Part shown: positions 1 to 64,000 of the stretch, one piece after another
Layout: every line of letters begins with the position of its first letter
Position numbering within the stretch: the first letter of the stretch is position 1
From: an uncultured Clostridia bacterium
Lineage (GTDB): Bacteria; Bacillota; Clostridia; Christensenellales; UBA3700
DNA length: 64,000 nt
Direction of reading: 5' to 3'
Assembly: GCA_947246685.1 (NCBI GenBank)
Contig: CAMXSN010000006.1
Span: forward strand, 3,898 to 67,897
Translations under genes and position numbers: made by a program
Notes under the pieces: generated by a model
Database searches by the model: none
Told to the model about the DNA's origin: nothing
The model's input: the letters and a program-made list of their open reading frames with translations, nothing else

Positions 1-1795
1 CGTCGTCGTTATGTTCCTCTGTCGTAGATTCATCCGTAGATAACTGATCCGCAACGTCCTCAACAAGTTCTTGCGCAACGGATTCTCCTACCGCGCTTTG
101 TTGCAAAGCCTCTACGGCAAATCCCATTTGCGTAGCCTGCTCTGCGGTAAGAACTCCGAGTTCGATTGCCTCCGCGACGTTCTCCTGTTCGAGCGTGCCG
201 GAGTCCATAGCCTCCTTGAATCCTCTTATCTTGATATCGCGCGTCATCTCCAACTGTTTCTTCTCTGTCAAATCCCAGAAAAGGAAGGGAATCGTCGCCA
301 GCACTCCGCATGCGATACTGAGAATACCCCAAATTATCAAAACGCTCTGCATTACGCCTTCCTCGCCGTAATCTTCGGAAGAAGCAGCGCCAGCGAACTT
401 GATAAGAAGTTCTGTCGTCATCCAACCGGACAACATTCCGCACAAAGTGGTAATAACCTGCGAATACTGAGACATATAGCCGTCGAGACGATCGCCAGTC
501 TTCCATTGCTGATACTCGCAGTAATCGGCAACCATAGCGGGAGACGTAACCGTCCAAAGCGCCGCGAACATGTTGTGCATAAACACTCCTACGAAGAATA
601 TCCATGCCGTAGCGGCATTGTGGTAAGCAAACTTAAACAGCAACAACAGCAACACGGAGATCACGGTCGAACCTGCAAATGACACGAGCGTCATCTTTTT
701 CTTGCCGAGCTTTTTCTGAATTATAGGCGAGAACAACATGCCGGGTACAAATCCAACTGCTGCGATCGTAGGCATAATTCCTCTCATGTCTGCGCCAAGC
801 TGTCCGCCGAGAATATAAAGGCAAACGTAATTGGTCGCCGAGAATATCAAAAGTCTGCCGAAACCGAGAATATTGGAAGTATTGAAAAGCCAGAAATACT
901 TGTTTTTCATACTCTTCTTGATACCGGTCATAAAGCCTACTTTTTCTTTGACTTTCTTTTCCTGTATGATTCTCTCTTTTGTGCCGAAGAACATTATAAG
1001 AGAAATACCGACGAATATCATTCCCGCTATCGGGAAAATAATTTTGTATGTATTGATATTGTCCATACCGTAAGTCAGTCTTAAGCCGATATTTCTTATC
1101 TGATCGGACGTCATCTGACCGAATTCATCGCCATATACGGCGCCTGCCTGACCGTAGATCCTGCCTGCAATAAGCGGGAAAAGCATCTGCACGATAGACG
1201 GTCCCAGCGAATCGATAACGCCGCCGACCGAATACAGTTTTGTACGTTCGTTTGTGTTGGGCGTGATAACCTGAGCAAGCCCTACTCTTCCGAAAGAGAA
1301 GAAACTAAACACCGTTGTCGCAATGAAAAGCACTAGCTGATACGACCCCACGACAAGCCATTGAGTCTTAGGCGTATGCGCCAATGCGTTGTCCGGCATG
1401 AACCAATCGGGGATAAACGCGAGCATCCAATAACTGAGAACGCAAAGCGCTCCTGTGAAAAGCAAATAAGGTCTGTATTTTCCCCATTTGGTATTGGTGT
1501 TGTCGATTATCCAACCTACCAACGGAGCGCGGAAAAGCGTAAGCAAAGCCACTATCCAAGTCGTATACTGCACGATACGAGCGTCAAAGTTGTAGACAAG
1601 CGCAAGATGCACGCCGACGTTGATAGCAAAATACTGTGTAAAAATACCGAAACCCTGAACTCCCATACCGCCTACCGCATAAGAAACGAATTCTTTGTTT
1701 GGCAGACAATATCCCTCTTTGGGAGGGGTATTCCAGTGCTTGAAAAAGTCAGTTACGATAAAACCGACTTTTTTGAAGACGTTTTGTTTTCCCAT
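1..1795 (-). CDS. GPH-family glycoside-pentoside-hexuronide:cation symporter (MFS superfamily); 3' end lies beyond the left window edge
   Basis: Absent from the ORF track because no stop lies in the window. Hand translation of the minus strand from ATG 1795 (GGAGGAAAT upstream) stays open for ~598 codons to position 1: MGKQNVFKKVGFIVTDFF...YAVGGMGVQGFGIFTQYF...GWIIDNTNTKWGKYRPYLL.... It has many hydrophobic spans and GPH-like loop motifs. The short track ORFs in 60-1894 are other-frame noise. Confidence 0.8.
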   Translation of the reverse strand, partial: MGKQNVFKKVGFIVTDFFKHWNTPPKEGYCLPNKEFVSYAVGGMGVQGFGIFTQYFAINVGVHLALVYNFDARIVQYTTWIVALLTLFRAPLVGWIIDNTNTKWGKYRPYLLFTGALCVLSYWMLAFIPDWFMPDNALAHTPKTQWLVVGSYQLVLFIATTVFSFFSFGRVGLAQVITPNTNERTKLYSVGGVIDSLGPSIVQMLFPLIAGRIYGQAGAVYGDEFGQMTSDQIRNIGLRLTYGMDNINTYKIIFPIAGMIFVGISLIMFFGTKERIIQEKKVKEKVGFMTGIKKSMKNKYFWLFNTSNILGFGRLLIFSATNYVCLYILGGQLGADMRGIMPTIAAVGFVPGMLFSPIIQKKLGKKKMTLVSFAGSTVISVLLLLLFKFAYHNAATAWIFFVGVFMHNMFAALWTVTSPAMVADYCEYQQWKTGDRLDGYMSQYSQVITTLCGMLSGWMTTELLIKFAGAASSEDYGEEGVMQSVLIIWGILSIACGVLATIPFLFWDLTEKKQLEMTRDIKIRGFKEAMDSGTLEQENVAEAIELGVLTAEQATQMGFAVEALQQSAVGESVAQELVEDVADQLSTDESTTEEHNDD

Positions 1796-1970
1796 ATTTC
1801 CTCCTGCGCATATAAACGCAATTTATTTCAATCCCTATTATCAACAGCGCACGATTTTATAATAAAATCAATACGCTACATAATTATATCATAGAATTAA
1901 AGAGTTTTGTATAATTTTTGAAAAAATTTTTTATATTTATTTTCCAACTCGTTCCAATTCCGAATACAAA

Positions 1971-3539
1971 TTATTTTTTCTTGATATATTTTCTTTTTAC
2001 CGACGCGTCGTCTAACAAATTGTGCAGTCCTTGCCAATGCAAAACTCTTCTGCCGAACCACGCTCTCTGACACGCCCCGCGCAGCTTGCACGGATTAGCC
2101 GCGCCCATGGATGCAGACTCATAGCCAAACAACTCAAGATATTTCAATACGCTGCCCAATCTGCTCTCAAATTCTTCGTAATCGCCGCCGCCGTTGTTCC
2201 ACATCGTCTCGCTGAGCGCACACGATCTAGGCAACAGACGTAAACACGCGCGCTTGAAATTAGGCACGTATTCCGTCCAAAGAGCTATTTCCGCTCCCAA
2301 AAATTTCTCCTGCGGGAAATTATCGGGAAGAGGAACATAACCGTAACTCTTTTTCAAACTTATCTTGCCGTAAGGCAGATCGACGTAAGTATAGGCGCTG
2401 TCGTTATTGATATAACCTCCGCACTTCTCTGCGAATTCCCTCACTTTCTCGTCGCCGTTCTCTTTATCCTCCCAATATTGCAGCACCTCGTGATTATTCA
2501 AATACCTGTCGGTAGACAACCCGTTCCACATAATGGGAACAAAACCTTTGCTTACGACGTAATCGCTCACTCTTCTCATAAAATACGCTTGCAATTCGCT
2601 TTCGTCTGCCAATCCTTCTCTTTTAATAGCAGCTTGGCAATGCTCGCACATCGTCCATCTTTGCAAGAAAACTTCGTCGCCGCCGATATGTATGTATTTA
2701 GTGTTTTCTCCGCCGAAAACTTCCATTATCTCGTCCAATACGCCGAATACGAATTCGTAAGTGCTTTCTTTGCCCGCGCAGAGCACGTCGTGCTTGACGC
2801 CCCAATGCGTAGCTACTTTTAGCTTCCTGTCAAAGCAGCTGAGATACGGATAACACGCGATAGCCGACTGAATATGCCCCGGCATATCGATTTCGGGAAT
2901 CACCTGCACGTTGCGCTCGTTGGCGTACGCGATTATTTCTTTCAAATCCGCCTTTGTATAGTATCCGCCGTGCGGCACGCATCCGAAATTCGTATGAGAC
3001 CGACGGCTGCCTTTTTCCGTAAGCAAAGGATATCTGTCAATGCTTATTCTCCAGCCTTGGTCTTCCGTGAGATGCCAATGCAATACGTTGAGTTTGTGCA
3101 ACAGACAGAAGTCTATAAAACGGAACACGTCTTCTTTAGGGAAAAAATATCTGCCGCAATCAAGCAAAAGCCCCCTGTAATCGACCTTCGGCTCGTCTTT
3201 TATCGAACAGTAAGGCAATACGCCGCCGTAATTGAACAACAGCTGCCCGAGAGTGCAAAATGCATAGAGAAGCCCTTCCTTGGCGCTTGCTTTGATAGCT
3301 ACGCCCTTTCCGTCGACATTCAGCTCATAACCTTCTCGGCAACTTATCCCTGCGCAATCGGCAGTATAGTTGACGGGCACTCCGTCGTCCGATACTACTA
3401 TCCCCAAAACGCTCAAATTGGTTTTGAAATTCTCGACGGCAAAACATTCGTCTCCGTGCAATCCGATAATTTTGCAGTTAAGCTGTCCGTCCTTAAAATC
3501 TACGCGGAACGGATAAGGAATAAGTTTAAGTCCTTGCAT
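1971..3539 (-). CDS. GH20 beta-N-acetylhexosaminidase
   Basis: 522-aa ORF with GH20 catalytic-domain motifs HWHLTEDQGWR, IPEIDMPGH and IHIGGDEV. The start overlaps the upstream GH3 stop by 14 nt. Confidence 0.9.
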   Translation of the reverse strand: MQGLKLIPYPFRVDFKDGQLNCKIIGLHGDECFAVENFKTNLSVLGIVVSDDGVPVNYTADCAGISCREGYELNVDGKGVAIKASAKEGLLYAFCTLGQLLFNYGGVLPYCSIKDEPKVDYRGLLLDCGRYFFPKEDVFRFIDFCLLHKLNVLHWHLTEDQGWRISIDRYPLLTEKGSRRSHTNFGCVPHGGYYTKADLKEIIAYANERNVQVIPEIDMPGHIQSAIACYPYLSCFDRKLKVATHWGVKHDVLCAGKESTYEFVFGVLDEIMEVFGGENTKYIHIGGDEVFLQRWTMCEHCQAAIKREGLADESELQAYFMRRVSDYVVSKGFVPIMWNGLSTDRYLNNHEVLQYWEDKENGDEKVREFAEKCGGYINNDSAYTYVDLPYGKISLKKSYGYVPLPDNFPQEKFLGAEIALWTEYVPNFKRACLRLLPRSCALSETMWNNGGGDYEEFESRLGSVLKYLELFGYESASMGAANPCKLRGACQRAWFGRRVLHWQGLHNLLDDASVKRKYIKKK

Positions 3540-6015
3540 TTTGCTTCTCCATATCGCGTTTTTGCTTAATTTTTACTCTCAAAGCGATTGCCAAGGTGTT
3601 GAGAGCCGTTCGCTGTAATTCTCCGCGTGTAATGCCGCCCTGTTTCCCCAAAGTCTCCAACAACGATTTATCCGGCTTATACTTTTTGACGCCGTATTTG
3701 AAATTGCCGGGCATAAACACGTCGACCTGCGCTCTAACGCGATACGCGTTGTCGCGTATGTTGGGAAATTCTTCGCTGTTGCTTTTGCGCATCCACCAAT
3801 CGGTGATCACCAATCCGTTATATCCCCACTCGTCTCTGAGCACGCTCGTTGCCAGATCATAGTTGTAATGACTCCATACGCCGTTAATCTTATTGTAACT
3901 GGTCATAATATTGCAAGGCGAGCTCTCCTTAACGCAAATCTCAAAACCTTTGAGATATATCTCTCTCAAAGCTCTTTCGGATACTATGCTGTCGTTGTAA
4001 TTGCGATTAGTCTCCTGATTGTTGCAGGCGAAATGCTTGGGACATGCGATCTTCCCATTGGACTGCACCCCGCGAGTAAACGCCGCAGCCATTTTACCGG
4101 AGAGCAACGGATCTTCGGAAAAGTATTCAAAGTTTCTTCCGCACAGGGGATTTCTATGAATATTCATTCCCGCTCCCAACAGCGCGTCTACGCCGTAGTG
4201 TTGCATCTCTCTGCCCACGCATTCATACAACTTTTCCATAAGTTCGGTATCCCAAGTCGACGCCAAAGCCGTTCCGCAAGGCAACAGCGCTGTAAATCTT
4301 CCTATACGTATTCCCGCCGGACCGTCCGCAACTATTACGGCAGGCACGCCTCTGTCTGCCAACTGAGGAATTATGCCGCCGTAAGCGCCCGCGTTGCCGT
4401 TTATTCCTTGAGGCGCGTTCATACTGCCGTATCCGCGAGTCAGCGCCTGCAATTCCTTCTCGTCCAGCTGCGCGACAAATTCCTCTAAAGTCGCTTTGCC
4501 GTCGACGACGTCGTCAAAAGAAATCTCCGCCCCGTCTTTGCGCTCTAACTCTTGCGGCAAAGAATTCAAAATGCGCTGTCGCAAATTATTCTGCCCTGCG
4601 GGAACTGCTTTTGAAGTCTCTACGATTTTGCCGTCGACAACTTCGGCGCACAATCTCTTAAACGGTTTCCTGACCGCGCATACGCTCGGCAGCGACTTGA
4701 CCGCGGTATCCTGCATAATAAGGAATTGACCTGCCTTAGATTGCGCTCTGACGTCCGATCCGACAAAAACTTCATACTCGCCTTTCTCTAAGACGTAACA
4801 ATGCCCGTTGCCGCACGCCCCCGTATCGTCAAAACTTGCAAAAGCATAGTAATCGCATCCGAGCGTCAAGATTTGACTCTCGCCCGGCTGAAGCAAATCT
4901 GTCTTTTTGAAATCCGCAAGTGTCCTGACCGCCTTGCCCAACTTGCCCTGCGGCGCCGCCACGTAAAGCTGAACGACTTCTCTTCCCACCCGCTGCCCTA
5001 TATTCTTGACTTGCAAGGCGCAATGAACTCTGCCGCCGTCTGCAGAAAATTCTTTGATTGAAAATTCAAAATGTGTATATGACAATCCGTATCCGAAAGG
5101 ATAGAGAACTTTATTTCTTGCAAAAGTCTCGAAATATCGATAACCGACGTAAATGTCTTCGGTGTATTCGTTGAAATCCGCGTTGCCGAAAGATTTAGAC
5201 GAAGGATAGTCTTCGTAGCGCGCCGCGATAGTATCCGGCAATTTGCCGCAAGGATTAGTATCTCCCGTCAACACGTCAACAAGCGCGTGTCCGCTCTCCA
5301 TTCCGCCCTGCCATGCATATACGATTGCGGAAAGTTTGCCTTCATACTTTGCCGTCCAAGACATATCTATGACGTTGCCGCAATCCATTATCACGACGGT
5401 CTTGGCAAAATGCGAAGTAAGCAAATCAAGAGCCTCGATCTCGGTATCGGTCAGATAATAACTGCCTTGCGTCAAAGTGTTTTCTCTGTCCTCTCCGGCG
5501 GCTCTTCCTATCACGAAAACGGCGATATCGTTGCGCCCCGCAACGTCGCGAATTAGATCTTCTGTCAACGGCATCTCGGGATAATTCATAGGCCAATGTC
5601 CCCACCAGCCTTGGCTCGGTACGTTTTCTTTGCGAGTGCACCATTTCTCGTATATATCGGCAAGCGCCTGATCAAGCTTGAATTTGCCTGCCGCGTCAGC
5701 CTCTTTCATAGCTTGAATAAACGAAATTTTATAAGGAGGTTTGACGTCGCCGCCGCTGCCGTAACCCACGTAAAACCAATCGACCTGACATCTGCCGAAA
5801 AGCGCAATCCTGTCTTGACTTTTGAACGGAAGTACGCCGTCGTTTTGCAAAAGCACCGTTCCTTCCGCCGCCGACCGCCTTATGAGCTCGGGCATTCCGT
5901 CTGTAACGTATCCCTCGCCCGCTGGCACGTTGGAGTCCTGCATCAGTCCGTTGCCGTTGAATCTATCGACGATTCTCTGCACTCCGCTCATAATCCTTTC
6001 TATAAATTTTGCCAT
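3526..6015 (-). CDS. GH3 beta-glucosidase/xylosidase-type glycoside hydrolase (circularly permuted domain order)
   Basis: 829-aa ORF with RBS GAGGAAATT. GH3 motifs KHFACNNQETNR, SYNKINGVW and GLVITDWW (nucleophile Asp) lie in the C-terminal half. The alpha/beta-sandwich and Fn3-like parts (YPFGYGLSYT, VQLYV) come first. Confidence 0.85.
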   Translation of the reverse strand: MAKFIERIMSGVQRIVDRFNGNGLMQDSNVPAGEGYVTDGMPELIRRSAAEGTVLLQNDGVLPFKSQDRIALFGRCQVDWFYVGYGSGGDVKPPYKISFIQAMKEADAAGKFKLDQALADIYEKWCTRKENVPSQGWWGHWPMNYPEMPLTEDLIRDVAGRNDIAVFVIGRAAGEDRENTLTQGSYYLTDTEIEALDLLTSHFAKTVVIMDCGNVIDMSWTAKYEGKLSAIVYAWQGGMESGHALVDVLTGDTNPCGKLPDTIAARYEDYPSSKSFGNADFNEYTEDIYVGYRYFETFARNKVLYPFGYGLSYTHFEFSIKEFSADGGRVHCALQVKNIGQRVGREVVQLYVAAPQGKLGKAVRTLADFKKTDLLQPGESQILTLGCDYYAFASFDDTGACGNGHCYVLEKGEYEVFVGSDVRAQSKAGQFLIMQDTAVKSLPSVCAVRKPFKRLCAEVVDGKIVETSKAVPAGQNNLRQRILNSLPQELERKDGAEISFDDVVDGKATLEEFVAQLDEKELQALTRGYGSMNAPQGINGNAGAYGGIIPQLADRGVPAVIVADGPAGIRIGRFTALLPCGTALASTWDTELMEKLYECVGREMQHYGVDALLGAGMNIHRNPLCGRNFEYFSEDPLLSGKMAAAFTRGVQSNGKIACPKHFACNNQETNRNYNDSIVSERALREIYLKGFEICVKESSPCNIMTSYNKINGVWSHYNYDLATSVLRDEWGYNGLVITDWWMRKSNSEEFPNIRDNAYRVRAQVDVFMPGNFKYGVKKYKPDKSLLETLGKQGGITRGELQRTALNTLAIALRVKIKQKRDMEKQNART

Positions 6016-6169
6016 AATTTCCTCACAACAAATATATCATGCAGCTTGCCGCCGCCGCTTATATTTTAACATAACGAAATAGGCAAACACAATACCCAAA
6101 GCTACAAAAGGAAATCAAAAAATTAAAAGACGGACGCAAATCGCGCCCGTCCTTGACAATATTAACAAA

Positions 6170-7075
6170 CTACTCTGCAAGATTGAGCAAATCCGACGCC
6201 GTGATATCAAAGCCTTTGTCGTAAGTATAGTAACTTATGCACGTCTGCTCGCACGAAACTTTGAGCGGAACGGCGGAATGTCTGCCGCTGTATTTCTCCG
6301 TCCTTCTCCAAACACAAAACTTCATCTTGCCGTTGATTTCTGCAATTGCGAAATCTATGGTCGTGTCGTTGACGGAAAATCCGTCTTCTTTTGCGCCTAG
6401 CGTATCGATGAATTCCCTGAACGCTTCTTTCTGCACGGTCTTCATAACTTCCGTCGAACAATCTATCGTCAACGTGCAATAGTATTTGCCGTCGGTATAA
6501 TAGACGTTGTCGTTATGCTTTGACGAAAGTCTTTCTCTACTGGAAATATCGTAAGTGGTGATCTTCTCTTTCATAAGGCGGTTTTCCTCTTCTACGTTGC
6601 CGTTAAAAGAAGCGAAATTGCCCCACGCGCCGACGCTGAGCGCGCCTGTCTGTTTGTCGTAGATTATATCTTTCTTTCTGGTATTTTTAAGAGAATACGC
6701 CGAGTTGCCGTCAAAATAATATTTGTTGGCGCTCGTGCCTCCGTCAAGACCGCTGCCGTATATGATTTCTTGATTGTATATCCGTCCGTCGGTAATCTTA
6801 CGTATAAGATGCGTACGCCGCGAAGCAATCTTGCCGTCGTTGGCGTCAAAACTGAAATATTCTTCTCTGCGATAATTTTTCTCTTGAAGAAAATTCTCGT
6901 AAGTCTCCATAATCAGATCGTAAGCGCTCATATTTTTAACAGGCGTTTTGCCGTCATAGTTGCCCAGATTTTTATCTAAAGGCTGAACCTTGGACCCTCC
7001 GTTACAAGAAACGGAAAACAAACACGACATCGTCAAAAGTACGGCAACCGTTGCGATAAGCAAGTATTTTCTCAT
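6170..7075 (-). CDS. hypothetical lipoprotein
   Basis: Start moved to the internal ATG with GGTGGTGGAGAC upstream. Signal peptide MRKYLLIATVAVLLTMSCLFSVSC carries a lipobox-like Cys. No recognisable catalytic motif. Confidence 0.55.
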   Translation of the reverse strand: MRKYLLIATVAVLLTMSCLFSVSCNGGSKVQPLDKNLGNYDGKTPVKNMSAYDLIMETYENFLQEKNYRREEYFSFDANDGKIASRRTHLIRKITDGRIYNQEIIYGSGLDGGTSANKYYFDGNSAYSLKNTRKKDIIYDKQTGALSVGAWGNFASFNGNVEEENRLMKEKITTYDISSRERLSSKHNDNVYYTDGKYYCTLTIDCSTEVMKTVQKEAFREFIDTLGAKEDGFSVNDTTIDFAIAEINGKMKFCVWRRTEKYSGRHSAVPLKVSCEQTCISYYTYDKGFDITASDLLNLAE

Positions 7076-7361
7076 GTCTCCACCACCATAATTCTTCAAA
7101 TATATTATTCCATAATTCAGATACGATTTGCAATAATTTTTTATTAATTTTGTGATTGCGGCAAAATTTTGTCGCTTGACCGCGCGCGCCGGCGCCGATC
7201 GGCAAACAAATTAGCCTGCATAAACGCTGAAACAGCGATAATGAGACGAACAACCGAGCGCCTTTAACCCGCATATATTATGAAATATTTAACAAATTGA
7301 ACTGCCGCTCTTGTAATTTAGGTAAATCTAATATATAATGTTAAAGTTAGGAGATCACTAT

Positions 7362-8636
7362 ATGAAAAACGCAATGTTTGACAAAGAATGGTTCAAACTC
7401 GACAACGCGGCTAAAATATACCCCGCGGCAAGAAGTTCGAGATGGAACGCAGTGTTTCGAATGTCGGTAGTATTAAAAGAAGAAGTCAAGCCGGAGCTAC
7501 TCCAACAGGCTTTGGACGATATCATAGACAGATTCCCGTCGTTTAGGGTCACGCTGAAAAAAGGATTCTTTTGGTACTATTTCCAATTCATCAACGAAAA
7601 GCCGAAAATACAGGAGGAAAAGACCTATCCGTGCTCGATGATGAGACTTACGGGAAAAGGATACGTATTCAGAGTGCTGTATCATTCGCACCGTATCGCC
7701 GTCGAAGTATTTCATTCCATCACCGACGGCACGGGAAATATAACTTTTCTCAAGACGTTGATACTCAGATACTGCGAGCTATGCGGCGCAGAAATTGCCG
7801 ACGTGGGAGATCTGCTCCATTACGACGACGATCCGACGCCCGAAGAAGTAGAAGACTCTTTCGGCAGATATATCGACAAATCTAAAGGCACGCTTCCGCG
7901 TAAAGAACCCGTAGCGTATCAGATAAAAGGCGCCAAAGAAAAACGCGGCGTACTCAACATTACTCAAGGCAGTATGCCCTTTGAACAGCTGCACGCAACG
8001 GCAAAATCCTACAACTGCACCGTCAACACTTACCTGTCGGCAGTGCTCGCCTACGTGATACTCAACAGGCAGCTGTATGAAAAGAAATCCAAGAAAAAAC
8101 CTATCAGGATTCAAGTGCCGATAAATCTGCGAAAGATTTTCCCGTCGGTCACACTGAGAAATTTCGCCGGTTATTACAATACGACGGTAATGCCCAACGA
8201 GCAGACGTTTGAGGAGATAGTAAGAGAGCTGGACACTCAGCTCAAGGAGAAAATTACTCCCGATTACTGCCAAAAATTTATAAATTCCAACGTATCTTTG
8301 GAGAAAAATCCGATTATCCGCGTCGCGCCTAGATTTCTCAAAACGCTGTTTATGAATTTATCGTTCTACATGGTGGGAGAAAATCTTATGTCTTGCACGT
8401 TCAGCAATATCGGCAACGTGGTCACTCCCAAAGAATTATACGATTATATAGACAGATTCGAATTTGTACTCGGACCTCAAAAATATATGAACAACGCCAT
8501 GACCGCCGCTTCTTACAACGGCACGACTTTGGTCACTTTTTCTCGCACGGCAAAAGACCCGATACTGGAAAGAGACTTTTTCAGAGTTTTGACGGAACAC
8601 GGCATCGAAGTGACGATCAACAGCAACAGGAGGTAA
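7362..8636 (+). CDS. condensation/alcohol-acetyltransferase-like acyltransferase (HxxxD family)
   Basis: ATG at 7362 is preceded by TTAGGAGAT. The conserved FHSITDGTG (HxxxDG) motif is typical of condensation-domain/AATase-like acyltransferases. Length ~424 aa. Confidence 0.6.
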   Translation: MKNAMFDKEWFKLDNAAKIYPAARSSRWNAVFRMSVVLKEEVKPELLQQALDDIIDRFPSFRVTLKKGFFWYYFQFINEKPKIQEEKTYPCSMMRLTGKGYVFRVLYHSHRIAVEVFHSITDGTGNITFLKTLILRYCELCGAEIADVGDLLHYDDDPTPEEVEDSFGRYIDKSKGTLPRKEPVAYQIKGAKEKRGVLNITQGSMPFEQLHATAKSYNCTVNTYLSAVLAYVILNRQLYEKKSKKKPIRIQVPINLRKIFPSVTLRNFAGYYNTTVMPNEQTFEEIVRELDTQLKEKITPDYCQKFINSNVSLEKNPIIRVAPRFLKTLFMNLSFYMVGENLMSCTFSNIGNVVTPKELYDYIDRFEFVLGPQKYMNNAMTAASYNGTTLVTFSRTAKDPILERDFFRVLTEHGIEVTINSNRR

Positions 8637-8638
8637 AT

Positions 8639-9307
8639 ATGAAACAGTGTCGAAAATGCGGCGTCAATATCGACGGAGACTTGGGCAACTGCCCTCTTTG
8701 CGGAGCGTTTGTCGGCGAAGAAAAATCTCCCACAATTTACGAATATCCGCAAGTCAATATAAAAACAAGACAAAAGTTATTCTTGAAAATCAGCATGTTT
8801 ATCACGGTGTTCGTTATCGCGTTGGTCGCGGCTATAAATCTTGCCGTCAATCGCACAATATCATGGTCGCTGCACGTTATGTTCGGTTTTGCCTTAGCAT
8901 GGATATGCATAGGACGACCGACGATAAAGATATTCAACACGCGCAAACATTTGGCATGGAATTTTGCAGGCGCGATAGCTTTGCTTTTCTACATTAATAT
9001 TTGGACGTCAAAACTCGCCAATCCTTGGGCTTTTACTTTGGGTATGCCTATCGTTGTTCTCACTTGGGCGACTGTGTTGGAAATCCTGTGTTTTGCGCAC
9101 CGAGGCGGCAGGGGAAACTATCAAATCGCGCTGACCAAACTGTTCGCGCTATCCGCTATCTGCATAGGGATATCGTTTATATGGACCAAGACGTGCACTT
9201 GGGGATGGTACGTGTGCACTGCGCGAGGATTCGTCGACGTGTTGGCGCTGTCCTTCTTCTCCAAAGACACTTATTTCGGAGAACTGAAAAGACGGTTGCA
9301 CGTATAA
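8639..9307 (+). CDS. zinc-ribbon membrane protein (N-terminal CxxC...CxxC, then ~5 TM helices)
   Basis: The true start is ATG 8639, after AGGAGG, 2 nt past the upstream stop. MKQCRKCGVNIDGDLGNCPLCG is followed by hydrophobic helices. The 8393 start in the track is an in-frame read-through of the upstream gene. Confidence 0.6.
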   Translation: MKQCRKCGVNIDGDLGNCPLCGAFVGEEKSPTIYEYPQVNIKTRQKLFLKISMFITVFVIALVAAINLAVNRTISWSLHVMFGFALAWICIGRPTIKIFNTRKHLAWNFAGAIALLFYINIWTSKLANPWAFTLGMPIVVLTWATVLEILCFAHRGGRGNYQIALTKLFALSAICIGISFIWTKTCTWGWYVCTARGFVDVLALSFFSKDTYFGELKRRLHV

Positions 9308-9325
9308 ATTCGGCAATAAAATATT

Positions 9326-9358
9326 CGCTTATCTACTGCGATAAGCGGATATTTTTTT
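9326..9358 (+). terminator. rho-independent terminator (usable from both directions)
   Basis: Stem cgcttatc / gataagcg with a 6-nt loop, followed by a run of seven T. Confidence 0.6.
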
Positions 9359-9385
9359 AATACATTCACGGCGTTGATTATACTG

Positions 9386-9768
9386 CTATTTATAAAGCTC
9401 TATATTATCCACTGCGGACTTGAATAGACCGTCCATCACCTGCTCTATTTCCTCAATACTGCGCTCCTCTCCTATATCCTTATAAATTATGTCTATCTCT
9501 AACTTACTGCTCTTGAACCACCCGATCGGGACTTTTATTTGATAATACGACGTGTAGATTCTTTCTCCCGATTCATTCAACTTGGTCTTCATTTCCTCGC
9601 TGTAATACTTATATTTTCCGTATTTCTTGTCGTACTTATCTTTTTTTACTAAGGCATTTTTTGAGTTACCCGTTATACATACTTTTATCTCTCTTTCTTC
9701 CTGATTTTTATTTATCAAAGTATAATAATAGTACTGAACGTCTTCAACTCTCTCTGTAAAATCCGTAT
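9386..9768. repeat. 383-bp segmental duplication, copy 1 (partner 11584-11966)
   Basis: Direct base-by-base comparison shows no indels and about eight substitutions, all in the first ~165 nt. The last ~218 nt are identical. Confidence 0.9.
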
Positions 9769-10072
9769 GTATATCTGTCTTCCGGCGATTATAAAATATT
9801 TCCACATTACCATAACGCTCTGTCGGCCAATAATTTTCCTTAATTATGTCTTTAAGGCTCAAGTCGTTCTCACTTATGAAATCTGACGATATGTATGCAA
9901 CATCATTCTCCATTACATTTTTCAAATTATCGTATTCCATATATGTATAGTCCGGATCAATTCCCGACATCAAACAAGCCCAAATTATTCCTAAAATTAT
10001 ACCGGCTAGCGCTATCAATACTGCCAATGTAATTGCAATCCCTTTGATTGCCTTAACTGATACTCTATTCAT
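9386..10072 (-). CDS. membrane-anchored hypothetical protein, paralog A
   Basis: ATG 10072 lies 5 nt after GGGAGG; the GTG at 10078 in the track sits inside the RBS. N-terminal TM anchor AITLAVLIALAGIILGIIWACL. The C-terminal 126 aa are identical to paralog B. Confidence 0.7.
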   Translation of the reverse strand: MNRVSVKAIKGIAITLAVLIALAGIILGIIWACLMSGIDPDYTYMEYDNLKNVMENDVAYISSDFISENDLSLKDIIKENYWPTERYGNVEIFYNRRKTDIHTDFTERVEDVQYYYYTLINKNQEEREIKVCITGNSKNALVKKDKYDKKYGKYKYYSEEMKTKLNESGERIYTSYYQIKVPIGWFKSSKLEIDIIYKDIGEERSIEEIEQVMDGLFKSAVDNIELYK

Positions 10073-10093
10073 AAACACCTCCCTATATCCATA

Positions 10094-11437
10094 TTAAATT
10101 GCGCTGATATATACGTTTCCTGCCGCATAAAACTTGTTTACGAACAGTTTTGCCTTTCTAATTCTTCCATCACTTTCTGCATGTACTTTGTCAAACCAAC
10201 CAGAGTGACAGATAAATTCGTCAAGTATCCCTAAAGCATTCTTTGTATAACCGTATACTATTACGTTATGCCGCGAAATATCAACGCCTTTATTATTCAC
10301 ATCCCAACCTTTTCCTGCCCCTACCGTCATAATCGCAGGATTACCGCTGTCAACAGCCTTTTTAATATTGGTGTAACTAGTGAAATGTGTAGATTTACAA
10401 CTTATACCGTTTTCCTTAAAATATGACTCGAATCCACCGTCAATATCAACATATGTGGCTGCTCCGTCAACATTAGGATTGTTTACACTCAATACTTTTA
10501 CGTGTTTTCTCAATTCTCGCATAATACTTTCTGCTCTAGAGTCAGTAGGCAAAAATTTAATCCATCCTTCTTCCATATCTATACCGTCACTCATCGGACA
10601 TAATTTTTTATTCAATCCTAATCTTTCATAGTATTGTAAAACTATTGTCATCGCTACTAGCGAGCAAGAATTATACATTGTTTTAGGAAAAAGTAAGTCA
10701 TACCCATAAGAAAATTTGCAATAATAATATGTACCATAAACAGTACCCTCACTTCCCATTGAATATAGAATCCTATCGATATCATTTTCTTTAAGTTTAT
10801 TTGCCGCGTCCACCTTTGAATTATTATCATACCTATACATAGTATTGATTGTCTGCGCAAAATAATTGAACTTTTGATCGCTTTTACCAAGTTTTGTCAC
10901 CCTGTGGCGATTGCTCTGGCCCATAGGCATAGGCGTATCAAGTGCTTCTAAATAATCTTGATAATCAAGTTCTCTTAGATATTCCATCGCAGATGCCATT
11001 TGTTCGATATCGTCATAAGAAGCTAATCTATCTGAAGCAATTGAATAAAACTCGCCATTTCTTAAAATAAAATATTTGCCGAATCCACCATAATATTTTG
11101 ATTCCGACTTTCCGAAATACGGTGAATTGCCCTCTCCTCTTTCCAAAATCGACCCAGTGTTCCTGATTACAATCATATAATATCCCTCGAATTCATATAA
11201 ACCGTACAATGGCTCGTGATTGAAATCGTAAAGCTTTTCTATAGAAATAATATTGGGCAAATTTCCGTCTTCAAATTTAAGTCTGAGATTAGCCATAGCA
11301 AAATCTTTTTCTGACTGAGAAAAATCTGTCGCCAAAAGACTTATTTTAATTTCCTCGGCAACTGCGCTACACGTAGTACTGAGAATTAATGCAAGAAGTA
11401 CGCTTAGCACCAGAATAATTATAAGTCTATTTTTCAT
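10094..11437 (-). CDS. secreted papain-fold cysteine-peptidase-like protein (C39/C10-like, tentative)
   Basis: Start at MKNRLIIILVLSVLLALIL (AAGGGGGTGG upstream) gives a signal peptide. The C-terminal domain has candidate nucleophile NSCSLVAM and His in SRHNVIVYGY. Family assignment is by pattern only. Confidence 0.45.
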   Translation of the reverse strand: MKNRLIIILVLSVLLALILSTTCSAVAEEIKISLLATDFSQSEKDFAMANLRLKFEDGNLPNIISIEKLYDFNHEPLYGLYEFEGYYMIVIRNTGSILERGEGNSPYFGKSESKYYGGFGKYFILRNGEFYSIASDRLASYDDIEQMASAMEYLRELDYQDYLEALDTPMPMGQSNRHRVTKLGKSDQKFNYFAQTINTMYRYDNNSKVDAANKLKENDIDRILYSMGSEGTVYGTYYYCKFSYGYDLLFPKTMYNSCSLVAMTIVLQYYERLGLNKKLCPMSDGIDMEEGWIKFLPTDSRAESIMRELRKHVKVLSVNNPNVDGAATYVDIDGGFESYFKENGISCKSTHFTSYTNIKKAVDSGNPAIMTVGAGKGWDVNNKGVDISRHNVIVYGYTKNALGILDEFICHSGWFDKVHAESDGRIRKAKLFVNKFYAAGNVYISAI

Positions 11438-11491
11438 TTTACCACCCCCTTGATAATTATATAATAGCATGCTTATTTCTTTTTATCAAGT

Positions 11492-11523
11492 GTGAATTAT
11501 GTAGAATTATGTAGAATTATGTA
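11492..11523. repeat. 10-bp tandem repeat (gtRgaattat x3.2) in the peptidase promoter region
   Basis: gtgaattat gtagaattat gtagaattat gta read directly from the sequence. Confidence 0.9.
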
Positions 11524-11583
11524 CTTTTATACAATATATGCATAATTTTGGCTATTATGCAGTTTAGGTCAATATAAAATAAC

Positions 11584-11966
11584 TTATTTATAAAGCTCTA
11601 TGTTATCCACTGCGGACTTGAATAATCCGTCCATCACCTGCTCTATCTCTTCAATACTGCGCTCCTCTCCTATATCCTTATAAATTATGTCTATCTCTAA
11701 CTTGCTGCTCTTGAACCACCCGATCGGGACTTTTATCTGATAATACGACGTGTAGATTCTTTCTCCCGATTCATTCAACTTGGTCTTCATTTCCTCGCTG
11801 TAATACTTATATTTTCCGTATTTCTTGTCGTACTTATCTTTTTTTACTAAGGCATTTTTTGAGTTACCCGTTATACATACTTTTATCTCTCTTTCTTCCT
11901 GATTTTTATTTATCAAAGTATAATAATAGTACTGAACGTCTTCAACTCTCTCTGTAAAATCCGTAT
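11584..11966. repeat. 383-bp segmental duplication, copy 2 (partner 9386-9768)
   Basis: See copy 1. Confidence 0.9.
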
Positions 11967-12276
11967 CATCGTTCGTTTTGCGCCTATTAAACTCTATTCT
12001 TACATTGCCGAGCAATTCATAATCATCGCTAAATGCATCTTCCCAATAAATATCTTTAATTTCCAATTTGTTTTCATTAATAAAGTCAGACGAAATATAT
12101 GCTACGTCATTCTCCATCACTTTTTTCAAATTATCGTATTCAATGTAAGTATAATCCGGATTAATTCCCGACGTCAAACAAGCCCAAATTATTCCTAAAA
12201 TTATACCGGCTAGCGCTATCAATACTGCCAATGTAATAGCGATCCCTTTGATTGCCTTAACTGATACTCTATTCAT
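11584..12276 (-). CDS. membrane-anchored hypothetical protein, paralog B
   Basis: 230-aa ORF. The N-terminal ~45 aa and C-terminal 126 aa match paralog A. The central ~40 aa are unrelated in sequence and 2 aa longer. Confidence 0.7.
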   Translation of the reverse strand: MNRVSVKAIKGIAITLAVLIALAGIILGIIWACLTSGINPDYTYIEYDNLKKVMENDVAYISSDFINENKLEIKDIYWEDAFSDDYELLGNVRIEFNRRKTNDDTDFTERVEDVQYYYYTLINKNQEEREIKVCITGNSKNALVKKDKYDKKYGKYKYYSEEMKTKLNESGERIYTSYYQIKVPIGWFKSSKLEIDIIYKDIGEERSIEEIEQVMDGLFKSAVDNIELYK

Positions 12277-12365
12277 AAAACCGCCTTATCTAATTTATAG
12301 CAAATGCTTTTATAACTTAATGATATCATAGATTTGCCATTTATTCAAGTAGCAATTAAAAAATA

Positions 12366-13661
12366 TTAATTATAAAGTTTTATATTATTTGCCGCGGACT
12401 TGAATATCCTATCGAATTTATACTGAGCATAATAAATATCAATATAGCCGTCGGATTGTTCTTGATTAGGATAAGAGCAAAACAGCAAGCTCAACATGCA
12501 ATATCTGCCGTCTTCAAGTTCTATAAAAACGTCATAATTACTTACCGCAAGTCCTAAAATACCCGACGCATCCGTGGCTCTGTATTTATAACCGCCATAA
12601 TTTTTGTCAAACTCTGCGTCGCTCGCGTCATAGTCAATATATAACGTGCACGTTAAATACAAAACGTCGCCGTTTTTCTCTGTTCTGCTCAAACAGTATT
12701 TATAATCTGATACGTTATCTGCCGACAAAACATCATCGCAGTGAATGTAGACGATAGGATCGATAAACCGCAGTAAAACGTTACCTGCGCTAGCATTTTC
12801 GTCAATTTTCGTACCGCGACGGTCATATAAACCGTATACGTCTTCTAATGCAAATCTGTTGTCTGCGATAAAAGATTGCGCCAAATATGCCGCTTTGTCG
12901 GTAAATATGCTCGGCAAATCGTCAAATCCGATCACGCAAGCGGAAATCTGTTCGCTAGTCTGCACCTTTTCGACTGCCGATTCAAACGTAGTCTCAAATA
13001 TTTCGCTTACACGGCTGCTTTGCATATTATCGCCCGTCAAGGTCATATTCAATTCCATTACGCTTTTCTCCCCGTTGCTTCCTATAGGAGCGGAAAAAGT
13101 ATATACTATGTTGTATTCTTCTTCATATTCGCTTAAAAACCTTAACGTAATATCCGAAACCTGGTATGTCCCGACGCCGTAATCGTGATTGAAATCTGCC
13201 GGAGTGCTATTAGACTTTGAATAACCGACGACGCGCACGTTAAAATCATATTCCGATTTATCTTTGTTTTCCAACGTAAACGCATAATACATTACGTTCT
13301 CAACTTTTTTATTAAAATCAGGCTTTTTTCTTGACGACGAAATATATACGATCTCCACGTTTCCCCAACTGTCGTCGTTAACCAATCCTATAAATTTCAT
13401 CCCGTCGTCATATATGAATTCGTCCGACGGGTATATGACGTCATCACCCATTACCGTACGCAAATCGCTGTAATGAATTAACGCGTTGACCTCTCTCGGA
13501 GCATAAAATGCATCTACGATCGAAAAGAACGCTCCGGCGAACCCCAGCGGTACGAAAAATAGTCCTGCAAGCATAACTACGACAAAAATCTTAATACTCA
13601 TGCTGATTGTCGCCATTGCGGAAATTGCTGTACCCGCCATGATCTTCTTGATTTTCGCCAT
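12366..13661 (-). CDS. membrane-anchored hypothetical protein with two tandem copies of the paralog A/B ectodomain
   Basis: 431 aa with RBS AAGGGGGG. It has an N-terminal hydrophobic region. Both halves end like the 230-aa paralogs (FESAVEKV / FKSAANNIKLYN versus FKSAVDNIELYK). Confidence 0.6.
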   Translation of the reverse strand: MAKIKKIMAGTAISAMATISMSIKIFVVVMLAGLFFVPLGFAGAFFSIVDAFYAPREVNALIHYSDLRTVMGDDVIYPSDEFIYDDGMKFIGLVNDDSWGNVEIVYISSSRKKPDFNKKVENVMYYAFTLENKDKSEYDFNVRVVGYSKSNSTPADFNHDYGVGTYQVSDITLRFLSEYEEEYNIVYTFSAPIGSNGEKSVMELNMTLTGDNMQSSRVSEIFETTFESAVEKVQTSEQISACVIGFDDLPSIFTDKAAYLAQSFIADNRFALEDVYGLYDRRGTKIDENASAGNVLLRFIDPIVYIHCDDVLSADNVSDYKYCLSRTEKNGDVLYLTCTLYIDYDASDAEFDKNYGGYKYRATDASGILGLAVSNYDVFIELEDGRYCMLSLLFCSYPNQEQSDGYIDIYYAQYKFDRIFKSAANNIKLYN

Positions 13662-13746
13662 ATAAAAATCCCCCCTTGCGAGTATTTCACTTATACTACA
13701 CTCGGGGGGACCTGTTTGTATCGAAAAATATGTTAATTTTGTAAAT

Positions 13747-16089
13747 CTATTCGTTTACGCCGTCATTGCCTTTTATATCGCCCGTCTTTTTGGACTTGGA
13801 TTTGAACAGCTTGATTTGGCTCTTGTTCTTGACGAACAAATTGAGCAATACAAAAAATACGCTCATCAAAATAGCCGCTCCCAACATGCCCAGACAAAGT
13901 CCCGTCTCGGGAGTTACGAAAATCTTTTTGTATTCCGTTACTTCCGAATGCATGGTTGTCGGAAGATCGGGTAACGTATATGCCTCGGAGCCGTCGTTGT
14001 CGCCGTAATAGACGCGTATTACGTTGATACTCTCGCCGTTGACCTTGACGCTGACCTTACCGCCGTTGATCTTGCAATCCTTTTGATAAGGCACGACAGT
14101 AGTCGATCCCAATTCGTTGCACGCAGCTCGCACTCCGCTCATGTATTGCATAGAGCTTGCGTTGATCGGTCCGAAACCGTCTACGTTGAGCGATACGTCC
14201 ATAGCTCTTGCATTGGAATTGACTATCTTTATATACAGCGTCTGCTCCGCCTCGTCGACAGACGCAGAAGAATATACGCCCTTGATATCTATGCCGGTGT
14301 CTATATAACGCGTGCCGGTATTGTTGGCAAAAAGCATCTGATTGAAATAATTGGGAGTCAGAACTATGTTCTGCGAATCGAACCATATCATATTCAAATC
14401 CCAGCACTGCGCGTTGATCTTGGCGAAAGTCGGCGCGTAAGACGCCATCTTGACTATATCGCCGTTTCGCTCCAAGGCAGTGAGATAACTTGCCTCTTCT
14501 ATTGCCGACCACATATTGTTTTGCGTCCAATATTTGCCTATGCCCCAACAGCTTGCGGCGTATTCGCCCACAAAAACCTCCGCGCCGTTTCTATCGTAGC
14601 TGTCGTATCGGTCGTTGTTCTTAAACAGCTTGTTTTGGCTTGTGTAATAATGCTCGTCGACTATCGTGTCGGGATATTTCTCATTGACAATCTCCCACGC
14701 CTCGTCTATATAATCGCCGCTGAACTGATACGATGCCGACGATATGATTTTGATATCGGGATACTTGGCTTTGACGGCGTTGTACAGCGCATCAAAGTTT
14801 CTCCAATACACTTCGCCCCAATTCTCATTGCCCAGCCCCAAATATTCGAGATTGAAAGGTTGGGGATGACCGTTCGCTGCGCGCTTGGCTCCCCATTGGG
14901 TATCTACTCCGCCGTTGGCGTATTCTATCAGGTCGAAAATATCCTGTATATAAGCGTTGAATTTATCGGTACCCGGACGAAGCGCGATTGTATCGAGATA
15001 TTTCTCCCATTCGTCGTTACTCATTCTGCCGTTTTTATACGCCTTGGAAACTTTGTTGTAGTTCGCCTCAAATTGACATATCATTCCCACATTGAGAATT
15101 GGCACGGGTTTTGCTCCCAAATCGTCGCAAAGTTGAAAATACTCGTGATATCCCAGAGAAAAAGTATTGTTGTAATATTTACCTTTTTCGTCCTCGCGCC
15201 AAATATTGCGATATTGCTCTCGCTGTTCGAGCGGACCTATGGTCTTTTTCCAATCAAAGAGATGCTCGAAGGAATCGCCTTCGGCAAGACAGCCGCCGGG
15301 GAAACGTACGAACGCGGGAGAAAGATCGTCAAGAGCCTGATAGAGATCGTCTCGCAACGTGACGTATTTCCATTGCTCGTCGCCATAACCGTAAGCGTCG
15401 GTGGGAGTAAGAGATACAAAATCTATATCGAGACTGCCCTTGCCTTGGATTCTAATATTAAGACTGCCGTCTTCGCTGACGTTACTCTTGAGCACCGCCC
15501 CTATTTTAGTCCAAGTATTCCTACTCTTAGGCAATAAGAGCTGAGCCTCTTTGGAATTGTTTTCCGAAATCAAAGCGGCATGTATACTACCCTCAAAATC
15601 ATTGAGCCTGACGTACATCGACAGTTCGTACTCCACGTCTTTGCGGAATCCCATATCCGCAGTAGCCATCTTCTCTTTCTTGTATCTCTGCGTCATCGTA
15701 GTATAGAATTCCACAAAACCGAGATTTTCCAGATTAATTTCGCCGTCCGCGTCCAATCTCAAAAAGGACTGATTGTTTGCGTTGAGCCCGTCTCTTTCGC
15801 TCTTAATCACCTGCGCGCCGTCGCTGTCGATATTCCAATACGCTTTGGGTTCCGCCTCATACTCAAAGCTGCCGTTGTTGACAAGCTCGGAGACAAGACC
15901 GCCGTCGCCCGCAAAAGAGATATCTTCCAAAAAAAGCCCGTACATAGTATCGGCGATCTCCACTCCCATATTGCTCTTGGATACCGTCGCGGAAATCGTA
16001 CTTGGCGCGGAACACGCGCTGAATATACATAGACAGGCAAGCGCCGTTGCCACTATGCCTACCGTTATAATACGCTTTTTGAATTTCAT
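13747..16089 (-). CDS. GH51-type alpha-L-arabinofuranosidase with N-terminal CBM-like domain, lipobox and C-terminal TM anchor
   Basis: 780 aa. Motifs RFPGGCLAEG, LGLGNENWGE (acid/base Glu) and VFVGEYAA (nucleophile Glu of the plant/Bacteroides-type GH51). N-terminal CIFSAC lipobox. C-terminal GLCLGMLGAAILMSVFFVLLNLF helix. Confidence 0.8.
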   Translation of the reverse strand: MKFKKRIITVGIVATALACLCIFSACSAPSTISATVSKSNMGVEIADTMYGLFLEDISFAGDGGLVSELVNNGSFEYEAEPKAYWNIDSDGAQVIKSERDGLNANNQSFLRLDADGEINLENLGFVEFYTTMTQRYKKEKMATADMGFRKDVEYELSMYVRLNDFEGSIHAALISENNSKEAQLLLPKSRNTWTKIGAVLKSNVSEDGSLNIRIQGKGSLDIDFVSLTPTDAYGYGDEQWKYVTLRDDLYQALDDLSPAFVRFPGGCLAEGDSFEHLFDWKKTIGPLEQREQYRNIWREDEKGKYYNNTFSLGYHEYFQLCDDLGAKPVPILNVGMICQFEANYNKVSKAYKNGRMSNDEWEKYLDTIALRPGTDKFNAYIQDIFDLIEYANGGVDTQWGAKRAANGHPQPFNLEYLGLGNENWGEVYWRNFDALYNAVKAKYPDIKIISSASYQFSGDYIDEAWEIVNEKYPDTIVDEHYYTSQNKLFKNNDRYDSYDRNGAEVFVGEYAASCWGIGKYWTQNNMWSAIEEASYLTALERNGDIVKMASYAPTFAKINAQCWDLNMIWFDSQNIVLTPNYFNQMLFANNTGTRYIDTGIDIKGVYSSASVDEAEQTLYIKIVNSNARAMDVSLNVDGFGPINASSMQYMSGVRAACNELGSTTVVPYQKDCKINGGKVSVKVNGESINVIRVYYGDNDGSEAYTLPDLPTTMHSEVTEYKKIFVTPETGLCLGMLGAAILMSVFFVLLNLFVKNKSQIKLFKSKSKKTGDIKGNDGVNE

Positions 16090-16214
16090 AATATATCTCC
16101 CGATGCGTTTATGTCTTGATTATATCAAAAAGACCTGCAAAATGTCAATTGACAATTATGTCGCATAAGGTATAAAAAATCAAGCGCGCTTTATAGAGTA
16201 AATTTATAATGAAA

Positions 16215-17363
16215 TCAATCCGTCAGGCAATACCTGCCGACTATCCGACCGTCCTGAACGAAATATCTCGGCACGCGCGCGCCTATGCCGCATACGATCT
16301 CGTAGTTGAAACTGCCAGATTTAGCGCCCAACTCTTCCGCTCCTATACGTTCCTCCCCCATTGCGCCTATCAGCGTAACTTCGTCGTCTATCTCCGCTTG
16401 CCGTATGTCGGTGACGTCAACCATAGTCTGATCCATACATACTCTGCCTATTATCGGGGCTCTGCTCCCCCTTATCAATACGCAGCCTTTATCGGAAAGA
16501 GCTCTGGGATATCCGTCCGCATACCCGATCGGCAGCGTCGCAACTCTGGTGATTCTTTTGGCGGTAAACACCGCGCCGTAACTTACCGACGCTCCTATAG
16601 GCAAAGTCTTGATATGAACTATGCGAGTATGCCAACTCATCGCCTCCTTCAGCCGCCAATTAGATCCCGTCTCCGTCGACGGATATAAGCCGTATGCCAT
16701 AATCCCCATACGCACCGCGTTGCCCGTAATATCTTTTTGCTCCATTAGCGCCGCCGAATTGGCGCTGTGCTCGCAACCGAGCGACACGCCTCTGCCCCTT
16801 AATTCTTCGATAAATTTGTTAAAGACTCTCTGTTGGGCGAGAGTATAAGATTTGTCGGCGCAATCGGCGCATGCGAAATGCGTGAATATTCCGTCGATTA
16901 TCAAGTTGGGCATCGACGCAGCTTCGACTGCTCCGTCGACCTCGTCGGGAAGAAAACCTATGCGGCCCATGCCGCTGTCCATAGCAATATACGCCCTTGC
17001 CTTAACTCCTAGTTTCTTGCAGAAACAATTGAGTTTGTAAGCGCTGTCTTGCGAAAAGACGCACGCGCGCAAATCATAATCTATCAAACCGGCGAATTTC
17101 TCGCGCACGGTGTTGCCCAATACCGTTATCGGAAGAACAGCTCCGCATCTGCGCAATTTTACGCCCTCCTCGACGGTGGCTACGGCGAATTCATCGACAA
17201 TATCCGAACAAAGTAACGCCACTTTGGACGCGCCGTGCCCGTATGCGTCGGCTTTGACGACTAATATTATTTTGCGATCTCCGACTTTTTCTCTTACCAA
17301 CCCGATATTGTATCTTATCGCGTCGATATCCACCGCCGCATAAGTTCTTTCGCCGCAGATCAT
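16215..17363 (-). CDS. alr: alanine racemase
   Basis: 382 aa with the PLP-lysine motif VVKADAYGHG. Typical Alr length. ATGA overlap with dat. Confidence 0.9.
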   Translation of the reverse strand: MICGERTYAAVDIDAIRYNIGLVREKVGDRKIILVVKADAYGHGASKVALLCSDIVDEFAVATVEEGVKLRRCGAVLPITVLGNTVREKFAGLIDYDLRACVFSQDSAYKLNCFCKKLGVKARAYIAMDSGMGRIGFLPDEVDGAVEAASMPNLIIDGIFTHFACADCADKSYTLAQQRVFNKFIEELRGRGVSLGCEHSANSAALMEQKDITGNAVRMGIMAYGLYPSTETGSNWRLKEAMSWHTRIVHIKTLPIGASVSYGAVFTAKRITRVATLPIGYADGYPRALSDKGCVLIRGSRAPIIGRVCMDQTMVDVTDIRQAEIDDEVTLIGAMGEERIGAEELGAKSGSFNYEIVCGIGARVPRYFVQDGRIVGRYCLTD

Positions 17364-18199
17364 TCGGTCTGCTCCTTAAATTCGGTCAATAAAGCTTTTT
17401 GTAGCGTCTTAACCGTCTCTTCGTCCTTACCGCCGATCTCTTTGCCGTCTATTTCGCATGCCTGCAAGCATAGCGAGCCTGCGCTGGTAACTATGACTTC
17501 GTCGGCATTTCTCATCTCTTCGACGCTGAAAGGTATTTCGCAGACTTTGACGCCCAATTTACCGCACATAGCGATTAAATGCGCTCTTGCCACGCCGGCA
17601 AGGATATGACAATCCGTAGGATGAGTAATCAAGGCGCCGTCTTTAAGAATATGTATGTTGCTGTGAGCGCATTCAGTGACCGTGGCTCCTCTGTGGAACA
17701 CCGTTTCGTGCGCGCCCGCTCTCTTAGCTGCCTGCGACGCCATAACCGAGGGAATAAGGTTGAGCGTCTTGATATTGCAATGTAGAAAACGCGTATCTTC
17801 CGCAGTGATGAGTTTTATCTTTTCTCTCATATCCACTATATCGCAAGGCTTGATAGTTATCCATAGGTTAGCGCGCGTATCTTCTTCATACGCGTGAGAA
17901 CGAATCTGCGTGCCGCGCGTGGCTTGCCAATATACAAAATTATTGCCGCAATCGCACTTAGAAAGCATATCTGAGAGTTCTGCTTTCAGCTCCTCTTTGC
18001 CGACGGGAACGCGTATGTCAAGAAGACGGGCGCTGTTGAAAAATCTGTCGACGTGTTCGTCAAGAGCAAAAATTTTATAATTGCGGCTGTAAGCGGCGTC
18101 GTATACTCCGTCGCCGAAAAAACATACCCTATCGTTCATGGGTATTCGCATTTTGTCAAGCTCGCCGTATTCTCCGTTATAGTATCCAAGACATTCCAT
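17360..18199 (-). CDS. dat: D-amino-acid (D-alanine) aminotransferase, fold-type IV
   Basis: Start at ATG 18199, 5 nt after GGAGG; the track start 18211 is a TTG inside the RBS. FGDGVYD and the catalytic Lys context CNIKTLNL align with Bacillus Dat. Confidence 0.85.
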   Translation of the reverse strand: MECLGYYNGEYGELDKMRIPMNDRVCFFGDGVYDAAYSRNYKIFALDEHVDRFFNSARLLDIRVPVGKEELKAELSDMLSKCDCGNNFVYWQATRGTQIRSHAYEEDTRANLWITIKPCDIVDMREKIKLITAEDTRFLHCNIKTLNLIPSVMASQAAKRAGAHETVFHRGATVTECAHSNIHILKDGALITHPTDCHILAGVARAHLIAMCGKLGVKVCEIPFSVEEMRNADEVIVTSAGSLCLQACEIDGKEIGGKDEETVKTLQKALLTEFKEQTE

Positions 18200-18307
18200 A
18201 TCCGCCTCCAAAAACCAAAATATATTAGCGGCGAGGTCTGTCGTCGCTATCTCCTACATTGTATTATATAAATCCGCAAAAAGTTTATGTCACATATCCT
18301 AAAGTAT

Positions 18308-18335
18308 AAAAAAAGCTCCGGTAAAAAACCGAAGC
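18308..18335 (-). terminator. rho-independent terminator after the XRE gene
   Basis: Minus strand reads gcttcgg-ttttta-ccggagc (7 bp with one G-U) followed by TTTTTTT. Confidence 0.6.
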
Positions 18336-18357
18336 CTTAACGTTAATTTGATAATTA

Positions 18358-18564
18358 TCAGAAATCGCTCAAACCCAAAAGAAAATCTACAGATACGTTG
18401 AAAACCAACGCGATATCGCGTAATACCGACAGACTCGGTTCACCGGTGCCCAGCTCGTATCGCGAATAAGACTGTTGTTTTATGTTTAATTTATTCGCCG
18501 TCTCTTGCTGAGAATAACCTGCCTGAATTCTTAATTCCCTTAATCTTTGCGCAAATATTTCCAT
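18358..18564 (-). CDS. XRE-family helix-turn-helix transcriptional regulator (68 aa)
   Basis: LRELRIQAGYSQQETANKLNIKQQSYSRYELG is a canonical Cro/C1-type HTH. Confidence 0.85.
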   Translation of the reverse strand: MEIFAQRLRELRIQAGYSQQETANKLNIKQQSYSRYELGTGEPSLSVLRDIALVFNVSVDFLLGLSDF

Positions 18565-18588
18565 AACATTCCTTTAATTGCTTGCATA

Positions 18589-18639
18589 TTACAACTTTTT
18601 GCTGTAAAATTGTATTGTTACAACAATTTGCTGTCAAAA
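18589..18639 (-). promoter_or_regulatory. two ~21-bp direct-repeat operator-like sites, each internally palindromic (TTACA...TGTAA)
   Basis: ttacaactttttgctgtaaaa (18589-18609) and ttacaacaatttgctgtcaaaa (18618-18639). One overlaps the -35 box and the other lies just downstream of the -10 box. Confidence 0.55.
18609..18637 (-). promoter_or_regulatory. sigma-A-type promoter of the XRE gene
   Basis: Minus strand reads TTGACA - 17 nt - TACAAT, about 45 nt upstream of the ATG. Confidence 0.6.
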
Positions 18640-18860
18640 GGGAACTTATATGAGAGCAAAACTTATTTTATGCGTTAATCTTATTATCCATGGGCATAAA
18701 TATGCCGTAGCGCGCAGAATGCTACGCCATAATCGCAATATAATTATACGCCGTTAAAAGCAAATTAAACTTGTATTATTTTGATGAAAATTACGGCTTT
18801 ACCGTTAAACAGACTGTAATTATCAGTAGTCAACACACCTCTGATAACTTCCACACCATA

Positions 18861-18894
18861 CAAAATAAACTCGCTGAACAGCGAGTTTATTTTG
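18861..18894 (-). terminator. strong bidirectional rho-independent terminator closing the large operon
   Basis: Perfect 14-bp stem caaaataaactcgc / gcgagtttattttg with a 6-nt loop and A/T-rich arms. Confidence 0.75.
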
Positions 18895-18919
18895 TATAAT
18901 CAAAACATTTTATGCCGCG

Positions 18920-20347
18920 TCAAACTTCGTCGGCAGGCAACTCTTCCGAATTAGCGGACTGCTCTTTTGCAATAGCTCTGCGTTTATCGAGTTCTTCTTT
19001 GATAAACGCGAACCTCTCTCTGCTCAAATTCGCACGTCTCGAAAAAATTATCGAAACAAGGAATATCAATCCCGGCAGAACGCCAAGCACGATTCTTACG
19101 GCAAGCAAAGCGCCGTCAGGCTGGCGTATCACGCTGCCGTCCATGCTCTCCACGTATCCGAATGCACCGAGCACAGCCGATACGAGAGCTATGGAAATTC
19201 CGTTGGCGACCTTGTACATAAACTGCGTTATACCGTAATACGCGCCCTCTCTTCTCGAGCCGTTGACGTATTCGTCCACTTCGACTACGTCTGGCACGCT
19301 GGCGTACGGCAAAATCTGTATTGCGGACATTCCAAAGCCTGCGAAAACGCATAGAAGCACCGTACTCCAAACGATTTTTGCGGGCACGAATATCGCAAAC
19401 ACTAGCACAAAAGCCATATATGCGCACGCAAAAGTATAAACTTTGTGCTTGTTGAATTTTTCGCTCAATTTTACCCAAACGAACGACGACGCGATCGCGC
19501 ATACTAGAGGTATGGCGACAAACGCCATAGCCATAGCCCCGCCGCCAAATCCCAAAGAATCGTTGATGAAAAACATAAATACCGCCATTATTATATCGAA
19601 TCCTATCATACTAAGCAAATAACACAGCATTACGTTTCTAAATTCCGGCAATTTGAAAAACTCTTTGAGCGTAAGAAAAAATCCCTTGTCGTTGAGCTCG
19701 TTGTCGTCAACTCTTTCTTTGACGTTTGCGGCGCAAAGCAACATTATGACAATAGATATAAACGCAAACACACCGGCCGATAGCAGATATGCCTTCCTTG
19801 AACTGCCCAGCAACTGATAAAACAGGCTCTCCTGTCCGTCTGCAAACAACGCAAAAAGCGCCGCGCCCATAATTATACCGACGTTGGCAAGCGCGATTCT
19901 TATTCCGTTGAGAGAAGTGCGCTCGTCGTAATTGCCAGTCATATTGGCAGTTATCGCGTTATAGGGTATGTATACGACCGTCCATGCCGTATTGAAGAGC
20001 ATATAAGCCAGCGTATAATAAATCATCTTGCCGATTTGCGCTCCGTCGCCGAAAGGCGCAAGCCACAGCAGGATAAACGCCAATCCGTACGGCGCCGCGC
20101 CAAACAGCATATAGACTCTGCGCTTACCCCACTTGCTCTTAGTCTTGTCGGATATTCTGCCCATAAAATAATCCGTGAGCGCGTCCCAAAACTTGGCAAT
20201 CAAAAATACAGCCGAAGCCAACTCGGCTTTAAGCCCTCCCACGTTGACAAAAAAATAAAGCAGATAAAAAGAGATCGCCGCAAACATAATGTTGGCGGAC
20301 AAATCTCCTAATCCGTAAAAAAACTTTTCTTTGAATTTCAATTTCAT
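18920..20347 (-). CDS. GPH-family sugar:cation symporter (MelB/YicJ-like)
   Basis: Start MKLKFKEKFFYGLGD at 20347. GRISDKTKSKWGKRRVYML is the GPH signature loop. About 12 TM spans. It begins 35 nt after the AAA+ stop with no intervening terminator. Confidence 0.8.
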   Translation of the reverse strand: MKLKFKEKFFYGLGDLSANIMFAAISFYLLYFFVNVGGLKAELASAVFLIAKFWDALTDYFMGRISDKTKSKWGKRRVYMLFGAAPYGLAFILLWLAPFGDGAQIGKMIYYTLAYMLFNTAWTVVYIPYNAITANMTGNYDERTSLNGIRIALANVGIIMGAALFALFADGQESLFYQLLGSSRKAYLLSAGVFAFISIVIMLLCAANVKERVDDNELNDKGFFLTLKEFFKLPEFRNVMLCYLLSMIGFDIIMAVFMFFINDSLGFGGGAMAMAFVAIPLVCAIASSFVWVKLSEKFNKHKVYTFACAYMAFVLVFAIFVPAKIVWSTVLLCVFAGFGMSAIQILPYASVPDVVEVDEYVNGSRREGAYYGITQFMYKVANGISIALVSAVLGAFGYVESMDGSVIRQPDGALLAVRIVLGVLPGLIFLVSIIFSRRANLSRERFAFIKEELDKRRAIAKEQSANSEELPADEV

Positions 20348-20382
20348 AATTTCACTTCCGTGCATGCCAAGCGCTGACGCTA

Positions 20383-21537
20383 TCAATGCGTGTTGCGAAA
20401 ATTCTCGTAATCATCGAGCAACTCCGCGCTGATACTCGGCGGAATCTTGTTGAACGCTTTTTCAAACATATCCGCTCTGAGAGGGATAGGACTAGAGCTT
20501 CCGCTTTGCTGAATTTCTTCGAGAGCGCATCTGCAGGCTTCCTCCACTATTCCGCATATATCTGCGGCAGAATAATACGCCGTCGTGCGGATATTGCCCT
20601 TCTTATCTTGTTCCGCCGTGAACGTCTCGGTCATATCTACGATCTCTTCCACCGTGATATCTTCTAATTCTATACCGCTGAGTTTGCTCTCTATGATAGC
20701 TTTTTTCGCGCCGAAATCGGGAGGCGTGACGTGTATCAAATGAGAAAATCTCTTATATCTGAGATAAGCGGGATCTATCACGTCGGGACGGTTGGTCGCC
20801 GCGACCATTATTCTCTTGGAACCGTCCACGCCGAATCCGTTGATTCTCTGCAGAAGTTCGGTCGTAACGGCAGCCTTGTAATCTTTGGTATCCTGTGTAC
20901 GTTTGCTGAAAATAGATTCGCATTCGTCAACAAACAGTATCGCGCCGTCGGGACATGCGTCGATTTCTTCGAATATCTGTTTGACTGCCTGCTCGGATTC
21001 GCCGACATAGGACTTGAAGATATCGGCGGGCGTAACGATGAACAACGGTAATTTCATTGCGTTGGCGATAGCCTCGGCAAACATTGTCTTACCCGTACCG
21101 GGCGCGCCGTACATAAGCATACCCAGACCGCCTTCTATCTTGTAATATTCGAGTATCGACGGATTCTGCGCCATAAATATAAAACTTCTGACCAATGCTT
21201 TGACGTTGTCCAAACCCTTGACGTCGTCGAGAGTTGTATCGGGCACTTTGCTCTTGATGACCGAGCCGTAACCTGCCGCCGCGTCGCTGAGCTGCTTGTA
21301 AAACAACTTGTATTTCTCGCTCAGCAATCTGTCTGTGCTTCTCACGGAAAGCGTGCGCGCAATTTGCGCCGCCTGAGAATATTTGGCGCGCAATACGTTG
21401 CGTTCCTCGTCGGACAGATCTTTTTTATCCTTCCTGCCGTTTAGGACGGAACGTATCTCGTCTGTGACTTTGCGGAGCGAGTTTTCCAACTCTTCCACGC
21501 CGCTGTCTTCGGTATTTCTTTTTTTATCCGCTGCCAT
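20383..21537 (-). CDS. classical-clade AAA+ ATPase with helical N-domain (Vps4/katanin-like single cassette)
   Basis: Walker A GAPGTGKT, pore loop KSYVGES, Walker B ILFVDECE and sensor-1 VAATNRPD. SRH IDPAYLRYKRFSHLIHVTPPD has no Pro-Gly and so resembles the Vps4 RRRFE type. The ~120-aa charged helical N-terminus precedes the LDDVKGLDNVK linker. RBS GAGGAG. Confidence 0.85.
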   Translation of the reverse strand: MAADKKRNTEDSGVEELENSLRKVTDEIRSVLNGRKDKKDLSDEERNVLRAKYSQAAQIARTLSVRSTDRLLSEKYKLFYKQLSDAAAGYGSVIKSKVPDTTLDDVKGLDNVKALVRSFIFMAQNPSILEYYKIEGGLGMLMYGAPGTGKTMFAEAIANAMKLPLFIVTPADIFKSYVGESEQAVKQIFEEIDACPDGAILFVDECESIFSKRTQDTKDYKAAVTTELLQRINGFGVDGSKRIMVAATNRPDVIDPAYLRYKRFSHLIHVTPPDFGAKKAIIESKLSGIELEDITVEEIVDMTETFTAEQDKKGNIRTTAYYSAADICGIVEEACRCALEEIQQSGSSSPIPLRADMFEKAFNKIPPSISAELLDDYENFRNTH

Positions 21538-21547
21538 TGTCGTCTCC

Positions 21548-22267
21548 TCAGATTATGTCGTCTATATTGATATCCCCGTCGGAACCCTTGTCCGCGCCCG
21601 TATCGGGAGCCGCGGAAGGAGCGGCGGACGAATCTTCTGCAGTTTCCCCGTTCGCCTCTGCGCGGTATTTCGCAAGCTGCTTGGAAGCCTCGTTCTGATA
21701 GCCTGCCATGACGTCGTTGCTTTTCCCGTCCGATTTTGCCATTGACTTTTTGAGCTTTTTATCGAATCCGCTCATTGCCACCAACATAGCGTTGGCAATA
21801 TTGCCGTATCCGTTGACCATATCCATAATGGCTTTCATACGGTTACTGTTCATCTTGACGAATTTTTTGATCTTGCGTCTCTGTTTCATCCTGCCTCTTG
21901 CAGAATACTGCTTGTAATTGTCAAGGCTCATCATCTCGTCGATGAATTTGAACGTATCGTCCATTATGTTGATTGTCTGCGACAGCACCTGCATTGCCTC
22001 TTTCATGGAAAACATCATTCCCACGACGTTCTGCAAGCTGAAAGTAACTGTGTAAAACATCGTCAGCACTCTGGTGTTGAAATGATCGGCGCCGTATTGA
22101 CGCTCGCTCTCAACGACTTTGCGCGCCAGATTTTCCACGGATTTCTCCAATTCGGATTTCTTACCCTCTAAAATCTTACCGTCGAGTTTTCTGAGATTTT
22201 CTTTTTGCATTTCGCTGTATGGATTGGAGAGCCTTTCTCCTCTCTCTCTGTTTCTTTCTCTTGCCAT
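21548..22267 (-). CDS. 239-aa helical protein with basic N-terminus and acidic disordered C-tail ending DGDINIDDII (ESCRT-III/PspA-like architecture, unproven)
   Basis: RBS GGGAGAA. N-terminus MARERNRERGER, long predicted helices, then Ala/Pro/Asp-rich tail SSAAPSAAPDTGADKGSDGDINIDDII. No sequence motif I can assign to a family. Confidence 0.7.
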   Translation of the reverse strand: MARERNRERGERLSNPYSEMQKENLRKLDGKILEGKKSELEKSVENLARKVVESERQYGADHFNTRVLTMFYTVTFSLQNVVGMMFSMKEAMQVLSQTINIMDDTFKFIDEMMSLDNYKQYSARGRMKQRRKIKKFVKMNSNRMKAIMDMVNGYGNIANAMLVAMSGFDKKLKKSMAKSDGKSNDVMAGYQNEASKQLAKYRAEANGETAEDSSAAPSAAPDTGADKGSDGDINIDDII

Positions 22268-22282
22268 AATTTTTTCTCCCGA

Positions 22283-23797
22283 TTAAAACTGATTGTTGAT
22301 GATGTCATTTATCTGTATGTCGCCGTCCGCCTCTTCTAAATCTTCAGACTGCTCTTGCTTATCCGCCGCGTCTTCTTTGGGGGCGGAAGTCTTTCTTGCA
22401 AATTTACGGCGTCTTTCTTCCATTCTCTTTCTCATCTCTTCTTTTTCTTTTGCTCTGTCCTCGCTCTGCTTGTTTGCAGTTACGTATGTTTGCTCTTTCT
22501 CCATAAGTTTGTTGATAGTTGCAAACCGCTCGTCGGTCATAGCCATGTGTTTTGTCTGCAGAGCAACGTTTTCCATAATATTGTCATAATAACTTATAGC
22601 GAGCGTAATATCCGACTCGGACGCGCCGTAACTCAATATATCAAGAAACTGCCTGAAATCTATATATGCGAACATAGAATAAAACAAGTTGGGTTCTATC
22701 TGCTGATACATAGTGTAGATATGTTGCAATCTCTTGAATTTGGAGAGCAGTCTGCGCATAGCGAGCATATTATTGTTCATCATATTGATACTAGCCCTAT
22801 ATTGCTCTCTTTCCATCTCTCTGATTTCCATATCCTGTTCGAGCATGGTGATTTGAGTATCCGCTTCTTCTTCCATTATTTCGCCTTCGTCGAGAGCCGC
22901 TATTACGTCGGATATATTCTTCTGAATTTCCGCGATATCGGCGTTGATCTGTTTGACTTTCTCGTATGCGTCGTTCTGTACGCTGAACTGCTCTTCAAAT
23001 GATGCCAATCTTGCAAAGAACGCGTCGCCTTTTTCTTTGACGCTCGCAATCTTTGAGAATCCCGAGAATACGTCTTCCTGATATTTGACGATATCTTTAT
23101 CCTTTGCCTGATTTCTCTTATTGACCGCCTTGGTCAGTTCGCACCATTTGTCAGCCTCGTCCAGAGCCTGTCTGAGATGGTCGTTGACGGCGTCGAATAT
23201 CATATTCCTGCCTACGTAATCTCTCCACGCGAACAGACCGTAGGAGCTGTCGCCGAGCAAATTTGCGGCGGCGTCCGCAGCGTCCAACGACGAATTGTCA
23301 AACACGCCGTCAACTTTCTCTCTCAATTCTTTGAGCATATCTTTGGACGCGATAAGAATGCCTTTCTTGTATTCGCTCTTTTCCTCGTAAATCACGTTGT
23401 CTATTCCCATCATAGAATCGTCGATATATTTCAATACTTCTTTCTTGATGTCTGCCATATTCTTTTCTCCTTTTCCCAATTTTATCTTTTTGAAAATCTG
23501 TTCTTTTTTTTCTCTGTATCCGTCAAGTTTCAGCGCCGCGTTGTATTTTGAGAGCAGCGTAGCCATTTCCGTCAGCTCGAAAATAGCGTTTTTGAGATTG
23601 CCGTCGAATCCCTTGTTGATCCCTTCTCGCAAAAGCGACTCGATATCTTCTCTTATTTCGTCGGAAAAATCTTGACAGCGATTGCTGTCGTAACCGTTGT
23701 ATTCTATATCCTTAAACTTTCTTGCGTAACTTATTTTGTTGTCTTCGAGTATACCGACAAGCTTATCCAGCCTTATCAATTCTTCTCCTCCTCGCAT
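22283..23797 (-). CDS. 504-aa coiled-coil protein with acidic C-tail ending DGDIQINDIINNQF
   Basis: All-helical, charge-rich sequence. The likely true start is TTG 23779, preceded by GAGGAGGAG and overlapping the upstream TGA as TTGA. The ATG at 23797 is the track start. Confidence 0.7.
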   Translation of the reverse strand: MRGGEELIRLDKLVGILEDNKISYARKFKDIEYNGYDSNRCQDFSDEIREDIESLLREGINKGFDGNLKNAIFELTEMATLLSKYNAALKLDGYREKKEQIFKKIKLGKGEKNMADIKKEVLKYIDDSMMGIDNVIYEEKSEYKKGILIASKDMLKELREKVDGVFDNSSLDAADAAANLLGDSSYGLFAWRDYVGRNMIFDAVNDHLRQALDEADKWCELTKAVNKRNQAKDKDIVKYQEDVFSGFSKIASVKEKGDAFFARLASFEEQFSVQNDAYEKVKQINADIAEIQKNISDVIAALDEGEIMEEEADTQITMLEQDMEIREMEREQYRASINMMNNNMLAMRRLLSKFKRLQHIYTMYQQIEPNLFYSMFAYIDFRQFLDILSYGASESDITLAISYYDNIMENVALQTKHMAMTDERFATINKLMEKEQTYVTANKQSEDRAKEKEEMRKRMEERRRKFARKTSAPKEDAADKQEQSEDLEEADGDIQINDIINNQF

Positions 23798-24924
23798 ACG
23801 TCGGAGACGAATTTATCCGTCTCTTTTTTGGACGTTCTGCCTTTCTCCGAATATTTATAAAAATCGTCGTCGTAAAAAACGCACGAATTGTATCTGCCCG
23901 CTTTTATAAGCCGCTTAATATCCGCGTTGCCGTTGTCTTCCAAGCATTTGGCTATGCCGGCAATGGTTCTTTTTTTGAGATATTTATGTCCGCCGCGCGC
24001 ATTTACGAAACACATATAAACTCCGCTGTCGGGACAGTCGCTCACGTACTGCGCCACGGCGTTGGAATTCTTAAGCTCGTAAAATTTGCCGTCGATCTCT
24101 TTGTCGTCGTATGCTTTTGCCATTTTAAGACGCAGATCTCTGCCTATGCTTTCAAGCACGGAAAAGCCGTTGTCCTCCTCGGAAAACAGACGCACGCACT
24201 CTTCTTTTGAAAGTTTGAAAATGCCGAAAACAGGAGCGCGCTCCTCGTCCGTACAACTGCGCAATGTGGCAAAAGCCACGCTTGCCGCGTCCTCGTCCTC
24301 CGCCCGTTCGCCGTATAACAGATCAAATTTATCGTAATCTCCTCCGAGATCCGTTATCTTCTCTGCCAAAGCCGCGCGCAGTTCGTCAAGACTCTCATAT
24401 CCGTCGAATTGTCTCTTGACAGCGATCTCGCGCGGAACGTTTTTTAACATATCTATCAAATATCCTGCGCACTGCAGTTTGATATCCGTCAGTTCGTCGA
24501 CGTAACGGTCGTCTCCTTCGGGAGTGTGCACGCCTCTATGAACGTTGAAAAGCACGGCTTTGTAATAAAAATACGCCACGCGCCATCTCTCGGCGCTGCC
24601 CGTATTGAAATCCACGTAGCCCCTGTCATAGTAATACCCCATACGCATAAGCGCTGAAGGATGAAACATAAACGCCGCTTCATAACACAGATTGACCGCT
24701 TTATCGAGATATTTGAATCTCGTCCTCTTGTCTTCGTTGGAAGACGTGAGCCATTTGAAATAATATTCCTCGGAGCGAACGAACAGCTCTCTGTTGAGCG
24801 CATTGATCTCCAGCTCCGTGTCCGTATCGGGGAATACGTCCTTTTTGCAATGCGGACAGCACCACCTGCCGTCATACAGCTCGAGCGGTCTGTCTATATC
24901 TTGATTGCAATTTCCGCATTTCAT
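23776..24924 (-). CDS. 382-aa protein with N-terminal Zn-ribbon, one Sel1/TPR-like repeat and an unknown C-terminal domain
   Basis: RBS AAGGAG. MKCGNCNQ...CCPHCKK is a four-Cys ribbon. AAFMFHPSALMRMGYYYDRGYVDFNTGSAERWRVAYFYYKAV fits the Sel1 repeat pattern. Confidence 0.65.
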   Translation of the reverse strand: MKCGNCNQDIDRPLELYDGRWCCPHCKKDVFPDTDTELEINALNRELFVRSEEYYFKWLTSSNEDKRTRFKYLDKAVNLCYEAAFMFHPSALMRMGYYYDRGYVDFNTGSAERWRVAYFYYKAVLFNVHRGVHTPEGDDRYVDELTDIKLQCAGYLIDMLKNVPREIAVKRQFDGYESLDELRAALAEKITDLGGDYDKFDLLYGERAEDEDAASVAFATLRSCTDEERAPVFGIFKLSKEECVRLFSEEDNGFSVLESIGRDLRLKMAKAYDDKEIDGKFYELKNSNAVAQYVSDCPDSGVYMCFVNARGGHKYLKKRTIAGIAKCLEDNGNADIKRLIKAGRYNSCVFYDDDFYKYSEKGRTSKKETDKFVSDVCEEEKN

Positions 24925-24938
24925 ACTGTTATCTCCTT

Positions 24939-27900
24939 TTAAGACGCCTTTCGCTCGATCTTGAAATCAATAAGCGTGTTTGTGAATTCATAATTAACCG
25001 ACGATACCGATGCCGAGACCGAATAATTGCCTACCGCGGTCGGCGCGCTCGCAAGCAGCCTGCCCTTGGAATCGTAATACGCATATCCGTTTAACTTGAT
25101 ATCCGAAGAATACTCTTTGCCGTCCTTGACTATCGTAGGAATGCCGGACGCGGTGTTCCACTGCAACGCGACGCTCTTTTTATTGATGATAAAATCGCAC
25201 GATTCATATTTAACGTCATAATTATTTATTACGCCGCTCTCTGGCAAGCTCAATGTGAGAGTGTATTTGCCGGCGTTTTTAGCGCTTATCGCACTGCCGC
25301 CGTATATAGGCGTCCCGAAATCTTCTTTCTTATCCTTTGTTGCAAGACCGCTCAACGTAAAGCCGAAATTGCCGCCGGTCTTGCCGTCGTAAGTCTTTGC
25401 CGACGCAACGGCTTTCGCCACAAGAGTACGTTTGGTTATCTCAAAATCCTTGGAGTCGTCGCCGATAAGTTGATAATTATCCGCATAAACGCCGCCCAAA
25501 GCGACCTGCGCCGTATACTTGCCGACGTTGAGTTGGGCGGAAGTATACTTCAGCGAAGAGATCATTGCCGTTTGCTGATTTGCAACCGCGTTTGTTATAG
25601 AGGACACTCTTGCGTTGTGATTCTGACCGTCGTAAACAAACTTGGAGTATTTCTCGTCCCATACAACTCGTACTTGGCGTTTAACTATCGAATAGGACGT
25701 TTCAACGGGCGCGTCAAGTCTGTAATTGCCATCAATAGGAAGATCCGCGCCGACGGTATAGCCGTCTCCGACGTTGACGTTGTTTTCATACCCGTAATAA
25801 TCTATCGGCACGGGCTTATCTCTGTCCAGCGCGCCTATTACCATCAAGTCGGGGTGCTGCGCGACGCCGGCGTAAACCAATTGAACGTTCTCCGCCCATT
25901 TTGCCGTCACGGTAGCCCTTTCGATGACGTAATCGCAGTTGCGATTGACGATCGTATAATTGCCGTTTGCGGTGCTGACTCTAGCGACGTAAGCGCCTGC
26001 GTCAATACCGGCGCCCGTCACGTCGGTTTGAATTTGACCGTCTTTTGCTATACCTGTTACGGTAGCGTTAGGCGCCTTGTAACTTCCGTCGTATACGAAT
26101 TGAGTATTAGACCACACCGCCTCAACTTCTATGGGAAGTATCTCGTAGGCAAAACTTCCCCCCGAGCCTATTTTGTAACAGTCTGCTCCGACCGTAAGTT
26201 CTATATTCGCCGTGTATCTGCCGGCATCGGAATTGATATGATTGGATATAGCGTATTCGATACCGTCGCCTTCAATCAACTGCGACGTATCGTAATCTAC
26301 GTAAACTTCTTTATTCTCGCCGTCGTATACGTCCTGATCAAAATCCGTCCAGACAAAATCCAAAGCCTTTTTATCAACCGACACGTCTATGACGAAAGTC
26401 TCTTGCGAACTGAGAGAGGTTTCTTCGGAAGTCGCTACGACTATGACGGAAAACGCTCCGCTCATGCTCGGAAGAACTCTGTCGTATATCATTTGAGCGC
26501 CGCTCTGCATAAACGCGTCTTTGCAATACCATGAATACGACAAATCATATCCCGACTTAGGCGCCTTTGCCGCCGCCGACAGAATCAACGTATCGCCGTA
26601 AACGTACTTCTCTGCGTTGGGCGTAATTTTGCCGTCATAAGGTTTTTTCAGCGTCCATTCCGGTTCGACTGCCGTCGCGTTGTAATATCCGTTCGCATTG
26701 CGTCTGAGGTAATCGGCGAGACTTGAAAATTCGTTGACGCCGCATTTCCATTTGATATCGAATCCATCTCTCGACAAATCTTTGAGGAGCTCGTCCGCGC
26801 GGCTGAGAGCCGTCAATCTGTAATTGCGTATACTGCCGCCTGCCTCTATCGTCTTGATCGAATCGTCAAAACTGAACTTGGTATCGTTGCCGTCGCCTAT
26901 CTCCACGGCGAAAACTCTCTCGAAATTAACTTGGGCTTTAACGACGTTGTTAACTATGCTTACGCCTTGCAGATTTCCTTGAGACGTGACTATTTCTTTG
27001 AGCATATAGCCGTTGTTTTGATAATTCCAATACAAATCTTCGTCGTCGGACTTATCAGAATATTTTACGTAATCGACTTTGTCGCCGCAGAACGACAAAT
27101 CAAACTTATTGCCTTTTTTGCCTATCCACGTGGGAATATAGCTGTTGTCGGTCAATATCAAATCGTCTGCGTTGTAGGCAAACGTAACGTACGCTTCGTC
27201 GTCGGCAAGCCCCGTAGGATAAACGTTGTTTGCCAATACCACGCTCTGTCTTTCCGAATATAATTCCTGTCTGTAACTGTCGATGAGCTTTTTGTTTACG
27301 CCCAATTTCAACGTGTCGTTCAACTCGCCTAAATAATATTTCTCGTCGTACAGACGCATCCTTTTTTCTCCGACTATTTCGACGCTGGCTATGGATGCGT
27401 CGGCAAACAGAGCGTAACTGACAGCCGTTACGTCCTTGCCGTTGAAAGTTAGAGGTACGCGCACCTTATCGCTTCTGCCCTCGAGCACTCCGTCGGCAAA
27501 ATACGAATCGCTGGCTTGGTCGTATTTGAAAGCCAAACTCCTGTATTCGTCTACGTAACCCTGTCCGAGAAAACCGTAATCCATTATATATACCGAATAC
27601 GCTCCCGATATCGCCACCGTTAACGCGCTCATGGCTATAACGGTCGCTTTGACCCACGGTTTTTTCTTGAGTATCGGATAAAGCGCCGCTATCGTAACGG
27701 CAACAAAACTGACCGCATGCGCAACTGCGAACAAAGCCGTCGCCGCGCCTGTCGAATAGGTCAGCTCCCCGCCGCTCATAACTCCCAACGTAGAACACGC
27801 GAATATAAACGTCAAAGCAAGATAAACTATCCACACCGTGAGCGAATATCTAAAACGGAAATTGGTAAACACTATGCCCACGATAAACAAAGCGTCAAAG

Positions 27901-28097
27901 ATCAGATTGAACACTGGCAGCACGATAAAACGCGCGTCGAAGCCCGATACAGCACACACTATCAGCAACACGAGGTCGCACACCGCCGCGGTAATGGAAG
28001 CGATGAGCAAAAATAGCTTGCTGCCGCCGAACCGCTTGCGGTTGGCGGAAGAATAATCTATATTTTCGCTGCCTGAATATAAGCCGTTTCTATTCAT
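24939..28097 (-). CDS. 1052-aa polytopic membrane protein with a large extracytoplasmic region ending in six MBG/YDG-type repeats
   Basis: RBS AAGGAGG and an ATGA overlap with the upstream gene. Five hydrophobic helices lie in aa ~29-170. The last 477 aa form six ~75-85-aa repeats, each with xVxW...(V/T)YDG...G(K/R)Y...NY...(F/Y)xIxK. Confidence 0.75.
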   Translation of the reverse strand: MNRNGLYSGSENIDYSSANRKRFGGSKLFLLIASITAAVCDLVLLIVCAVSGFDARFIVLPVFNLIFDALFIVGIVFTNFRFRYSLTVWIVYLALTFIFACSTLGVMSGGELTYSTGAATALFAVAHAVSFVAVTIAALYPILKKKPWVKATVIAMSALTVAISGAYSVYIMDYGFLGQGYVDEYRSLAFKYDQASDSYFADGVLEGRSDKVRVPLTFNGKDVTAVSYALFADASIASVEIVGEKRMRLYDEKYYLGELNDTLKLGVNKKLIDSYRQELYSERQSVVLANNVYPTGLADDEAYVTFAYNADDLILTDNSYIPTWIGKKGNKFDLSFCGDKVDYVKYSDKSDDEDLYWNYQNNGYMLKEIVTSQGNLQGVSIVNNVVKAQVNFERVFAVEIGDGNDTKFSFDDSIKTIEAGGSIRNYRLTALSRADELLKDLSRDGFDIKWKCGVNEFSSLADYLRRNANGYYNATAVEPEWTLKKPYDGKITPNAEKYVYGDTLILSAAAKAPKSGYDLSYSWYCKDAFMQSGAQMIYDRVLPSMSGAFSVIVVATSEETSLSSQETFVIDVSVDKKALDFVWTDFDQDVYDGENKEVYVDYDTSQLIEGDGIEYAISNHINSDAGRYTANIELTVGADCYKIGSGGSFAYEILPIEVEAVWSNTQFVYDGSYKAPNATVTGIAKDGQIQTDVTGAGIDAGAYVARVSTANGNYTIVNRNCDYVIERATVTAKWAENVQLVYAGVAQHPDLMVIGALDRDKPVPIDYYGYENNVNVGDGYTVGADLPIDGNYRLDAPVETSYSIVKRQVRVVWDEKYSKFVYDGQNHNARVSSITNAVANQQTAMISSLKYTSAQLNVGKYTAQVALGGVYADNYQLIGDDSKDFEITKRTLVAKAVASAKTYDGKTGGNFGFTLSGLATKDKKEDFGTPIYGGSAISAKNAGKYTLTLSLPESGVINNYDVKYESCDFIINKKSVALQWNTASGIPTIVKDGKEYSSDIKLNGYAYYDSKGRLLASAPTAVGNYSVSASVSSVNYEFTNTLIDFKIERKAS

Positions 28098-29752
28098 TTC
28101 GCTGCCTCCTTGTCGGAATTGCCCTTAGGCGCGCTGAGATAACCGCTGCTCTTGGCGGTATCTTTATTAAATATAAGCACAGATTCGTCGATCATAAACA
28201 TAATGCAATCTTCGTCTTCCTTGCAATATTTCTTTTTGTTGAGACTGCCTATTCTCTTGACCAAAGACAGCATTCCCGAATATTTGCGATATAGCTTATT
28301 ACCCTGTTTGTATTCCGCGTCGTCTATCGCGTCTATGCCCAATTTGGTTATTTTGCAGAAATCGCAAACGTAATCGGTCGAATTAGTTTCGGAGTAAAAC
28401 GATCTTCCGCAACATGAACAACGCGCAATTTTATCTTTAGGCACCAACGTCATTCTGTCTCTGACAAAGGCAAGATTCTTAGTATATCTAGCTATTCCGT
28501 CTTCGCAGACGTATACGACCTCGGGATGCGGACAGCGTTTGCATTTTCTCACTCCGCCGTCAAGCACGGCAGTATCGTCCTCGCAAACGTATTTGACGCA
28601 TCTGCCGGCAAGTCTCGCGTTCTCCGAGCAACTAATCCTGAGCAAGTGCGAAGTAAACGTTCCGCCGGATTTTATCTGTCTTATTATCTCTTCGCTAAGA
28701 CCGAGCCCTTGATGGGCAGGATTTATCAACGCTGTTTTCTCTACTCCGTCAAATACGTATTTGATCTTATTGAACTCGATAAGAGTAGATTTTTTGCGGC
28801 AGCTGTTGCAATAAAGACTCAACCTGCCTCCTATGCCCAATATCGCTTTGAGCGCGACCTTGCCGTCTAGTCTTACGTCGTAGTTATCTTTTCTCCACTG
28901 AAAATGCAGGACGTTGAGAAGAGACAGATTTAGGCACGTCAAATCAACGTTGTCGTTGGGTCCCTTCTCCACCATAATTCCCACGGCGTTCTCGTCTCTG
29001 CCGTCGGCTAACACGACGTAATCCGACAAATCCGCTCCTTGAGAATTACCGTCGGGATATACGAGTTTGTCCAAAGCATTGACGACGGTATCGGTAAGTT
29101 CCGCGCTGTTTTGCATAAGTTCATCTTCTTCCCTTTCCGAATCGAACGTGGAAAGATACGAGTTGATGACTTCGGCTTCTTCCTTGCCGTAAGGAAGTAT
29201 TTTTTTACCTACTTTTCTAAAAAACACTTTGCCTAGCACCGGCACCGCTTCGCCCGTTCCGTCGGTGATCTCCAACCTCAACGAGGCTCCGTAAACGTCT
29301 TCCAAACTCTCCGACTCGTCGCCGCGTCTAATATCGAATACGTAATTATCAAAGAAGCTCGATAGCACGTTGTTTATCAGCGCACAATGACTTTCTATCA
29401 ACTCGTTGGATATTACGTGCCTTCTGGGGCTGTATTCGACGATAGAATAATTGCGGTGAAAATGTTCCTTGACCGACTCGACGAACATAAGCCATTCGGC
29501 GGTGTCGTTTTTGACGCTCTCGCCTCTGAACATTCCAAACCATGACGCCCCGTTGTCGCCCATTACCGCATTGAACGAACCGTCGTCGCGCGCAGCCGCG
29601 CCGCGAGCCAATATAAATTCATGCGAGGGAGTAACTATCCTGTCTGCGTCCGCCGACAAAACCGATCCTTCTTTTATGCAATTTTCGCGGTACAATTTCA
29701 CCACGCTGTCAAACGTCTTGCCGTATTCGCTTCCAATATAAATCTTAGCCAT
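28094..29752 (-). CDS. 552-aa hypothetical protein with several CxxC Zn-ribbon-like pairs in the C-terminal half
   Basis: RBS GGAGGCGGT. CNSCRKK, CKRCPHPE and CSCCGRSF...CDFC. No other recognisable motif. Confidence 0.65.
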   Translation of the reverse strand: MAKIYIGSEYGKTFDSVVKLYRENCIKEGSVLSADADRIVTPSHEFILARGAAARDDGSFNAVMGDNGASWFGMFRGESVKNDTAEWLMFVESVKEHFHRNYSIVEYSPRRHVISNELIESHCALINNVLSSFFDNYVFDIRRGDESESLEDVYGASLRLEITDGTGEAVPVLGKVFFRKVGKKILPYGKEEAEVINSYLSTFDSEREEDELMQNSAELTDTVVNALDKLVYPDGNSQGADLSDYVVLADGRDENAVGIMVEKGPNDNVDLTCLNLSLLNVLHFQWRKDNYDVRLDGKVALKAILGIGGRLSLYCNSCRKKSTLIEFNKIKYVFDGVEKTALINPAHQGLGLSEEIIRQIKSGGTFTSHLLRISCSENARLAGRCVKYVCEDDTAVLDGGVRKCKRCPHPEVVYVCEDGIARYTKNLAFVRDRMTLVPKDKIARCSCCGRSFYSETNSTDYVCDFCKITKLGIDAIDDAEYKQGNKLYRKYSGMLSLVKRIGSLNKKKYCKEDEDCIMFMIDESVLIFNKDTAKSSGYLSAPKGNSDKEAAK

Positions 29753-29763
29753 ACCGCCTCCGC

Positions 29764-32571
29764 TCAGTTATCCATGGACAGAATTTCTTTTATATCCGCC
29801 ACTTTGTCAGATTCTTTCCTTAGATTGTTGCAGAAAGACTCGCCGTTGTCGTGTTTGAAATCCCACGACGCCTTGATATACGCCGCAAACGTCCTTGCAA
29901 TCACGGGATATAGATAACCTCTTTCGTGATTTTGTTCGCACTTGGGACAACGCGCAATCCATTTCTCGTCAAACGATATTACGTGAGGTCTGGGAGAACA
30001 CTGCGAATAATCGCACGATCCGCACAGTTCAACGCTGGCTTTACCTACGCCGTACCTGCACTTCTGCGGACATGACGAACGGCTGGAACAGCTTGCGCAC
30101 AGACTCTTGAGTTCAACTGCGGAAATATTGCGATTGAGCGCATAAGCGTTGAGCACGCTGCACTTACCTTTGAGCTCGCTCTTGAATCTCTGACAGTGCA
30201 ACATCGAGCATATCTTGGAACAGTAATAATCTCTGTCGCCTTTATCTCCGCTGCTGCACAGCGATCCTCTGTCCGTATCCGTCTTGGATATACACGTGTA
30301 TCCGCCGTCGCCCACGCTTCTGCCGAATACCGAACCGCACGTGCCGCACTTGAATTCGTACACGTTTATCTCTTCCATAACCGTGCCTCGGGGATCATCC
30401 TGAATACACTGCCTTTTTGCTATACAGAAAAGATTGTTTTTCTTCTTGCGCGCATCGTATTCTTCTTTTGTATAAAGCGCCACTTTGCCGCAAGCGGGAC
30501 ATCTGAGCGCAACCATACGCTCGTTGTTACTGCCCGCGATAATCGTCGCGTCGCCGCTGTTGCTGGAAAGCAATCCTATACTGTTGAAGTACGCAAGAGC
30601 AAAACCTTCGAGCTTATTCATATCTGCAAACGAATATATCTTGACGTCGCTAGACTGTCCGAGACGGAATATTCTGCCTATTCTCTGATCCATAGACAAC
30701 GGATCGGGCGTGACCTGGAAGTTGATGATGATTCTGCTGTCCTGCAAGTTTACGCCCTCGGTAAACGACGGGTCGGTAACGAGTAACACCGCGTCTTCTT
30801 TGGATGTAAATTCGTCTATAACCTGTCTTTTGTTATCGTCTCTGCCTATTAATATCCTTGATGAAAATTCGCCGTCCGCGGCAAGTTCCGCACCGACTTT
30901 TTCCCATTGACGGTACCCTTTGCTTGTCTTGGGCAAGTCGTAATCGAAAAATACCAACGCTCTCTCGCCCGGATGTTCGCGCAGAACGGATTTCATCTCC
31001 TCGAATTTATACGCAAACGTATCTTTATCAGCCGCGGTGAAGATAAATTTGTTGTCGCATTCTCCCGCGGCTTTTCTTGAGAATTGCTCCCAATAAAATT
31101 TAAGCGAATTTTTCTTTTCAAAAACTTTTTCGTCCCCGAAAGATTTTAGTCCGCCCAAAATGTTGGGCACCAATATCTCAGCATATTTCTCCTGAGCGTC
31201 GCCGTGCAAGGAAATTTCCTGCGCATAGTCTTTCAGCGAATATGCTCTGCCGTCGACGTTGAGCGCTCGATTCCCGTTGATTACGTCCAGACTTGCTTCC
31301 ATGTCGCAACCGTCTCCGTATTTGAACCTTATTATCTTAGGAGCGTTTTCTTTGACAGGGAAGAAATATCTGTTGAAAACGAATCTGGTCTTGGTAAGTT
31401 CGTTGGGCTGACGGATCATTATGGTGCGCAACACGCCGTTGTGATAAGCGCTCGCTACTCTTTTGAGCACCTCGGAGCGTATTGGACCGCTGTCTTTAAG
31501 AAACTCTTCTCTTAGCAATTGTTTTTCGCCCTGAGTATAAGATTGAAATTTCTCGTATTCTCCCTTTGCTTTCAAAAAAGCTTCAAACTGAGCTGAGTAA
31601 TTGTTGTCTACTTCAAACTTCTTAACCGCGGTGATAAACTCTGCCACGGTATTCGCGCCTCTGCACACGTTCTGCTTGTAATAGAGTTTCTCTTTTCTGT
31701 ATTCGTCAGTGCGCTCTTTATCCTCTTTTATATCGAAATCGTCGGGATTGCCGCCCTTACATCTGATAAAATACCACAGTCTGAACATCTTTTCCAGATT
31801 GCCGGAATGAGGCGTAGCGGAAAGAAGCACGCAGTAAGTGCTGTTGGCTTTTTTCTTTGTCTGCATAAGCAAAGACAGTAGTTTCATAGCCTTTGCATAT
31901 CTGCCTTCTTCCGCGCACAGATGATGAGCCTCGTCGACGACAACGACGTCGAATAACACGTTTTTAATCGCGCTTTCTCGCCAGTTGACGAAATCCTCCG
32001 CCTTGACGATAAACGGCTTTGTCGGTCTGACGGTCGCTCCGTCCGACAAAGTCTCGCACTCGCCGAACTCCGCGTCGGCGACTCCGACAAGCACGCCTTT
32101 GCCCAGTCCGAATTTATTTTCAAGCACGTCTATCCAGCTGTCGTAAACCTGCGACGGCACGACCAACAACAGCGATTTCATCTTACCTCTGACGGCAAGC
32201 TCGCTCAGCACTGCGCACGCCTCAAAAGTTTTGCCGCTGCCCACAACGTCCGCGAGCAGACCGAAGCCGCGCAGCTCCTTGAGAAAATGCGTCGCCGCAA
32301 GTTGCTGATGTCTCAATATTACCTGATTGCTGTTGACGCTCCTATGCACATGCGATTTGGTTATTCCGTAATCTCCGCCGTCGGATTCGTATACTTCCGG
32401 CGCTATTTTCAACGCGGCGAAATCGTCGTATCTGTCCAGTTCTTCGGCGCAGTGGGTAAGCTCGGCTATCCGCGCGTCGAAGGGGCGTATCTCACCTGCA
32501 ATCTTCGACCTCTGAATATCCCTGTCAAAAGCTCCGTCCGTACATTTAAGAGTAAATCTTTTCTTTTTCAT
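29764..32571 (-). CDS. SNF2-family (RapA/HepA-like) helicase/translocase with ~200-aa Cys-rich C-terminal module
   Basis: Start ATG 32571, 5 nt after GGAGGGG; the track start 32589 is a TTG. Motifs LLADVVGSGKTFEA (I), VVVDEAHH (II), LLSATPHSG (III), TEGVNLQ and QRIGRIFRLGQ (VI). The tail holds about 21 Cys, including CPAC, CGTC, CASC, CGSC and CPKC. Confidence 0.85.
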   Translation of the reverse strand: MKKKRFTLKCTDGAFDRDIQRSKIAGEIRPFDARIAELTHCAEELDRYDDFAALKIAPEVYESDGGDYGITKSHVHRSVNSNQVILRHQQLAATHFLKELRGFGLLADVVGSGKTFEACAVLSELAVRGKMKSLLLVVPSQVYDSWIDVLENKFGLGKGVLVGVADAEFGECETLSDGATVRPTKPFIVKAEDFVNWRESAIKNVLFDVVVVDEAHHLCAEEGRYAKAMKLLSLLMQTKKKANSTYCVLLSATPHSGNLEKMFRLWYFIRCKGGNPDDFDIKEDKERTDEYRKEKLYYKQNVCRGANTVAEFITAVKKFEVDNNYSAQFEAFLKAKGEYEKFQSYTQGEKQLLREEFLKDSGPIRSEVLKRVASAYHNGVLRTIMIRQPNELTKTRFVFNRYFFPVKENAPKIIRFKYGDGCDMEASLDVINGNRALNVDGRAYSLKDYAQEISLHGDAQEKYAEILVPNILGGLKSFGDEKVFEKKNSLKFYWEQFSRKAAGECDNKFIFTAADKDTFAYKFEEMKSVLREHPGERALVFFDYDLPKTSKGYRQWEKVGAELAADGEFSSRILIGRDDNKRQVIDEFTSKEDAVLLVTDPSFTEGVNLQDSRIIINFQVTPDPLSMDQRIGRIFRLGQSSDVKIYSFADMNKLEGFALAYFNSIGLLSSNSGDATIIAGSNNERMVALRCPACGKVALYTKEEYDARKKKNNLFCIAKRQCIQDDPRGTVMEEINVYEFKCGTCGSVFGRSVGDGGYTCISKTDTDRGSLCSSGDKGDRDYYCSKICSMLHCQRFKSELKGKCSVLNAYALNRNISAVELKSLCASCSSRSSCPQKCRYGVGKASVELCGSCDYSQCSPRPHVISFDEKWIARCPKCEQNHERGYLYPVIARTFAAYIKASWDFKHDNGESFCNNLRKESDKVADIKEILSMDN

Positions 32572-32585
32572 TATCCCCTCCGCCG

Positions 32586-34538
32586 TCAATCGGCTCCTTC
32601 CACGTCGAATTCCTCGACGCCTTGGAATTGAAGAACTATGTCTTTGTATCTGGCAAACTTAACGTTTGTCGGGTCGTCGGCTTTTCTTACGGCTATGGTG
32701 TCGTAAGCTCCGTTCTTGGATACGTTGTTGCGTATGAAAGGCTGCGCTCTGCCGTCTCCGTCGATCTTAACTCCCTCAAGGAAGTATAACACGCCTTTTA
32801 TCTGCACCGGTATGGGCGATTTTTTGCCTTCTTTGCAATAATAAAACAGTATCTTGCCTTTGCTCTTACCGCCCGACACCACTCGCAGACCTATCTTCGT
32901 CTGCATCTTCACGCGCTGTTCGGAGTCAGGTTCGCCTATCACGTATACTCCCGACGATTCCGTCGTAGAGAAAATCTCCTCATTGTCTACCGACCCCGAC
33001 CATCTGTCCATATATTTGAGGCTGGATTCGGTATAATACGTTCCTCCGTCGGGAGGAAGTATCTGACCTCTTTTGAGGAAAATGTCCAGTATCTTATAGT
33101 ATTTATCTCCGCGCTTGCGATATTGCCAAGTACCGTAAGACAATGCTACCGCCGTCTTGATCTCGTAATTATTGAGCGCAACGATAGCGCCGCCTACCGC
33201 GGGCGCAAACAAAGAATCTTCGTATGAAAGTATCCTGAATCCGTCGTCTCTGTTCTCGTAATCGTCAAACGTGACGACGTCGACGTTCAATCCCGCTTTG
33301 CGTAGTTTGGAGCGCAGATAACCTATCAGCCCGTAGGTCTCCGTAACTCCTCCCGACAAGAGAAGTTTGTCCACGTCTTTATTGATACTTCTGTTCAACT
33401 CCTCGATAATATAATCCGCTATCTTAGCCGCCACGCCGCAATCGCCGTCGATACCCACCGCCTTGCAAAAGTCATCTCTCGTCAACATTCTCTGCACCGT
33501 CACGTCTCTATAGAGCGATATAGGCGCTCCGTCTGGAAACACGTTGTCGTAAGTTGCGTCGGGAAGAGACAGCGCCGTCTTGACCTTTTTGATCTCGGTC
33601 ATAAACAAAAACTGTTTAGAATGCAATCCCCGCTCGGCGATATATCCGTCTTCTCCCGACGGCGGCGCGCCCGGAGTCTCTCTCGCCCCGATGCTGTCTT
33701 CTATATAATCTCTTAACGCAATGTCAAAATCGTTGCCGCCTATCTCCATAGGCTCGTTGTGACCGTCAACGCCGTCCACAAGCACGCTCTTGACCTTTCC
33801 GCCCGAAAGACTGAGTTTTGCAACGGAAATATCCTCTTCGCCCATATCGACGATAATAACGCCCTCTCCGCCGTCCAAAATACCTCTGTGAAATGCAAAA
33901 AGTCCCAGCGCTCTCGTAGATGACATTACCTTCTTAACATTAGAGCCGACCGAACGCTCTACCAAACGCGTCAACTCCTCTATGTATTCCGCGCCCGCTT
34001 TGGCAGGATAAATCAGCGAATAATCGACGCTGTCGAATGCTAGATTTCTCTGCGCTTGCAATCTCTCTATCGCAGGCAAAACAGTCTTAGAAAATAGATA
34101 ATCAAAAAACTCTTCGCACACCTGCATCGGCGTCCTGTCTGCGCAAAAAGTCATGTCGAGATCTTTGGCAAGCATCAGATTTTCGGAAATCTTGCGTTTT
34201 GTCGGAAAATAAAATTTGGGGAAATCTCTGCCTTCTCGATAACATACGCGATTGCTATCGCATACGGCTTTATCCGATCTTTTCAGAAGCAAAGACAGCA
34301 GCGTTTTGATCTTGACGACAGTAATAAAAGGTCTGTCGGTGCCTTTATACGCTTCGTCTCCGAACAGCCATCTGCCGTTGTCCTCGTCGTAATACGCTAT
34401 CGCCGACACGACCGCGCTGCCCGTGACTTCCCTGGGCGCCAACTTTCCGTATACCGCCTTATTGGATTCTTTATAGGCAAAAGCAACCTTTACTTTGTCG
34501 CTGCCGACGTCGATTGCAACCTCTAAATTACCTTGCAT
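32586..34538 (-). CDS. divergent Hsp70-like (actin-fold) ATPase with beta-rich C-terminal domain, no lid
   Basis: RBS AAAGGAG. Motifs AIDVGSDKVKVAF (phosphate-1), IIVDMGEEDISV (phosphate-2), EIGGNDFD, LLLSGGVTETYGL and PAVGGAIVA. The C-terminal ~190 aa resemble an SBD-beta (TAVALSYGTW...ILPP...). No EEVD. Confidence 0.8.
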   Translation of the reverse strand: MQGNLEVAIDVGSDKVKVAFAYKESNKAVYGKLAPREVTGSAVVSAIAYYDEDNGRWLFGDEAYKGTDRPFITVVKIKTLLSLLLKRSDKAVCDSNRVCYREGRDFPKFYFPTKRKISENLMLAKDLDMTFCADRTPMQVCEEFFDYLFSKTVLPAIERLQAQRNLAFDSVDYSLIYPAKAGAEYIEELTRLVERSVGSNVKKVMSSTRALGLFAFHRGILDGGEGVIIVDMGEEDISVAKLSLSGGKVKSVLVDGVDGHNEPMEIGGNDFDIALRDYIEDSIGARETPGAPPSGEDGYIAERGLHSKQFLFMTEIKKVKTALSLPDATYDNVFPDGAPISLYRDVTVQRMLTRDDFCKAVGIDGDCGVAAKIADYIIEELNRSINKDVDKLLLSGGVTETYGLIGYLRSKLRKAGLNVDVVTFDDYENRDDGFRILSYEDSLFAPAVGGAIVALNNYEIKTAVALSYGTWQYRKRGDKYYKILDIFLKRGQILPPDGGTYYTESSLKYMDRWSGSVDNEEIFSTTESSGVYVIGEPDSEQRVKMQTKIGLRVVSGGKSKGKILFYYCKEGKKSPIPVQIKGVLYFLEGVKIDGDGRAQPFIRNNVSKNGAYDTIAVRKADDPTNVKFARYKDIVLQFQGVEEFDVEGAD

Positions 34539-34600
34539 ATATCTCCTTTTTCATATCGAATTTTGACGGTTGAGAAAAAACCGCAAAATCTTACGCATAC

Positions 34601-34629
34601 AGTATAGCACACGCTCATAAGGTTTTCAA
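34601..34629 (-). promoter_or_regulatory. strong sigma-A-type promoter of the nine-gene operon
   Basis: Minus strand reads TTGAAA - 17 nt - TATACT with a TG at the extended -10 position (GTGTGCTATACT). It lies ~60 nt upstream of the Hsp70-like ATG. Confidence 0.65.
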
Positions 34630-34730
34630 TACTATTTATTATATTATTTATACAAAGGCGTTGTAGATTTTACAAAAATATTTTACAATTTTGGCATAGA
34701 CTATTCTAATATTATCTAAGAAATTAAGGA

Positions 34731-34759
34731 AAAATTTAACCGTCGAAAAAACGACGGTT
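34731..34759 (-). terminator. rho-independent terminator insulating the operon from the upstream gene
   Basis: aaccgtcg-aaaaaa-cgacggtt hairpin, followed on the minus strand by AAATTTTT. Confidence 0.65.
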
Positions 34760-34787
34760 GTAGAATGCGGCATTTATAAATGTGATA

Positions 34788-35270
34788 TCAAATACAAATT
34801 CCGTGCAATACGCTACCTGCCAGCAAATGCGCGGAAATAATTTCCTGCATCTCGGCACCCTTGACGTAATCTGCAAGTTCGCACAGCGTCACGCTCATTG
34901 AATTGTGTAATTCCAACAGTCTGTACATAGACTGTTTAAGCGGCATCTTCTGCACTCCGACAAATACTTCGTTTGCGAAGTTTGCCATAACGGATACCCT
35001 TATACGGTTTTTTGTCGCTACGTTCAAGATAAATTCTACGTTTTTGCGGTTACGCGAAACGAATATCCTGTCAAACTGAGCAATTATCGCCGTCATCTCC
35101 TTGCAACATCTGCAAAAGTCGGCGCACTTATCCGTCATATACACGGGAATGGGATATTGAAACAACGCCGTCCGCGTCTTTCCGGCGCCCACTCCGAGCG
35201 CGTCGTATTCTCTGTTCATATCCGCTATTTGTCCTTCGTCGGCTATCATGTCAAATTCGTTATCCTGCAT
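34788..35270 (-). CDS. hypothetical protein (160 aa)
   Basis: Clean ORF followed by its own terminator. No recognisable motifs. Contains CADFCRCC. Confidence 0.5.
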   Translation of the reverse strand: MQDNEFDMIADEGQIADMNREYDALGVGAGKTRTALFQYPIPVYMTDKCADFCRCCKEMTAIIAQFDRIFVSRNRKNVEFILNVATKNRIRVSVMANFANEVFVGVQKMPLKQSMYRLLELHNSMSVTLCELADYVKGAEMQEIISAHLLAGSVLHGICI

Positions 35271-35409
35271 ACTTTCTCCCCTATCAAGTCAATTCGATAT
35301 CATTAATATTTATTAAACAAAATATACTTTTATGCCGCGCGGGCGTTAAAAATAATAAATTGTCTTGCGTCGGTTGCAATTTGCTAAGATATTGATTATA
35401 ATAATTACT

Positions 35410-37068
35410 ATGGAAAACAATTTAATCTCGCCCAACAAACTTTGGGCTGATTTCGACGCCGATTCGGTACATTTGAGAGCTAATTTCTTAAAATACGATA
35501 CCGACGAAAACGGAGTCGTCGATTTTGAAGTTTATCTCAGCGGTGACCAACTGGAGGACAACAGTTCTATCCTCACGTATTGCTACGGCAAAATCCCCAA
35601 AAAAGACAGCAAAAACGCAACCTTGATTTATATCAGCGGATATAAAGCCGACAATCACGAAGATATGTTCGATATGTTTATTCCCAAAGGTTACAGCGTA
35701 ATATGTTTCGACTATATGGGAAAAACCAATAAACGCAAACATACAATTTATCCTCAATCTCTGAATTTTGCAAATTACTCGGAAAGCAAAGGACATCTCA
35801 ACTGTTTTGTCAATTCGCCTAAAGATTCATGCGTGTTCGTATGGAGCAAAGTCTGCCGCAACGTAATAACGTTTGTAAAAAGACTACTGGGAAAGGACAA
35901 TAAAATTTATATGCGCTCTTCTCTCGAAGGCGGCAATATACTATGGCAAGTAGCGGGAATGGACAAGCGCGTCGACGGCATTATTGCCGCAAACAACGCC
36001 GGTTGGGAAGAAAGCAGAGGTATTTTCAGATATTCGGAAAGTCCCGACGAATATGATTTTTCCGAAGACAAAATCAAATGGATGAGCGCGTGTTCGCCTC
36101 AGGCATATGCAAAATTCGTCACATGTCCCGTGCTGTATATCTCCGGCACCAACTCTCGCATAACCAGCATCGACAGAGTGGAAAAGACGCTGTCTCTCAC
36201 ACGAAACGACGGTCAGAATCATATTTGTCTGTGCGCTAATCTTTCCAATACCGTCAACGCTTTGGCGCAAACGTCAATGACGGTATGGCTGGACAAAATC
36301 AATCAGAACAAACCGATACCTACGGCGCCGAAAACTTCATTTGAAGTCAACGACGGAAAGCTGTATGCAAAAATGGAATACGACACTTCGCAGGAAATAG
36401 ATAAGATATTTATATATCACAGCTATGACGAAATAAACAGCGAACTAAGACATTGGAACAGAAACATACTTTCGCTTGCGCATTCGGCGGTGGAAATACC
36501 CGTGCGCACGGGCGACTCGAGAATTTTTGCATTCGCTTCGGTATATTACAAAGACGGTCAGTTCTACTCTTCATTGCCGATAATGTTCGACCTCAAAAAA
36601 GCTAAAGTCATAGAAGTCGCGCCAAAACGTTCGCATATCATATTCGAAAAAAAGAACGGTCTCAACGCTTGGGTAGTTGACAACAGTTACGGCGAAAATT
36701 CCGCGCCGGAATTCAGAGCGGGAGCTTACGATATAATGGGCGTGACTTCTAAAAACGGTCATCTGTCCACATATTCGATAAGCGATAAAAATTTTCAACA
36801 TACTGATAGCAGTATATTTCAATTCGATTGCTACGCCGAAAAGGCGCGCTCTCTTACGGTGGAAATGCTTGTGGAGACCAATCTATTCGAATACGAGAAA
36901 TATCGCATAGACGTGCAGCTTAACGGCAAGGAGTGGCAGAAAATAGCGTTGTCTCACAACGATTTCAAGACTAAAGATCTCGTGCCGCTGAAAAATTGGA
37001 ACAAGGTCAAACAGCTGTCTTTCAAAAATATAGACGGCGCTCTGATAAGCAATATTATCTGGATTTGA
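35410..37068 (+). CDS. hypothetical protein, possibly alpha/beta-hydrolase-like N-domain plus beta-rich C-domain
   Basis: First ATG at 35410 (MENNLISPNKLW); the track start is a TTG. No SD visible. Functional call is weak (LIYISGY...ICFDYMGK, SSLEGGN). Confidence 0.4.
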   Translation: MENNLISPNKLWADFDADSVHLRANFLKYDTDENGVVDFEVYLSGDQLEDNSSILTYCYGKIPKKDSKNATLIYISGYKADNHEDMFDMFIPKGYSVICFDYMGKTNKRKHTIYPQSLNFANYSESKGHLNCFVNSPKDSCVFVWSKVCRNVITFVKRLLGKDNKIYMRSSLEGGNILWQVAGMDKRVDGIIAANNAGWEESRGIFRYSESPDEYDFSEDKIKWMSACSPQAYAKFVTCPVLYISGTNSRITSIDRVEKTLSLTRNDGQNHICLCANLSNTVNALAQTSMTVWLDKINQNKPIPTAPKTSFEVNDGKLYAKMEYDTSQEIDKIFIYHSYDEINSELRHWNRNILSLAHSAVEIPVRTGDSRIFAFASVYYKDGQFYSSLPIMFDLKKAKVIEVAPKRSHIIFEKKNGLNAWVVDNSYGENSAPEFRAGAYDIMGVTSKNGHLSTYSISDKNFQHTDSSIFQFDCYAEKARSLTVEMLVETNLFEYEKYRIDVQLNGKEWQKIALSHNDFKTKDLVPLKNWNKVKQLSFKNIDGALISNIIWI

Positions 37069-37071
37069 GCT

Positions 37072-37284
37072 ATGGTCAAACTGTGCGATATTAAAGAAAA
37101 CGAAACCGTTACAACAAAAAAAAATCATCCGTGCGGAAGCAATTTATGGACGGTGCTGAGTAAAGGCGCCGAGTTTAAGTTGCAATGCCGAGGCTGCGGC
37201 CGCACTATAGTAATAGCAAGCGAAACACTAAAAAAATCTATAAAGAATATAGCGGGAGCCGACAGCTCAGCGCATAAGGGCTAA
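37072..37284 (+). CDS. DUF951-family small protein
   Basis: KKNHPCGSNLWTVLSKGAEFKLQCRGCGRTI matches the conserved DUF951 HPCGS...W...G...C.GCG core. Confidence 0.8.
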   Translation: MVKLCDIKENETVTTKKNHPCGSNLWTVLSKGAEFKLQCRGCGRTIVIASETLKKSIKNIAGADSSAHKG

Positions 37285-37295
37285 TCAAGGAAAAT

Positions 37296-37865
37296 ATGCA
37301 GGAATCGGCAGATAAATACTCTTACTTGAACGAAATAAAGAAAGAGCGCAGATACAGGGTCGTCAATATATTGTTGATGTGCCTTATCGTCGCGCTTTTG
37401 GTCGCTTTGATAGTATTTTCCACTACCCTCACAACTATGCTCGTCAAAGGCGACAGCATGCAGCCCAATCTCTTAGACGGCAACAGAATACTGCTCGTCA
37501 AACATCACTTTACGCTCGACTACGGCGATATCGTGGTAATTGACAGAGGCGGTAGCGATGACGACAGATATATCGTCAAACGCGTTGTCGGCAAAAGCGG
37601 CGACGTCGTCAAATTCGACGTAGAAAAAAAACTGTGGGTCAGAAACGGCAAACCCATAACAGACGATTACTTCGACGGAGAATACAGCGACTCTTATTTA
37701 GTATCGTCGAGTATAGAGAACGAACTGAAAGGCGAAGGCTTTAAGGTGCCCGACAACGGCATTTTTGTGCTAGGCGACAATCGCAATATATCCAACGACA
37801 GCAGACAAAACGGCGCCTTCGCAATGAAAAAAGTCGTAGGCAAAGTCATTCACGTATTTAATTAA
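37296..37865 (+). CDS. lepB: signal peptidase I
   Basis: N-terminal TM. Motifs GDSMQPNL (catalytic Ser), VKRVVG (Lys) and VLGDNRNISNDSR. Confidence 0.9.
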   Translation: MQESADKYSYLNEIKKERRYRVVNILLMCLIVALLVALIVFSTTLTTMLVKGDSMQPNLLDGNRILLVKHHFTLDYGDIVVIDRGGSDDDRYIVKRVVGKSGDVVKFDVEKKLWVRNGKPITDDYFDGEYSDSYLVSSSIENELKGEGFKVPDNGIFVLGDNRNISNDSRQNGAFAMKKVVGKVIHVFN

Positions 37866-37902
37866 CAACACGGCAGAATCAGCCGATACCAAGGAGCAAT
37901 CT

Positions 37903-38193
37903 ATGAAAGCAATAGTTTCCGTTGTGGGAAAAGACAAAAAAGGCATTATTGCCAAAGTATCAACGTGCCTGTATGAAATGAATATCAATATCGAAAACAT
38001 ATCGCAGACTATTATGCAGGATTATTTTACTATGATTATGGCGGTAGATACCGCCGACTGCCCCGTCAAATTCGACGGAATCAAACAGCATCTCAACGAA
38101 TTGGGCAAACAGACGGGGGTGGAGATACACATTCAACTGCAAAGCATATTCGACAGTATGCATACTCTCGACACATCTGATAAGGAACTTTGA
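37903..38193 (+). CDS. ACT-domain protein (UPF0237 family)
   Basis: MKAIVSVVGKDKKGIIAKVS...FTMIMAVD. It shows the classic pairing with the downstream UPF0210 gene. Confidence 0.8.
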   Translation: MKAIVSVVGKDKKGIIAKVSTCLYEMNINIENISQTIMQDYFTMIMAVDTADCPVKFDGIKQHLNELGKQTGVEIHIQLQSIFDSMHTLDTSDKEL

Positions 38194-38196
38194 TAT

Positions 38197-39546
38197 ATGT
38201 ATTCTAGCAACGAAATAATAGAAACGATCAATATGATTTCCCAACAGCATTTGGACGTGAGAACGATCACGCTGGGAATTTCTCTTCTCGATTGCATAAC
38301 GGACAGCAAGAAACGCACCTGCGAAAAAATATATGACAAGATTATGTCAAAAGCAGGCAATCTCGTCAAAATCGGCAACGATATATCGAGCGAGATAGGC
38401 GTGCCTATCGTCAACAAACGTATTTCCGTAACTCCGGTAAGTCTTATATCGGCAGCAAGCAAAGGCCATCTGGAAATCATCCATACGCTCGATAAAATCG
38501 CCGACGAAACGGGAATAGATTTTCTCGGCGGATACTCTGCTCTCGTACACAAGGCCATGACGCCTTACGAAAAAGAATTTATCAGGTCTATCCCTGAGGC
38601 TCTGTCGCAGACAAACAAGATATGTTCGTCGATAAACGTGGCGACATCTAAGGCGGGAATAAATATGGACGCCGTTGCGCTGATGGGAAAAATCGTCAAA
38701 GAGTGCGCGTATATGACAAGAGATAAAGACAGCCTTGCCTGCGCAAAACTCGTGGTATTCGCCAACGCTGTCGAGGACAACCCTTTTATGGCGGGAGCAT
38801 TTCTCGGCACGGGAGAAGACGACACCGTCGTCAACGTGGGCGTATCCGGTCCCGGAGTCGTCAAGACCGCTTTGGAGAGCTGTCACGGAGATTTGACCGA
38901 AGTGGCGGAATGCATTAAACAAACCGCATTCAAAATCACCCGCGTGGGACAGTTGGTCGCAAAAGAAGCCAGCAATCGCCTCAACGCAAGTTTCGGAATT
39001 GTAGACCTGTCATTGGCGCCGACGCCCGTCGTGGGAGATTCGGTGGCTCGCATACTCGAAGAAATCGGTCTTGAAAGCGTGGGAGCATACGGCACGACCG
39101 CATGTCTCGCAATGCTCAACGACGCCGTCAAAAAAGGCGGCATAATGGCGTGCTCCAGCGTCGGCGGACTGTCCGGCGCGTTTATTCCCGTATCCGAAGA
39201 CGCAGGCATGATAAAGGCCGCTCAAATCGGCGCGCTCAATCTTGAAAAACTCGAAGCTATGACGGCCGTCTGCTCGGTGGGTCTGGATATGATAGCCATA
39301 CCCGGCGACACAACTGCCGAAGTGATTTCCGGCATCATCGCCGACGAAATAGCTATCGGCGTGGTCAATACCAAAACCACGGCAGTCAGAGTTATTCCCG
39401 TATACGGCAAAAAAGCGGGAGAATACGCAGAATTCGGCGGGCTCCTCGGACGCGCTCCGATAATGAATATCAACAAGTATTCCCCTGCGAAATTTATCAA
39501 CCGCGGAGGCAGAATCCCCGCTCCTCTGCATAGCAACAAGAACTGA
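38197..39546 (+). CDS. UPF0210/DUF711 (PFL-like) family protein
   Basis: 449 aa. The conserved N-terminus [22 protein letters not shown] and its position after the ACT gene are typical of the family. Confidence 0.8.
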
Positions 39547-39547
39547 T

Positions 39548-40270
39548 ATGAACATAGAAGGAAAAAATGCGGTAAAAGAAGCGCTTGATTCTCAAGTCAA
39601 TATTACAAAACTTTGCATTGCCAAAAACGCGCGCGATCTCCAACCTATCATAGATACGGCGCGGCGCAAAGGTATACGCATTGATTTTGCGGAAAAAGCA
39701 TATCTTGACAGAATAAGTCAAAGCGGAAGACATCAGGGAATAATAGCCCTCGCCGAAGATTTCGCTTACTGCGAAGTCGACGATATATTGCAATATGCAA
39801 AATCAAAAAATCAAAAACTCTTTATGCTTATCCTCGACGGCATAGAAGACCCGCATAATCTCGGCAGCATAATTCGAGTTGCGGAATGCGCAGGCGCGCA
39901 CGGAATAGTCATTCCCTCAAGACGCAGCGCATCGGTCAACGCAACGGTGCTCCGCACGTCCGCAGGCGCCGCCAATCATATGCTAATAGCAAGCGTGAAC
40001 AACGTCAACGACGTGATAAGACGTCTCAGTGAGAACTTCGTCAACGTGTTTTGCGCGGATATGGAAGGCAAAAATCTCTACGATACGCGTCTCGACGGCG
40101 ACTGCGCATTCGTAATAGGCAACGAAGGACACGGAGTGAAAAGACTTACCGCGCAACTATGCGGCGGCGTGATATCCATTCCCCAATTCGGCAAAGTCAA
40201 TTCTCTCAACGCATCGGTTGCATGCGGTATAATATGCTATGAGACCGTTAGACAGCGAACTAAAAGGTAA
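39548..40270 (+). CDS. rlmB: SpoU/TrmH-family 23S rRNA 2'-O-methyltransferase (RlmB-like)
   Basis: 240 aa. Motifs HQGIIA, LDGIEDPHNLGSIIR, VIGNEGHGV and SLNASVACGI. Confidence 0.85.
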   Translation: MNIEGKNAVKEALDSQVNITKLCIAKNARDLQPIIDTARRKGIRIDFAEKAYLDRISQSGRHQGIIALAEDFAYCEVDDILQYAKSKNQKLFMLILDGIEDPHNLGSIIRVAECAGAHGIVIPSRRSASVNATVLRTSAGAANHMLIASVNNVNDVIRRLSENFVNVFCADMEGKNLYDTRLDGDCAFVIGNEGHGVKRLTAQLCGGVISIPQFGKVNSLNASVACGIICYETVRQRTKR

Positions 40271-40290
40271 GCTAAACAATCGGCGCTGCA

Positions 40291-40316
40291 AATCGGCTTA
40301 AAAGCCGATTTTTTCT
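40291..40316 (+). terminator. rho-independent terminator after rlmB
   Basis: atcggc-ttaaaa-gccgat hairpin followed by TTTTTT. Confidence 0.6.
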
Positions 40317-40363
40317 ATGTTTTAATTAACGTAAAATATATCGTTTATGGACCGTATAAAGGT

Positions 40364-40392
40364 TTGACTTTTTATCGATTTGACACTAGAAT
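40364..40392 (+). promoter_or_regulatory. candidate sigma-A promoter of pnuC
   Basis: TTGACT - 17 nt - TAGAAT. Additional TTGACAC copies flank it. Confidence 0.4.
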
Positions 40393-40455
40393 ATATTGGT
40401 TGACACTCAACGCGCGCTCAAATCACGGTAGCGCCGATAAGGAAAATACTTTGAT

Positions 40456-41187
40456 ATGATCAAAAAAATATTCGGAAAATGGAATATAGTCGAGCTAGCT
40501 CTCTATATAGCAGGACTTGCGCTGATAATCGTAATGTCAGCGTGTTTCGGCGCGTCTTGGACGTCCGCATTAGCAGGGATATTCGGACTTTCTTGCGTTT
40601 TGTTCTCAGCAAAGGGGAAAATAATAAGCATATTCTTCACTTGGATAATGATAGTTTTTTACAGTCTGCTGTCATATAAAAACAAATACTACGGCGAGGT
40701 GTTCATTAATATATTTATGATGTTTCCTATGACCGTTGTGCAACTTGCGGCATGGCTGAAAAATCTCGGAAAGGATTACGTCGTCAAAGTCAATTCAATC
40801 AAAAAAACCGAAATAATCATCGTATTTGCCGTTGCCGCAGCCGCGTTCGTCGCTTTCTATTTTATACTCCGCGCGCTCAATACGTCTCAATTGATATTCA
40901 GCACCGTATCCATAGTAACCAGCGTGCTGGCGACGTATTTTCATTCGAGAAGAAGCAGATACGGCTTTCTGGCGTTTCTGGTCAACGACGCCGTGCTTTG
41001 CGTGCTTTGGTTGCTCGCCACTCTGCAAGACGTCAAAAATATCGCAATGCTCACAGCGGTATCTCTATACGTGATAAGCGATATATACGGATTTATCAGT
41101 TGGGGAATACTGCAAAAGCGTCAACAAAAAGAAGCCGCCCCGCGCATAATAAAGCGAGAGGCGGAGAATACAGATTTGCAAGCTTAA
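40456..41187 (+). CDS. pnuC: nicotinamide riboside transporter PnuC-like
   Basis: 243 aa with ~7 TM helices and a Trp/aromatic-rich pattern like PnuC (SAKGKIISIFFTW...YGEVFIN...AAWLKN). Confidence 0.6.
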   Translation: MIKKIFGKWNIVELALYIAGLALIIVMSACFGASWTSALAGIFGLSCVLFSAKGKIISIFFTWIMIVFYSLLSYKNKYYGEVFINIFMMFPMTVVQLAAWLKNLGKDYVVKVNSIKKTEIIIVFAVAAAAFVAFYFILRALNTSQLIFSTVSIVTSVLATYFHSRRSRYGFLAFLVNDAVLCVLWLLATLQDVKNIAMLTAVSLYVISDIYGFISWGILQKRQQKEAAPRIIKREAENTDLQA

Positions 41188-41193
41188 CGACTT

Positions 41194-41757
41194 CTATCTG
41201 TCGATATTCAATTCGGCTCTTAATTTTCTTCGTATTTTCTGCAGGGTATTGTCAACGCTCTTGGTATTTTTGCCTATAGCGTCGGCTATTTCCGCATAAG
41301 AACAACCGTCGTAATACATATCGAGAACAACACTCTCCTCTTCGCTCAGTTTTTCTTCGAGAAAGCTCCTAATCCTGCCCGTCTCTTCGGTATTTATAGC
41401 TATTTCTTCGGCGGATAATCCAGTAACCAAACTGTCGTCCAGCACGCTCATAGACACACTGTCGGTAAGCGCTTTGTGCTTGAGTCTGTTGCCGCTTCTC
41501 ACGCAGTCGAGAATCCTGTGTCTTATGCAACCGATAGCGTAAGTGGAAAAAGTAATTCCGCTGTCAATATCGTAGGTGACGATTGCATTGTAGAGCGCTA
41601 TCATACCTTCCTGCACCACGTCGTCCCTGTCGGCGCCCTTAACGTAAAACGCGCGCGCCAATTTATTGACCGCGCTTTTGTAATTTGCCATAAGGACTTC
41701 TGCCGCGCTTTTTTCTCCGCCGCGGAATTTGAGGATTAAGGCAATATCGTCGTTCAT
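41194..41757 (-). CDS. sigH: sigma-70 family sigma factor, SigH-like
   Basis: GADRDDVVQEGMIALY (region 2) and YYDGCSYAEIADAIGKNTKSVDNTLQKIRRKL (region 4) closely parallel Bacillus SigH. The rlmB / Mini-III neighbourhood is conserved. Confidence 0.75.
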   Translation of the reverse strand: MNDDIALILKFRGGEKSAAEVLMANYKSAVNKLARAFYVKGADRDDVVQEGMIALYNAIVTYDIDSGITFSTYAIGCIRHRILDCVRSGNRLKHKALTDSVSMSVLDDSLVTGLSAEEIAINTEETGRIRSFLEEKLSEEESVVLDMYYDGCSYAEIADAIGKNTKSVDNTLQKIRRKLRAELNIDR

Positions 41758-42506
41758 TTATTGTTCAACCGCTCCACCAAAGCCTTTTGTCTTGCTCTGA
41801 CTTCCGCCATCTTACCGCAAGTCATCTTGCCTTCCGTACACGCTCCGCCAACGCACGACGCTCCGCAATTACCGAAAATGCTTGGAGCGACTTGAAGAAC
41901 CAATTCAAGCATTTGCCACGCAACGTCCCTTATCTCCCATTGCGCGCGATTGCAGCATCTCAGATTAAAAAAGTTCATGAGCGAACGGGCGTTCATAGTC
42001 ACGATCATCTTGGTCTCTGCCGCGTTGGGCAGGACGAAACGCGCGTCCTCGTTGGATTTTTCGCACGCGCCCCCGAGCAAACTCTGCCATTCGCTGTACC
42101 ATTGGTGCATTATAGCCATTTGCTCTTGGAATTTTGCCGTATATTCTTCGCCGAGCGCCTGAATCGACTCGGGAATAACATAGTTGAAAGTACCTTGGTT
42201 TTTATTTGCGGCAACGTATCTTTGCGACTTGACGCTGAAAGAGGCTATTCTGTGCCTTGTGATTTGCGCAAGCAGACTGCGCGATACTCCCTCTATACCA
42301 AACGTAAAACTCGCGTGCTCGAAGGGAGAAGCATGTCCGAAAGATCTAAGCCTTTCTATAAACTTATTGACGTCGCTTTTGTCAAGTCCCTCCTGCAAAT
42401 TCTCGATAGTGGCGTCGGAATAACACAATTTAGCCGCCAAAGCCACCGTCCTTTCGGGATTGGGCGTGTATTCAAGGAGCGTAACGCTCGGTTTTACCTG
42501 TGGCAT
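41754..42506 (-). CDS. thyX: FAD-dependent thymidylate synthase
   Basis: Start ATG 42506 after GGAGGAAAAGAG. ThyX signature RHRIASFSVKSQRY. Confidence 0.9.
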   Translation of the reverse strand: MPQVKPSVTLLEYTPNPERTVALAAKLCYSDATIENLQEGLDKSDVNKFIERLRSFGHASPFEHASFTFGIEGVSRSLLAQITRHRIASFSVKSQRYVAANKNQGTFNYVIPESIQALGEEYTAKFQEQMAIMHQWYSEWQSLLGGACEKSNEDARFVLPNAAETKMIVTMNARSLMNFFNLRCCNRAQWEIRDVAWQMLELVLQVAPSIFGNCGASCVGGACTEGKMTCGKMAEVRARQKALVERLNNK

Positions 42507-42728
42507 CTCTTTTCCTCCGTGAGATATATTCAAGGTATATTCTACTTCAATAAAGCGCATTTGTCAATCTTTTGGGCAAGCAGCGCGCGCTCGGGAATAA
42601 GAATGTCTGCGCCGAAATATCGGGATTGAAAAACTTTCAAATTAAATCGACGTTTCAATCGAGTGCAATTCGATTAAAAAATAAAACGGCGGCATTCCGA
42701 AGAATAACCGCCGCGTAAAGACGTAGCG

Positions 42729-43127
42729 TCAATTATCATTCAACAAAAAACTCAACCTTTCGTTTTGCCCCGTAAGATAGAGATATCCGATTAACGCCTC
42801 AAAACCCGTTGCCATCCTGTAATCAATCACGCTGGCGTTCTTTGCCATAGAATGGGTATGCGCATTTCTTGCCCGACGGAAGACGTCGCTTTCTTCCTCG
42901 CTAAGCAAGCGCTCTATCTGCTGAATACGAGCTGCCTGCGCGGACGCCTTAACCTGCGACGTGACCGCCTTATGTAATTTATCAGCCTTGCCGCAAGTGC
43001 CTGCAAGCGCTTTGAGCCTAACGTAAAGAGTATGCACTCCGTCGCCGATATAGGCAAGCACGAGAGGGTTGAGCTCTCGCGCCTGTTTTACAGTAATCGG
43101 TTGATCGTTCAACGGCAAAAAATCCAT
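42729..43127 (-). CDS. mrnC: Mini-ribonuclease III
   Basis: 132 aa. LAYIGDGVHTLYVR (RNase III signature) and FRRARNAH. Confidence 0.85.
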   Translation of the reverse strand: MDFLPLNDQPITVKQARELNPLVLAYIGDGVHTLYVRLKALAGTCGKADKLHKAVTSQVKASAQAARIQQIERLLSEEESDVFRRARNAHTHSMAKNASVIDYRMATGFEALIGYLYLTGQNERLSFLLNDN

Positions 43128-43136
43128 AGTCAGAAT

Positions 43137-43814
43137 TTAAGCCTTCTTCTTTTTCGCGGTCTTGTCGGCAACGAAATAATCAAAAAGCAATTCGTCGCTG
43201 TAAGTCTGCGATCCCGTTGCTTTGAGAGTACACTCCTGAATATACTGGTAACTGCTCTTCTCCATAATCCTGATTATCTCGAAAGCCTCGTCCATATCTT
43301 TACCGGCGCAGAATACGCCGTGATTTGCCATAAAGCAAGCGTTGCGTCCTTGCATAGCCTCGACGGTGCCTTTTTTGAGTTTTTTAGTGCCGGGCAATCC
43401 GTATGCGCCTACTCTGCAAGCGCCTCCGACGAGTCTTTGCATCTCATCGTTCATGACAGGCAATTCGATTCTCGCCGACGCCAATATAGAACAGAAAATC
43501 GGATGCGAGTGTATCGTCGCGTTTATCTCCGGTCTCGCCTGCATGATAGCGGCGTGGATCTTTCTCTCGCTGGTCGGCTTCTTACCGTCATTCCATACCG
43601 ACGGATCGCTTATCTGCACAACCGGCATATCTTCGGGCGTGAGCGCAATATAGTCCAATCCCGTGGGCGTAACCAGCATATGATCTTCGTCGAGTCTCGC
43701 CGCGGTATTGCCCCACGTGCCCTGCACAAGGTTTTCTGCCAAAAGCGCAACTCCGCTGTCTTTAATAACCTGTCTCAATCTCAGTTCCGTTTCTTTATCC
43801 CATGCCATAATCAC
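43137..43814 (-). CDS. class II aldolase/adducin-family protein (FucA-like, metal ligands intact)
   Basis: 225 aa. TIHSHPIF His motif and NHGVFCAGKDMDEAF. Confidence 0.8.
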   Translation of the reverse strand: MIMAWDKETELRLRQVIKDSGVALLAENLVQGTWGNTAARLDEDHMLVTPTGLDYIALTPEDMPVVQISDPSVWNDGKKPTSERKIHAAIMQARPEINATIHSHPIFCSILASARIELPVMNDEMQRLVGGACRVGAYGLPGTKKLKKGTVEAMQGRNACFMANHGVFCAGKDMDEAFEIIRIMEKSSYQYIQECTLKATGSQTYSDELLFDYFVADKTAKKKKA

Positions 43815-44479
43815 ACCTCGCCTTCTTCCTTGACGGAAGTCTCTTCTTTGATTTGTTCTCCCTCTTCCTTAGCGGAAAGGTTTTCTTGATTCTTTTTGCT
43901 GTATTTAGTCTTGTAGATAAATCTCATAAGTCTTGCTTCAAGTCCGTTAATAACCTTATTTGCTCCTATAACGCTGCTAGCGACAAAACAGTGACTTGCT
44001 TTGTCGAGCACCAATACGCAAGTATAAGCCTCGTCCATCGTGCGTCCCGAAGTGATACAGCCCTTGTCTTTTACCAGACAGGAATTTCTGCCCTTCAACG
44101 TCTTGATGATGCTTGCCACGTCGTCTGCTGACGTCTTGCACGTCGGTCCGACTATCTGAGCCATATCGTCGAGCACTGCGGGTATAGTCACTCCCGCCTT
44201 AGCCACGGGCGTCACCCACTTGGGATAGCACTGACAAATAGCGTTGATATCTTCTCTCTCTTTGTAGATTTCCGCGTGAACTTTGTATTCTTCGTCGACC
44301 TTGAATATCGTCGTCTTGAAAATATCGTTTTCCGTAAGATCGGCAAGTTTTACGCCCGCCTTGGTTATATACATAAAATTGATCTCCGATCTCATGCTCA
44401 GCATATCGCTTTCGCCGACTACGCCCTCCGCCACGAGTTTTGCGGCATAATCCAATATAGTCTGTACAATCTTGTCCAT
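43811..44479 (-). CDS. class II aldolase/adducin-like protein with degenerate metal site
   Basis: 222 aa with the same fold pattern (KDKGCITSGRTMDEAY), but the HxH position reads CQCYP. TAATG overlap with the kinase stop. Confidence 0.65.
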   Translation of the reverse strand: MDKIVQTILDYAAKLVAEGVVGESDMLSMRSEINFMYITKAGVKLADLTENDIFKTTIFKVDEEYKVHAEIYKEREDINAICQCYPKWVTPVAKAGVTIPAVLDDMAQIVGPTCKTSADDVASIIKTLKGRNSCLVKDKGCITSGRTMDEAYTCVLVLDKASHCFVASSVIGANKVINGLEARLMRFIYKTKYSKKNQENLSAKEEGEQIKEETSVKEEGEV

Positions 44480-46011
44480 TATTCTTCTCCTTCAAATCTT
44501 TTTGAGTTTGCCTGTCTATAAGTCTTTTCCAGACTGTAATATATCTGTTTGTAGCTCTTGAAAAGCTCGTCGTAGATATACTTGTTTTTGGGGTTGGGTC
44601 TGTAAGTTTTGCTCTCTATTACGAAATTCTTAGCTTCGGCAAAACTTTTGAGTTCTCCAAGTCCTATCAACGCTATAATCGCCGCGCCCAAAGCGCCCGC
44701 GTTGCGCGGATTCTGCACTATAGCGAACTCGCTGCCCGTTATGTCAGCTATTATCTGCATCCACGCGTCGTCCAACGCGCCTCCGCCGATAATTCTGAAC
44801 TGTCTGCAATGGAATTTGTAATCCTTGCGGAAATTCTCCAAAATCCATCTGAGATTGTATCCTATACCCTCGTACAGCGCCTTCATTATATGTTCTCTGG
44901 TGTGGCTGGGAGTAACGTTCCACAGCGTAGCTCTCGTCGTTGTGGACGACACGGGACATCTTTCGCCCAACATCCAAGGAGTGCAGATCAAATGATCCGA
45001 ACCCGCAGGAATGGACTCTATGACTTTATCCATATACGCGTAGATACCGTCGCCGAGCTCTTTTTGTTCCGCAGAGAAAAACTGATCGCATATCCACTGG
45101 ATATTGCTTCCCGCGGCTTCCGTTATTCCGCAGATAAGATTCATTTGAGGATCTGCCGACTGTATAGCAGCCGCGCCGTGCTTGAACTTGGTCTTGGTTT
45201 TGCTCGACGCCGCCACCCAAGCAGACGTGCCCAAATAAATATGTATTTCGCCGTCGCCGTTCATTCCGCTTCCTATAGCCGCCGCCTGCGTGTCGTCGCA
45301 TCCGCCGAATACCGCCGTGCCTTCGCGAAGTCCCATCTTTATCGCCGCATCTTTGGTAAGTCCGTTGCCTATCTTATCCGTGCTCTTGACAAGCGGAGGA
45401 AGTTTTTTCATATCTATACCGATAAGTTTAAGCGCGCTCATCCAAGTCTTTTTCTTCAAGTCGAGACCGTAGCTCGAAGCGCCCGAAAGCTCGGCAACCA
45501 TTTCCCCTGTACACTTGAATTTCAAAAATCCGTTGACGTCCAAAAAGTATTTGGTGTTGTTGTAGACGTCGGGACGCTCCTCTTTGAGCCATTGAATTTT
45601 TGACACAACGTCTTTGCCCATAATCGGCGTGCCCGATACCAAAGTGAATATTCTTTTGCCGCCGACTTTTTTCATCAGCGTCTGAGCCTGCTTTTCCGCT
45701 CTGCCGTCAACCCAAGTAATATTGGGATGCAATACTCTGCCGCTCGCGTCGACGGGTATGATACCCATGGCCTGGGTGGAGAAAACGACTCCTTCTACGT
45801 CTGCCGCGTCAATGCCCGTTTCTTCGACAATCGTCTTGGATGCAAGGCACACTGCTTCCCAATACTCGTCCGGGTCCTGCTCTACGAAAGCGGGCGCGGG
45901 ATAATAAGTGGGATAAGGCACAGCCTTGGACGCTATTATGTTGCCGTTGAAATCTATGAGCACGGCCTTATCCGAACTTGTACCCATATCGTGCGCCATT
46001 ATGTACTTCAT
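44479..46011 (-). CDS. FGGY-family carbohydrate kinase
   Basis: Start MKYIMAHDMGTSSDKAV after GAGGTAAAT. FGGY N- and C-domain motifs (GCDDTQAAAIG, IIGGGALDD). Confidence 0.85.
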   Translation of the reverse strand: MKYIMAHDMGTSSDKAVLIDFNGNIIASKAVPYPTYYPAPAFVEQDPDEYWEAVCLASKTIVEETGIDAADVEGVVFSTQAMGIIPVDASGRVLHPNITWVDGRAEKQAQTLMKKVGGKRIFTLVSGTPIMGKDVVSKIQWLKEERPDVYNNTKYFLDVNGFLKFKCTGEMVAELSGASSYGLDLKKKTWMSALKLIGIDMKKLPPLVKSTDKIGNGLTKDAAIKMGLREGTAVFGGCDDTQAAAIGSGMNGDGEIHIYLGTSAWVAASSKTKTKFKHGAAAIQSADPQMNLICGITEAAGSNIQWICDQFFSAEQKELGDGIYAYMDKVIESIPAGSDHLICTPWMLGERCPVSSTTTRATLWNVTPSHTREHIMKALYEGIGYNLRWILENFRKDYKFHCRQFRIIGGGALDDAWMQIIADITGSEFAIVQNPRNAGALGAAIIALIGLGELKSFAEAKNFVIESKTYRPNPKNKYIYDELFKSYKQIYYSLEKTYRQANSKRFEGEE

Positions 46012-46147
46012 ATTTACCTCGTTATTATGTAAAAACTTTGTTATACAGAGCAAGGTTTATTCGATTTGCGCCTGCGACGCAATCGGATAAACCCTCTCTT
46101 TACCGCAAAAAGGACGAGCCCTCGGACTCATCCTGTGCAATTATTTC

Positions 46148-47788
46148 TTATTTGCCTGCCTTAGCTTCTTCGGCTTTGGCTTTGGCGAGCATTGCTTCCG
46201 CCTTAGCGTACTTCTTCTCGTTGACGCCCTTATACTTGTTCATCTTATATTCCGCAACCTGAACATCCATGGAAGTCGTTCTCGGAGCGACGAGTTTGAA
46301 CACGTCTTCAAATCTGTTGAGAGCGTCGTCGATGATCTCATCCGTGTCCGCCATAGAAGTGTAGAGACGCGAACCTGCGAGAGTAACGATTCCGTTAGCC
46401 ATATATGCGGCTCCCATATGTTCCATAGCAACCTTTCTGACCATAATCATGTCTTTCTTCTTCAATACTTTGATGAGGTTGATCAAATGCTTGGAGGAGA
46501 AATCGTAGCTCATTGCGCCCGTGCATTCGAGGTGGACAATAGAACCTTGGTTGTAAGCAACGTAAGGCAAGTTGTATTTCTCGATAAGGCTTACGAGACC
46601 GTCCGTAAGTCTGTTGCCTGCCAAACCTGCTTTAACGCAAGCGTTGGTCTCCGCGATCTTCTTAATCGCCACGTATCCTGCCATCGAAGAAAGCGGATTT
46701 GCCGCGAGAGTACCTCCGCAATATGCTTTCTTAGCGCCGCCAGCAACGCCTGCCGCAAGGAGAGAAACGTATTCTTTCTTGCCGCCTACGCCGCCTGCAG
46801 CCGGATATCCGCCGGCTACGATCTTACCGAATATCGTAAGGTCGGGCTTGACGTTGAAGAAACCTTGAGCGCCGCCGAGACCTACTCTGAATCCCGTGAC
46901 AACTTCGTCGAAGATGAAGAGCGCGCCGTATGCGTGAGCAAGCTCCAACGCCTTCTGATTGTAATCGAGATCGACGGGACGCGTACCCGACTCAGGACCT
47001 ACCGGCTCTACGATTACTGCGGCAGTGCCGCCTCTTCTTCTGTTGATTTTGAGATAATCTTCGAGCATATCCAAATCATTGGGTCTAACTTCGTCGATAA
47101 CGCTGAATATATTGTTGGGAATACCGTGCGATTCGAGGAACTGTCTCGTGCCCGGCACTTTAAGTCCGTATACCATCTGATCGGACCAGCCGTGATATGC
47201 GCCGCCGATTTTTATTATTCTCTTGTTCTTGGTCTGACATCTTGCGATACGAAGAGCCGCCATAACGGATTCGGTACCCGAACCGAGCATTCTGAACATC
47301 TCGACGTTAGGCATATTCTTGTTGATCTCTTTGGCAATCAAAAGTTCCGCCTCGTGGAAAAGTCCCGTAACAGGTCCGCAATCTTTGATTAGACGGATAG
47401 CTTCATCCTGAACGTCTTTGTAATTGCTGCCGAGGATGGTCGGACCGCCCGCCTGCAAAAAGTCGATATATTTGTTGCCGTCGATATCCTCAAGATAAGC
47501 GCCTTCGGCTTTGACCATGCACATCGGGAAAGGCTTGTTGAAAGCCAAATTGTGCTGAACTCCGCCCGGAATATATTTTTTAGCTTCTGCGGTAATCTCT
47601 TTGGATTTTGCGCATTTTTTGTCATAATAATTTTCGCAGATATCTTTATAAGTGTCTACCGGCACGGAGTAGATATTTTGATCCGTGAGTTCTTTGAGAC
47701 TCTTGTTTATTTCCTGCGCGTTCGGCCAACGGGTGATACCGTAACCTTGCTCTTTCTTTTCGGGTAATTCTTTGTAAGTTACTTTCAT
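46148..47788 (-). CDS. class III aminotransferase / glutamate-1-semialdehyde aminomutase-like PLP enzyme with N- and C-terminal extensions
   Basis: 546 aa with RBS AAGGAGG. Motifs GSGTES, IFDEVVTGFR and FGKIVAGGYPAAG (PLP Lys). Lys/Ala-rich C-terminal tail. Confidence 0.8.
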   Translation of the reverse strand: MKVTYKELPEKKEQGYGITRWPNAQEINKSLKELTDQNIYSVPVDTYKDICENYYDKKCAKSKEITAEAKKYIPGGVQHNLAFNKPFPMCMVKAEGAYLEDIDGNKYIDFLQAGGPTILGSNYKDVQDEAIRLIKDCGPVTGLFHEAELLIAKEINKNMPNVEMFRMLGSGTESVMAALRIARCQTKNKRIIKIGGAYHGWSDQMVYGLKVPGTRQFLESHGIPNNIFSVIDEVRPNDLDMLEDYLKINRRRGGTAAVIVEPVGPESGTRPVDLDYNQKALELAHAYGALFIFDEVVTGFRVGLGGAQGFFNVKPDLTIFGKIVAGGYPAAGGVGGKKEYVSLLAAGVAGGAKKAYCGGTLAANPLSSMAGYVAIKKIAETNACVKAGLAGNRLTDGLVSLIEKYNLPYVAYNQGSIVHLECTGAMSYDFSSKHLINLIKVLKKKDMIMVRKVAMEHMGAAYMANGIVTLAGSRLYTSMADTDEIIDDALNRFEDVFKLVAPRTTSMDVQVAEYKMNKYKGVNEKKYAKAEAMLAKAKAEEAKAGK

Positions 47789-48054
47789 ACTTGCCTCCTT
47801 GTCAGTAAAATCCTAACAATAAAATTTTAACATACTTAATAGATTGTTGTCAATAATCATTTTTGTTATAAGCTATATAATAATATAAATTTTTTGCAAA
47901 ATATCCCGCCGTTTAATCAACATATGTCGACAAAATTGACATTATTAAACACTCCAACTTTTTTTGTGAATTAAAATAAAAATTCCGCTATTCTGTTGTG
48001 AACGAACGCACTGATATGATATAATGTATCCAGTTGAATATAGAGGAGCAAATC

Positions 48055-49359
48055 ATGAATAACCAAGAGTATCAGAACGGTCAAAAGATATACGACCTAG
48101 TCAAAGAAGTGCTCGACGTCACCGGTCCCCGACTGCCCGGCAGCGAGGAAGAACGCATAGGCGCCGAGATAATCGCCGGACAGCTGCAAAGAGAGCTGGA
48201 CGCGACTCCCGTCACGGAAAAATTCAAGACGCCGAGACATGCGTGTATCAGCGCTATACCGTGGCTTGGATGGGCAAGTTTTATATCTTTCTGTCTGCTG
48301 TATCTCAGCCCGATACTGTCGCTGATAGGTTCGGCCTTTCTACTCCTATTTGCTCTTACGCATATTTTTTATTATAGCCATTTGCTAGATCCTTTGTTCA
48401 AAAAAGACGACTCTCAGAACGTCTATGCAGTAATACCTCCCAAATCCGGCAACGCCAAATACAATATAATGCTTTCCGCCCATATGGACAGCAGCTGGTG
48501 CTGGTTGCATTCATACAACAACCCAAAAACCATGATGCTCAAAACTGGCGCGGGAGTGCTGAGCGTAATAGGACTGCTCTGCATCTCGATAGCTATCATA
48601 GCGCTTGAATCAGCAACGGGCGGCAAACTCTCTTTTATGGGCTTGAGCGACGCTTTTGCAAAGATGTCCAGCGGCATACACACGGGTATAGAAATCGCGC
48701 TGGTGGCAGTGTACTGCGTGCCCGTAATATTCTTGCCGGGATTTTGGTGGCTGACTCAATATATGACGTACGACAAGAAAAAAGCCGCTCCCGGAGCTAT
48801 GGACAATCTCAGCGGCGTAGCCACAGCCATCGCGGTTGCAAAATATTATAAAGAAAGCGACACCGAAGTTGCAAAAGACGCGCGTATTATCGTAGTGGGC
48901 ACAGGCGCCGAAGAAAGCGGATTAATAGGAGCCAACGCTTTTGTCAAAGCCCATAAGGAAGATAAAGAACTGCTCAACGAAGACACCTACGTAATCAATC
49001 TCGATTCATTCAGAGATATGGAGCATTTCAACGTAGTCAAAAAGGATACTCTGCAATTCGTACCTTTTGATAAAGAACTCACTCAACTGTCAAAACAAGC
49101 TATAGATAATTGCGGCGTAGAATCTCATATAATCGAAAACCCTGTAGGAGGCAGCGACTCCACGTCGTTTGCAAAAGCCGGTTTCAAGACGATAACAATC
49201 AACGCTCAAGATCCCAGACCTACGGATTACTATCACACGACCAACGACGGACTCGACAATCTAAATATAGACACGCTCGACAAAGGTTTCGACGTGGTAA
49301 AAGAGCTAATAAGATTGCTCGATCAAAAATATTCCGGCGATTCAAAAACGCAGAATTGA
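48055..49359 (+). CDS. membrane-embedded M28-family metallopeptidase
   Basis: ATG 48055 after AGAGGAG. Motifs LSAHMDS, GAEESGLIGA and YHTTNDGLDNL. Several TM helices are inserted. Confidence 0.75.
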   Translation: MNNQEYQNGQKIYDLVKEVLDVTGPRLPGSEEERIGAEIIAGQLQRELDATPVTEKFKTPRHACISAIPWLGWASFISFCLLYLSPILSLIGSAFLLLFALTHIFYYSHLLDPLFKKDDSQNVYAVIPPKSGNAKYNIMLSAHMDSSWCWLHSYNNPKTMMLKTGAGVLSVIGLLCISIAIIALESATGGKLSFMGLSDAFAKMSSGIHTGIEIALVAVYCVPVIFLPGFWWLTQYMTYDKKKAAPGAMDNLSGVATAIAVAKYYKESDTEVAKDARIIVVGTGAEESGLIGANAFVKAHKEDKELLNEDTYVINLDSFRDMEHFNVVKKDTLQFVPFDKELTQLSKQAIDNCGVESHIIENPVGGSDSTSFAKAGFKTITINAQDPRPTDYYHTTNDGLDNLNIDTLDKGFDVVKELIRLLDQKYSGDSKTQN

Positions 49360-49387
49360 CGCAACTTGCCATATTAATCCAATATCA

Positions 49388-49418
49388 TCCGACGGTTCGT
49401 TTAACCGTCGGATTTTTT
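49388..49418 (+). terminator. rho-independent terminator
   Basis: tccgacggtt-cgttt-aaccgtcgga hairpin followed by TTTTTT. Confidence 0.75.
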
Positions 49419-49551
49419 ATGCTGCCGTAACGGTTGACTGATATTGCTCTGTAAGTATCCCCGATTCTGCCAAAACGTCGGGTATTGACATATTGAATTT
49501 ATTTAATTATAATAAAAATTGAACTATCGCCTGAGAATTTAGGAGGATATT

Positions 49552-51090
49552 ATGAGATACAAAAAAATTGCTTTGGTGCTGAGCGCAGTAATGATTGTAT
49601 CTGCGTCGTTGCTAGGGTTTGCGGCTTGCAATAAAAAAGACACGCAAAAAGACGACAATCTGACGAGCGTTCTTGCATCGGATTACAATCCGCCGGCGAA
49701 GCCGAAAGTAAAATACGTGAAGTTGGACGACCTAAAAGGCTACACGCTGGAAAACAGAAATTCCGACGGATTTATCATAGGCAAAAAAACGTATGACAAC
49801 GGTTTGCAGAATTATATACTTTTCAACGTACCGAACGCCAAGACTTTGGTCAAATCTTCCCGCCCGATAACCAAAGCTTTCGACGGAATGTATTATATCG
49901 TGGGAGACGGTCCCGTAAAATTCTACGATAAAGACGGCCTCGTAGCTTCGGAAGAAGGAAAATATATCATATCATCGGAACATCGCAACGTAACGCTTTC
50001 CGACGGAAGGAAGATATCGGTAGTAAACGGCAAAACGCAAATTCAAGACGTTTCTCTCGATATCTTGCCGGAAAATTTGCGCCAATATCAAAAGATTGAG
50101 GACATATATATCGCATCCGACGAAGAAACTCAATTTGTATTCGATTCGTCTAAAAAACTGATGCACACCTTTTCCGTTAATTCTTTGCTTCATCCGTCCG
50201 AAATAAGCACGGTGACGGCTGCAATGCTGCCCTCTGTAAGAGTGCTATTCCAGATAACAACGCCATTGGATAAAGACGCGCAAGACTACGACTATACAGA
50301 CGAAGACTCCGTCTATTCCCTGGCGACCTATTTATACGACGTCAAATCCGATAAACTATCGCCAATCGATTACGACTCTGTGGTAGTATCGGATTACCAT
50401 CCCAACGAAATAAACTATTCGCCGTATTACGCAGTGCTGAATACGCGCAAAATCAACAAACAAAAACGTCTTAATGCCGCGAGTTTGCAGATTGTGGGAA
50501 AAGATCTTGACCAAACAGTCGATCTCGACGACTATATGCGCGATTGCCATACGATACGAATACTTGACCGCGGAGAAGTACTCGTTGCCAACGAATCAAT
50601 GACGGCGATATATAAAGGTAAAAATAAGATAGCCTCGTATATCAACAATCCTCAATTCGAATACGCCAACAGCAATCTCATTACCGACGGAATAAACTAT
50701 TTCGATATCTACGGCGAAAAGGTCTTCACACTTTCCGGCAAAAACTGCGCGAGATTCTTCCCGACAGCCACGACGGACGGACTGGTATATTTTTCGCGCG
50801 AAATTTCGGACGAAGAAAATACGCCGAAAATCGAATATTGCGTATACGATACCAAATCCAAGCAACAAAAGTCGCTGGGCAACGTCATAACGGTTTTCGA
50901 CAATACGTCCTACAAAATACGAAATACGCAAAGCAATACGGTAAGTCTATACCACAGTTACGACGGCAGCCCGATATTCGTCGACAAGGATTATTCAAAC
51001 ATCAATTCTTACGTAATAGGAAAATACACGTATATCTCCGCAAGAACGCCCGACAGCGGTTACGACTATTACGTGTATTATCTAGATTAA
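49552..51090 (+). CDS. hypothetical lipoprotein (512 aa)
   Basis: RBS AGGAGG. Signal peptide with lipobox LLGFAAC. No catalytic motifs. Confidence 0.6.
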   Translation: MRYKKIALVLSAVMIVSASLLGFAACNKKDTQKDDNLTSVLASDYNPPAKPKVKYVKLDDLKGYTLENRNSDGFIIGKKTYDNGLQNYILFNVPNAKTLVKSSRPITKAFDGMYYIVGDGPVKFYDKDGLVASEEGKYIISSEHRNVTLSDGRKISVVNGKTQIQDVSLDILPENLRQYQKIEDIYIASDEETQFVFDSSKKLMHTFSVNSLLHPSEISTVTAAMLPSVRVLFQITTPLDKDAQDYDYTDEDSVYSLATYLYDVKSDKLSPIDYDSVVVSDYHPNEINYSPYYAVLNTRKINKQKRLNAASLQIVGKDLDQTVDLDDYMRDCHTIRILDRGEVLVANESMTAIYKGKNKIASYINNPQFEYANSNLITDGINYFDIYGEKVFTLSGKNCARFFPTATTDGLVYFSREISDEENTPKIEYCVYDTKSKQQKSLGNVITVFDNTSYKIRNTQSNTVSLYHSYDGSPIFVDKDYSNINSYVIGKYTYISARTPDSGYDYYVYYLD

Positions 51091-51141
51091 AAATCAATCG
51101 CGATACAAATGCGATAAAGAGCGTATACGACGCATAAAAAT

Positions 51142-51164
51142 TACCCGCCGCTAAGCGACGGGTA
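51142..51164. terminator. bidirectional terminator between the lipoprotein gene and gap
   Basis: tacccgccgc-taa-gcgacgggta hairpin (one G-U on the minus strand), flanked by A-run and T-run. Confidence 0.55.
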
Positions 51165-51184
51165 TCTTAATTTAGCTATCGAAA

Positions 51185-52198
51185 TTACTTCAATTCAGCA
51201 AAGTACTTGATCGTTCTTACCATCTGGCTGGTGTAAGAATTCTCGTTGTCATACCAAGATACGACCTGAACCTGAGTGCTGTCGCCCATCGGTATAACCA
51301 TCGTCTGAGTAGCGTCAAACAACGAGCCGTAGGTGATGCCGATAACGTCGCTGGAAACAAGCTCTTCTTCCGTATATCCGAAAGATTCGGTGGAAGCTGC
51401 CTTCATAGCCGCGTTGATCTGCTCTTTGGTTACGTTGCCTTCAACAACCGCTACAAGAATCGTCGTGGAACCCGTGGGGGTAGGAACTCTTTGAGCGGAA
51501 CCGATAAGCTTGCCGTTGAGTTCGGGAATAACAAGTCCGATAGCCTTTGCAGCGCCGGTGCTGTTGGGAACGATGTTGCAAGCAGCCGCGCGGCTTCTTC
51601 TCAAATCGCCCTTTCTCTGCGGACCGTCAAGAGTCATCTGATCGCCGGTGTAAGCGTGAACAGTGGTCATGATACCGGATTTGATGGGAGCAAGGTCGTT
51701 GAGAGCCTTAGCCATCGGAGCCAAGCAGTTTGTCGTGCAGGAAGCTGCGGAAATAACCGTGTCGCTTGCCTTCAAAGTTTTGTGGTTGACGTTGTAAACG
51801 ACGGTGGGAAGGTCGCTGCCTGCCGGAGCGGAAATAACGACTTTCTTAGCGCCCGCCTGAATATGAGCCTCAGCCTTAGCCTTGGAAGTATAGAAGCCCG
51901 TGCATTCGAGTACTACGTCTACGTCGAGCTGTCCCCAAGGAAGTTCTGCTGCGTTAGCCATTGCATAAATCTTGATTTTCTTGCCGTTGACAGAAATGAA
52001 ATCCTCGCCTGCCTCTACGCCGTCAGCATACTTGTAACGTCCCTGAGCGGAATCGTATTTCAAAAGGTGAGCAAGCATTTTCGGGCTCGTCAAATCGTTG
52101 ATTGCCACTACGTCATAGCCCTTAGCGTCAAACATCTGTCTGAAAGCCAAACGGCCGATACGGCCAAAACCGTTGATTGCAACTTTTACATTTGCCAT
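51185..52198 (-). CDS. gap: glyceraldehyde-3-phosphate dehydrogenase
   Basis: [16 protein letters not shown] and the catalytic SCTTNCLAP motif. The track start (TTG 52216) lies in the RBS region. Confidence 0.9.
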
Positions 52199-52375
52199 AA
52201 TATATTGGTCCTCCAAAATTAAATATCGAAAATAATGCGTATTCGCACATATATTATTCTACCAATAATTGCTATTATTGGCAAGCAATTTTTATAAAAT
52301 TCCTATGAGGAACAGCCTTTTGACGCATTAATTGACAATAAAAGGCATTTTATCTAACGAGTTAATTGAGATAAA

Positions 52376-52406
52376 TTAAAAATATCCTCTGTTTCCAGAG
52401 GATATT
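52376..52406 (-). terminator. rho-independent terminator
   Basis: aatatcctctg-tttc-cagaggatatt hairpin, followed on the minus strand by TTTTTAATTT. Confidence 0.65.
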
Positions 52407-52481
52407 TTGCATACATTGCCCTGTCCGCCGCTTATCGGCAGATAGTTGCTTTGATCGACCGTATTGATATAGGATAGGAAA

Positions 52482-53183
52482 TTATTGGAATTCCTCTTCC
52501 CAACCGCTTTCGTCTCCCCAAGGAGAATCAAATTCGCCGCCGTTATTCTCATTGCCGTTATGATCGCCCGAACCCACGGTGCTGTTGGGGAATTTATCGC
52601 GATCTACGCCGCCGAACAACTCCGCAAATTGAGCTCTTGCGGCTTCTGCAGTCTCAGCGTCGAGAGTGCCTTGACTCTCCAATGACGATATGACCTGTTC
52701 CGCAATCACGTAAAGCGCTTCGTTGACCGTCTCCGCTCCGGTCTGAGCTTTGACTTGGTTCATAAACGACACAAACGTAATGCCGAAAATCAAACCGAAT
52801 ACAAGAGTGATGATAAGTAAGACTATGACGTACGCTCTGATAAACGCCGTTCTGCTCTTGTTGCCTACGCCGAAAAACCAGCATATTCCGCATATAAAAT
52901 TCACCATAGGAATCGCGAGCAAAATAAACGTAGCTATCCATCCGCCTATGCTCATAGGATAGTTTCTCAGATCCATCTCATCGAACTTAGCGCTCTTCTT
53001 TGCTAACTTCTTTTCTCTATTGCTCATATATTTTCTGTCGGGCAGGGTAACTCTTTCAAATTGAGTCTCTTGAAGAGACTCTTCCCCGTCCGCCTCCTTT
53101 ACTTGTAAATCGTTCCCGACTCTATCGTTTTCGGTGTCGGGTTTTCCTTTGCTTTTTTTCAATTTTTTGTCCCGATTAAGCAA
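52482..53183 (-). CDS. hypothetical membrane protein
   Basis: Three hydrophobic helices in the centre and an acidic C-terminus. Start uncertain: TTG at 53183 or ATG at 53027, neither with a clear SD. Confidence 0.45.
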   Translation of the reverse strand: MLNRDKKLKKSKGKPDTENDRVGNDLQVKEADGEESLQETQFERVTLPDRKYMSNREKKLAKKSAKFDEMDLRNYPMSIGGWIATFILLAIPMVNFICGICWFFGVGNKSRTAFIRAYVIVLLIITLVFGLIFGITFVSFMNQVKAQTGAETVNEALYVIAEQVISSLESQGTLDAETAEAARAQFAELFGGVDRDKFPNSTVGSGDHNGNENNGGEFDSPWGDESGWEEEFQ

Positions 53184-53304
53184 TATTTGTAGATATATAG
53201 GAGGAAATCATATCAAAATTTCGCCGTTGAATAACGAAAACGACACAACGTTTCCCTCCACAATCTATGTTTATGATACTACAATTGATTATATTTGTCA
53301 ATAT

Positions 53305-54423
53305 TTATTTAAGATTTTCGGGATTGAGACACTTTAGTTCTTCCGTCACGAAAATTCCGTCTTTTCTTATCAAAACGTCGTCAAAATATATTTCTCCGCC
53401 GCCCATCTCTTTTGTCTGGATCAACACCAGATCCCAATGTATCGCGGAATTGTTGCCGTTGAAAGCGTCGTCGTAGCAAGCCCCCGGCGTGAAGTGTATT
53501 GATCCGCTGATCTTCTCGTCGAAGAGTATGTCGCCCATAGCGCGCGTGATATAAGGATTGACTCCGAGCGCAAATTCTCCCACGTATCTCGCGCCGTCGT
53601 CGGTGTCGAAAATCTTGTTGATCTGCTCGCTCTTGTCAGAACCTGCTTTGACTATTCTGCCGTCCTTGAATTCAAGCCGTATGTTGTCAAATTTGACGCC
53701 GTTGCTCACGGAAGGAACGTTGTAGCTTATAACTCCGTTGACGCTGTTTTTTACCGGCGCGGTATAGACTTCTCCGTCGGGAATATTTCTTCTGCCGGCG
53801 CACTTAACGCCCCCTATACCCTTGATCGAAAAAGTCAAATCGGTGCCGTTGCCTACGATACGCACCCTATCCGTTCTGTTGATAAGCTCTACGAGCGGAG
53901 TCATCGCGCGTTCCATTTTGGAATAGTCGAGATTGCATACGTTGAAATAGAGATCCTCAAATTCTTCGGTGCTCATAGCGGACATTTGGCTCATGCCCTG
54001 AGTAGGATATCTCAGCACGCACCATTTGGTATTTGCCACTCTCCTCTCGTGATGAACCGGATGCGAATAATGCACGTTGTATGCGGCTCGGAAGTCGGCG
54101 GGAACATCGCTGAGCTCGTATGCGTTTTCGCCGCCTCTGATACCAAGATACGCGTGCATTTTGTCCATTCTGTAACATCCGAAATCGCTCATGCGTTGGG
54201 CAAGCTCTTTATCCATACCCATGAGCAGCTGTCTTTGCACTCTGTTGTCGTACAGTTCGACAAACGGATAAGCCCCTGCTTTCTGCACTTCTTTTATTAC
54301 GGCGTTGACCAATTGATAATCCACGCCCGTCGCCTCTATAAGTATATTCTCGCCCTTCTTCAACTCGCATGAAAAGTTGACGAGGTTTTTTGCCAAAGTA
54401 TTGATTCTGCCGTCTACCAACAT
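53305..54423 (-). CDS. M29-family aminopeptidase (AmpS/PepS-like)
   Basis: 372 aa with RBS GGGAGAA. The N-terminus LAKNLVNFSCELKKGENILIEA and the overall pattern are typical of M29 aminopeptidases. Confidence 0.75.
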   Translation of the reverse strand: MLVDGRINTLAKNLVNFSCELKKGENILIEATGVDYQLVNAVIKEVQKAGAYPFVELYDNRVQRQLLMGMDKELAQRMSDFGCYRMDKMHAYLGIRGGENAYELSDVPADFRAAYNVHYSHPVHHERRVANTKWCVLRYPTQGMSQMSAMSTEEFEDLYFNVCNLDYSKMERAMTPLVELINRTDRVRIVGNGTDLTFSIKGIGGVKCAGRRNIPDGEVYTAPVKNSVNGVISYNVPSVSNGVKFDNIRLEFKDGRIVKAGSDKSEQINKIFDTDDGARYVGEFALGVNPYITRAMGDILFDEKISGSIHFTPGACYDDAFNGNNSAIHWDLVLIQTKEMGGGEIYFDDVLIRKDGIFVTEELKCLNPENLK

Positions 54424-54654
54424 ATCGTTCTCCCTTTGAAACCGACGCGTAAGCGCCGCCGTTATTAATTGACTTTAACGGTTATTAACCGCAACCGACT
54501 GATTTATACCCATTATATCCCTTATATGCTTATTTGTAAACGATAATGCCTATCAAACTCAAAAACCTGCGGCTGTTAATTTATTCCAAAATCCTTGTAA
54601 TTTGAGTATCTATGTGATAAAATCTATATGATAATAAAATTTGGAGGTAATTTT

Positions 54655-55608
54655 ATGCCACTTGTAACATCAAGAGAAATGTTTAAGAAAGCATACGCAG
54701 GCAAGTACGCTATCGGCGCTTTCAATGTAAACAATATGGAAATCATTCAAGGTATCGTGGAGGCGGCAACGGAAGAAAACGCTCCGCTCATCCTGCAAGT
54801 ATCTTCCGGAGCAAGAAAGTACGCAAACCCGACTTATCTTCGCAAAATGGTTGAAGCTGCGGAAGAAGTAAGCCACTTGCCTATATGTCTGCACCTTGAC
54901 CACGGCGACACGTTTGAACTTTGCAAGAGCTGCATCGACGGAGGATTCAATTCCGTAATGATCGACGGAAGCCATCATTCTTTCAAAGATAATATCGAAC
55001 TTACCAAGAAAGTCGTAGAATACGCTCACGACCACGGCGTGACCGTTGAAGGCGAACTCGGACGTCTCGCAGGCGTTGAAGACGACGTAAAAGTATCTGC
55101 GGAAGACAGCTCCTATACCCGTCCCGAAGAAGTTGAAGAATTCGTCACAAAGACAGGCGTTGATTCGCTTGCAATAGCAATCGGCACTTCTCACGGCGCA
55201 TTCAAATTCAAGCCCGGCACCAAGCCGCAACTTAGATTCGATATTCTCGAAGAAGTCAGCAGAAGACTTCCCGAATTCCCGATAGTATTGCACGGCGCTT
55301 CTTCCGTTCCGCAGGAATTCGTCAAGATAGTCAACGCAAACGGCGGCAAACTCAACGACGCTATCGGCGTACCCGAGGAAATGCTCCGTCAGGCGGCATC
55401 TATGGCTGTATGTAAGATTAATATCGATTCCGATTTGAGAATGGCTTGCACCGCAGGTATTCGTAAGCACTTCGTAGAGCATCCCGATCATTTCGATCCC
55501 AGACAGTATCTCGGAGACGCAAGAGCAAATATCAAAGCCATCGTCAAGCACAAGCTTGTCAACGTACTCGGTTGCGCCGGCAAAGCAGACGAAATACTCG
55601 GAAGATAA
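54655..55608 (+). CDS. fba: class II fructose-1,6-bisphosphate aldolase
   Basis: ATG 54655, 7 nt after GGAGG. Motifs YAIGAFNVNNME, LHLDHG and IGTSHGAFKF. Confidence 0.9.
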   Translation: MPLVTSREMFKKAYAGKYAIGAFNVNNMEIIQGIVEAATEENAPLILQVSSGARKYANPTYLRKMVEAAEEVSHLPICLHLDHGDTFELCKSCIDGGFNSVMIDGSHHSFKDNIELTKKVVEYAHDHGVTVEGELGRLAGVEDDVKVSAEDSSYTRPEEVEEFVTKTGVDSLAIAIGTSHGAFKFKPGTKPQLRFDILEEVSRRLPEFPIVLHGASSVPQEFVKIVNANGGKLNDAIGVPEEMLRQAASMAVCKINIDSDLRMACTAGIRKHFVEHPDHFDPRQYLGDARANIKAIVKHKLVNVLGCAGKADEILGR

Positions 55609-55624
55609 TCATATAAAAAACAAG

Positions 55625-55657
55625 CGAGACAGGCTTAACGCCCGTCTCGTTTTTTTA
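55625..55657 (+). terminator. rho-independent terminator after fba
   Basis: cgagac...gtctcg hairpin followed by TTTTTTT. Confidence 0.65.
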
Positions 55658-55673
55658 TGCAAATTTTTAGCAA

Positions 55674-57092
55674 TCAAATACGTCTCGGAGAAAAAATCCT
55701 TACCTTATAATTATTTGCGACCAAAGCTCCTATCTCCGACTTGTTCAACACGCCCAGTCCGACAAACTGACCGAGAGCATTTCCCAGCGCGCTTGCTTCC
55801 GTAGGACCTGCAGACACCGTAATCCCCAAACCGTCGGCAATCAACTGATTGAGATAATCGTTATCGGAGCCTCCGCCGATTACGTAAATTTTGCCGTATT
55901 GTCTGCCGGTAAGTTTTTTGAGACCGTCATACGCCTGCGCATATGCCTTAACAAGCGAATCGTACACGCATTTTGCCACGTCGCCTACGCCGCGCAGCTT
56001 TATACCTTGATTTTTCCACACGTAATCGGCGACCGCGTCAGCCATATCGCACGGAAAAGAAAAGGCTCGGTCGTCGACGTCTATATACGCTCCTTTTACT
56101 TGAGACTGTCTAGCCAATCCGACGATTTGAGCATAATCCAAATCCATCCCCTGTCCTTTCCACTGACGGCGGCACTCCTGAATGATCCACATACCCATTA
56201 TGTTACGCAGAAATCTCACCTTGCCGTCGAAAGCAAGTTCGTTAGTATAGCGTCCTTCAAACGCCTCCGGACTTATCTGAGCGCGCTCTTCTATCGCGCC
56301 GAAAAGCGACCACGTACCGCTGCTGAGAAACATCGGATATTCCTCGCTTGTAGGGATGCCCAACACGGCGCAAGCCGTATCGTGACCCGCCGTAGCTATA
56401 ACCGGCAAATCATAATCTATCTCTGCCGCTAATTTTACTTTATCGCTTAAATTCCCTATTATTGCGCCCGTGTCGACGCTGTCGGGAAATATTTCTAGCG
56501 GAATACCCGCCCAATTACAAAACTGCTCGCTGAAACCTTCATCCTTGGTATAAAAGCCGCTTGTAGAGGAAATCGTAGGCTCGCTTACAGCCACTCCGGT
56601 AAGCATATACGCCAGCAACTGAGGCATAAACAGCAAGTGACGTGCGTTTGCAAAATCTTCGCCCTCTTGTATTCTGGCAACGACCTGATACGACGTGTTG
56701 AAATCATTGTCGCTAACACCTGCTAAGGCGAACAATTCAAAGGCTTTGTCTTGAAGAGAAATCCTTGCCGCGGAATTGGCTTTATCGCGGTAATGACGGG
56801 GATCGCCTATAGGATTGCCGTCTCGACCGATCAATCCGAAATCAACACCCCACGTGTCTATGCCTACGGAATCCAATCTGCCGCACTTCTTATCTGCAAT
56901 CCCTATAGCTTTGACGATTTCGTCAAAAAGCATCTGCAAATCCCAATAAAGTCTGCCGTCTTTTTCAACGGCGCCGTTGGCAAACCGATGAACTTCCGTC
57001 TGCCTGATATCCTTGCCGTCGATTTCAAAAACTATACCTCTGCCCGAACTCGCGCCGAGATCTATGGCAAGCGTTCTTGCAAACTTTCCCAT
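55674..57092 (-). CDS. RhaB-family FGGY kinase (rhamnulokinase/L-fuculokinase-like)
   Basis: Motifs LAIDLGASSGRGIV, GIDTWGVDFGL, SSGTWSL, LRNIMGMW and VIGGGSDNDYLNQL parallel E. coli RhaB. The context is a fucose cluster. Confidence 0.8.
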   Translation of the reverse strand: MGKFARTLAIDLGASSGRGIVFEIDGKDIRQTEVHRFANGAVEKDGRLYWDLQMLFDEIVKAIGIADKKCGRLDSVGIDTWGVDFGLIGRDGNPIGDPRHYRDKANSAARISLQDKAFELFALAGVSDNDFNTSYQVVARIQEGEDFANARHLLFMPQLLAYMLTGVAVSEPTISSTSGFYTKDEGFSEQFCNWAGIPLEIFPDSVDTGAIIGNLSDKVKLAAEIDYDLPVIATAGHDTACAVLGIPTSEEYPMFLSSGTWSLFGAIEERAQISPEAFEGRYTNELAFDGKVRFLRNIMGMWIIQECRRQWKGQGMDLDYAQIVGLARQSQVKGAYIDVDDRAFSFPCDMADAVADYVWKNQGIKLRGVGDVAKCVYDSLVKAYAQAYDGLKKLTGRQYGKIYVIGGGSDNDYLNQLIADGLGITVSAGPTEASALGNALGQFVGLGVLNKSEIGALVANNYKVRIFSPRRI

Positions 57093-57095
57093 ACG

Positions 57096-58352
57096 TCACC
57101 AACCGTTGAATGTATCATTGATTTCTTTGACTTCTTCGTCGTTGATAGGTTTGATATCCGACACAGCCTTTGCCATAATGACCGACCTTGCCGAATAATC
57201 TGCGACTTCAAGTCTGTCGAACGCTTTGGTAACGTTCTTACCGATAGTGATTATACATTCATTGTCTATTATCGCAACGGGCGACGACGTGGTCAATACC
57301 TCCGCGATCGACTTGTAGTCCGCCATTGCGGAGTAAGGAACACGCGCAACGTCTTTGAGCATCAAATAGCTCTCGGGAATCAGCCTTGCATTGAAACGCT
57401 TGTTTGCTACGGCAAATCCCATGACAGCCGCAGGCATAGAGACGAACACCGCGTTGGCTTGAGGCTCTCCGCGCAAAATCTCCAAAATCAAATCAAGGTA
57501 TCTGCATTGTTTTGCCTTGCTGACCTTTCCCCTTTGGTATCTGACAATATCGTCCGCGCTTAAATCGTCGGGAGAATCGCAATCAGCGTTAAACAATACT
57601 CCTTCTCCGTCGCGCACCGCGAGCGTACCCCATCCGCAGCCCGCAAGCTGACCTCTGTGCGCTCGTCTTAAAAACGCCGCGATTTCCTCACGTTTTTCTC
57701 TATCGTCCGCGCTTATATCGGCAACGGGATAAGCCGTTGTTTTTAGAGGAATAGGCTCATCTATCATATTGACTCCGCCGAGATTCTTTGCGTGAAACAA
57801 CGTCCTGCACAGATAATCCAACGTCTCGTACATTGCCAGCGCGTCGCGCATATCGCGCGCTCCGACCGTTGCGCCGTGATTATCCATCATTACGCATCTA
57901 TTGCCAAGCACAAACTGCTGTTTTACTATATCGCCTAGTCTAAGACTTCCCGGAAGCGCGTATTTCGATCCCGCGATTTTGCCAAGCGCATCGGCGTAAA
58001 CTCTCGCGCAGCCCGAATCGGGAGCAATGCCCATACACGCGTATGCCACAGCCGCGGGGGCATGAGCGTGAACAATAGCCTTGACGTCTTTGCACTCCCT
58101 ATATATGTTGGAATGAAACGGCAACTCCATTGACGGCGCGTGTCTGCCTATTCGCGTGCCGTCGGGCAGAACTTCTACGATATCGTCAATAGTCAGCGTG
58201 CCTTTGTCTATGCCGCTCGGCGTGATAAAAATGTGTCCCTGTTCGTCAATCGCGGAGATATTGCCGCCAGACGTAGTCGTCAACGCGTTGGAATATACTC
58301 TGCGCATTGCTTCAAGCACCTGCTCTTTTACCGAAAGTCTTCTTATATCCAT
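57096..58352 (-). CDS. fused tandem class II aldolase/adducin protein (active N-domain plus degenerate C-domain)
   Basis: 418 aa with RBS AGGAG. The N-domain has IVHAHAP and NHGATVGARDMRDAL. In the C-domain the His positions are replaced (VFVSMPAA). Confidence 0.7.
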   Translation of the reverse strand: MDIRRLSVKEQVLEAMRRVYSNALTTTSGGNISAIDEQGHIFITPSGIDKGTLTIDDIVEVLPDGTRIGRHAPSMELPFHSNIYRECKDVKAIVHAHAPAAVAYACMGIAPDSGCARVYADALGKIAGSKYALPGSLRLGDIVKQQFVLGNRCVMMDNHGATVGARDMRDALAMYETLDYLCRTLFHAKNLGGVNMIDEPIPLKTTAYPVADISADDREKREEIAAFLRRAHRGQLAGCGWGTLAVRDGEGVLFNADCDSPDDLSADDIVRYQRGKVSKAKQCRYLDLILEILRGEPQANAVFVSMPAAVMGFAVANKRFNARLIPESYLMLKDVARVPYSAMADYKSIAEVLTTSSPVAIIDNECIITIGKNVTKAFDRLEVADYSARSVIMAKAVSDIKPINDEEVKEINDTFNGW

Positions 58353-58378
58353 AAATTCTCCTGTCGTCCGATAGCAAG

Positions 58379-60136
58379 TTATTTATACAGCGCGCCGTAA
58401 ACCGCGCACGCTCTGTAATCGGCTCCTTCTTTGTCCTCGGTGCCGAACGCCGTCCATGCGTGCGGACGGAATATCTTGCCGTCTTCGACGTTGTGCATAC
58501 TGACGGGAATTCGCAGCATTGACGCAAGCGTTATTACGTCGGCTCCGATATGTCCGTAAGTAAACGCTCCGTGATTGGCTCCCCAATTTGCCATAACGCT
58601 GTAGACGTCGGTAAACGCTCCCTTGCCAGTGAGGCGGGGCGCAAACCAAGTGCTCGGCCACGTCGGGTCTGTGCGTTCCCACAGAATCTTCTGCACGTCG
58701 TCCGGCACCGTCACCGTATATCCCTCCGCTATCTGCAACACGGGACCAAGTCCGTCTACCATATTCATTCTCACCATTGTTACGGGCATTTCCGCTTCCG
58801 TCTTGAAATGCGAGCTGAATCCGCCGCCGCGGAAATATTGGAGATTAGCCTGACACCAATCTGTCTTGGACAGACATCCGTCGATATCTCTATCGCTCAT
58901 CTGCCACCAAGGCTTTATAACATTCTCGCCTTTCTGGTTTTTGGACATCGCGGTGCCGTCCAAAGCCGCCGCGCCGCTGTTGATAAGGTGCATAAAACCG
59001 TCTTTTGCCTTGCCGCTGGGCGACCATCCCGTCACGCGCTTGATTGCGTCGGGCGACCAATATGTACGCACGTCGGCGAAAATGCTGGCATTATAACTTA
59101 GCAATTTCTCAAAAAGCATTGCCATTCCGTTGAGCGTATCGTTTTCCGTAGCAAGCACAAGCGGCTCTTTTTTCCCATTCCAATCAAACGAGGAGTTGAG
59201 AATGGCTTCGCTGAAATCTCCGTTTGGCAGCCAATCAGTCCACATACGCTGACCTTGGAATCCGCCCAAAATCGCATTTCTTCCCAACGCTTCCTCGTGT
59301 CTTCCTATTTCGTTGAGCTTTGGATTGCCTAGCATTATATCTTTTATCGCCAAAGTCATCTTGGCAATAAATTCCCACTGCGCGTCTTTTTCCTCTCTAG
59401 TCTTGGGATTGGCGTTGGTATCCACTCCCTCTTTGCAATTTGCCTTGATCCAGGCAAGCTCTTTTGCATATTCATCTTTATCATAAATGCCGAGCGTTAT
59501 TCTTCTGTTGATCTCGGACATATCAACCCACTCGGCTCTTATTCCGAAATACTTCTGCATCAGATTGCCGTCGAGAAAAGATCCGCCTATGCCCATGGAC
59601 ACGCTGCCAAGTCCGACGTACGCTTTGTTTCTCATGCTGCCGACGGCTATCGCCGCTCTGGCAAAACGCAAAATTTTCTCAGCGACGTCGCTTGGAATAG
59701 TCTCGTCGTCCTTGTCCTGCACGTCGCGTCCGTATATTGCAAAAGCAGGCAATCCTCTCTGAGCATGTATTGCCATTGCCGCCGCAAGATAAACCGCGCC
59801 GGGTCTTTCCGTGGCGTTGAGTCCCCACACTGCCTTAACGGTATTCGGATCTAAATCTATAGTCTCCGAACCGTAACACCAGCACGGAGTAACGCTGAGC
59901 GTGCCTACAACGTTCTGCGTGTCAAAAAGCTCTCTGCATTTCGCCGCTTCCGCGCCGCCGCCTATCGTTCCGTCAAAAACTACGACCCGTACGGGTGTGC
60001 CGTCAGTATAATATAAGTTGCTTTCGATCAGCTTTTTTGCAGATTGAGCCATTCTTCGGGTCTGTTCTTCAAGTCCCTCTCGTATGCCGCCCCATCTACC
60101 GTCTATTATCGGTCGTATTCCTATTGCAGGTTTCAT
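58379..60136 (-). CDS. fucI: L-fucose isomerase
   Basis: Near-collinear match to E. coli FucI (IGIRPIIDGR, TPCWCYGSETID, FADVRTYWSP, VMANWGANHG, LRIPVSMHNV). ATG 60136 lies 8 nt after AAGGAG; the track start is a TTG. Confidence 0.92.
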   Translation of the reverse strand: MKPAIGIRPIIDGRWGGIREGLEEQTRRMAQSAKKLIESNLYYTDGTPVRVVVFDGTIGGGAEAAKCRELFDTQNVVGTLSVTPCWCYGSETIDLDPNTVKAVWGLNATERPGAVYLAAAMAIHAQRGLPAFAIYGRDVQDKDDETIPSDVAEKILRFARAAIAVGSMRNKAYVGLGSVSMGIGGSFLDGNLMQKYFGIRAEWVDMSEINRRITLGIYDKDEYAKELAWIKANCKEGVDTNANPKTREEKDAQWEFIAKMTLAIKDIMLGNPKLNEIGRHEEALGRNAILGGFQGQRMWTDWLPNGDFSEAILNSSFDWNGKKEPLVLATENDTLNGMAMLFEKLLSYNASIFADVRTYWSPDAIKRVTGWSPSGKAKDGFMHLINSGAAALDGTAMSKNQKGENVIKPWWQMSDRDIDGCLSKTDWCQANLQYFRGGGFSSHFKTEAEMPVTMVRMNMVDGLGPVLQIAEGYTVTVPDDVQKILWERTDPTWPSTWFAPRLTGKGAFTDVYSVMANWGANHGAFTYGHIGADVITLASMLRIPVSMHNVEDGKIFRPHAWTAFGTEDKEGADYRACAVYGALYK

Positions 60137-60294
60137 ATTCAATTCTCCTTCTTAGAAAAAATTATAAATTTGCCGCGAAGCTGCATATTTCCTGTCACAT
60201 GCATTCCTCGGCGTTGCTCATCTTATATTCTAATACATACGGAAAAACTTTTCCACATTTATTGCAAAATTATATTGGTAAATTCAAAATAATT

Positions 60295-60884
60295 TTATGA
60301 GCGATACGTCGGATATCTGCGTTTATCCAACTCTGATATCTCCCTCATTACCTTGCAAGGCACGCCCACCGCAACCACGCCGCCGGGAATGGATTTTGTA
60401 ACTACGCTGCCTGCGCCTATTACGGAATCGTCGCCTATCGTTACGCCTGCAAGTATGACGCTGCCCGCGCCTATCCAAACGTTGTTACCGACAGTTATCG
60501 GTTTGGCTACCTCTATGCCGAATTTGCGAAGTTCGGGATCGATAGCGTGCTCGGCTGTCGTAAAACAGCAATTTGGGGCGATAAATACATTGTCGCCGAA
60601 TTTGACTTTTGCCCCGTCGGTGATTACCAAATTGTGATTGGAATAGAAATAGTCGCCAACGCTGATATTATATCCGTAATCGCACCAAAAGGGCGGAGTT
60701 ATCATAACCTCTTTGCCCATAGAACCGAGAAGTTTTTGCAATATCTCGTTTTGAGCGATTCTATCATAAGGATGAGCTTGTTGTATTGCCAGCAAATATC
60801 TTTACATTTCTTTATTTCTTTTTCGAATTGTGGATTGTAACAACCTTGAAAAAAACAGTTAATCGGCACTTGAGGTCTCTGCAT
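60295..60884 (-). pseudogene. maltose/galactoside O-acetyltransferase (left-handed beta-helix) disrupted by a 1-nt frameshift near 60775
   Basis: The N-terminal 37 aa (CYNPQFEKEIKKCKDICWQYNKL) lie in track ORF 60702-60884. The rest (HPYDRIAQNEILQKLLG...WCDYGYNI...VGNNVWIGAGSVI) lies in ORF 60295-60795, in another frame. Joined, they align end to end with E. coli Maa. Confidence 0.7.
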
Positions 60885-61018
60885 ATTATACTCCTTACGT
60901 CAAAGCTATTTTATCATAGAATAACAAGGAAAGCAATATGCGATTGTAAAAGATCGCAGGCTGAATTTACGCAAAAAAGGCGTACGCGAAAGATTGTATA
61001 CTTTCGCGTACGCATGAA

Positions 61019-61092
61019 TGGAGCAGGTGACGGGAATCGGACCCGCGCTGGCGGCTTGGGAAGCCGCTGTTCTGCCATTGAACTACACCTGC
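61019..61092 (-). tRNA. tRNA-Gly (anticodon CCC), CCA encoded
   Basis: Hand-folded 74-nt cloverleaf. The 7-bp acceptor GCAGGTG/CACCTGC is followed by the D arm GTTC-AATGGCA-GAAC. The anticodon arm is GCGGC-TTCCCAA-GCCGC and the T arm is GCGGG-TCCGATT-CCCGT. The 3' end is the discriminator T plus CCA. Confidence 0.9.
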
Positions 61093-61134
61093 ATATGCGG
61101 CGCGCAATATTCAAGGCGCGCCTAAGTTGTCAAT

Positions 61135-62088
61135 TTACTTTTTGTCGTATTTGTAAAAGCCTTCGCCCGACGCCATACCGAGTTTTCCTTCGTCAATATA
61201 TTTTTTGAGCAGTTTTTCCATACCTTTGAAATTATACGGCGCCAAAAACGAAGGAATCTTGACGTACATCGCCACAATGTTGTAAGCCGTGGTCAGTCCT
61301 ACTGTATCTATAATACGGAACGGACCTTTTGGAGAGCCTGTGCCAAGCGTCCAAGCCTTGTCGATACTCTCGGGATCGGAAACTCCGTTGACGTATAGAT
61401 CAAGCCCCGAGAAAAGCAACGGCACCAACATAGAGTTGAGCAGATACCCTGACTTTTCTTTCCTCACAGGGAGCGCTATCATTCTGATATCCTTGGCAAA
61501 CGACATTATCAAATCGAAATACTTCTGCTCTGTCTTTGCCTGCGACATTATCTCGGCGGTGTTGTTTTTCCATATACTATTTGCAAAATGTAGCGAAAGA
61601 TATCTGTCGGCTCTGCCGGTGTATTTTGCAAATTTAGACGGGAGTAAAGTCGACGAATTGGTAACTACCACTGTCTTTTGCGGCAACAACGGCGCAAGAG
61701 CTTTATAGAAAGCTATCTTGTCGTCGGCGTTTTCCGCCATGGATTCGATTACTAAATCCGCATCCGCTACGGCCTTGCCCATATCCAACTCGAGCTCTAT
61801 GGACTCGTAAGCTTTCTGCGCCTTTGCCAGACAATCGTCCTTATCAAAAGCGTCGTAATCGGCAATGCCTCTCGCCCAATTGGCAGGCGTCTGACCTTCG
61901 GGAGTAGCCATAAGTTCGATCGTCTCGTCATAAGTTTTTTTCAGCGCGTCCAATTTTGGACGGGTACGTGATATGCTCCCCTCGCTTCTCAGCCATATAG
62001 TCACGTCAAAACCGCAATATGCCGCTTGAAAAGCTATCTGACTGCCGAGAACGCCGCCGCCTGCTACCACAACTTTTTTGATTTCCAT
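61135..62088 (-). CDS. 3-hydroxyacyl-CoA dehydrogenase family protein
   Basis: RBS GGGGGAG. Rossmann motif VVVAGGGVLGSQIA, plus 3HCDH-type N- and C-domains. Confidence 0.75.
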   Translation of the reverse strand: MEIKKVVVAGGGVLGSQIAFQAAYCGFDVTIWLRSEGSISRTRPKLDALKKTYDETIELMATPEGQTPANWARGIADYDAFDKDDCLAKAQKAYESIELELDMGKAVADADLVIESMAENADDKIAFYKALAPLLPQKTVVVTNSSTLLPSKFAKYTGRADRYLSLHFANSIWKNNTAEIMSQAKTEQKYFDLIMSFAKDIRMIALPVRKEKSGYLLNSMLVPLLFSGLDLYVNGVSDPESIDKAWTLGTGSPKGPFRIIDTVGLTTAYNIVAMYVKIPSFLAPYNFKGMEKLLKKYIDEGKLGMASGEGFYKYDKK

Positions 62089-62261
62089 TTTCTCCCCCTG
62101 ACAGTATCGATTTTTGAGCTATGCGTCTTGATTATTCGCAAATATTTTCAACCGATACCCTATATTAATATATTATCACTTTATATCGGATAAAATCAAT
62201 ACTTTTATGATTTTAACAAGCTTTTTTGGGCAGAATAATGTCTCATACTACTAAAAAATAA

Positions 62262-62290
62262 TTGCATTAGGCAAAAATATAGTATATAAT
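62262..62290 (+). promoter_or_regulatory. sigma-A promoter of the retron transcript
   Basis: TTGCAT - 17 nt - TATAAT. The predicted +1 falls at ~62297-62298, exactly where the a1 repeat begins. Confidence 0.6.
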
Positions 62291-62297
62291 AATAAAC

Positions 62298-62454
62298 GAG
62301 ATTCTAGATATTTAACCATAATTATATTTTGGTTAGCTTCGATTTTATATGCGAAGCGAGTAAAATTGATTCCATTCTATGAGGATGTTTTAACATCTTT
62401 TTGCTTGGAATCTCAAAGATGTTAAAACATCCTCTAGCGTATATGTAGAATCTC
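62298..62454 (+). ncRNA. retron non-coding RNA (msr-msd)
   Basis: Terminal inverted repeats gagattcta (62298-62306) and tagaatctc (62445-62453), with an unpaired G at 62307 as candidate branching G. Two small msr hairpins (62313-62335, 62336-62357). A perfect 20-bp msd hairpin gaggatgttttaacatcttt / aaagatgttaaaacatcctc (62381-62434). Located directly upstream of effector plus RT. Confidence 0.75.
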
Positions 62455-62481
62455 CATAATAAATAATTTAAGGATTAATAA

Positions 62482-63375
62482 ATGAATATCCTGGAAGATA
62501 AATTTCTTACAAACGTTTGCGAACAATTAAAAACCCAAAAAAGAATAAATCGCAAATCAAACGTAATGCCATTAAAATTATATTTTATTTGTGGGAAAGA
62601 ATTTGATAAAAGCAAACGCGAAAATAGATCTTTACTAAGAGATTTAATAGAAAAGTCCGATATTAATGCCAAATGTATATTTGCAGAAGAGATGTATTTT
62701 GATGACTTAGAATATAATCTTTTGCAATTTGAAAATGTTTTGGCTAATATTAGTGAAAAAATCATTATCATTCTAGAAAGTCCCGGCACTTTCTGTGAAT
62801 TAGGTGCTTTTGTAAATGTTGAAGAATCAAAAAGCAAATTAATTGTAATAAATGAAGACAATCCTAACTATGATAATTCTTTTATTACTAAAGGTCCACT
62901 TCAGCTAGTAAATAAAGAAAACAGTCTAGTTAAATTTCAAGGCGAACTCATAAAACATCCTGAAGTTAAAAAACTAATCAAAAATTTAGCCAATAATAGT
63001 ATAACCCCATTAAAACCAAACCTCTCAAGTGAAATTGAACTAAAATCGTTAATTTGTGAATTATTGCATTTATTTTATATGTTCTGCCCTATTTGCAAAT
63101 TTGAATTAGAAAAACTTTATAAAAATATATATGAAATAAAAGAAATAAAAATTAAAGAATCCAACAAGCATGGCATGGATTCGATAGATAAAGTTATTAA
63201 ATTAATGATAAAATTAGATTTAATACGTTATAGATGTGGATACTATATACTCTCAGATAATTTATCCATAACCAAACCACTTTTCAAAAACAATGATGAA
63301 GGCAAAATTCGTACACAATATCTCGCGAGATTATACAAAAAGGATAAAAATAGGTTAAAATGTTATGATAATTGA
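62482..63375 (+). CDS. retron effector, nucleoside 2-deoxyribosyltransferase-like (NDT) domain plus C-terminal winged-helix-like domain (St85/Sen2 RcaT-type)
   Basis: 297 aa, AT-rich, RBS AAGGA. IIIILESPGTFCELGAF fits the NDT-like ExPG...ELG core. C-terminal IDKVIKLMIKLDLIRYRCGYYIL looks like a wHTH. Position msr/msd - effector - RT as in type II retrons. Confidence 0.65.
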   Translation: MNILEDKFLTNVCEQLKTQKRINRKSNVMPLKLYFICGKEFDKSKRENRSLLRDLIEKSDINAKCIFAEEMYFDDLEYNLLQFENVLANISEKIIIILESPGTFCELGAFVNVEESKSKLIVINEDNPNYDNSFITKGPLQLVNKENSLVKFQGELIKHPEVKKLIKNLANNSITPLKPNLSSEIELKSLICELLHLFYMFCPICKFELEKLYKNIYEIKEIKIKESNKHGMDSIDKVIKLMIKLDLIRYRCGYYILSDNLSITKPLFKNNDEGKIRTQYLARLYKKDKNRLKCYDN

Positions 63376-64000
63376 TAATATTTCAAAATCTTTAATGATA
63401 GATAAAAATTTGATAATATCTATGTCTAAAAATAATAACAAATACAAGTCATATTATATTGGCAACAACGGACGCCAACGTTTGATTCAACATCCATCAA
63501 AAGAAATTAAGTTGTTACAATACTGGTTAGTAAATAATTTGCTTAATAAGTTACCTTGTTCAAAATATGCAACTGGATATGAACCAGGATGCTCTATAAT
63601 AAGAAATGCAGCAATACATGCTGATAATAAATATATATTACATACGGATATTAAAGATTTTTTTAATTCTATCACAGTAAACATGGTAGAATCAATTTTA
63701 TCAAAATCTAATCTAAATTTAATACAAGAAGATATTAATTTTATTATAGATGTAGTATTCTATAAATCTAAAATATTTCCGACCGGCAGTGTGTCTTCCC
63801 CCTGCCTTTCAAATAGAGTTATGTATAATTTTGATTTAGAACTTAAAAGTGAACTGGACACTTTTTATGGACTACAAGAATTCAAATTTACAAGATATGC
63901 TGATGATATAATAATTTCGAGCAATTATAAAATTCAAACAAATATAGTAGATATTATAAAAAACTTATTAAATAAATATGGCTTTGAAATTAATAAAAAT
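63365..64000 (+). CDS. retron-type reverse transcriptase, 3' end beyond the right window edge
   Basis: Not in the ORF track (no stop). Hand translation from ATG 63365, which overlaps the effector stop by 11 nt, gives ...GRQRLIQHPSKEIKLLQYWL...GYEPGCSIIRNAAIH...ILHTDIKDFFNSI...PTGSVSSPCLSN...FTRYADDIIIS. These are RT motifs 1-5 with the retron-style RYADD box. Confidence 0.85.
   Translation, partial: MIIDNISKSLMIDKNLIISMSKNNNKYKSYYIGNNGRQRLIQHPSKEIKLLQYWLVNNLLNKLPCSKYATGYEPGCSIIRNAAIHADNKYILHTDIKDFFNSITVNMVESILSKSNLNLIQEDINFIIDVVFYKSKIFPTGSVSSPCLSNRVMYNFDLELKSELDTFYGLQEFKFTRYADDIIISSNYKIQTNIVDIIKNLLNKYGFEINKN

What the first reader, a model, noticed from the sequence alone, without database searches (positions are those of the whole stretch)
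21548..22330. Two adjacent coiled-coil proteins share a near-identical acidic C-terminal tail motif (DGDIxIxDII) next to the AAA+ gene
Seen: the 239-aa protein ends ...DTGADKGSDGDINIDDII-stop and the 504-aa protein ends ...DLEEADGDIQINDIINNQF-stop. Both motifs follow low-complexity acidic or Pro/Ala-rich linkers. The rest of the two proteins is not obviously similar, and no other protein in the operon carries the motif.

Inference: a shared short linear motif at the extreme C-terminus of two helical proteins, encoded immediately upstream of an AAA+ ATPase, is the logic of ESCRT-III MIM tails docking on the Vps4 MIT domain. More generally it resembles degron or adaptor tags recognised by AAA+ N-domains. 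It does not match canonical MIM1 or MIM2 consensus sequences, so it would be a new recognition peptide.
Basis: partly seen in the sequence, partly recalled or inferred. Interest (0 to 1): 0.82.

Follow-up and report, generated by a model that had tools for sequence, protein, structure and literature searches.

The report
Conserved C-terminal docking tail beside AAA+ ATPase
Two neighbouring helical proteins end in the same short acidic-hydrophobic peptide, which is the conserved hallmark of an undescribed protein family always encoded next to one particular AAA+ ATPase in Clostridia, so it is probably a new handle by which that ATPase grips its clients, although no binding has been shown.

Summary
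The 239-aa protein ends ...GSDGDINIDDII. The 504-aa protein ends ...EADGDIQINDIINNQF. Both tails follow low-complexity linkers, and the 13-residue tail is the only similarity between the two families.

The tail marks a whole family. 97 of 135 representatives of the 239-aa family (20-30% identical to the window protein) end in Phi-x-[D/G]-[I/L/V](-Phi)-COOH after a Gly/Ser/Ala-rich linker. The background rate is 1.8%.

In all 17 lineages sampled, the next gene is the same classical AAA+ ATPase. It is 57-79% identical and has intact pore loops. Its N-terminal domain is predicted to be a basic three-helix bundle.

The pair sits in 7-9-gene systems of two architectures, one with an SNF2 helicase and one with a DUF4011/SF1 helicase-nuclease. 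Other components are a surface MBG-repeat protein (a TIR-LRR protein in one locus) and zinc-ribbon proteins. This looks like a conflict or defence system.

The ESCRT-III/Vps4 docking logic is plausible. One exposed N-domain residue, Q58, tracks the tail type. Homology to ESCRT-III, PspA or MIT was tested and not found. The tail of the 504-aa family is less constant, and no binding was measured or modelled.

The parts
21548..22267 (-). Gene for the 239-aa helical protein, the founding member here of an unannotated family. It has a basic helical core, a low-complexity linker and a C-terminal tail.
   Evidence: ORF. There were 34 close homologues and 160 representatives at E<=1e-3. No Pfam, NCBIfam or PADLOC family matched. 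The AF2 model is all-helical (H16-58, H63-113, H123-177, H185-210) at pLDDT 55.6. The core carries a net charge of +12 and the last 45 aa carry -6.
21551..21580 (-). C-terminal tail DGDINIDDII-COOH of the 239-aa protein. The core is Phi-x-D-I-Phi.
   Evidence: It is invariant as [DE]INIDDI[VI] in 15 syntenic loci. The family-wide motif is present in 97 of 135 representatives against a 1.8% background.
21581..21655 (-). Low-complexity, probably disordered linker (about residues 205-229, ANGETAEDSSAAPSAAPDTGADKGS). Its length and sequence vary among homologues.
   Evidence: Alignments A1 and A6 show gaps and no conservation here. pLDDT is below 50 for residues 208-232. Across the family the linker is 62% G/S/A/T/P.
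22283..23797 (-). Gene for the 504-aa helical protein, a second family unrelated to the 239-aa family apart from the tail.
   Evidence: hhalign of A1 against A2 aligns only the tail. Distant homologues occur in type-2 systems at E=1e-18 to 1e-10.
22298..22327 (-). Tail DGDIQINDII of the 504-aa protein, followed by NNQF (22286-22297) and the stop codon.
   Evidence: It is conserved as G[DE][IVL]QI[NTS]DI[IV] in the nearest clades. In the sister clade it is D[DE]LxQIIxTITKK. More distant systems carry other tails.
22328..22393 (-). Acidic and Pro/Ala-rich linker before the 504-aa tail (about residues 469-490).
   Evidence: Alignment A2 is unconserved and gapped here.
21253..21537 (-). N-terminal domain (about residues 1-95) of the AAA+ ATPase. 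It is a predicted three-helix bundle and the proposed receptor for the tails.
   Evidence: AF2 gives pLDDT 77.5 and pTM 0.66, with helices 10-32, 43-66 and 70-91. In Foldseek, MIT domains recur in the top 50 and the best TM-score is 2w2u_A (0.62/0.80, rmsd 2.4 A), but every E-value is above 0.1. The domain is conserved in all partner AAA+ proteins. Its net charge is +1 to +7. Q58 tracks the tail class.
20383..21252 (-). Classical-clade AAA+ ATPase module. My own reading of the aligned sequence identifies Walker A GAPGTGKT, Walker B VDECE, pore loop KSYVGES, sensor-1/SRH ATNRP...LRYKRFS and a C-terminal helix.
   Evidence: Pfam AAA 3.9e-32; Vps4_C 19.4 bits, below its 21.3-bit cut-off. NCBIfam CDC48 1.7e-43 and CdvC 1.2e-37. 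The best PDB matches are VAT and p97 D2. It is 57-79% identical to partner AAA+ proteins of distant systems. The motif assignments rest on established knowledge of AAA+ proteins, not on a tool output.
23776..24924 (-). Gene for a 382-aa protein with an N-terminal Cys4 zinc ribbon. It is conserved in both system architectures and is an alternative candidate receptor.
   Evidence: No family hit.
24939..28097 (-). Gene for a 1052-aa protein. By my reading of the sequence it has a hydrophobic, multi-spanning N-terminus; the rest carries MBG-type surface repeats. It is the fastest-evolving component.
   Evidence: Homologues are annotated MBG_2. It is only about 34% identical among loci where the other components are 50-80% identical. 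Transmembrane segments were not predicted with a tool.
28094..29752 (-). Gene for a 552-aa Cys-rich protein, found in type-1 systems only.
   Evidence: No family hit.
29764..32589 (-). Gene for a 941-aa SNF2-family helicase with a Cys-rich C-terminal region. In type-2 systems it is replaced by a DUF4011/SF1 helicase carrying an MTES_1575 nuclease domain.
   Evidence: Pfam SNF2-rel_dom and Helicase_C. PADLOC BrxH- and DrmD-like hits. The type-2 helicase is described.
32586..34538 (-). Gene for a 650-aa protein, possibly an Hsp70/actin-like ATPase on weak evidence. It is the first conserved gene of the type-1 operon.
   Evidence: Pfam HSP70 at E=0.008, below the cut-off. No PDB sequence match. 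A 659-aa product of similar size is called at the same position in L016; it runs over the end of the locus and its homology was not tested. It has no detectable homologue in type-2 systems.

Best explanation
The tail is a short linear docking motif at the very C-terminus. Its core is acidic-Phi-x-[D/G]-[I/L]-Phi-COOH, here DI(N/Q)I(D/N)DII, and it sits on a flexible low-complexity linker.

It defines an unannotated family of roughly 240-aa proteins with a basic helical core. These proteins are always encoded immediately upstream of one specific classical AAA+ ATPase.

The most likely mechanism has three steps:
1. The tail tethers its bearer to the basic three-helix-bundle N-domain of that ATPase, probably on the exposed face of helix 2.
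2. The hexamer's YVG pore loops then engage the adjacent disordered linker.
3. The ATPase unfolds or disassembles the helical protein or the complex it forms. In this lineage the 504-aa protein would be handled the same way.

This would switch the state of a larger multi-gene system, probably a conflict or defence system. That system contains a helicase (SNF2 or SF1-nuclease), zinc-ribbon proteins, and a surface MBG-repeat or TIR-LRR protein.

What is shown: the motif, its deep conservation, its position after a variable linker, the strict gene linkage with the AAA+ gene, the predicted N-domain fold and charge, and the apparently intact ATPase and pore motifs.

What is inferred: the physical tail-N-domain contact, threading, the disassembly function, and the biological role of the system.
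For: Conservation in close relatives: the tail is invariant in 15 syntenic loci even though the linker before it varies in length and sequence.

Family-wide conservation: 97 of 135 representatives, 20-30% identical overall, carry the motif in their last 9 residues. The background is 1.8% per 9-mer.

Shared tail: the 504-aa family shares only the tail. It keeps a Phi-x-[DG]-[IL]-Phi ending in several distant systems: TLDGIM in L023, KLEDLLV in L025, AQINDII in L016.

Gene linkage: the AAA+ gene lies immediately downstream in every lineage with sequence available. The one exception is L016/L017, where a tail-less paralogue sits between the two genes. All other partners can be swapped or lost.

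The AAA+ protein is the best-conserved component, at 57-79% identity. By my reading of the alignment, its Walker, pore-loop and arginine-finger motifs are intact.

N-domain: it is predicted as a three-helix bundle (pLDDT 77.5). MIT domains recur among the nearest structures.

Charge: the tails are acidic, while the N-domain carries +1 to +7.

Covariation: Q58 is Q in 10 of 11 lineages with canonical tails and non-Q in 6 of 6 lineages with other tails. It is the top-ranked of 270 alignment columns. By heptad reasoning it lies on an exposed face of helix 2. Two of the six non-canonical loci were looked up after the prediction was made, and both fit.
Against: The Q58 association (p=5.7e-4) does not survive correction for 270 columns, and phylogeny was not controlled.

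The N-domain has no significant sequence or structural match to any known peptide-binding domain. Three-helix bundles are a generic fold.

By my reading of the model and alignment, the N-domain joins the ATPase through only about 8-10 residues, unlike the long linker of Vps4.

Several 504-family members in type-2 systems end in a different motif, Phi-P-L-x-D-D-D-[KM]. The two families therefore need not share one receptor everywhere.

The 382-aa and 504-aa families also co-occur across both architectures. Gene linkage alone cannot exclude them as receptors.
Confidence: 0.5

Rival explanations
1. The tail docks on another conserved component rather than on the AAA+ protein. Candidates are the 382-aa zinc-ribbon and helical protein, the core of the 504-aa protein, the helicase, or the cytoplasmic part of the MBG or TIR-LRR protein. 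In this reading the tail is an assembly tag that builds the complex.
For: The 382-like and 504-like genes are present in both system architectures. C-terminal acidic-hydrophobic peptides binding helical-repeat clamps have a precedent in Hsp70/Hsp90 EEVD-TPR binding (established knowledge).
Against: Those partners are only 25-36% identical between the two architectures, whereas the tail core is nearly invariant. The MBG protein is replaced by a TIR-LRR protein in L110, and the helicase class is swapped. The AAA+ gene alone is strictly adjacent and highly conserved.
Confidence: 0.2
2. The acidic tail folds back onto the protein's own basic helical core and acts as an autoinhibitory latch, as in closed-state ESCRT-III. 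It may do this with or without a second role in AAA+ docking.
For: Charge is strongly asymmetric: the core carries +6 to +14 and the last 45 residues carry 0 to -8 in 14 lineages. The flexible linker is long enough to reach back.
Against: The same tail sits on the unrelated 504-aa protein, so a common external receptor is the simpler explanation. The AF2 model shows no confident docking of the tail onto the core; pLDDT of the tail is about 52. A tail-less paralogue exists in L016.
Confidence: 0.15
3. The 239-aa protein is a true but very divergent bacterial ESCRT-III/PspA homologue, and the AAA+ protein is a Vps4 orthologue with an MIT domain. The pair would then be a membrane-remodelling machine and the tail a new MIM class.
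For: Several features fit. The protein is about 240 aa. It has a basic core and an acidic C-terminus, five or six long helices in ESCRT-III-like order, and a terminal motif after a linker. The N-domain superposes best on the Sulfolobus Vps4 MIT domain (TM 0.62/0.80). A membrane protein is encoded in the operon.
Against: No Snf7 or PspA_IM30 hit appeared for any of 31 members at E<=10. PDB profile searches found nothing. Foldseek E-values were not significant. The AAA+ protein is closest to Cdc48/VAT D2. The helicase-nuclease and TIR context points to nucleic-acid conflict biology.
Confidence: 0.1
4. The tails are recognised by the possibly Hsp70-like 650-aa protein encoded at the head of the operon, by analogy with cpHsc70-1 binding the VIPP1 C-terminal tail.
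For: A weak HSP70 Pfam hit for the 650-aa protein (E=0.008). There is a published precedent for Hsp70 binding a C-terminal tail of a PspA-family protein (PMC12798727, listed).
Against: Type-2 systems keep the tail and the AAA+ gene. BLAST finds no homologue of the 650-aa protein in them; the similar-sized protein there is unrelated by BLAST. The Hsp70 assignment itself falls below the Pfam threshold, and there is no PDB sequence match.
Confidence: 0.04
5. The shared ending is a chance resemblance or a low-complexity artefact with no function.
For: The motif is short, and it sits in Asp/Ile-rich sequence after low-complexity regions.
Against: 72% of distant family members carry the motif against a 1.8% background. 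It stays invariant while the adjacent linkers drift. The two nucleotide sequences differ largely at synonymous sites.
Confidence: 0.01

Closest known systems
ESCRT-III MIM motifs docking on the Vps4/CdvC MIT domain
   Same: A helical protein of about 240 aa with a basic core and an acidic C-terminus. A short terminal motif follows a flexible linker. [quoted passage not shown] More than one client protein carries the motif.
   Different: No detectable homology to Snf7/PspA or MIT. The motif (Phi-x-D-I-Phi-COOH) matches neither the MIM1 nor the MIM2 consensus. The N-domain is joined to the ATPase by only about 8-10 residues. The ATPase is closest to Cdc48/VAT D2. The host is a bacterium (Clostridia) and the operon carries a helicase-nuclease.
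SspB C-terminal XB peptide tethering to the ClpX N-domain, and related adaptor-AAA+ tethers (established knowledge)
   Same: A short peptide at the extreme C-terminus, after a long disordered linker, docks on the N-domain of an AAA+ unfoldase and raises the local concentration of the client.
   Different: The motif is different (LRVVK against acidic DIxDI-Phi). The receptor fold is different (a zinc-binding domain against a three-helix bundle). There is no partner protease in the core system. Here the tail-bearing proteins are probably themselves the substrates.
ClpV N-domain recognising the VipB helix to disassemble contracted type VI secretion sheaths, and Mpa coiled coil recognising Pup (established knowledge)
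   Same: An AAA+ N-terminal helical domain recognises a short peptide on the subunits of an assembly that is to be dismantled.
   Different: The folds and motifs are unrelated. The motif here is C-terminal and acidic. No sheath or proteasome genes are present.
VIPP1 C-terminal tail bound by chloroplast Hsc70 (PMC12798727)
   Same: A disordered C-terminal tail of a helical, polymer-forming protein serves as the handle for an ATP-dependent disassembly chaperone.
   Different: The chaperone there is Hsp70. Here the strictly linked ATPase is an AAA+ protein, and the possibly Hsp70-like gene is dispensable across the family.
Helicase-based anti-phage systems in PADLOC (PDC-S37, Hhe, Mokosh MkoA/C, DISARM DrmD, BREX BrxH, IetA-type AAA+)
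   Same: The system's helicases hit these models: PDC-S37 at 3.7e-122 for the type-2 helicase, and BrxH/DrmD at about 1e-30 for the SNF2 protein. The AAA+ protein hits IetA at about 1e-31. One locus carries a TIR-LRR gene and lies next to type IV secretion genes.
   Different: No PADLOC model matches the 239, 504, 382, 552 or type-2 651-aa proteins. The overall gene set matches no described system. In Christensenellaceae the locus is inherited vertically at a fixed chromosomal site.

Membership tests
ESCRT-III / PspA / Vipp1 superfamily (239-aa protein) | Profile match to Snf7 or PspA_IM30 | tested here: not met
   No such hit for any of 31 members at E<=10. PDB profile searches returned only coiled-coil noise.
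ESCRT-III / PspA / Vipp1 superfamily (239-aa protein) | An alpha1-alpha2 hairpin followed by alpha3-alpha5 (the ESCRT-III fold) | tested here: inconclusive
   The AF2 model has long helices in a compatible order but a pLDDT of only 55.6. Foldseek gave no match with E<0.6; ESCRT-III chains appear only at E=4.8 (rank 12) and 7.7 (rank 36).
ESCRT-III / PspA / Vipp1 superfamily (239-aa protein) | Basic N-terminal core and acidic C-terminal region | tested here: met
   The core carries +6 to +14 and the last 45 residues carry 0 to -8 in 14 lineages.
ESCRT-III / PspA / Vipp1 superfamily (239-aa protein) | A C-terminal MIM matching the MIM1 ((D/E)xxLxxRLxxL(K/R)) or MIM2 (Pro-rich) consensus | tested here: not met
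   By direct reading, the tail is [DG]-Phi-x-[DG]-[IL]-Phi-COOH. The consensus sequences come from established knowledge.
ESCRT-III / PspA / Vipp1 superfamily (239-aa protein) | Polymerisation on, and remodelling of, membranes | not testable with these tools
   Requires in vitro reconstitution or electron microscopy.
Vps4 / CdvC (MIT-AAA ATPases) | A single classical AAA module with Walker A/B, an aromatic pore loop and SRH arginines | tested here: met
   Pfam AAA 3.9e-32. By my reading of the alignment, GAPGTGKT, VDECE, KSYVGES and LRYKRFS are invariant in 8-9 lineages.
Vps4 / CdvC (MIT-AAA ATPases) | An N-terminal MIT domain (profile level) | tested here: not met
   No MIT hit at E<=10 for residues 1-116. 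The PDB profile search found no MIT domain.
Vps4 / CdvC (MIT-AAA ATPases) | An N-terminal antiparallel three-helix bundle of about 80 residues (fold level) | tested here: inconclusive
   AF2 predicts three helices at pLDDT 77.5. Seven MIT entries appear in the Foldseek top 50, and the best TM-score is 2w2u_A (0.62/0.80). All E-values exceed 0.1, and BAG domains and designed bundles score equally well.
Vps4 / CdvC (MIT-AAA ATPases) | Closest relatives are Vps4 or the meiotic clade; a Vps4_C helix is present | tested here: inconclusive
   The best PDB and NCBIfam matches are VAT/p97 D2 and CDC48, with CdvC close behind (1.2e-37). Vps4_C scores 19.4 bits against a 21.3-bit cut-off. No phylogeny was built.
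Vps4 / CdvC (MIT-AAA ATPases) | A beta-domain insertion in the small ATPase subdomain (Vta1 binding) | not tested
Described anti-phage defence systems (PADLOC-DB 2.0) | The full gene set matches a described system | tested here: not met
   Only the helicases and the generic AAA+ domain hit models. The 239, 504, 382, 552, 1052, 650 and type-2 651-aa proteins have no hit.
Described anti-phage defence systems (PADLOC-DB 2.0) | Protection against phage or plasmid | not testable with these tools
   Requires heterologous expression and challenge assays.

The most novel reading that the evidence does not exclude
The 239-aa family and its dedicated AAA+ ATPase form a previously undescribed bacterial client-disassemblase pair that works like ESCRT-III/Vps4. 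Its recognition code is a new terminal peptide, acidic-Phi-x-D-I-Phi-COOH, read by helix 2 of a three-helix N-domain. The pair acts as the conserved regulatory core of a new, modular, multi-gene conflict or defence system of Clostridia, including the human-gut Christensenellaceae. In that system the helicase (SNF2 or SF1-nuclease) and the sensor or effector (surface MBG protein or TIR-LRR protein) can be exchanged.
Probability: 0.3. Interest if true: 0.8.

Novelty: new variant of a known kind. Interest (0 to 1): 0.62.

Why it matters
If the tail is the handle by which this AAA+ ATPase recognises its clients, it adds a new motif-receptor pair to the few known AAA+ N-domain recognition codes (MIM-MIT, XB-ClpX, Pup-Mpa, VipB-ClpV). 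It would be a bacterial pair in which homology to the archaeal and eukaryotic ones was tested and not found.

It also gives an entry point into a system of seven to nine genes that no database annotates. That system spans at least 160 sequence clusters of Clostridia, including common gut Christensenellaceae. It combines a helicase or nuclease with a surface or TIR protein.

The motif is eight residues long and nearly invariant. Peptide binding, point mutants and tail swaps are therefore cheap and decisive experiments.

Tried and rejected

2. A word-index homologue search with the AAA+ N-domain returned only 4 fragments. The N-domain model therefore rests on a 5-sequence alignment.

3. The metagenome scan with the AAA+ alignment used generic Walker-A patterns. 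Only 6 of the 80 loci were true orthologues.

4. Foldseek with the low-confidence 239-aa model gave nothing meaningful.

5. Profile and sequence searches of PDB gave no useful match: the 239-aa family, the N-domain, the 650-aa protein and the 382-aa protein.

6. Literature searches found no description of this module. Terms tried were Christensenellaceae+ESCRT, Vps4/MIT/PspA in bacteria, PDC-S37, DUF4011/AAA/MBG, and Vps4-like bacterial operon. The PSP survey (PMC11237479) reports other bacterial Vps4-like contexts, namely TPR-6TM partners and double-AAA proteins with PspA, but not this one.

7. I considered the resemblance of the tail to the AAA+ lid segment DITVEEIV as a mechanistic clue and rejected it. 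From established knowledge, that segment looks like the canonical 'DVDLEELA' element of classical AAA lids.

8. I considered the SNF2 C-terminus ADIKEILSMDN as a third tail and rejected it. It fits only a very loose pattern and has no linker before it.


Full report
**1. The observation**

A tightly packed run of genes lies on the minus strand:
- 650 aa (32586-34538)
- SNF2 helicase, 941 aa (29764-32589)
- 552 aa (28094-29752)
- a 1052-aa MBG-repeat protein with a hydrophobic N-terminus (24939-28097)
- 382 aa (23776-24924)
- 504 aa (22283-23797)
- 239 aa (21548-22267)
- AAA+ ATPase, 384 aa (20383-21537)

The 239-aa protein ends ...DTGADKGSDGDINIDDII*. The 504-aa protein ends ...DLEEADGDIQINDIINNQF*.

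The strict pattern D[ILV]x[ILV]xD[ILV][ILV] occurs in only 3 of 295 six-frame ORFs of the window. Two of those are these C-termini.

By my own count, the two 30-nt motif segments are 22/30 identical. Most differences are at third codon positions, so the identity is maintained at the protein level.

A profile-profile comparison of the two families aligns nothing except the 13-residue tail.

**2. Conservation in close relatives**

The 239-aa protein has 34 close homologues, all from Clostridia or Christensenellaceae metagenome-assembled genomes. In the alignment the tail [DE]INIDDI[VI] is nearly invariant. The 20-40 residues before it are gapped and unconserved.

Fourteen species-level genomes carry the same gene order, 941-552-1052-382-504-239-AAA. 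In most of them the same transporter lies downstream. The locus is therefore vertically inherited in this clade.

In all 15 loci the 239-aa tail is identical except for the last residue.

The 504-aa tail falls into two forms. The window's clade and its neighbours have G[DE][IVL]QI[NTS]DI[IV]. The sister clade has D[DE]LxQIIxTITKK, which keeps only the Phi-x-x-I-I core.

**3. The tail is a family hallmark**

An exhaustive profile search with the 239-aa family found 160 representatives of 50%-identity clusters at E<=1e-3. Nearly all are 220-265 aa long. They are 20-30% identical to the window protein.

97 of 135 full-length representatives have Phi-x-[DG]-[ILV](-Phi) within the last nine residues. 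The background is 1.8% per nine-residue window of the protein cores. Typical endings are SSIDDIL, DISDIL, GIDDIVG, DIDDIT, GVDGLM and GIEGL. Most of the remaining members have related acidic-hydrophobic endings.

The preceding 30 residues are 62% Gly/Ser/Ala/Thr/Pro.

A motif that survives while the rest of the protein has diverged to the twilight zone, and that always sits at the free end of a flexible linker, behaves like a functional short linear motif.

**4. What travels with it**

I looked up or scanned the genomic surroundings of distant members. In every lineage with downstream sequence the next gene is an AAA+ ATPase of the same subfamily, with the same N-terminal region. This covers the window, L001-L014, L016-L021, L023-L032 and L108-L111. 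The one variation is L016/L017, where a tail-less 188-aa paralogue sits between the two genes.

This ATPase is the best-conserved component, at 57-79% identity. In the same lineages the 239-aa family is 22-30% identical and the 504-aa family about 25%.

The rest of the system is modular.
- Type 1 (window, L016, L023, L028): SNF2 helicase, 552-aa protein, MBG protein, 382, 504, 239, AAA. In the window the 650-aa gene precedes these, and a 659-aa product is called at the same position in L016.
- Type 2 (L025-L027, L029-L031; partial in L018, L021, L032 and L110): MBG protein, 382-like, 504-like, an unrelated protein of about 650 aa, a 1500-aa DUF4011/SF1 helicase with an MTES_1575 nuclease-like domain, then 239-like and AAA.

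The type-2 helicase matches the PADLOC candidate defence protein PDC-S37 (3.7e-122), as well as Hhe and Mokosh models. The SNF2 protein matches BrxH and DrmD models.

In L110 a DZR-TIR-LRR protein occupies the first position instead of the MBG protein. That locus lies beside a ClpP-like gene and a type IV secretion coupling protein.

No PADLOC, Pfam or NCBIfam model covers the 239, 504, 382 or 552-aa proteins. No paper in the searchable library describes the module.

The context therefore looks like an undescribed conflict or defence system, not a membrane-scission operon. This assignment is inference.

**5. The proposed receptor**

The AAA+ protein belongs to the classical clade: Pfam AAA 3.9e-32, NCBIfam CDC48 1.7e-43 and CdvC 1.2e-37. 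Its best PDB matches are VAT and p97 D2.

By my reading of the alignment, Walker A and B, the YVG pore loop and the SRH arginines are invariant across lineages. It should be an active, threading-competent hexamer; this is inference from established AAA+ knowledge.

Residues 1-95 are predicted as an antiparallel three-helix bundle, with helices 10-32, 43-66 and 70-91, at pLDDT 77.5 and pTM 0.66. The supporting alignment has only five sequences.

A Foldseek search of PDB gave no significant hit; every E-value was above 0.1. MIT domains do recur in the top 50: Vps4 (4niq, 2v6x), calpain-7, katanin p60 and MITD1. The best superposition of all is the Sulfolobus Vps4 MIT domain, 2w2u_A, with TM 0.62/0.80 and rmsd 2.4 A. 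BAG domains and designed bundles also appear.

At the sequence level there is no MIT signal.

The N-domain carries a net charge of +1 to +7. The 239-aa cores carry +6 to +14 and their last 45 residues carry 0 to -8.

**6. A covariation lead**

I aligned 17 AAA+ partners and split them by tail type. Eleven have Phi-x-[DG]-[IL]-Phi tails. Six have other endings: VDGLIP, VEGL, IEGL, NIFPHSN, NEDW and GWDAN.

Of 270 alignment columns, the one most associated with tail class is position 58. By heptad reasoning it lies on an exposed face of N-domain helix 2. It is Q in 10 of 11 canonical lineages (H in the other). In the six non-canonical lineages the aligned residue is R, A, R, A, G or M.

Eleven of the 15 top-ranked columns lie in residues 1-101.

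L110 and L111 were looked up after this pattern had been noticed, and both fit.

The caveats are substantial. The Fisher p-value of 5.7e-4 does not survive correction for 270 columns. The lineages are not independent. The classification of tails was partly post hoc. I treat this as a pointer to helix 2, not as proof.

**7. Tests of homology to ESCRT-III and Vps4**

None of 31 members of the 239-aa family hits Snf7 or PspA_IM30, even at E<=10.

hhalign of the broad family profile against E. coli PspA and human CHMP4B gave probabilities below 1%.

PDB profile searches gave only coiled-coil noise.

The AF2 model is all-helical, with helices of ESCRT-III-like number and order, but pLDDT is 55.6 and Foldseek found nothing significant.

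Membership of ESCRT-III is thus not supported, although the functional logic could still be the same. That logic is a basic helical client, an acidic tail on a linker, and an adjacent AAA+ protein with a three-helix N-domain.

**8. Limits of the shared-tail idea**

In several type-2 systems the 504-like protein ends differently: IVPLGDDDK (L029), YVAFSDDDK (L031), VVIPLNNNDN (L027) and KPLSDDDM (P0050). This appears to be a second conserved ending, hydrophobic-Pro-Leu followed by an acidic run.

Other distant systems do keep a 239-type ending on the 504-like protein: TLDGIM in L023 and KLEDLLV in L025.

The near-identity of the two tails is therefore a feature of the window's lineage and some others. 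It is not universal. The 239-aa tail is the constant element.

**9. Verdict**

The interpretation that the tail is a new recognition peptide for the neighbouring AAA+ N-domain is the best available explanation; I put it at about 0.5.

The specific ESCRT-III/MIT homology is not supported, and the biological setting is probably a helicase-based conflict system.

Rival receptors are the 382-aa protein, the protein's own basic core, and the possibly Hsp70-like protein. They are less likely for the reasons given under the rival explanations, but they are not excluded.

No physical interaction has been modelled or measured.

Noticed in passing
L029:1249-2733, L031:1308-2798, L027:1461-2951; protein P0050: In several type-2 systems the 504-like protein ends in a different conserved tail: hydrophobic-Pro/Ala-Leu/Phe-x-[DN][DN]D-[KNM]. 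Examples are IVPLGDDDK, YVAFSDDDK, VVIPLNNNDN and KPLSDDDM. This may be a second docking motif with its own receptor.
   Followed up: partly
L016:12305-12871 (also L017:3824-4390): One lineage has an extra 188-aa paralogue of the 239-aa family inserted between the 239-like gene and the AAA+ gene. It lacks both the linker and the tail (it ends ...KCSADTASA).
   Followed up: partly
L110:1-16954: In one type-2 locus the surface MBG protein is replaced by a protein with double zinc ribbon, TIR and LRR domains. The system is followed by a ClpP-like protease gene and type IV secretion coupling-protein and FtsK-gamma genes. This suggests carriage on a conjugative element and an immune role.
   Followed up: partly
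window 24939-28097: The 1052-aa MBG-repeat protein is only about 34% identical among loci where its operon neighbours are 50-80% identical, and its length ranges from 988 to 1441 aa or more. Such rapid divergence is typical of surface-exposed proteins or proteins under conflict-driven selection.
   Followed up: no
window 20383-21537 (AAA+ residues about 290-300): The AAA+ lid contains DITVEEIV (DITIDDIV in L001), which resembles the tails. From established knowledge, it looks like the canonical 'DVDLEELA' lid element of classical AAA proteins, so the likeness is probably coincidental.
   Followed up: partly
window 29764-29810 (C-terminus of the SNF2 protein): The SNF2 helicase ends ...KVADIKEILSMDN. 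This segment is conserved in all 15 loci and fits only a loose acidic-Phi-x-x-Phi-Phi pattern. There is no low-complexity linker before it.
   Followed up: no
L025:3471-5393, L026:3452-5434, L027:2956-4911, L029:2733-4643, L030:2918-4795, L031:2810-4702, L110:3404-5359: The type-2 protein of about 650 aa is unrelated by BLAST to the window's 650-aa protein. All copies end in a conserved W/L-x-x-[IL]-[DEQ]-[LF]-x-COOH, for example WNTIDLQ, WHKIDFE and SSIDFE. There is no linker before it, so it is probably a structural element.
   Followed up: no
window 20830-20850 (AAA+ residues about 230-236): By my reading, the inter-subunit signalling motif, usually DGF in classical AAA proteins, is NGF or NGL (RINGFG) throughout this AAA+ subfamily.
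   Followed up: no
window 10001-12000 and 62001-64000: Two stretches of the window have much lower G+C (0.347 and 0.269) than the window average of about 0.46.
   Followed up: no
window 18358-18564: A 68-aa helix-turn-helix (XRE-like) ORF lies downstream of the transporter gene. It recurs near the system in several Christensenellaceae loci (46-76% identity). Whether it regulates the operon is unknown.
   Followed up: no

Follow-up and report, generated by a model that had tools for sequence, protein, structure and literature searches.

Does this locus encode a bacterial ESCRT-III/Vps4-type pair? A first-pass annotation of the 64,000-nucleotide stretch of DNA analysed here (the window) had proposed, from architecture and context, that a 239-aa protein belongs to the ESCRT-III/PspA superfamily, and that it could form such a pair with the AAA+ ATPase encoded next to it. 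A genuine pair of this kind would, if true, be notable, given that a Vps4-like ATPase appears to be absent from bacterial ESCRT-III systems according to a 2025 review (PMC7619361).

The 239-aa protein and its AAA+ partner

The 239-aa protein is encoded at positions 21548..22267 of the minus strand, to which all the coordinates of genes and protein segments given below also refer. The gene is a real one: the open reading frame starts with ATG, has a Shine-Dalgarno-like GGGAG 9 nt upstream, and lies 15 nt from the preceding gene and 10 nt from the next. Together with its homologues and an AlphaFold2 model, it defines an all-helical protein. An exhaustive search recovered cluster representatives of 220-265 aa (clusters at 50% identity), 34 of them close and about 160 distant, all unannotated, metagenomic and from Christensenellales. 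The protein has no match in Pfam, NCBIfam, PADLOC or the PDB, and its sole PHROGs match, phrog_34396, is marginal (E = 4e-4) and of unknown function. It thus founds an unnamed, uncharacterised all-helical family.

Several other identities were considered and rejected. A phage or plasmid origin is ruled out by a tblastn search for copies that gave no match in 50,697 phage and 72,556 plasmid records. A match to TelA, a phasin or an apolipoprotein was rejected, as no Pfam family is consistent across the members. A weak signal to MotA/ExbB and ZorA (2 of 110 members; 8vvn_C, E = 1.5) was taken as noise.

A gene for an AAA+ protein of about 385 aa follows the family gene in all of the 12 independent neighbourhoods examined. 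Searches seeded with either gene give this adjacency in every neighbourhood with enough contig, and two operon architectures and several locations in the chromosome are represented. The two genes are an obligate, tightly packed and conserved pair, and the 10 nt between them hold a separate ribosome-binding site. In the window the partner is a classical-clade AAA+ ATPase of 384 aa (20383..21537; PF00004 at 3.9e-32) with a helical N-domain of about 95 residues (21253-21537). It carries the full set of motifs of a hexameric unfoldase that threads its substrates, that is, a Walker A GAPGTGKT, a Walker B DE (D204/E205), a pore loop KSYVG and an arginine region NRPD...LRYKRF, all of them invariant in 12 orthologues. 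Across systems the ATPase retains 60-80% identity and its helical partner about 25-28%, a contrast that one would expect if a client evolves fast and the machine acting on it is constrained.

The AlphaFold2 model of the helical protein computed with a 110-sequence alignment (mean pLDDT 76, pTM 0.63) places helices at residues 2-11, 16-58, 63-115, 123-175 and 186-205; a model from close homologues only was poor (pLDDT 56), and Foldseek on it returned nothing. The first-pass description of a mostly helical protein of about 240 aa holds, the model being all-helical up to residue 205. Three helices of about 45-55 residues each (alpha1, alpha2 and alpha4), with conserved loops between them, are followed by a short alpha5. 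Alpha1 (residues 16-58) and alpha2 (63-115), which together span 21923..22222, are supported by pLDDT values of 84-96 over residues 21-100, by conservation and by charge and hydropathy, with a conserved YG.DHFNT loop between them. No other helix is as hydrophobic or as conserved as alpha2, which is net-acidic; the long hydrophobic or amphipathic helix quoted in the first-pass annotation corresponds to residues 65-104 and lies within it. Its maximal 19-residue Kyte-Doolittle value is 1.27 (family mean 1.20), and the helix is amphipathic, its 3.4-residue period being what one would look for in a helix buried in a bundle. Alpha4 (residues 123-175; 21743..21901) is long and basic (+13 here, family mean +10), with a near-invariant R143 in an N..NRMK motif.

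Past residue 205 the model has no regular secondary structure (mean pLDDT 55-59), and residues 206-239 are acidic (-8). Composition and an unaligned, variable block of the alignment predict a disordered low-complexity linker at residues 206-231 (21575..21652), which across the family varies in length and is biased in composition towards Gly, Ser, Ala, Thr and Pro (G 18%, S 17%, A 14%). The protein then ends in a conserved tip, DINIDDII (residues 232-239; 21551..21574), in which I235, D236, D237 and I238 are invariant among close relatives. A phi-x-[D/G]-phi tip at most 4 residues from the C-terminus is found in 103 of 131 full-length members, vs 11% of shuffles, and beyond a few core positions the tip alone is conserved family-wide. 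The basic helix, acidic disordered tail and terminal hydrophobic motif described at first pass are all present.

The order of linker and then tip is the classic layout for AAA+ engagement. Judging from its conservation, the tip may be of the sort that an AAA+ or an adaptor would recognise, and we propose it as a candidate docking peptide. The C-termini of SSB (DDDIPF) and FtsZ are built likewise, a folded core being followed by a flexible low-complexity linker and an acidic-hydrophobic end that recruits partners. The present family shares this succession of core, linker and tip with them, but neither core fold nor partners, the partner here being a putative one.

Relation to ESCRT-III and PspA

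Membership of the ESCRT-III/PspA superfamily is not supported, and neither is a bacterial ESCRT-III/Vps4 pair. The window protein matches neither Snf7 (PF03357) nor PspA_IM30 (PF04012) at E<=1, and neither family was found in 110 family members scanned (counting families matched by at least 2 members at E<=0.1), whereas 16 control ESCRT-III and PspA sequences score between 1e-13 and 1e-72. Family profiles run against the PDB matched no ESCRT-III, PspA or Vipp1 chain. In hhalign comparisons the family reached probabilities of 1.6% against ESCRT-III, 0.2% against PspA and 8.7-10.8% against the merged set, vs 62.5-91.3% for the ESCRT-III to PspA control, 0.2-2.1% for a reversed null and 1.4-2.1% for an unrelated neighbour; these values rest on small reference sets (11 and 6 sequences). 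Of the 17 reference sequences, 16 were confirmed by Pfam hmmscan and E. coli PspA by 100% identity to the database PspA. An earlier, shallower reference set (enterobacterial PspA, at least 86% identity) gave 8.9% for the positive control, was underpowered and was set aside. Foldseek, which is weak on extended helical proteins, found nothing in the PDB at E<=0.001 with the pLDDT-76 model, and only generic helical, tape-measure and tegument matches among viral structures. Profile and structural comparisons (Pfam, PDB, Foldseek, hhalign) thus show no significant similarity, the outcome that the first-pass annotation had itself named as refuting its proposal.

That the protein is a genuine member of the superfamily that has diverged extremely far, polymerises on membranes and is depolymerised by a Vps4-like ATPase appears very improbable to us. 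Helices 16-58 and 63-115, joined by a 4-residue loop, do resemble the alpha1-alpha2/3 hairpin, so that the suggestion to look for this hairpin in an AlphaFold model gave a positive result; the hairpin was judged by secondary structure, and is not specific to the superfamily. The size, the disordered tail with its terminal motif and the adjacent classical AAA+ would also fit such a member, and the hhalign alignment to merged ESCRT-III and PspA is roughly collinear. Asgard ESCRT-IIIB (9ftm_F, E = 3.1, probability 0.20) and Vipp1 (8qbw, E = 5.1, probability 0.05) appear among the generic helical Foldseek matches, but they are insignificant and outranked by unrelated helical bundles. The separate hhalign values stay far below the control, the reversed null reaching 2.1% with a score of 21.0 vs 25.8. 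Moreover, the third helix matches those of the hairpin in length and the loops show conservation, which points to a fixed bundle.

The distribution of charge is also against it. Snf7 (+9/-28), CHMP3 (+13/-21) and CHMP1B (+13/-12) have a basic N-half and an acidic C-half, and the first-pass annotation had invoked the same polarity as a feature of the superfamily; the halves of the window protein carry 0 and +6, and the family means are -7.1 and +11.5, the reverse of ESCRT-III. The N-terminus, MARERNRERGER, is indeed basic in the window protein, but this is not a trait of the family, whose N-termini are hydrophilic with a mean charge of -0.4. Nor is it amphipathic: residues 2-11 are highly charged, with a hydrophobic moment of 0.28 vs 0.77 for shuffles, and a membrane-anchoring alpha0 is lacking.

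The ATPase had been called Vps4-like. An adjacent classical AAA+ is present in every neighbourhood examined, but from its sequence it is a Cdc48-D2/PAN-like enzyme, closer to VAT/p97-D2 and PAN than to Vps4/CdvC. Its best PDB matches are VAT and p97-D2 (2e-59), NSF chains also match strongly (1.8e-53), and Vps4 is not among the best 60. NCBIfam bit scores rank CDC48 (148.9) above PAN (133.6) and CdvC (129.7), all of them far below the cut-offs. Identity to Vps4 is 30% over 256 residues, and BLASTP with yeast and human Vps4 aligns the ATPase core only. Scans of five diverged N-domains at E<=10 brought up no MIT domain, and there is none among the precomputed Pfam domains of the 120 ATPase relatives listed. 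A Vps4_C match (19.4 bits, E = 1.1e-3) falls under the 21.3 cut-off, p97-D2 aligns over the same C-terminal region, and no beta-domain insertion is seen in the alignment to Vps4. The PADLOC matches of the ATPase, IetA (1.5e-31) and TRIP13 (3e-16), cover the generic AAA core only.

Vps4 binds the tails of ESCRT-III by MIT-MIM contacts and threads the disordered segment upstream. The pair studied here is like ESCRT-III/Vps4 (CdvB/CdvC) in the size (about 240 aa) and the long, paired alpha1 and alpha2 of its helical protein, in the disordered tail that ends in a short conserved motif, and in the adjoining single-ring classical AAA+ with an N-terminal helical domain; the logic of tail docking, threading and disassembly is likely alike as well. 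It differs in that no similarity of sequence, profile or fold emerges from comparisons sensitive enough to link PspA with ESCRT-III, in its reversed charge polarity and missing alpha0, in an ATPase with no detectable MIT or beta-domain, and in its place within an operon that contains a helicase. Its tip, D-I-x-D-I-[ILV]-COOH, also does not resemble the MIM1 and MIM2 consensus motifs. It is nevertheless plausible, by analogy, that the pair works somewhat like ESCRT-III/Vps4.

As with PspA/Vipp1, a helical protein of a bacterium is here linked genetically to an AAA+, and PspA/Snf7-AAA+ neighbourhoods occur occasionally in bacteria (Ravi et al., PMC11237479). The family has no PspA_IM30 similarity, however, and PspF is a sigma54 activator rather than a classical-clade unfoldase.

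The surrounding helicase operon

The pair forms the terminal module of a conserved system of 7-8 genes that contains a helicase. In the window the first gene of the unit encodes a 650-aa protein (32586..34538) with no family or PDB match; promoter-like sites lie just upstream (34601-34667, in a promoter and terminator scan), and the gene overlaps the next by 4 nt. The latter encodes a 941-aa SNF2-family helicase (29764..32589; SNF2-rel_dom and Helicase_C) with a Cys-rich C-terminal region and BrxH/DrmD-like PADLOC matches. In other lineages a SF1 helicase-nuclease (DUF4011/MTES_1575), matched by the PADLOC models PDC-S37 (5.7e-107) and Hhe (1e-48), takes the place of the SNF2 helicase. A 552-aa Cys-rich protein (28094..29752), with no family or PDB match, is specific to the SNF2-type operon, being unrelated to the roughly 640-aa product of the second type.

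The remaining genes belong to the conserved core. A 1052-aa protein (24939..28097) has, from its translation, a hydrophobic N-terminal region and MBG-like repeats; precomputed matches to MBG_2/MBG_3 are found in its orthologues, and BLASTP matches it to the L008 orthologue. It is followed by a 382-aa protein (23776..24924) with an N-terminal CxxC...CxxC zinc-ribbon-like motif, which has no Pfam or PDB match and corresponds to a gene of about 360 aa in the second operon type (hhalign 100%, BLASTP 1.7e-35). The gene directly before the pair encodes a 504-aa helical protein (22283..23797; hhalign 99.7% to the roughly 500-aa gene of the second type). That it is a paralogue of the 239-aa protein is ruled out (hhalign 1.5% vs the target family). 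It too has an acidic tail, with a tip-like ...QINDII at the end, and within the loci the tip motif is confined to the 239-aa family and this neighbour. Among the orthologues of the 504-aa protein the tip is present only in the window, L004, L006, L009 and L010; in several Christensenellaceae the protein ends in ...QIISTITKK and has no tip, so a rule of shared tips is not universal. Separately, we observed in L004 and L006 a tail-less paralogue between the 239-aa family gene and the ATPase gene.

In PADLOC 2.0 the 239-, 382-, 504-, 552-, 650- and 1052-aa proteins have no significant match, and the components correspond to no single described defence system, the helicase models (BrxH, DrmD, PDC-S37, Hhe) coming from different systems. 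A literature search on DUF4011, PDC-S37 and Hhe returned nothing relevant. The locus is syntenic and housekeeping-like in some genomes, and lies beside E1/E2 and FtsK genes in another. Nucleic-acid surveillance or defence is our leading guess for the role of the system.

This setting bears on two other readings of the helical protein. It could be a nucleic-acid-associated scaffold, whose basic helix binds DNA or RNA beside the helicase and whose tip brings in the AAA+, or a different subunit, for the remodelling of a nucleoprotein complex; we regard this as possible but unlikely. The family-wide preservation of the basic alpha4 and of R143, the zinc-ribbon proteins of the system and, in the more frequent type of operon, the location of the gene just behind that of the SF1 helicase-nuclease are in keeping with it. 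In the window operon, however, the gene is not beside the helicase, Pfam scans detected no nucleic-acid-binding domain in the protein or its family, and what the basic helix binds could just as well be acidic lipids, or the acidic alpha2 or tail of the protein itself.

The protein might alternatively be a membrane-active effector, in which the hydrophobic alpha2 and the basic alpha4 insert into or coat an anionic membrane and form pores in it or depolarise it, in a response of the abortive-infection type, with the AAA+ keeping it soluble or extracting it. The hydropathy and conservation of alpha2, the charge of alpha4 (+10 to +13), the membrane protein with extracellular repeats and the resemblance of the helicase-nucleases to candidate defence genes would agree with such a role. 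Yet most members have hydropathy values under the roughly 1.6 customary for transmembrane segments, the periodicity of alpha2 is that of a buried bundle helix, no signal peptide is present and no known pore-former fold was matched. Given also the stable synteny of the system in some lineages, we hold an effector to be quite doubtful.

A proposed client and its unfoldase

The reading that we prefer, at about an even chance, is that the 239-aa protein is a dedicated client or adaptor of the AAA+ encoded directly downstream. The tip would dock on the helical N-domain of the ATPase, and the flexible linker would then be fed into the pore. ATP hydrolysis would unfold the helical protein or strip it from its assembly, which may be with itself, with the helical partner of about 500 aa, with nucleic acid via the basic helix, or at the membrane; the protein would thereby be recycled or reset. 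The receptor of the tip could also be another core component, for example the 382-aa protein, rather than the N-domain of the ATPase. Against this reading stand the tail-less paralogue of L004 and L006 and the proteins of about 500 aa that end in ...QIISTITKK.

Such a pair would be mechanistically analogous to ESCRT-III/Vps4 and to HORMA/TRIP13, with no detectable ESCRT-III/PspA homology. TRIP13 remodels HORMA proteins in CBASS defence systems. By analogy with HORMA/TRIP13 (Pch2), a small adaptor would be remodelled by a dedicated AAA+ that engages its disordered terminus, and both pairs would be regulatory modules inside a multi-gene conflict system; the partner is here all-helical rather than of the HORMA fold, and the operon has no CBASS-type cyclase or effector. 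The likeness to NSF/SNARE would lie in a Cdc48-clade AAA+ that disassembles long helical bundles. The present pair differs in its single AAA+ ring, in having no recognised SNAP-like adaptor, and in lacking a SNARE motif and a transmembrane anchor. One might speculate, well beyond what we think probable, that the pair is an independently arisen bacterial analogue of ESCRT-III/Vps4 or SNARE/NSF, in which a helical protein that forms bundles or polymers would be recycled, via its linker-plus-tip tail, by a dedicated and highly conserved AAA+. It would then be the executing or resetting module of a new Christensenellales system of 7-8 genes that couples an extracellular-repeat membrane protein to a SNF2 or SF1-nuclease helicase, for instance as an envelope-triggered anti-phage or DNA-surveillance machine.

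The evidence against an ESCRT-III/Vps4 pair stops a tempting mis-annotation. What the locus offers is a compact orphan family with an obligate, unusually conserved AAA+ partner and a candidate docking peptide, a tractable model of client choice by bacterial AAA+ unfoldases. It is also an entry point to a multi-gene helicase system, made mostly of proteins without a known family and found widely across Christensenellales, a lineage of the gut that is of interest for health.

The protein and its family

The gene for the 239-residue protein (21548-22267, minus strand) begins with an ATG preceded at 9 nt by a ribosome-binding site (GGGAG), and is separated by 15 nt from the preceding 504-aa gene and by 10 nt from the AAA+ gene that follows it. 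This is exactly where the first-pass annotation had placed it. The sequence also contains the N-terminus quoted there, a hydrophobic helix at residues 65-104, a basic helix and an acidic tail with DINIDDII at its end. A word-indexed search returned 34 relatives with at least 53% identity; of 1.84 billion cluster representatives scanned exhaustively with HMMER, 160 matched at E≤1e-3, nearly all of 220-265 aa. The gene is real and under selection. Its family comes from gut metagenome-assembled genomes of uncultured Christensenellaceae and Clostridia, whose records name it nowhere beyond 'hypothetical protein', and no homologue was present in the phage and plasmid collections searched. The window protein had no significant match in Pfam, NCBIfam, PADLOC or the PDB sequences, its lone PHROGs match being marginal (phrog_34396, E=4e-4, unknown function), and the window holds no paralogue of it, no PspA gene and no ESCRT-III gene.

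AlphaFold2 gave a poor model with close homologues only (pLDDT 56), and a model of pLDDT 76 and pTM 0.63 with a diverse alignment of 110 family members at 16-32% identity. The latter predicts helices at residues 2-11, 16-58, 63-115, 123-175 and 186-205, and no regular structure beyond. Helix 63-115, the best conserved, is hydrophobic and net-acidic (family means: charge -6, Kyte-Doolittle +0.43), and its amphipathicity has a period of 3.4 residues. A strong positive charge marks helix 123-175 (+13 in the window protein, +10 on average in the family), which carries the near-invariant R143. The inter-helix loops YG.DHFNT and NY..Y...GR are conserved. The last 35 residues or so begin with a linker of variable length, in which G (18%), S (17%), A (14%), T (9%) and P (9%) predominate, and close with a conserved tip of consensus G-[D/G]-[I/V]-[D/S]-D-[I/L]-[L/V/I]-COOH. 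This acidic-hydrophobic tip is the only family-wide linear motif: hydrophobic-x-[D/G]-hydrophobic lies at most 4 residues from the end in 103 of the 131 full-length family representatives, against 11% of shuffled sequences.

Relationship to ESCRT-III and PspA

Membership of the ESCRT-III/PspA superfamily, as proposed in the first-pass annotation, found no support in any test that we ran. Neither Snf7 nor PspA_IM30 was among the Pfam families matched by at least two of the 110 diverse members, whose matches were scattered over 141 weak families. Profiles of the close and the diverse alignments, run against every chain sequence in the PDB (E≤10), retrieved no ESCRT-III, PspA or Vipp1 chain. Foldseek found no PDB match to the pLDDT-76 model at E≤0.001; the best hits were generic helical proteins, among them three-helix bundles of the bMERB type. 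Asgard ESCRT-IIIB (9ftm_F) scored E=3.1 (probability 0.2) and Vipp1 (8qbw) E=5.1.

A first round of profile-profile comparison was set aside, as its references were shallow and its positive control reached only 8.9%. The hhalign references then used were 11 eukaryotic ESCRT-III and 6 PspA/Vipp1/LiaH sequences, 16 of them confirmed by Pfam (E 1e-13 to 1e-72) and E. coli PspA by 100% identity to the database PspA. The positive control, ESCRT-III against PspA, reached 85.7% and 62.5%, or 91% when aligned globally, with 127-179 columns in collinear order. The family gave 1.6% against ESCRT-III and 0.2% against PspA, values on a level with those of the unrelated 504-aa neighbour (1.4-2.1%) and of reversed-sequence nulls (0.2-2.1%). 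Against a merged superfamily alignment it reached 8.7-10.8%, roughly collinear, with a score of 25.8 (null 21.0, control 44.9), a similarity that we treat as not significant.

The charge architecture on which the proposal had leaned turned out to be the opposite of that expected. ESCRT-III proteins have a basic N-half and an acidic C-half (Snf7 +9/-28, CHMP3 +13/-21, CHMP1B +13/-12), whereas the polarity of the family is reversed, with a mean of -7.1/+11.5 (window protein: 0/+6). The N-terminus, hydrophilic and lacking amphipathicity (hydrophobic moment 0.28 versus 0.77 for shuffles), is therefore unlike an alpha0 membrane anchor. A true but divergent ESCRT-III protein would fit the long alpha1-alpha2 pair with its short loop, the overall size and the disordered tail, features that are all non-specific; given profile comparisons at null level beside a 62.5-91% control, the missing Pfam and PDB matches, the reversed polarity and the missing alpha0-like N-terminus, we regard it as very improbable. 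The family has no detectable relationship to ESCRT-III/PspA in every test run.

The partner ATPase and the conserved pair

The 384-aa product of the downstream gene (20383-21537, minus strand) is a classical-clade AAA+ protein (PF00004 at 3.9e-32), whose Walker A, Walker B, KSYVG pore loop and arginine-finger region are invariant across 12 orthologues. It had been read as Vps4-like, which proved wrong. Its closest solved relatives are VAT and p97-D2 (2e-59), then Cdc48, NVL, AFG2, NSF and Rix7, with no Vps4 among the best 60 PDB matches. NCBIfam ranks CDC48 (149 bits) before PAN (134) and CdvC (130), all far under their cut-offs. Alignment to Vps4 sequences showed 30% identity in the ATPase core only; neither the MIT domain nor the beta-domain found a counterpart, and the Vps4_C match (19.4 bits) was below threshold. 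The N-domain, of about 95 residues, reads as helical from sequence; no MIT domain was found at E≤10 in those of five diverged orthologues, nor was one precomputed in any of the 120 relatives listed. On these grounds the protein appears to be a Cdc48-D2/PAN-like unfoldase that has a single ring and a novel N-domain, rather than a Vps4 orthologue. Among the names borne by its relatives are Candidatus Borkfalkia and Candidatus Coproplasma. The ATPase is unusually conserved, with more than 120 clusters (90% level) at 70% identity or more and 654 matches at E≤1e-30.

Starting from ten different members of the helical family, the AAA+ gene lies directly downstream wherever the contig reaches far enough; starting from two different AAA+ relatives, a family member lies directly upstream. 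The members found in this second way match the HMM of the diverse alignment at E 1e-81 to 1e-84, and their C-termini read ...GDISDIL or ...NIDDIL. Within the data reached, the pairing is obligate. Across systems the AAA+ proteins are 60-80% identical and their helical partners 25-28%: a strongly constrained and intact threading ATPase accompanies a fast-evolving helical partner. In one lineage (related loci L004, 10790-11356, and L006, 10825-11391) a 188-aa paralogue stands between the two genes; it is 27% identical to the helical protein (E=2e-22) and truncated, without linker and tip.

We propose that the tip docks on the N-domain of the ATPase, that the linker then enters the pore, and that the ATPase unfolds its partner or extracts it from its assembly, so resetting it; we give this scheme about even weight. 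Vps4 acts on ESCRT-III tails, and TRIP13 on HORMA proteins, by the same logic. Of the ESCRT-III/Vps4-type pair first suggested, the conserved pairing and the tail logic remain plausible, but ESCRT-III/PspA membership is not supported. Before being remodelled, the helical protein could serve as a nucleic-acid or helicase scaffold through its basic helix, which we think unlikely, or as a membrane-active effector, which seems a little less likely still.

Operons, setting and possible role

In the window the pair closes an operon of eight tightly packed, partly overlapping genes (34538 to 20383, minus strand; promoter-like sites at 34601-34667), encoding in order a 650-aa protein, an SNF2 helicase, a 552-aa protein, an MBG-repeat membrane protein, a 382-aa zinc-ribbon protein, a 504-aa helical protein, the 239-aa protein and the AAA+ protein. 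Family matches are limited to the SNF2 helicase, the AAA+ protein and the MBG repeats; the 650-, 552-, 382- and 504-aa products match nothing in Pfam, NCBIfam, PADLOC or PHROGs, and the first three have no PDB match. An acidic tail carrying a tip-like motif is also present at the C-terminus of the 504-aa protein (22283-23797, minus strand), which is unrelated to the 239-aa protein; the motif reads QINDII or GIDDIIF in this protein and its orthologues in L004, L006, L009 and L010. Orthologues elsewhere end in ...QIISTITKK (other Christensenellaceae) or ...LTDDDK (second operon type), and the tip is therefore common to both proteins only in some lineages.

The second, commoner type (L008, L027-L032 and, partially, L025) encodes an MBG-repeat protein, proteins of about 360-384, 500 and 640 aa, an SF1 helicase of about 1510 aa, a member of the helical family and the AAA+ protein. 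By hhalign the first two of the sized proteins correspond to the window 382-aa (100%) and 504-aa (99.7%) proteins, and the third is unrelated. The SF1 helicase, encoded directly upstream of the helical-family gene, stands in for the SNF2 helicase; it combines DUF4011 with an MTES_1575 nuclease domain and matches PADLOC PDC-S37 (5.7e-107) and Hhe (1e-48). Comparison of the two types thus makes five components core and the helicase swappable.

The chromosomal location of the system varies among genomes. In Christensenellaceae it adjoins genes for an MFS transporter and alanine racemase; in L029 (12209-19946), HTH, E2-CBASS, ThiF (E1) and FtsK/SpoIIIE genes; and in L032 (11173-21161), dUTPase, RadA, IspDF and rpoB/rpoC. 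In the window, the listed TTG start of an MFS_2 sugar-transporter gene (18920-20386, minus strand) overlaps the AAA+ stop codon; the true start is probably the ATG of MKLKF..., some 40 nt further downstream. Read-through transcription is possible, as no convincing terminator was found between the two genes. Elsewhere in the window, a low-GC stretch (9386-13661; about 0.35-0.39, with 0.45-0.50 on either side) contains four ORFs on the minus strand, of 230, 458, 230 and 431 aa, with no Pfam match at E≤1e-5. A gene for tRNA-Gly(CCC) occupies 61019-61092, and the very AT-rich end (about 62000 to 64000, GC 0.27), with a 297-aa ORF (62482-63375) lacking a Pfam match, may be foreign or hypervariable DNA.

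Ravi et al. described occasional PspA/Snf7-AAA+ neighbourhoods in bacteria, and archaeal Vps4 transferred to bacteria with displacement of snf7 (PMC11237479); a 2025 review considers a Vps4-like ATPase apparently absent from bacteria (PMC7619361). The present pair differs from the cases of Ravi et al., as the helical protein was not PspA/Snf7 in any of our tests and the ATPase is not Vps4. The swappable helicase-nuclease and the PADLOC candidate matches suggest a possible role of the whole system in defence or nucleic-acid surveillance, to be viewed with caution because the ATPase is strongly conserved and the system has housekeeping-like surroundings in some genomes. The pair is best filed as a dedicated AAA+/client module with a tail-tip handle, its client an unannotated family, within an undescribed multi-gene system.

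Follow-up and report, generated by a model that had tools for sequence, protein, structure and literature searches.

The stretch of DNA analyzed here (the window, 64,000 nucleotides from an uncultured Clostridia bacterium) contains an operon in which a large polytopic, predicted surface protein, hereafter the giant protein, is encoded among cytoplasmic ATPases and zinc-ribbon proteins (Table 1). Homologs align with it from residue 1 onward, which supports the start codon of its gene, and its N-terminal 575 aa are common to 252 homolog clusters defined at 50% identity. The ATGA overlap reported in a preliminary description of the locus is present at 28094-28097, where the stop of the ZnR552 gene overlaps the start of the giant gene, but it is missing in some relatives; the ZnR382 gene lies 14 nt downstream. 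Promoter-like sites, which are pattern matches only, were located by a consensus scan ahead of the Hsp70-like gene. As previously claimed, the operon neighbors appear cytoplasmic: the other seven operon proteins contain no hydrophobic segment above threshold.

Table 1. Features of the operon and of the giant protein, with positions in the window.
Feature	Position	Strand	Evidence
Whole gene, giant protein (polytopic, predicted surface protein, 1052 aa)	24939..28097	-	ORF
Basic N-tail, predicted cytoplasmic and disordered, aa 1-25	28023..28097	-	pLDDT <50 (aa 1-24), 5 K/R
Five-helix transmembrane (TM) domain, aa 26-174	27576..28022	-	Kyte-Doolittle hydropathy and AlphaFold2 helices
Membrane-proximal α/β domain, predicted extracellular, novel, ~310 aa, aa 175-483	26649..27575	-	AF2 pLDDT mostly 86-95
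Ig-like (I-set/Hoc-like) domain, aa 484-579	26361..26648	-	Foldseek and family profile
Six MBG/YDG-type β-sandwich repeats, distal rod, aa 580-1052	24942..26360	-	Alignment, HMM, AF2
ZnR552, cytoplasmic 552-aa 18-Cys zinc-ribbon protein, obligate partner	28094..29752	-	Loci comparison
ZnR382, cytoplasmic, 382 aa, N-terminal zinc ribbon, obligate partner	23776..24924	-	Loci comparison
SNF2-family ATPase, Cys-rich C-terminal module, core partner	29764..32589	-	Pfam SNF2-rel_dom and Helicase_C
Hsp70-like (actin-fold) ATPase, first gene of the operon, core partner	32586..34538	-	Pfam HSP70 weak, E=0.008
Optional downstream module: coiled-coil CC504 and CC239, classical AAA+ ATPase	20383..23797	-	Pfam AAA E=4e-32
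Likely operon boundary: terminator-like hairpin behind the upstream gene and, ahead of the Hsp70-like gene, two promoter-like sites	34601..34759	-	Consensus pattern matches

The preliminary description placed five hydrophobic helices, preceded by a basic N-terminus, at approximately nt 27587-28010, in agreement with the domain delineated here. Kyte-Doolittle hydropathy identifies hydrophobic helices at aa 29-47, 58-76, 88-106, 121-139, and 153-171, and AlphaFold2 (AF2) models helices at 26-51, 55-77, 82-108, 117-139, and 147-174 with a mean pLDDT of 85.6. Segments predicted to lie inside (the N-tail and loops 2 and 4) carry 10 K/R residues versus 2 outside, and the family-wide means are 8.4 versus 2.1 (n=152 members). 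The ectodomain is built of fold types that were matched by extracellular proteins only (Foldseek, profile search). Because the positive-inside bias holds across the family and the Ig and MBG folds are of extracellular type, an N-in/C-out topology is predicted, with ~880 aa of the protein, repeats included, outside the cell rather than in the cytoplasm, as first proposed. The parts facing the cytoplasm would then be a poorly conserved tail of ~25 aa, with K27 as the sole residue kept family-wide, and two loops of 6-9 aa.

Several polar residues within the membrane domain are conserved. D41 (80%), D68 (92%), and H127 (88%) lie mid-membrane (n=152 sequences), as assessed by their depth along the helices and by correlated substitutions; the triad is complete in 108/152 sequences, and D41N accompanies loss of H127 in the family alignment. 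Cytoplasmic loop 2 contains an N79-x-R81-F82-x-Y84 motif (NxRFxY) in which N79, R81, and Y84 are conserved at 96%, 98%, and 96% (n=152). Conservation of the triad and the loop motif suggests that the five-helix domain does more than anchor, although the polar triad could also be a purely structural buried pair. Neither the TM domain nor the whole giant protein has a significant match in Pfam, NCBIfam, PADLOC, or PHROGs.

The membrane-proximal α/β domain opens with a near-invariant G-x-F-G-Q-G motif (GxFGQG) and contains invariant N404-D405 and R443-x-G-F residues. No Pfam match to this domain was found among 20 members. In a Foldseek search with the N-terminal model, the top 50 hits each from PDB and BFVD matched only the Ig part (~95 aa), leaving the TM bundle and the α/β domain unmatched. 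The Ig domain, a seventh β-sandwich that precedes the six repeats and adds to those originally described, resembles CD4, CEACAM, and Hoc by Foldseek (E 3e-5 to 1e-3); its family profile matches the phage Hoc Ig domain (3shs, E=4e-8), and in relatives it gives sub-threshold matches to Ig_2 and PKD_4.

The distal rod consists of six repeats (aa 580-661, 659-733, 734-812, 814-895, 893-979, and 981-1052; ~75-85 aa each) that share the motif VYDG...G(K/R)Y...NY...(F/Y)xIxK, as the preliminary description had recognized. AF2 models the region as all-β, β-sandwich beads (pLDDT 89.9), and Foldseek matches it to tandem-Ig ectodomains and S-layer proteins. The repeats, which are too diverged to be detected by self-BLASTP of the giant protein, were found by MAFFT alignment and an HMM made solely from the six window repeats. 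This HMM matches every repeat of relatives P0003, P0008, and others (E down to 4e-17); because it detects the repeats of independent homologs, the window repeats are not a chance pattern. Assignment to the MBG/YDG type required these relatives. The window repeats themselves fall below the Pfam cut-off (best match MBG_3, 14.1 bits against a cut-off of 25, E=0.05, last repeat only), but P0003, P0008, and others match MBG_2 (282.9 bits, E=9e-86) and YDG (96.5 bits, E=1e-27) at the same positions. Homology to the repeats of these Pfam-positive relatives shows that the window repeats belong to the MBG/YDG adhesin-repeat superfamily (MBG, MBG_2, MBG_3, YDG). The rod has no tip domain and, judging from typical Ig-domain size, would measure roughly 25-30 nm if extended. 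The C-terminus has neither an LPXTG motif nor a hydrophobic tail, LPxT[GAN] occurs near the C-terminal end in only 1/153 family members, and the N-terminus is the five-helix bundle, not a signal peptide.

To place the giant protein in context, 26 loci spanning 24-81% identity were compared. The gene order Hsp70-like, SNF2, ZnR552, giant protein is kept in all 26, and ZnR382 lies downstream of the giant gene in 25, the exception stopping at a contig end. Presence of the giant protein coincides exactly with that of ZnR552 and the Hsp70-like protein: among 201 genomes of the order, the same 6 have all three, and a search of ~380 other genomes of the class found none of them. Two further Clostridia genomes, G520 and G301, gave weak matches to the TM part only, which were discounted as chance; the ORF matched in G520 (L015) is a multi-pass membrane protein read by eye as an EamA/DMT-like transporter. 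The universal core is thus five genes, encoding the Hsp70-like, SNF2, ZnR552, giant, and ZnR382 proteins, and it is well supported that the giant protein is the only membrane protein of this obligate module. The linkage anticipated in the preliminary description is therefore retained among homologs. The same data bear on whether an unrelated surface-protein gene is merely located inside the operon. Its evolutionary rate is sharply unlike that of its neighbors, as such a passenger's might be, but its position is constant in every locus, its presence and absence are identical to those of its partners, it overlaps or closely adjoins both neighboring genes, and its synonymous divergence is similar to theirs. 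The co-occurrence data effectively refute this possibility.

Conservation does not extend to the genes downstream of the core. The CC504/CC239/AAA+ module is present in the window, in L004 and L017, and in the close clade, and is absent from loci L002, L018-L020, and L034-L038, while some loci (L001, L005) have an alternative module encoding an Upf1-like DUF4011/AAA_11/AAA_12/REase helicase-nuclease. The original label of an ATPase operon is therefore to be amended, since the Vps4-like AAA+ protein is an optional add-on to the five-gene core. Among the obligate partners, ZnR552 matches no family in Pfam, NCBIfam, or PADLOC, ZnR382 likewise has no family match, and neither finds anything meaningful in a PDB sequence search; the SNF2 protein has generic BrxH-, DrmD-, and DpdE-like matches in PADLOC.

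These partners allow an explanation in which the giant protein is an ordinary colonization adhesin and its cytoplasmic neighbors serve its biogenesis or quality control, with the Hsp70-like protein (and AAA+ where present) keeping the ectodomain export-competent or extracting failed copies. MBG/YDG repeats are typical of gut adhesins such as CmbA/LAR_0958 (PMC13339910), to which the profile weakly matches (4ng0, E=0.056), the operon does encode chaperone-type ATPases, and an ectodomain that evolves fast yet under purifying selection is seen in many surface proteins. However, many loci that retain the giant protein lack the AAA+ and coiled-coil genes, which weakens this explanation. Moreover, membrane-protein export is not known to involve an SNF2 DNA motor or a pair of zinc-ribbon proteins, a passive anchor needs no conserved intramembrane polar residues or cytoplasmic loop, and other MBG proteins in the database searched (P0018-P0020) carry conventional signal peptides or anchors at the C-terminus and lack an operon of this kind. 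We consider an adhesin served by its neighbors decidedly unlikely.

The giant protein, its ectodomain above all, is the fastest-evolving protein of the operon, with the TM and membrane-proximal domains its most conserved parts. Comparison of strains and relatives, as the preliminary description had suggested, found repeat numbers from 4 to 19 across the family and no hypervariable segment at the strain level. By the Nei-Gojobori method applied to eight strain or species pairs, dN/dS of the giant gene is 0.12-0.19, indicating purifying selection, though relaxed, and is 0.115 against a 98%-identical strain; ectodomain omega is 0.10-0.23, which rules out an arms race or diversifying selection acting gene-wide. 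All operon genes are under purifying selection, and synonymous divergence of the giant gene is approximately that of neighboring genes. These values are informative for a model in which the rod acts alone outside the cell, mimicking or covering a phage receptor (or a host-immune target), and the cytoplasmic genes merely regulate its expression. A predicted surface exposure, variable repeat number, rapid evolution, and patchy distribution would all suit a decoy or mask. Yet the arms-race flavor of this model is weakened by dN/dS values far below 1, as well as by the lack of hypervariable segments; a decoy would need neither of the two domains that are most conserved, and strict co-occurrence with four cytoplasmic proteins exceeds regulatory need. 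Such a role seems highly improbable.

In the order, about 3% of the genomes sampled carry the module, which is patchy even inside one family. Housekeeping genes flank it both here and in relatives (for example alanine racemase, MFS transporter, signal peptidase, dnaK operon, nrdDG); no defense-island or mobile-element signature was found in the flanks of this locus or of those in relatives, and no copies were found on phages or plasmids by tblastn or on IMG/VR contigs by scan. The locus is stable in the close clade, where the MFS neighbor is 86-90% identical. A near-identical strain carries a premature stop in the SNF2 gene, suggesting module dispensability. Taken with the obligate SNF2 partnership, the stable housekeeping setting, purifying selection throughout, and the absence of mobile or defense-island signatures are what one would see if the giant protein were a wall- or surface-anchored holder of a DNA-handling machine with no defense role, for example in DNA uptake or export, chromosome-membrane attachment, or transcription-coupled membrane insertion. 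In that arrangement the ectodomain would secure the complex to the envelope and the SNF2 motor would act on DNA, whether incoming or the cell's own. Such sparse carriage is a poor fit to a basic cellular function, however, as is the SNF2 stop codon; in addition, the five-helix monomer has no channel-like family signature in family scans, and the optional helicase-nuclease add-on resembles an effector. On balance a purely tethering function is unlikely, if less so than the alternatives above.

Because it forms one cluster with four cytoplasmic proteins in every relative examined, the giant protein is probably the outward-facing part of an undescribed envelope-spanning machine of gut Christensenellales. 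Our tentative interpretation, to which we give somewhat less than an even chance, is that it serves a new SNF2-based conflict (defense-like) module as its sensor or anchor at the surface. Patchy distribution, swappable downstream modules, and the SNF2 stop in a near-identical strain suggest a conflict role, which is also consistent with generic SNF2 similarity to DrmD, BrxH, and DpdE at the sequence level and with a fast-evolving ectodomain of variable repeat number. The housekeeping flanks, the lack of phage, plasmid, or IMG/VR copies, and the low dN/dS argue against it, and the non-generic components match no PADLOC, PHROGs, or NCBIfam defense models.

We hypothesize that the rod would reach through or beyond the wall and bind or feel something at the surface, and that the five-helix bundle, aided by the buried Asp/Asp/His cluster, could relay a conformational signal inward. 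There the NxRFxY loop and the tail might hold or release the zinc-ribbon adaptors, thereby positioning or activating the SNF2/Hsp70-like machinery on nucleic acid at the membrane. Biologically, conflict or defense-like action against incoming DNA or phage would be the likeliest role, with the interchangeable downstream modules (AAA+ with coiled-coils, or the Upf1-like helicase-nuclease) as accessories. Signaling from the giant protein to its cytoplasmic partners is conjecture because very little of it faces the cytoplasm. A more specific proposal, which we hold to be rather doubtful, makes the giant protein the sensing subunit of a new class of trans-envelope, surface-triggered nucleic-acid defense (or DNA-handling) machine in the Clostridia order searched, in which the Ig-rod "feeler" and the novel membrane-proximal domain would sense phage or foreign contact at the wall, the bundle with its buried Asp/Asp/His relay would carry the event across the membrane, and the zinc-ribbon adaptors would unleash the SNF2 motor and Hsp70-like ATPase at the entry site.

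The usual interpretation of MBG/YDG repeat proteins is that they are passive adhesins. In this case the rod is joined to a polytopic membrane domain that is itself conserved, and SNF2, Hsp70-like, and two zinc-ribbon proteins always accompany it; if this coupling is functional, gut Clostridia would provide a case of an extracellular rod connected to a nucleic-acid motor in the cytoplasm. Most of what has been established on surface-to-cytoplasm sensing of such a kind comes from two Gram-negative systems, Zorya and Kiwa. The family is sizeable, given its 252 clusters, and wholly unannotated. Its members are found in Christensenellaceae, which the literature on this gut family associates with host health and heritability. 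Experiments could take hold of the D41/D68/H127 triad, the NxRFxY loop, the GxFGQG motif, or the variable repeat number.

Among catalogued anti-phage systems (PADLOC-DB 2.0, NCBIfam), no families were found for the Hsp70-like, ZnR552, giant, or ZnR382 proteins, and the SNF2 and AAA+ proteins match generic helicase/ATPase models only, far below equivalog cut-offs. The literature searched on Hsp70-like/SNF2/membrane systems offers analogies only (Zorya, CoCoNuT) and does not describe the module itself, and that on the MBG/YDG repeat and LAR_0958 treats adhesins only (CmbA) and does not describe the giant protein family. MBG/YDG adhesins (PF17883, PF18676, PF18887, PF18657), such as Limosilactobacillus reuteri CmbA/LAR_0958 (4ng0), also consist of tandem ~70-85-aa all-β Ig-like repeats, and share with the giant protein the YDG/GxY/NY motifs, an extracellular location (predicted for the giant protein), variable repeat number, and occurrence in gut Firmicutes. 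Known members are stand-alone genes with a signal peptide and LPXTG/sortase or other C-terminal anchor, whereas the giant protein has no sorting signal, a five-helix N-terminal domain with buried Asp/Asp/His, a novel 310-aa domain, and an obligate link to SNF2, Hsp70-like, and Zn-ribbon genes.

Kiwa pairs the four-TM membrane sensor KwaA with the DNA-binding effector KwaB; KwaA is a small polytopic protein proposed to sense phage attachment or entry and control its cytoplasmic DNA-directed partner. The logic is similar to that of the module described here, but there is no homology (the PADLOC scan was negative), the partner proteins are entirely different, and KwaA has no large ectodomain. Predicted defense systems that include Hsp70-like proteins are already known: in type III CoCoNuTs, CnuD, with Hsp70-like NBD/SBD, occurs with the Upf1-like helicase CnuH in a predicted restriction-type defense (PMC11090510). 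The divergent Hsp70-like ATPase, and the Upf1-like helicase of L001 and L005, recall this arrangement, but McrB GTPase, McrC, and HEPN components are all absent from the module, and CoCoNuTs have no membrane or surface subunit.

Zorya combines the ZorAB membrane complex with ZorC and ZorD SNF2 effectors (PMC11946911). The giant protein has no match to the MotAB-like ZorA/ZorB in PADLOC at E<=0.1, ZorD matches arise from the generic SNF2 core only, and, unlike Zorya, the giant protein has no peptidoglycan-binding OmpA-like domain or long cytoplasmic tail, the SNF2 protein has a Cys-rich tail and no nuclease, and the module was found only in the Clostridia order searched. The membrane part of ZorB likewise has a buried acidic residue, which is central to its function. 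Soluble partners vary by Zorya subtype, as the downstream genes vary here, and the two systems are alike in logic, not ancestry, each joining an envelope-facing membrane component to a cytoplasmic SNF2-family motor.

There is firm support for the giant protein as the one membrane subunit among the products of an obligate module of five genes, displaying an MBG-type rod outside the cell under its predicted topology. Linkage was assessed in 26 loci, eight from metagenomes or reference genomes and 18 from GTDB genomes, which derive from Christensenellaceae, Christensenella, and unclassified Clostridia MAGs. The order Hsp70-like (Hsp70L), SNF2, ZnR552 (a zinc-ribbon protein), giant protein is kept in every one, and a second zinc-ribbon gene, ZnR382, comes next in 25, the exception stopping at the contig end; across the compared loci these five genes make up the universal part of the operon. 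The giant gene is single-copy in the genome containing the window, and its ATG start shares the sequence ATGA with the stop codon of the gene before it, as first described. Within a fixed 201-genome sample of the order, the giant, ZnR552, and Hsp70-like proteins each occur, with strong E-values, in the identical six genomes; searches of ~380 other genomes of the class yielded neither the giant nor the Hsp70-like protein. These counts come from samples of MAG-dominated genomes and mean "not found in those searched" instead of "absent." Phages, plasmids, and IMG/VR contigs likewise yielded no relative. That the giant gene is a hitch-hiker among these partners is hardly credible.

Downstream of this core, three arrangements were observed: the coiled-coil proteins CC504 and CC239 with an AAA+ ATPase (the window, L004, and their close clade); a CC5xx protein and a ~655-aa protein, with or without a 1533-aa Upf1-like helicase bearing an REase domain (L001, L005, L034, L037, L038); or no further module genes (L002, L018-L020). 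The helicase (~1530-1560 aa; DUF4011, AAA_11, AAA_12, and a C-terminal REase_MTES_1575) ends some operon versions, substituting for the AAA+ ATPase, with a CC239-like gene then in L001. In the operon's distant clade, the conserved ~655-aa protein stands in for CC239 and AAA+, and its L001 and L034 copies had no Pfam match when scanned.

Coordinates of the module, its surroundings, and corresponding features in loci of relatives; mean identities are between loci where SNF2 is 88% identical
Sequence	Coordinates (strand)	Feature	Mean identity
Window	32586-34538 (-)	Hsp70-like	76%
Window	29764-32589 (-)	SNF2	88%
Window	28094-29752 (-)	ZnR552	75%
Window	24939-28097 (-)	Giant protein, 1052 aa	
Giant protein	aa 26-51, 55-77, 82-108, 117-139, 147-174	TM domain, AlphaFold2 helices	67%
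Giant protein	aa 175-483	α/β domain	47%
Giant protein	aa 484-579	Ig domain	
Giant protein	aa 580-1052	Rod	53%
Window	23776-24924 (-)	ZnR382	81%
Window	20383-23797 (-)	CC504, CC239, and AAA+ ATPase	
Window	18920-20386	MFS sugar transporter	
Window	34788-35270 (-)	160-aa gene	
Window	35365-37068 (+)	567-aa gene	
Window	10001-12000	AT-rich, GC 0.35	
Window	10094-11470	Peptidase_C39_2-like ORF, 458 aa	
Window	62001-64000	AT-rich, GC 0.27	
L001	18425-23026	Upf1-like helicase	
L005	18667-22905	Upf1-like helicase	
L001	16446-18428	~655-aa protein	
L034	16713-18683	~655-aa protein	
L037	12578-14536	~655-aa protein	
L038	16053-18014	~655-aa protein	
L002	16205-20916	hrcA-grpE-dnaK-dnaJ	
L034	33-3079	Region upstream of module, with dnaJ (Pfam)	
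L038	50-2949	Region upstream of module, with ORF of same size as L034 dnaJ	
L021	5509-8334	SNF2 with premature stop	

A terminator-like hairpin and promoter-like sites near 34600-34670, 5' of the Hsp70-like gene, suggest that the operon begins there. Just upstream lie the 160-aa and 567-aa genes, which have no Pfam match, are kept in a near-identical strain, and are under strong purifying selection (dN/dS 0.03-0.06). At the other end, the MFS sugar-transporter gene may start at a TTG that overlaps the AAA+ stop (20383-20386). Ten of the 13 close-clade loci have this neighbor in synteny at 86-90% identity, whereas it was not found in L029, L032, and L039; it may therefore share a transcript with the operon. 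Within the window, the flanks of the operon are housekeeping in character: alanine racemase, class IV aminotransferase, MFS transporter, and arabinofuranosidase genes to one side, with genes for signal peptidase and DUF711 to the other. Two stretches are AT-rich relative to a GC of ~0.46 elsewhere, and in the first the Peptidase_C39_2-like ORF is flanked by two 230-aa paralogs. The modules of relatives adjoin nrdDG or the hrcA-grpE-dnaK-dnaJ operon, the latter 3' of the module in L002 and L003 (the L019 module is near-identical); dnaJ lies directly upstream in L034, an ORF of that size lies upstream in L038, and larger ORFs precede both. Proximity to housekeeping chaperone genes in several distant lineages is curious given that the module has its own Hsp70-like gene.

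The start codon of the giant protein is supported by distant homologs that align from residue 1. Five hydrophobic segments within aa 29-171 (Kyte-Doolittle) agree with five helices, preceded by a 24-residue disordered tail, in an N-terminal AlphaFold2 model built on 20 homologs (mean pLDDT 85.6), as the preliminary description had proposed; the other seven operon proteins contain no hydrophobic segment above threshold. The N-tail and loops 2 and 4 together contain 10 Lys/Arg residues vs 2 on the opposite side, and the family-wide bias has the same direction (8.4 vs 2.1, 152 members). An N-in/C-out topology is therefore predicted, which agrees with the earlier placement of ~880 residues outside the cell.

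Judged by its conserved residues, the TM domain is more than a plain anchor. Position 41 (TM1) is Asp in 80% and Asn in 14% of sequences, while D68 (TM2) and H127 (TM4) are conserved in 92% and 88%, respectively; all three are positioned near mid-membrane, and the complete triad occurs in 108 of 152 sequences. Cytoplasmic loop 2 bears the motif N79-x-R81-F82-x-Y84, 91-98% conserved. Asn replaces D41 in 11 of 18 sequences without H127 vs 10 of 134 with it, and this concentration, among sequences that are phylogenetically related and not independent, suggests that D41 and H127 form a coupled buried pair.

Beyond the membrane, a near-invariant GxFGQG directly at the outer face opens an α/β domain that is confidently modelled by AlphaFold2 (pLDDT mostly 86-95) and that contains invariant N404-D405, R443-x-G-F, and W481. 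This domain appears to be novel: none of 20 members scanned has a Pfam match to it, and the best 50 Foldseek matches in each of PDB and BFVD are to Ig-domain proteins over only ~95 aa, so that the α/β domain has no counterpart among them. An additional Ig domain at aa 484-579 resembles CD4, CEACAM, and Hoc (Foldseek), and the family profile matches phage Hoc at E=4e-8.

The distal region comprises six units of 72-87 aa sharing the motifs VYDG, G(K/R)Y, NY, and (F/Y)xIxK, previously assigned to the MBG/YDG type. Direct Pfam scoring does not uphold that assignment, with nothing above cut-off (best MBG_3, 14.1 bits vs 25); homology through intermediates and fold do. An HMM of the six repeats alone finds tandem repeats in independent proteins (domain E-values to 4e-17), and homologs that it matches pass Pfam: P0003 scores 282.9 bits for MBG_2 over 10 stretches, YDG reaches 96.5 bits, and MBG_3 and MBG pass in other members. 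Among 20 family members, seven match MBG_2, five YDG, four MBG_3, and three MBG. The AlphaFold2 model of aa 477-1052 (pLDDT 89.9) is a string of β-sandwiches, for which Foldseek retrieves tandem-Ig extracellular proteins such as GhpA, MDGA1, and, from S-layers, Sap and SbsB. The type is thus correct, because the six-repeat HMM reaches Pfam-positive homologs and the fold is a β-sandwich. The family profile also weakly matches the repeat of the Limosilactobacillus reuteri adhesin LAR_0958/CmbA (4ng0; E=0.056). The giant protein has no LPXTG signal.

A search with the N-terminal 575 aa retrieved 252 clusters (50% identity), 183 of them at E<1e-30; the matching proteins span about 950-2120 aa, and in all of them the match is N-terminal. 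Across 153 full-length members, the first repeat always begins near residue 587, and repeat count (4 to 19, median 8) explains protein length (r=0.96). The family design is a constant "base" plus a variable-length rod, and the rod is without a tip domain because members end a median of 5 residues past the last repeat.

No other operon protein evolves as fast as the giant protein. It is under purifying selection, since comparison with a 98%-identical strain gave 43 synonymous and 18 non-synonymous changes (dN/dS 0.115) and eight pairs gave 0.12-0.19 overall, with 0.03-0.10 in the TM domain and 0.10-0.23 in the ectodomain. Across these pairs partner proteins span 0.01-0.13, or 0.01-0.09 without the closest pair, whose SNF2 and Hsp70L values of up to 0.13 rest on very few substitutions. 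The pattern is consistent with a functional surface protein under relaxed constraint. Gene-wide diversifying selection is not indicated, dN/dS being low and no segment hypervariable at strain level. A decoy function is very unlikely.

We infer a transmitting or anchoring role for the giant protein, rather than passive adhesion, from its conserved buried polar residues, its conserved cytoplasmic loop, and the tight genetic coupling that ties it to a zinc-ribbon protein on either side. In metagenome strain L021, 98.8% identical over 15.3 kb, SNF2 has a premature stop at codon 182; the remaining operon genes on the contig are intact (CC504 runs past the contig end), and the stop reflects either an assembly error or a naturally occurring loss of function. 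Against a defense role stand the lack of defense-island context, the lack of any recognized catalogued component, the low dN/dS, and the very small cytoplasmic surface of the giant protein. We tentatively hypothesize, short of calling it probable, that the giant protein is the sensor or anchor of a conflict module; a non-defense DNA-handling tether is unlikely, and an adhesin served by dedicated biogenesis helpers is quite unlikely. The module resembles conflict systems in its patchy distribution, its SNF2 core, its swappable helicase-nuclease or AAA+ add-ons, and its apparent dispensability in one strain. Such systems include Zorya, in which a membrane complex is paired with the SNF2 effector ZorD (PMC11946911), and CoCoNuT III, which combines an Hsp70-like protein with an Upf1-like helicase (PMC11090510).
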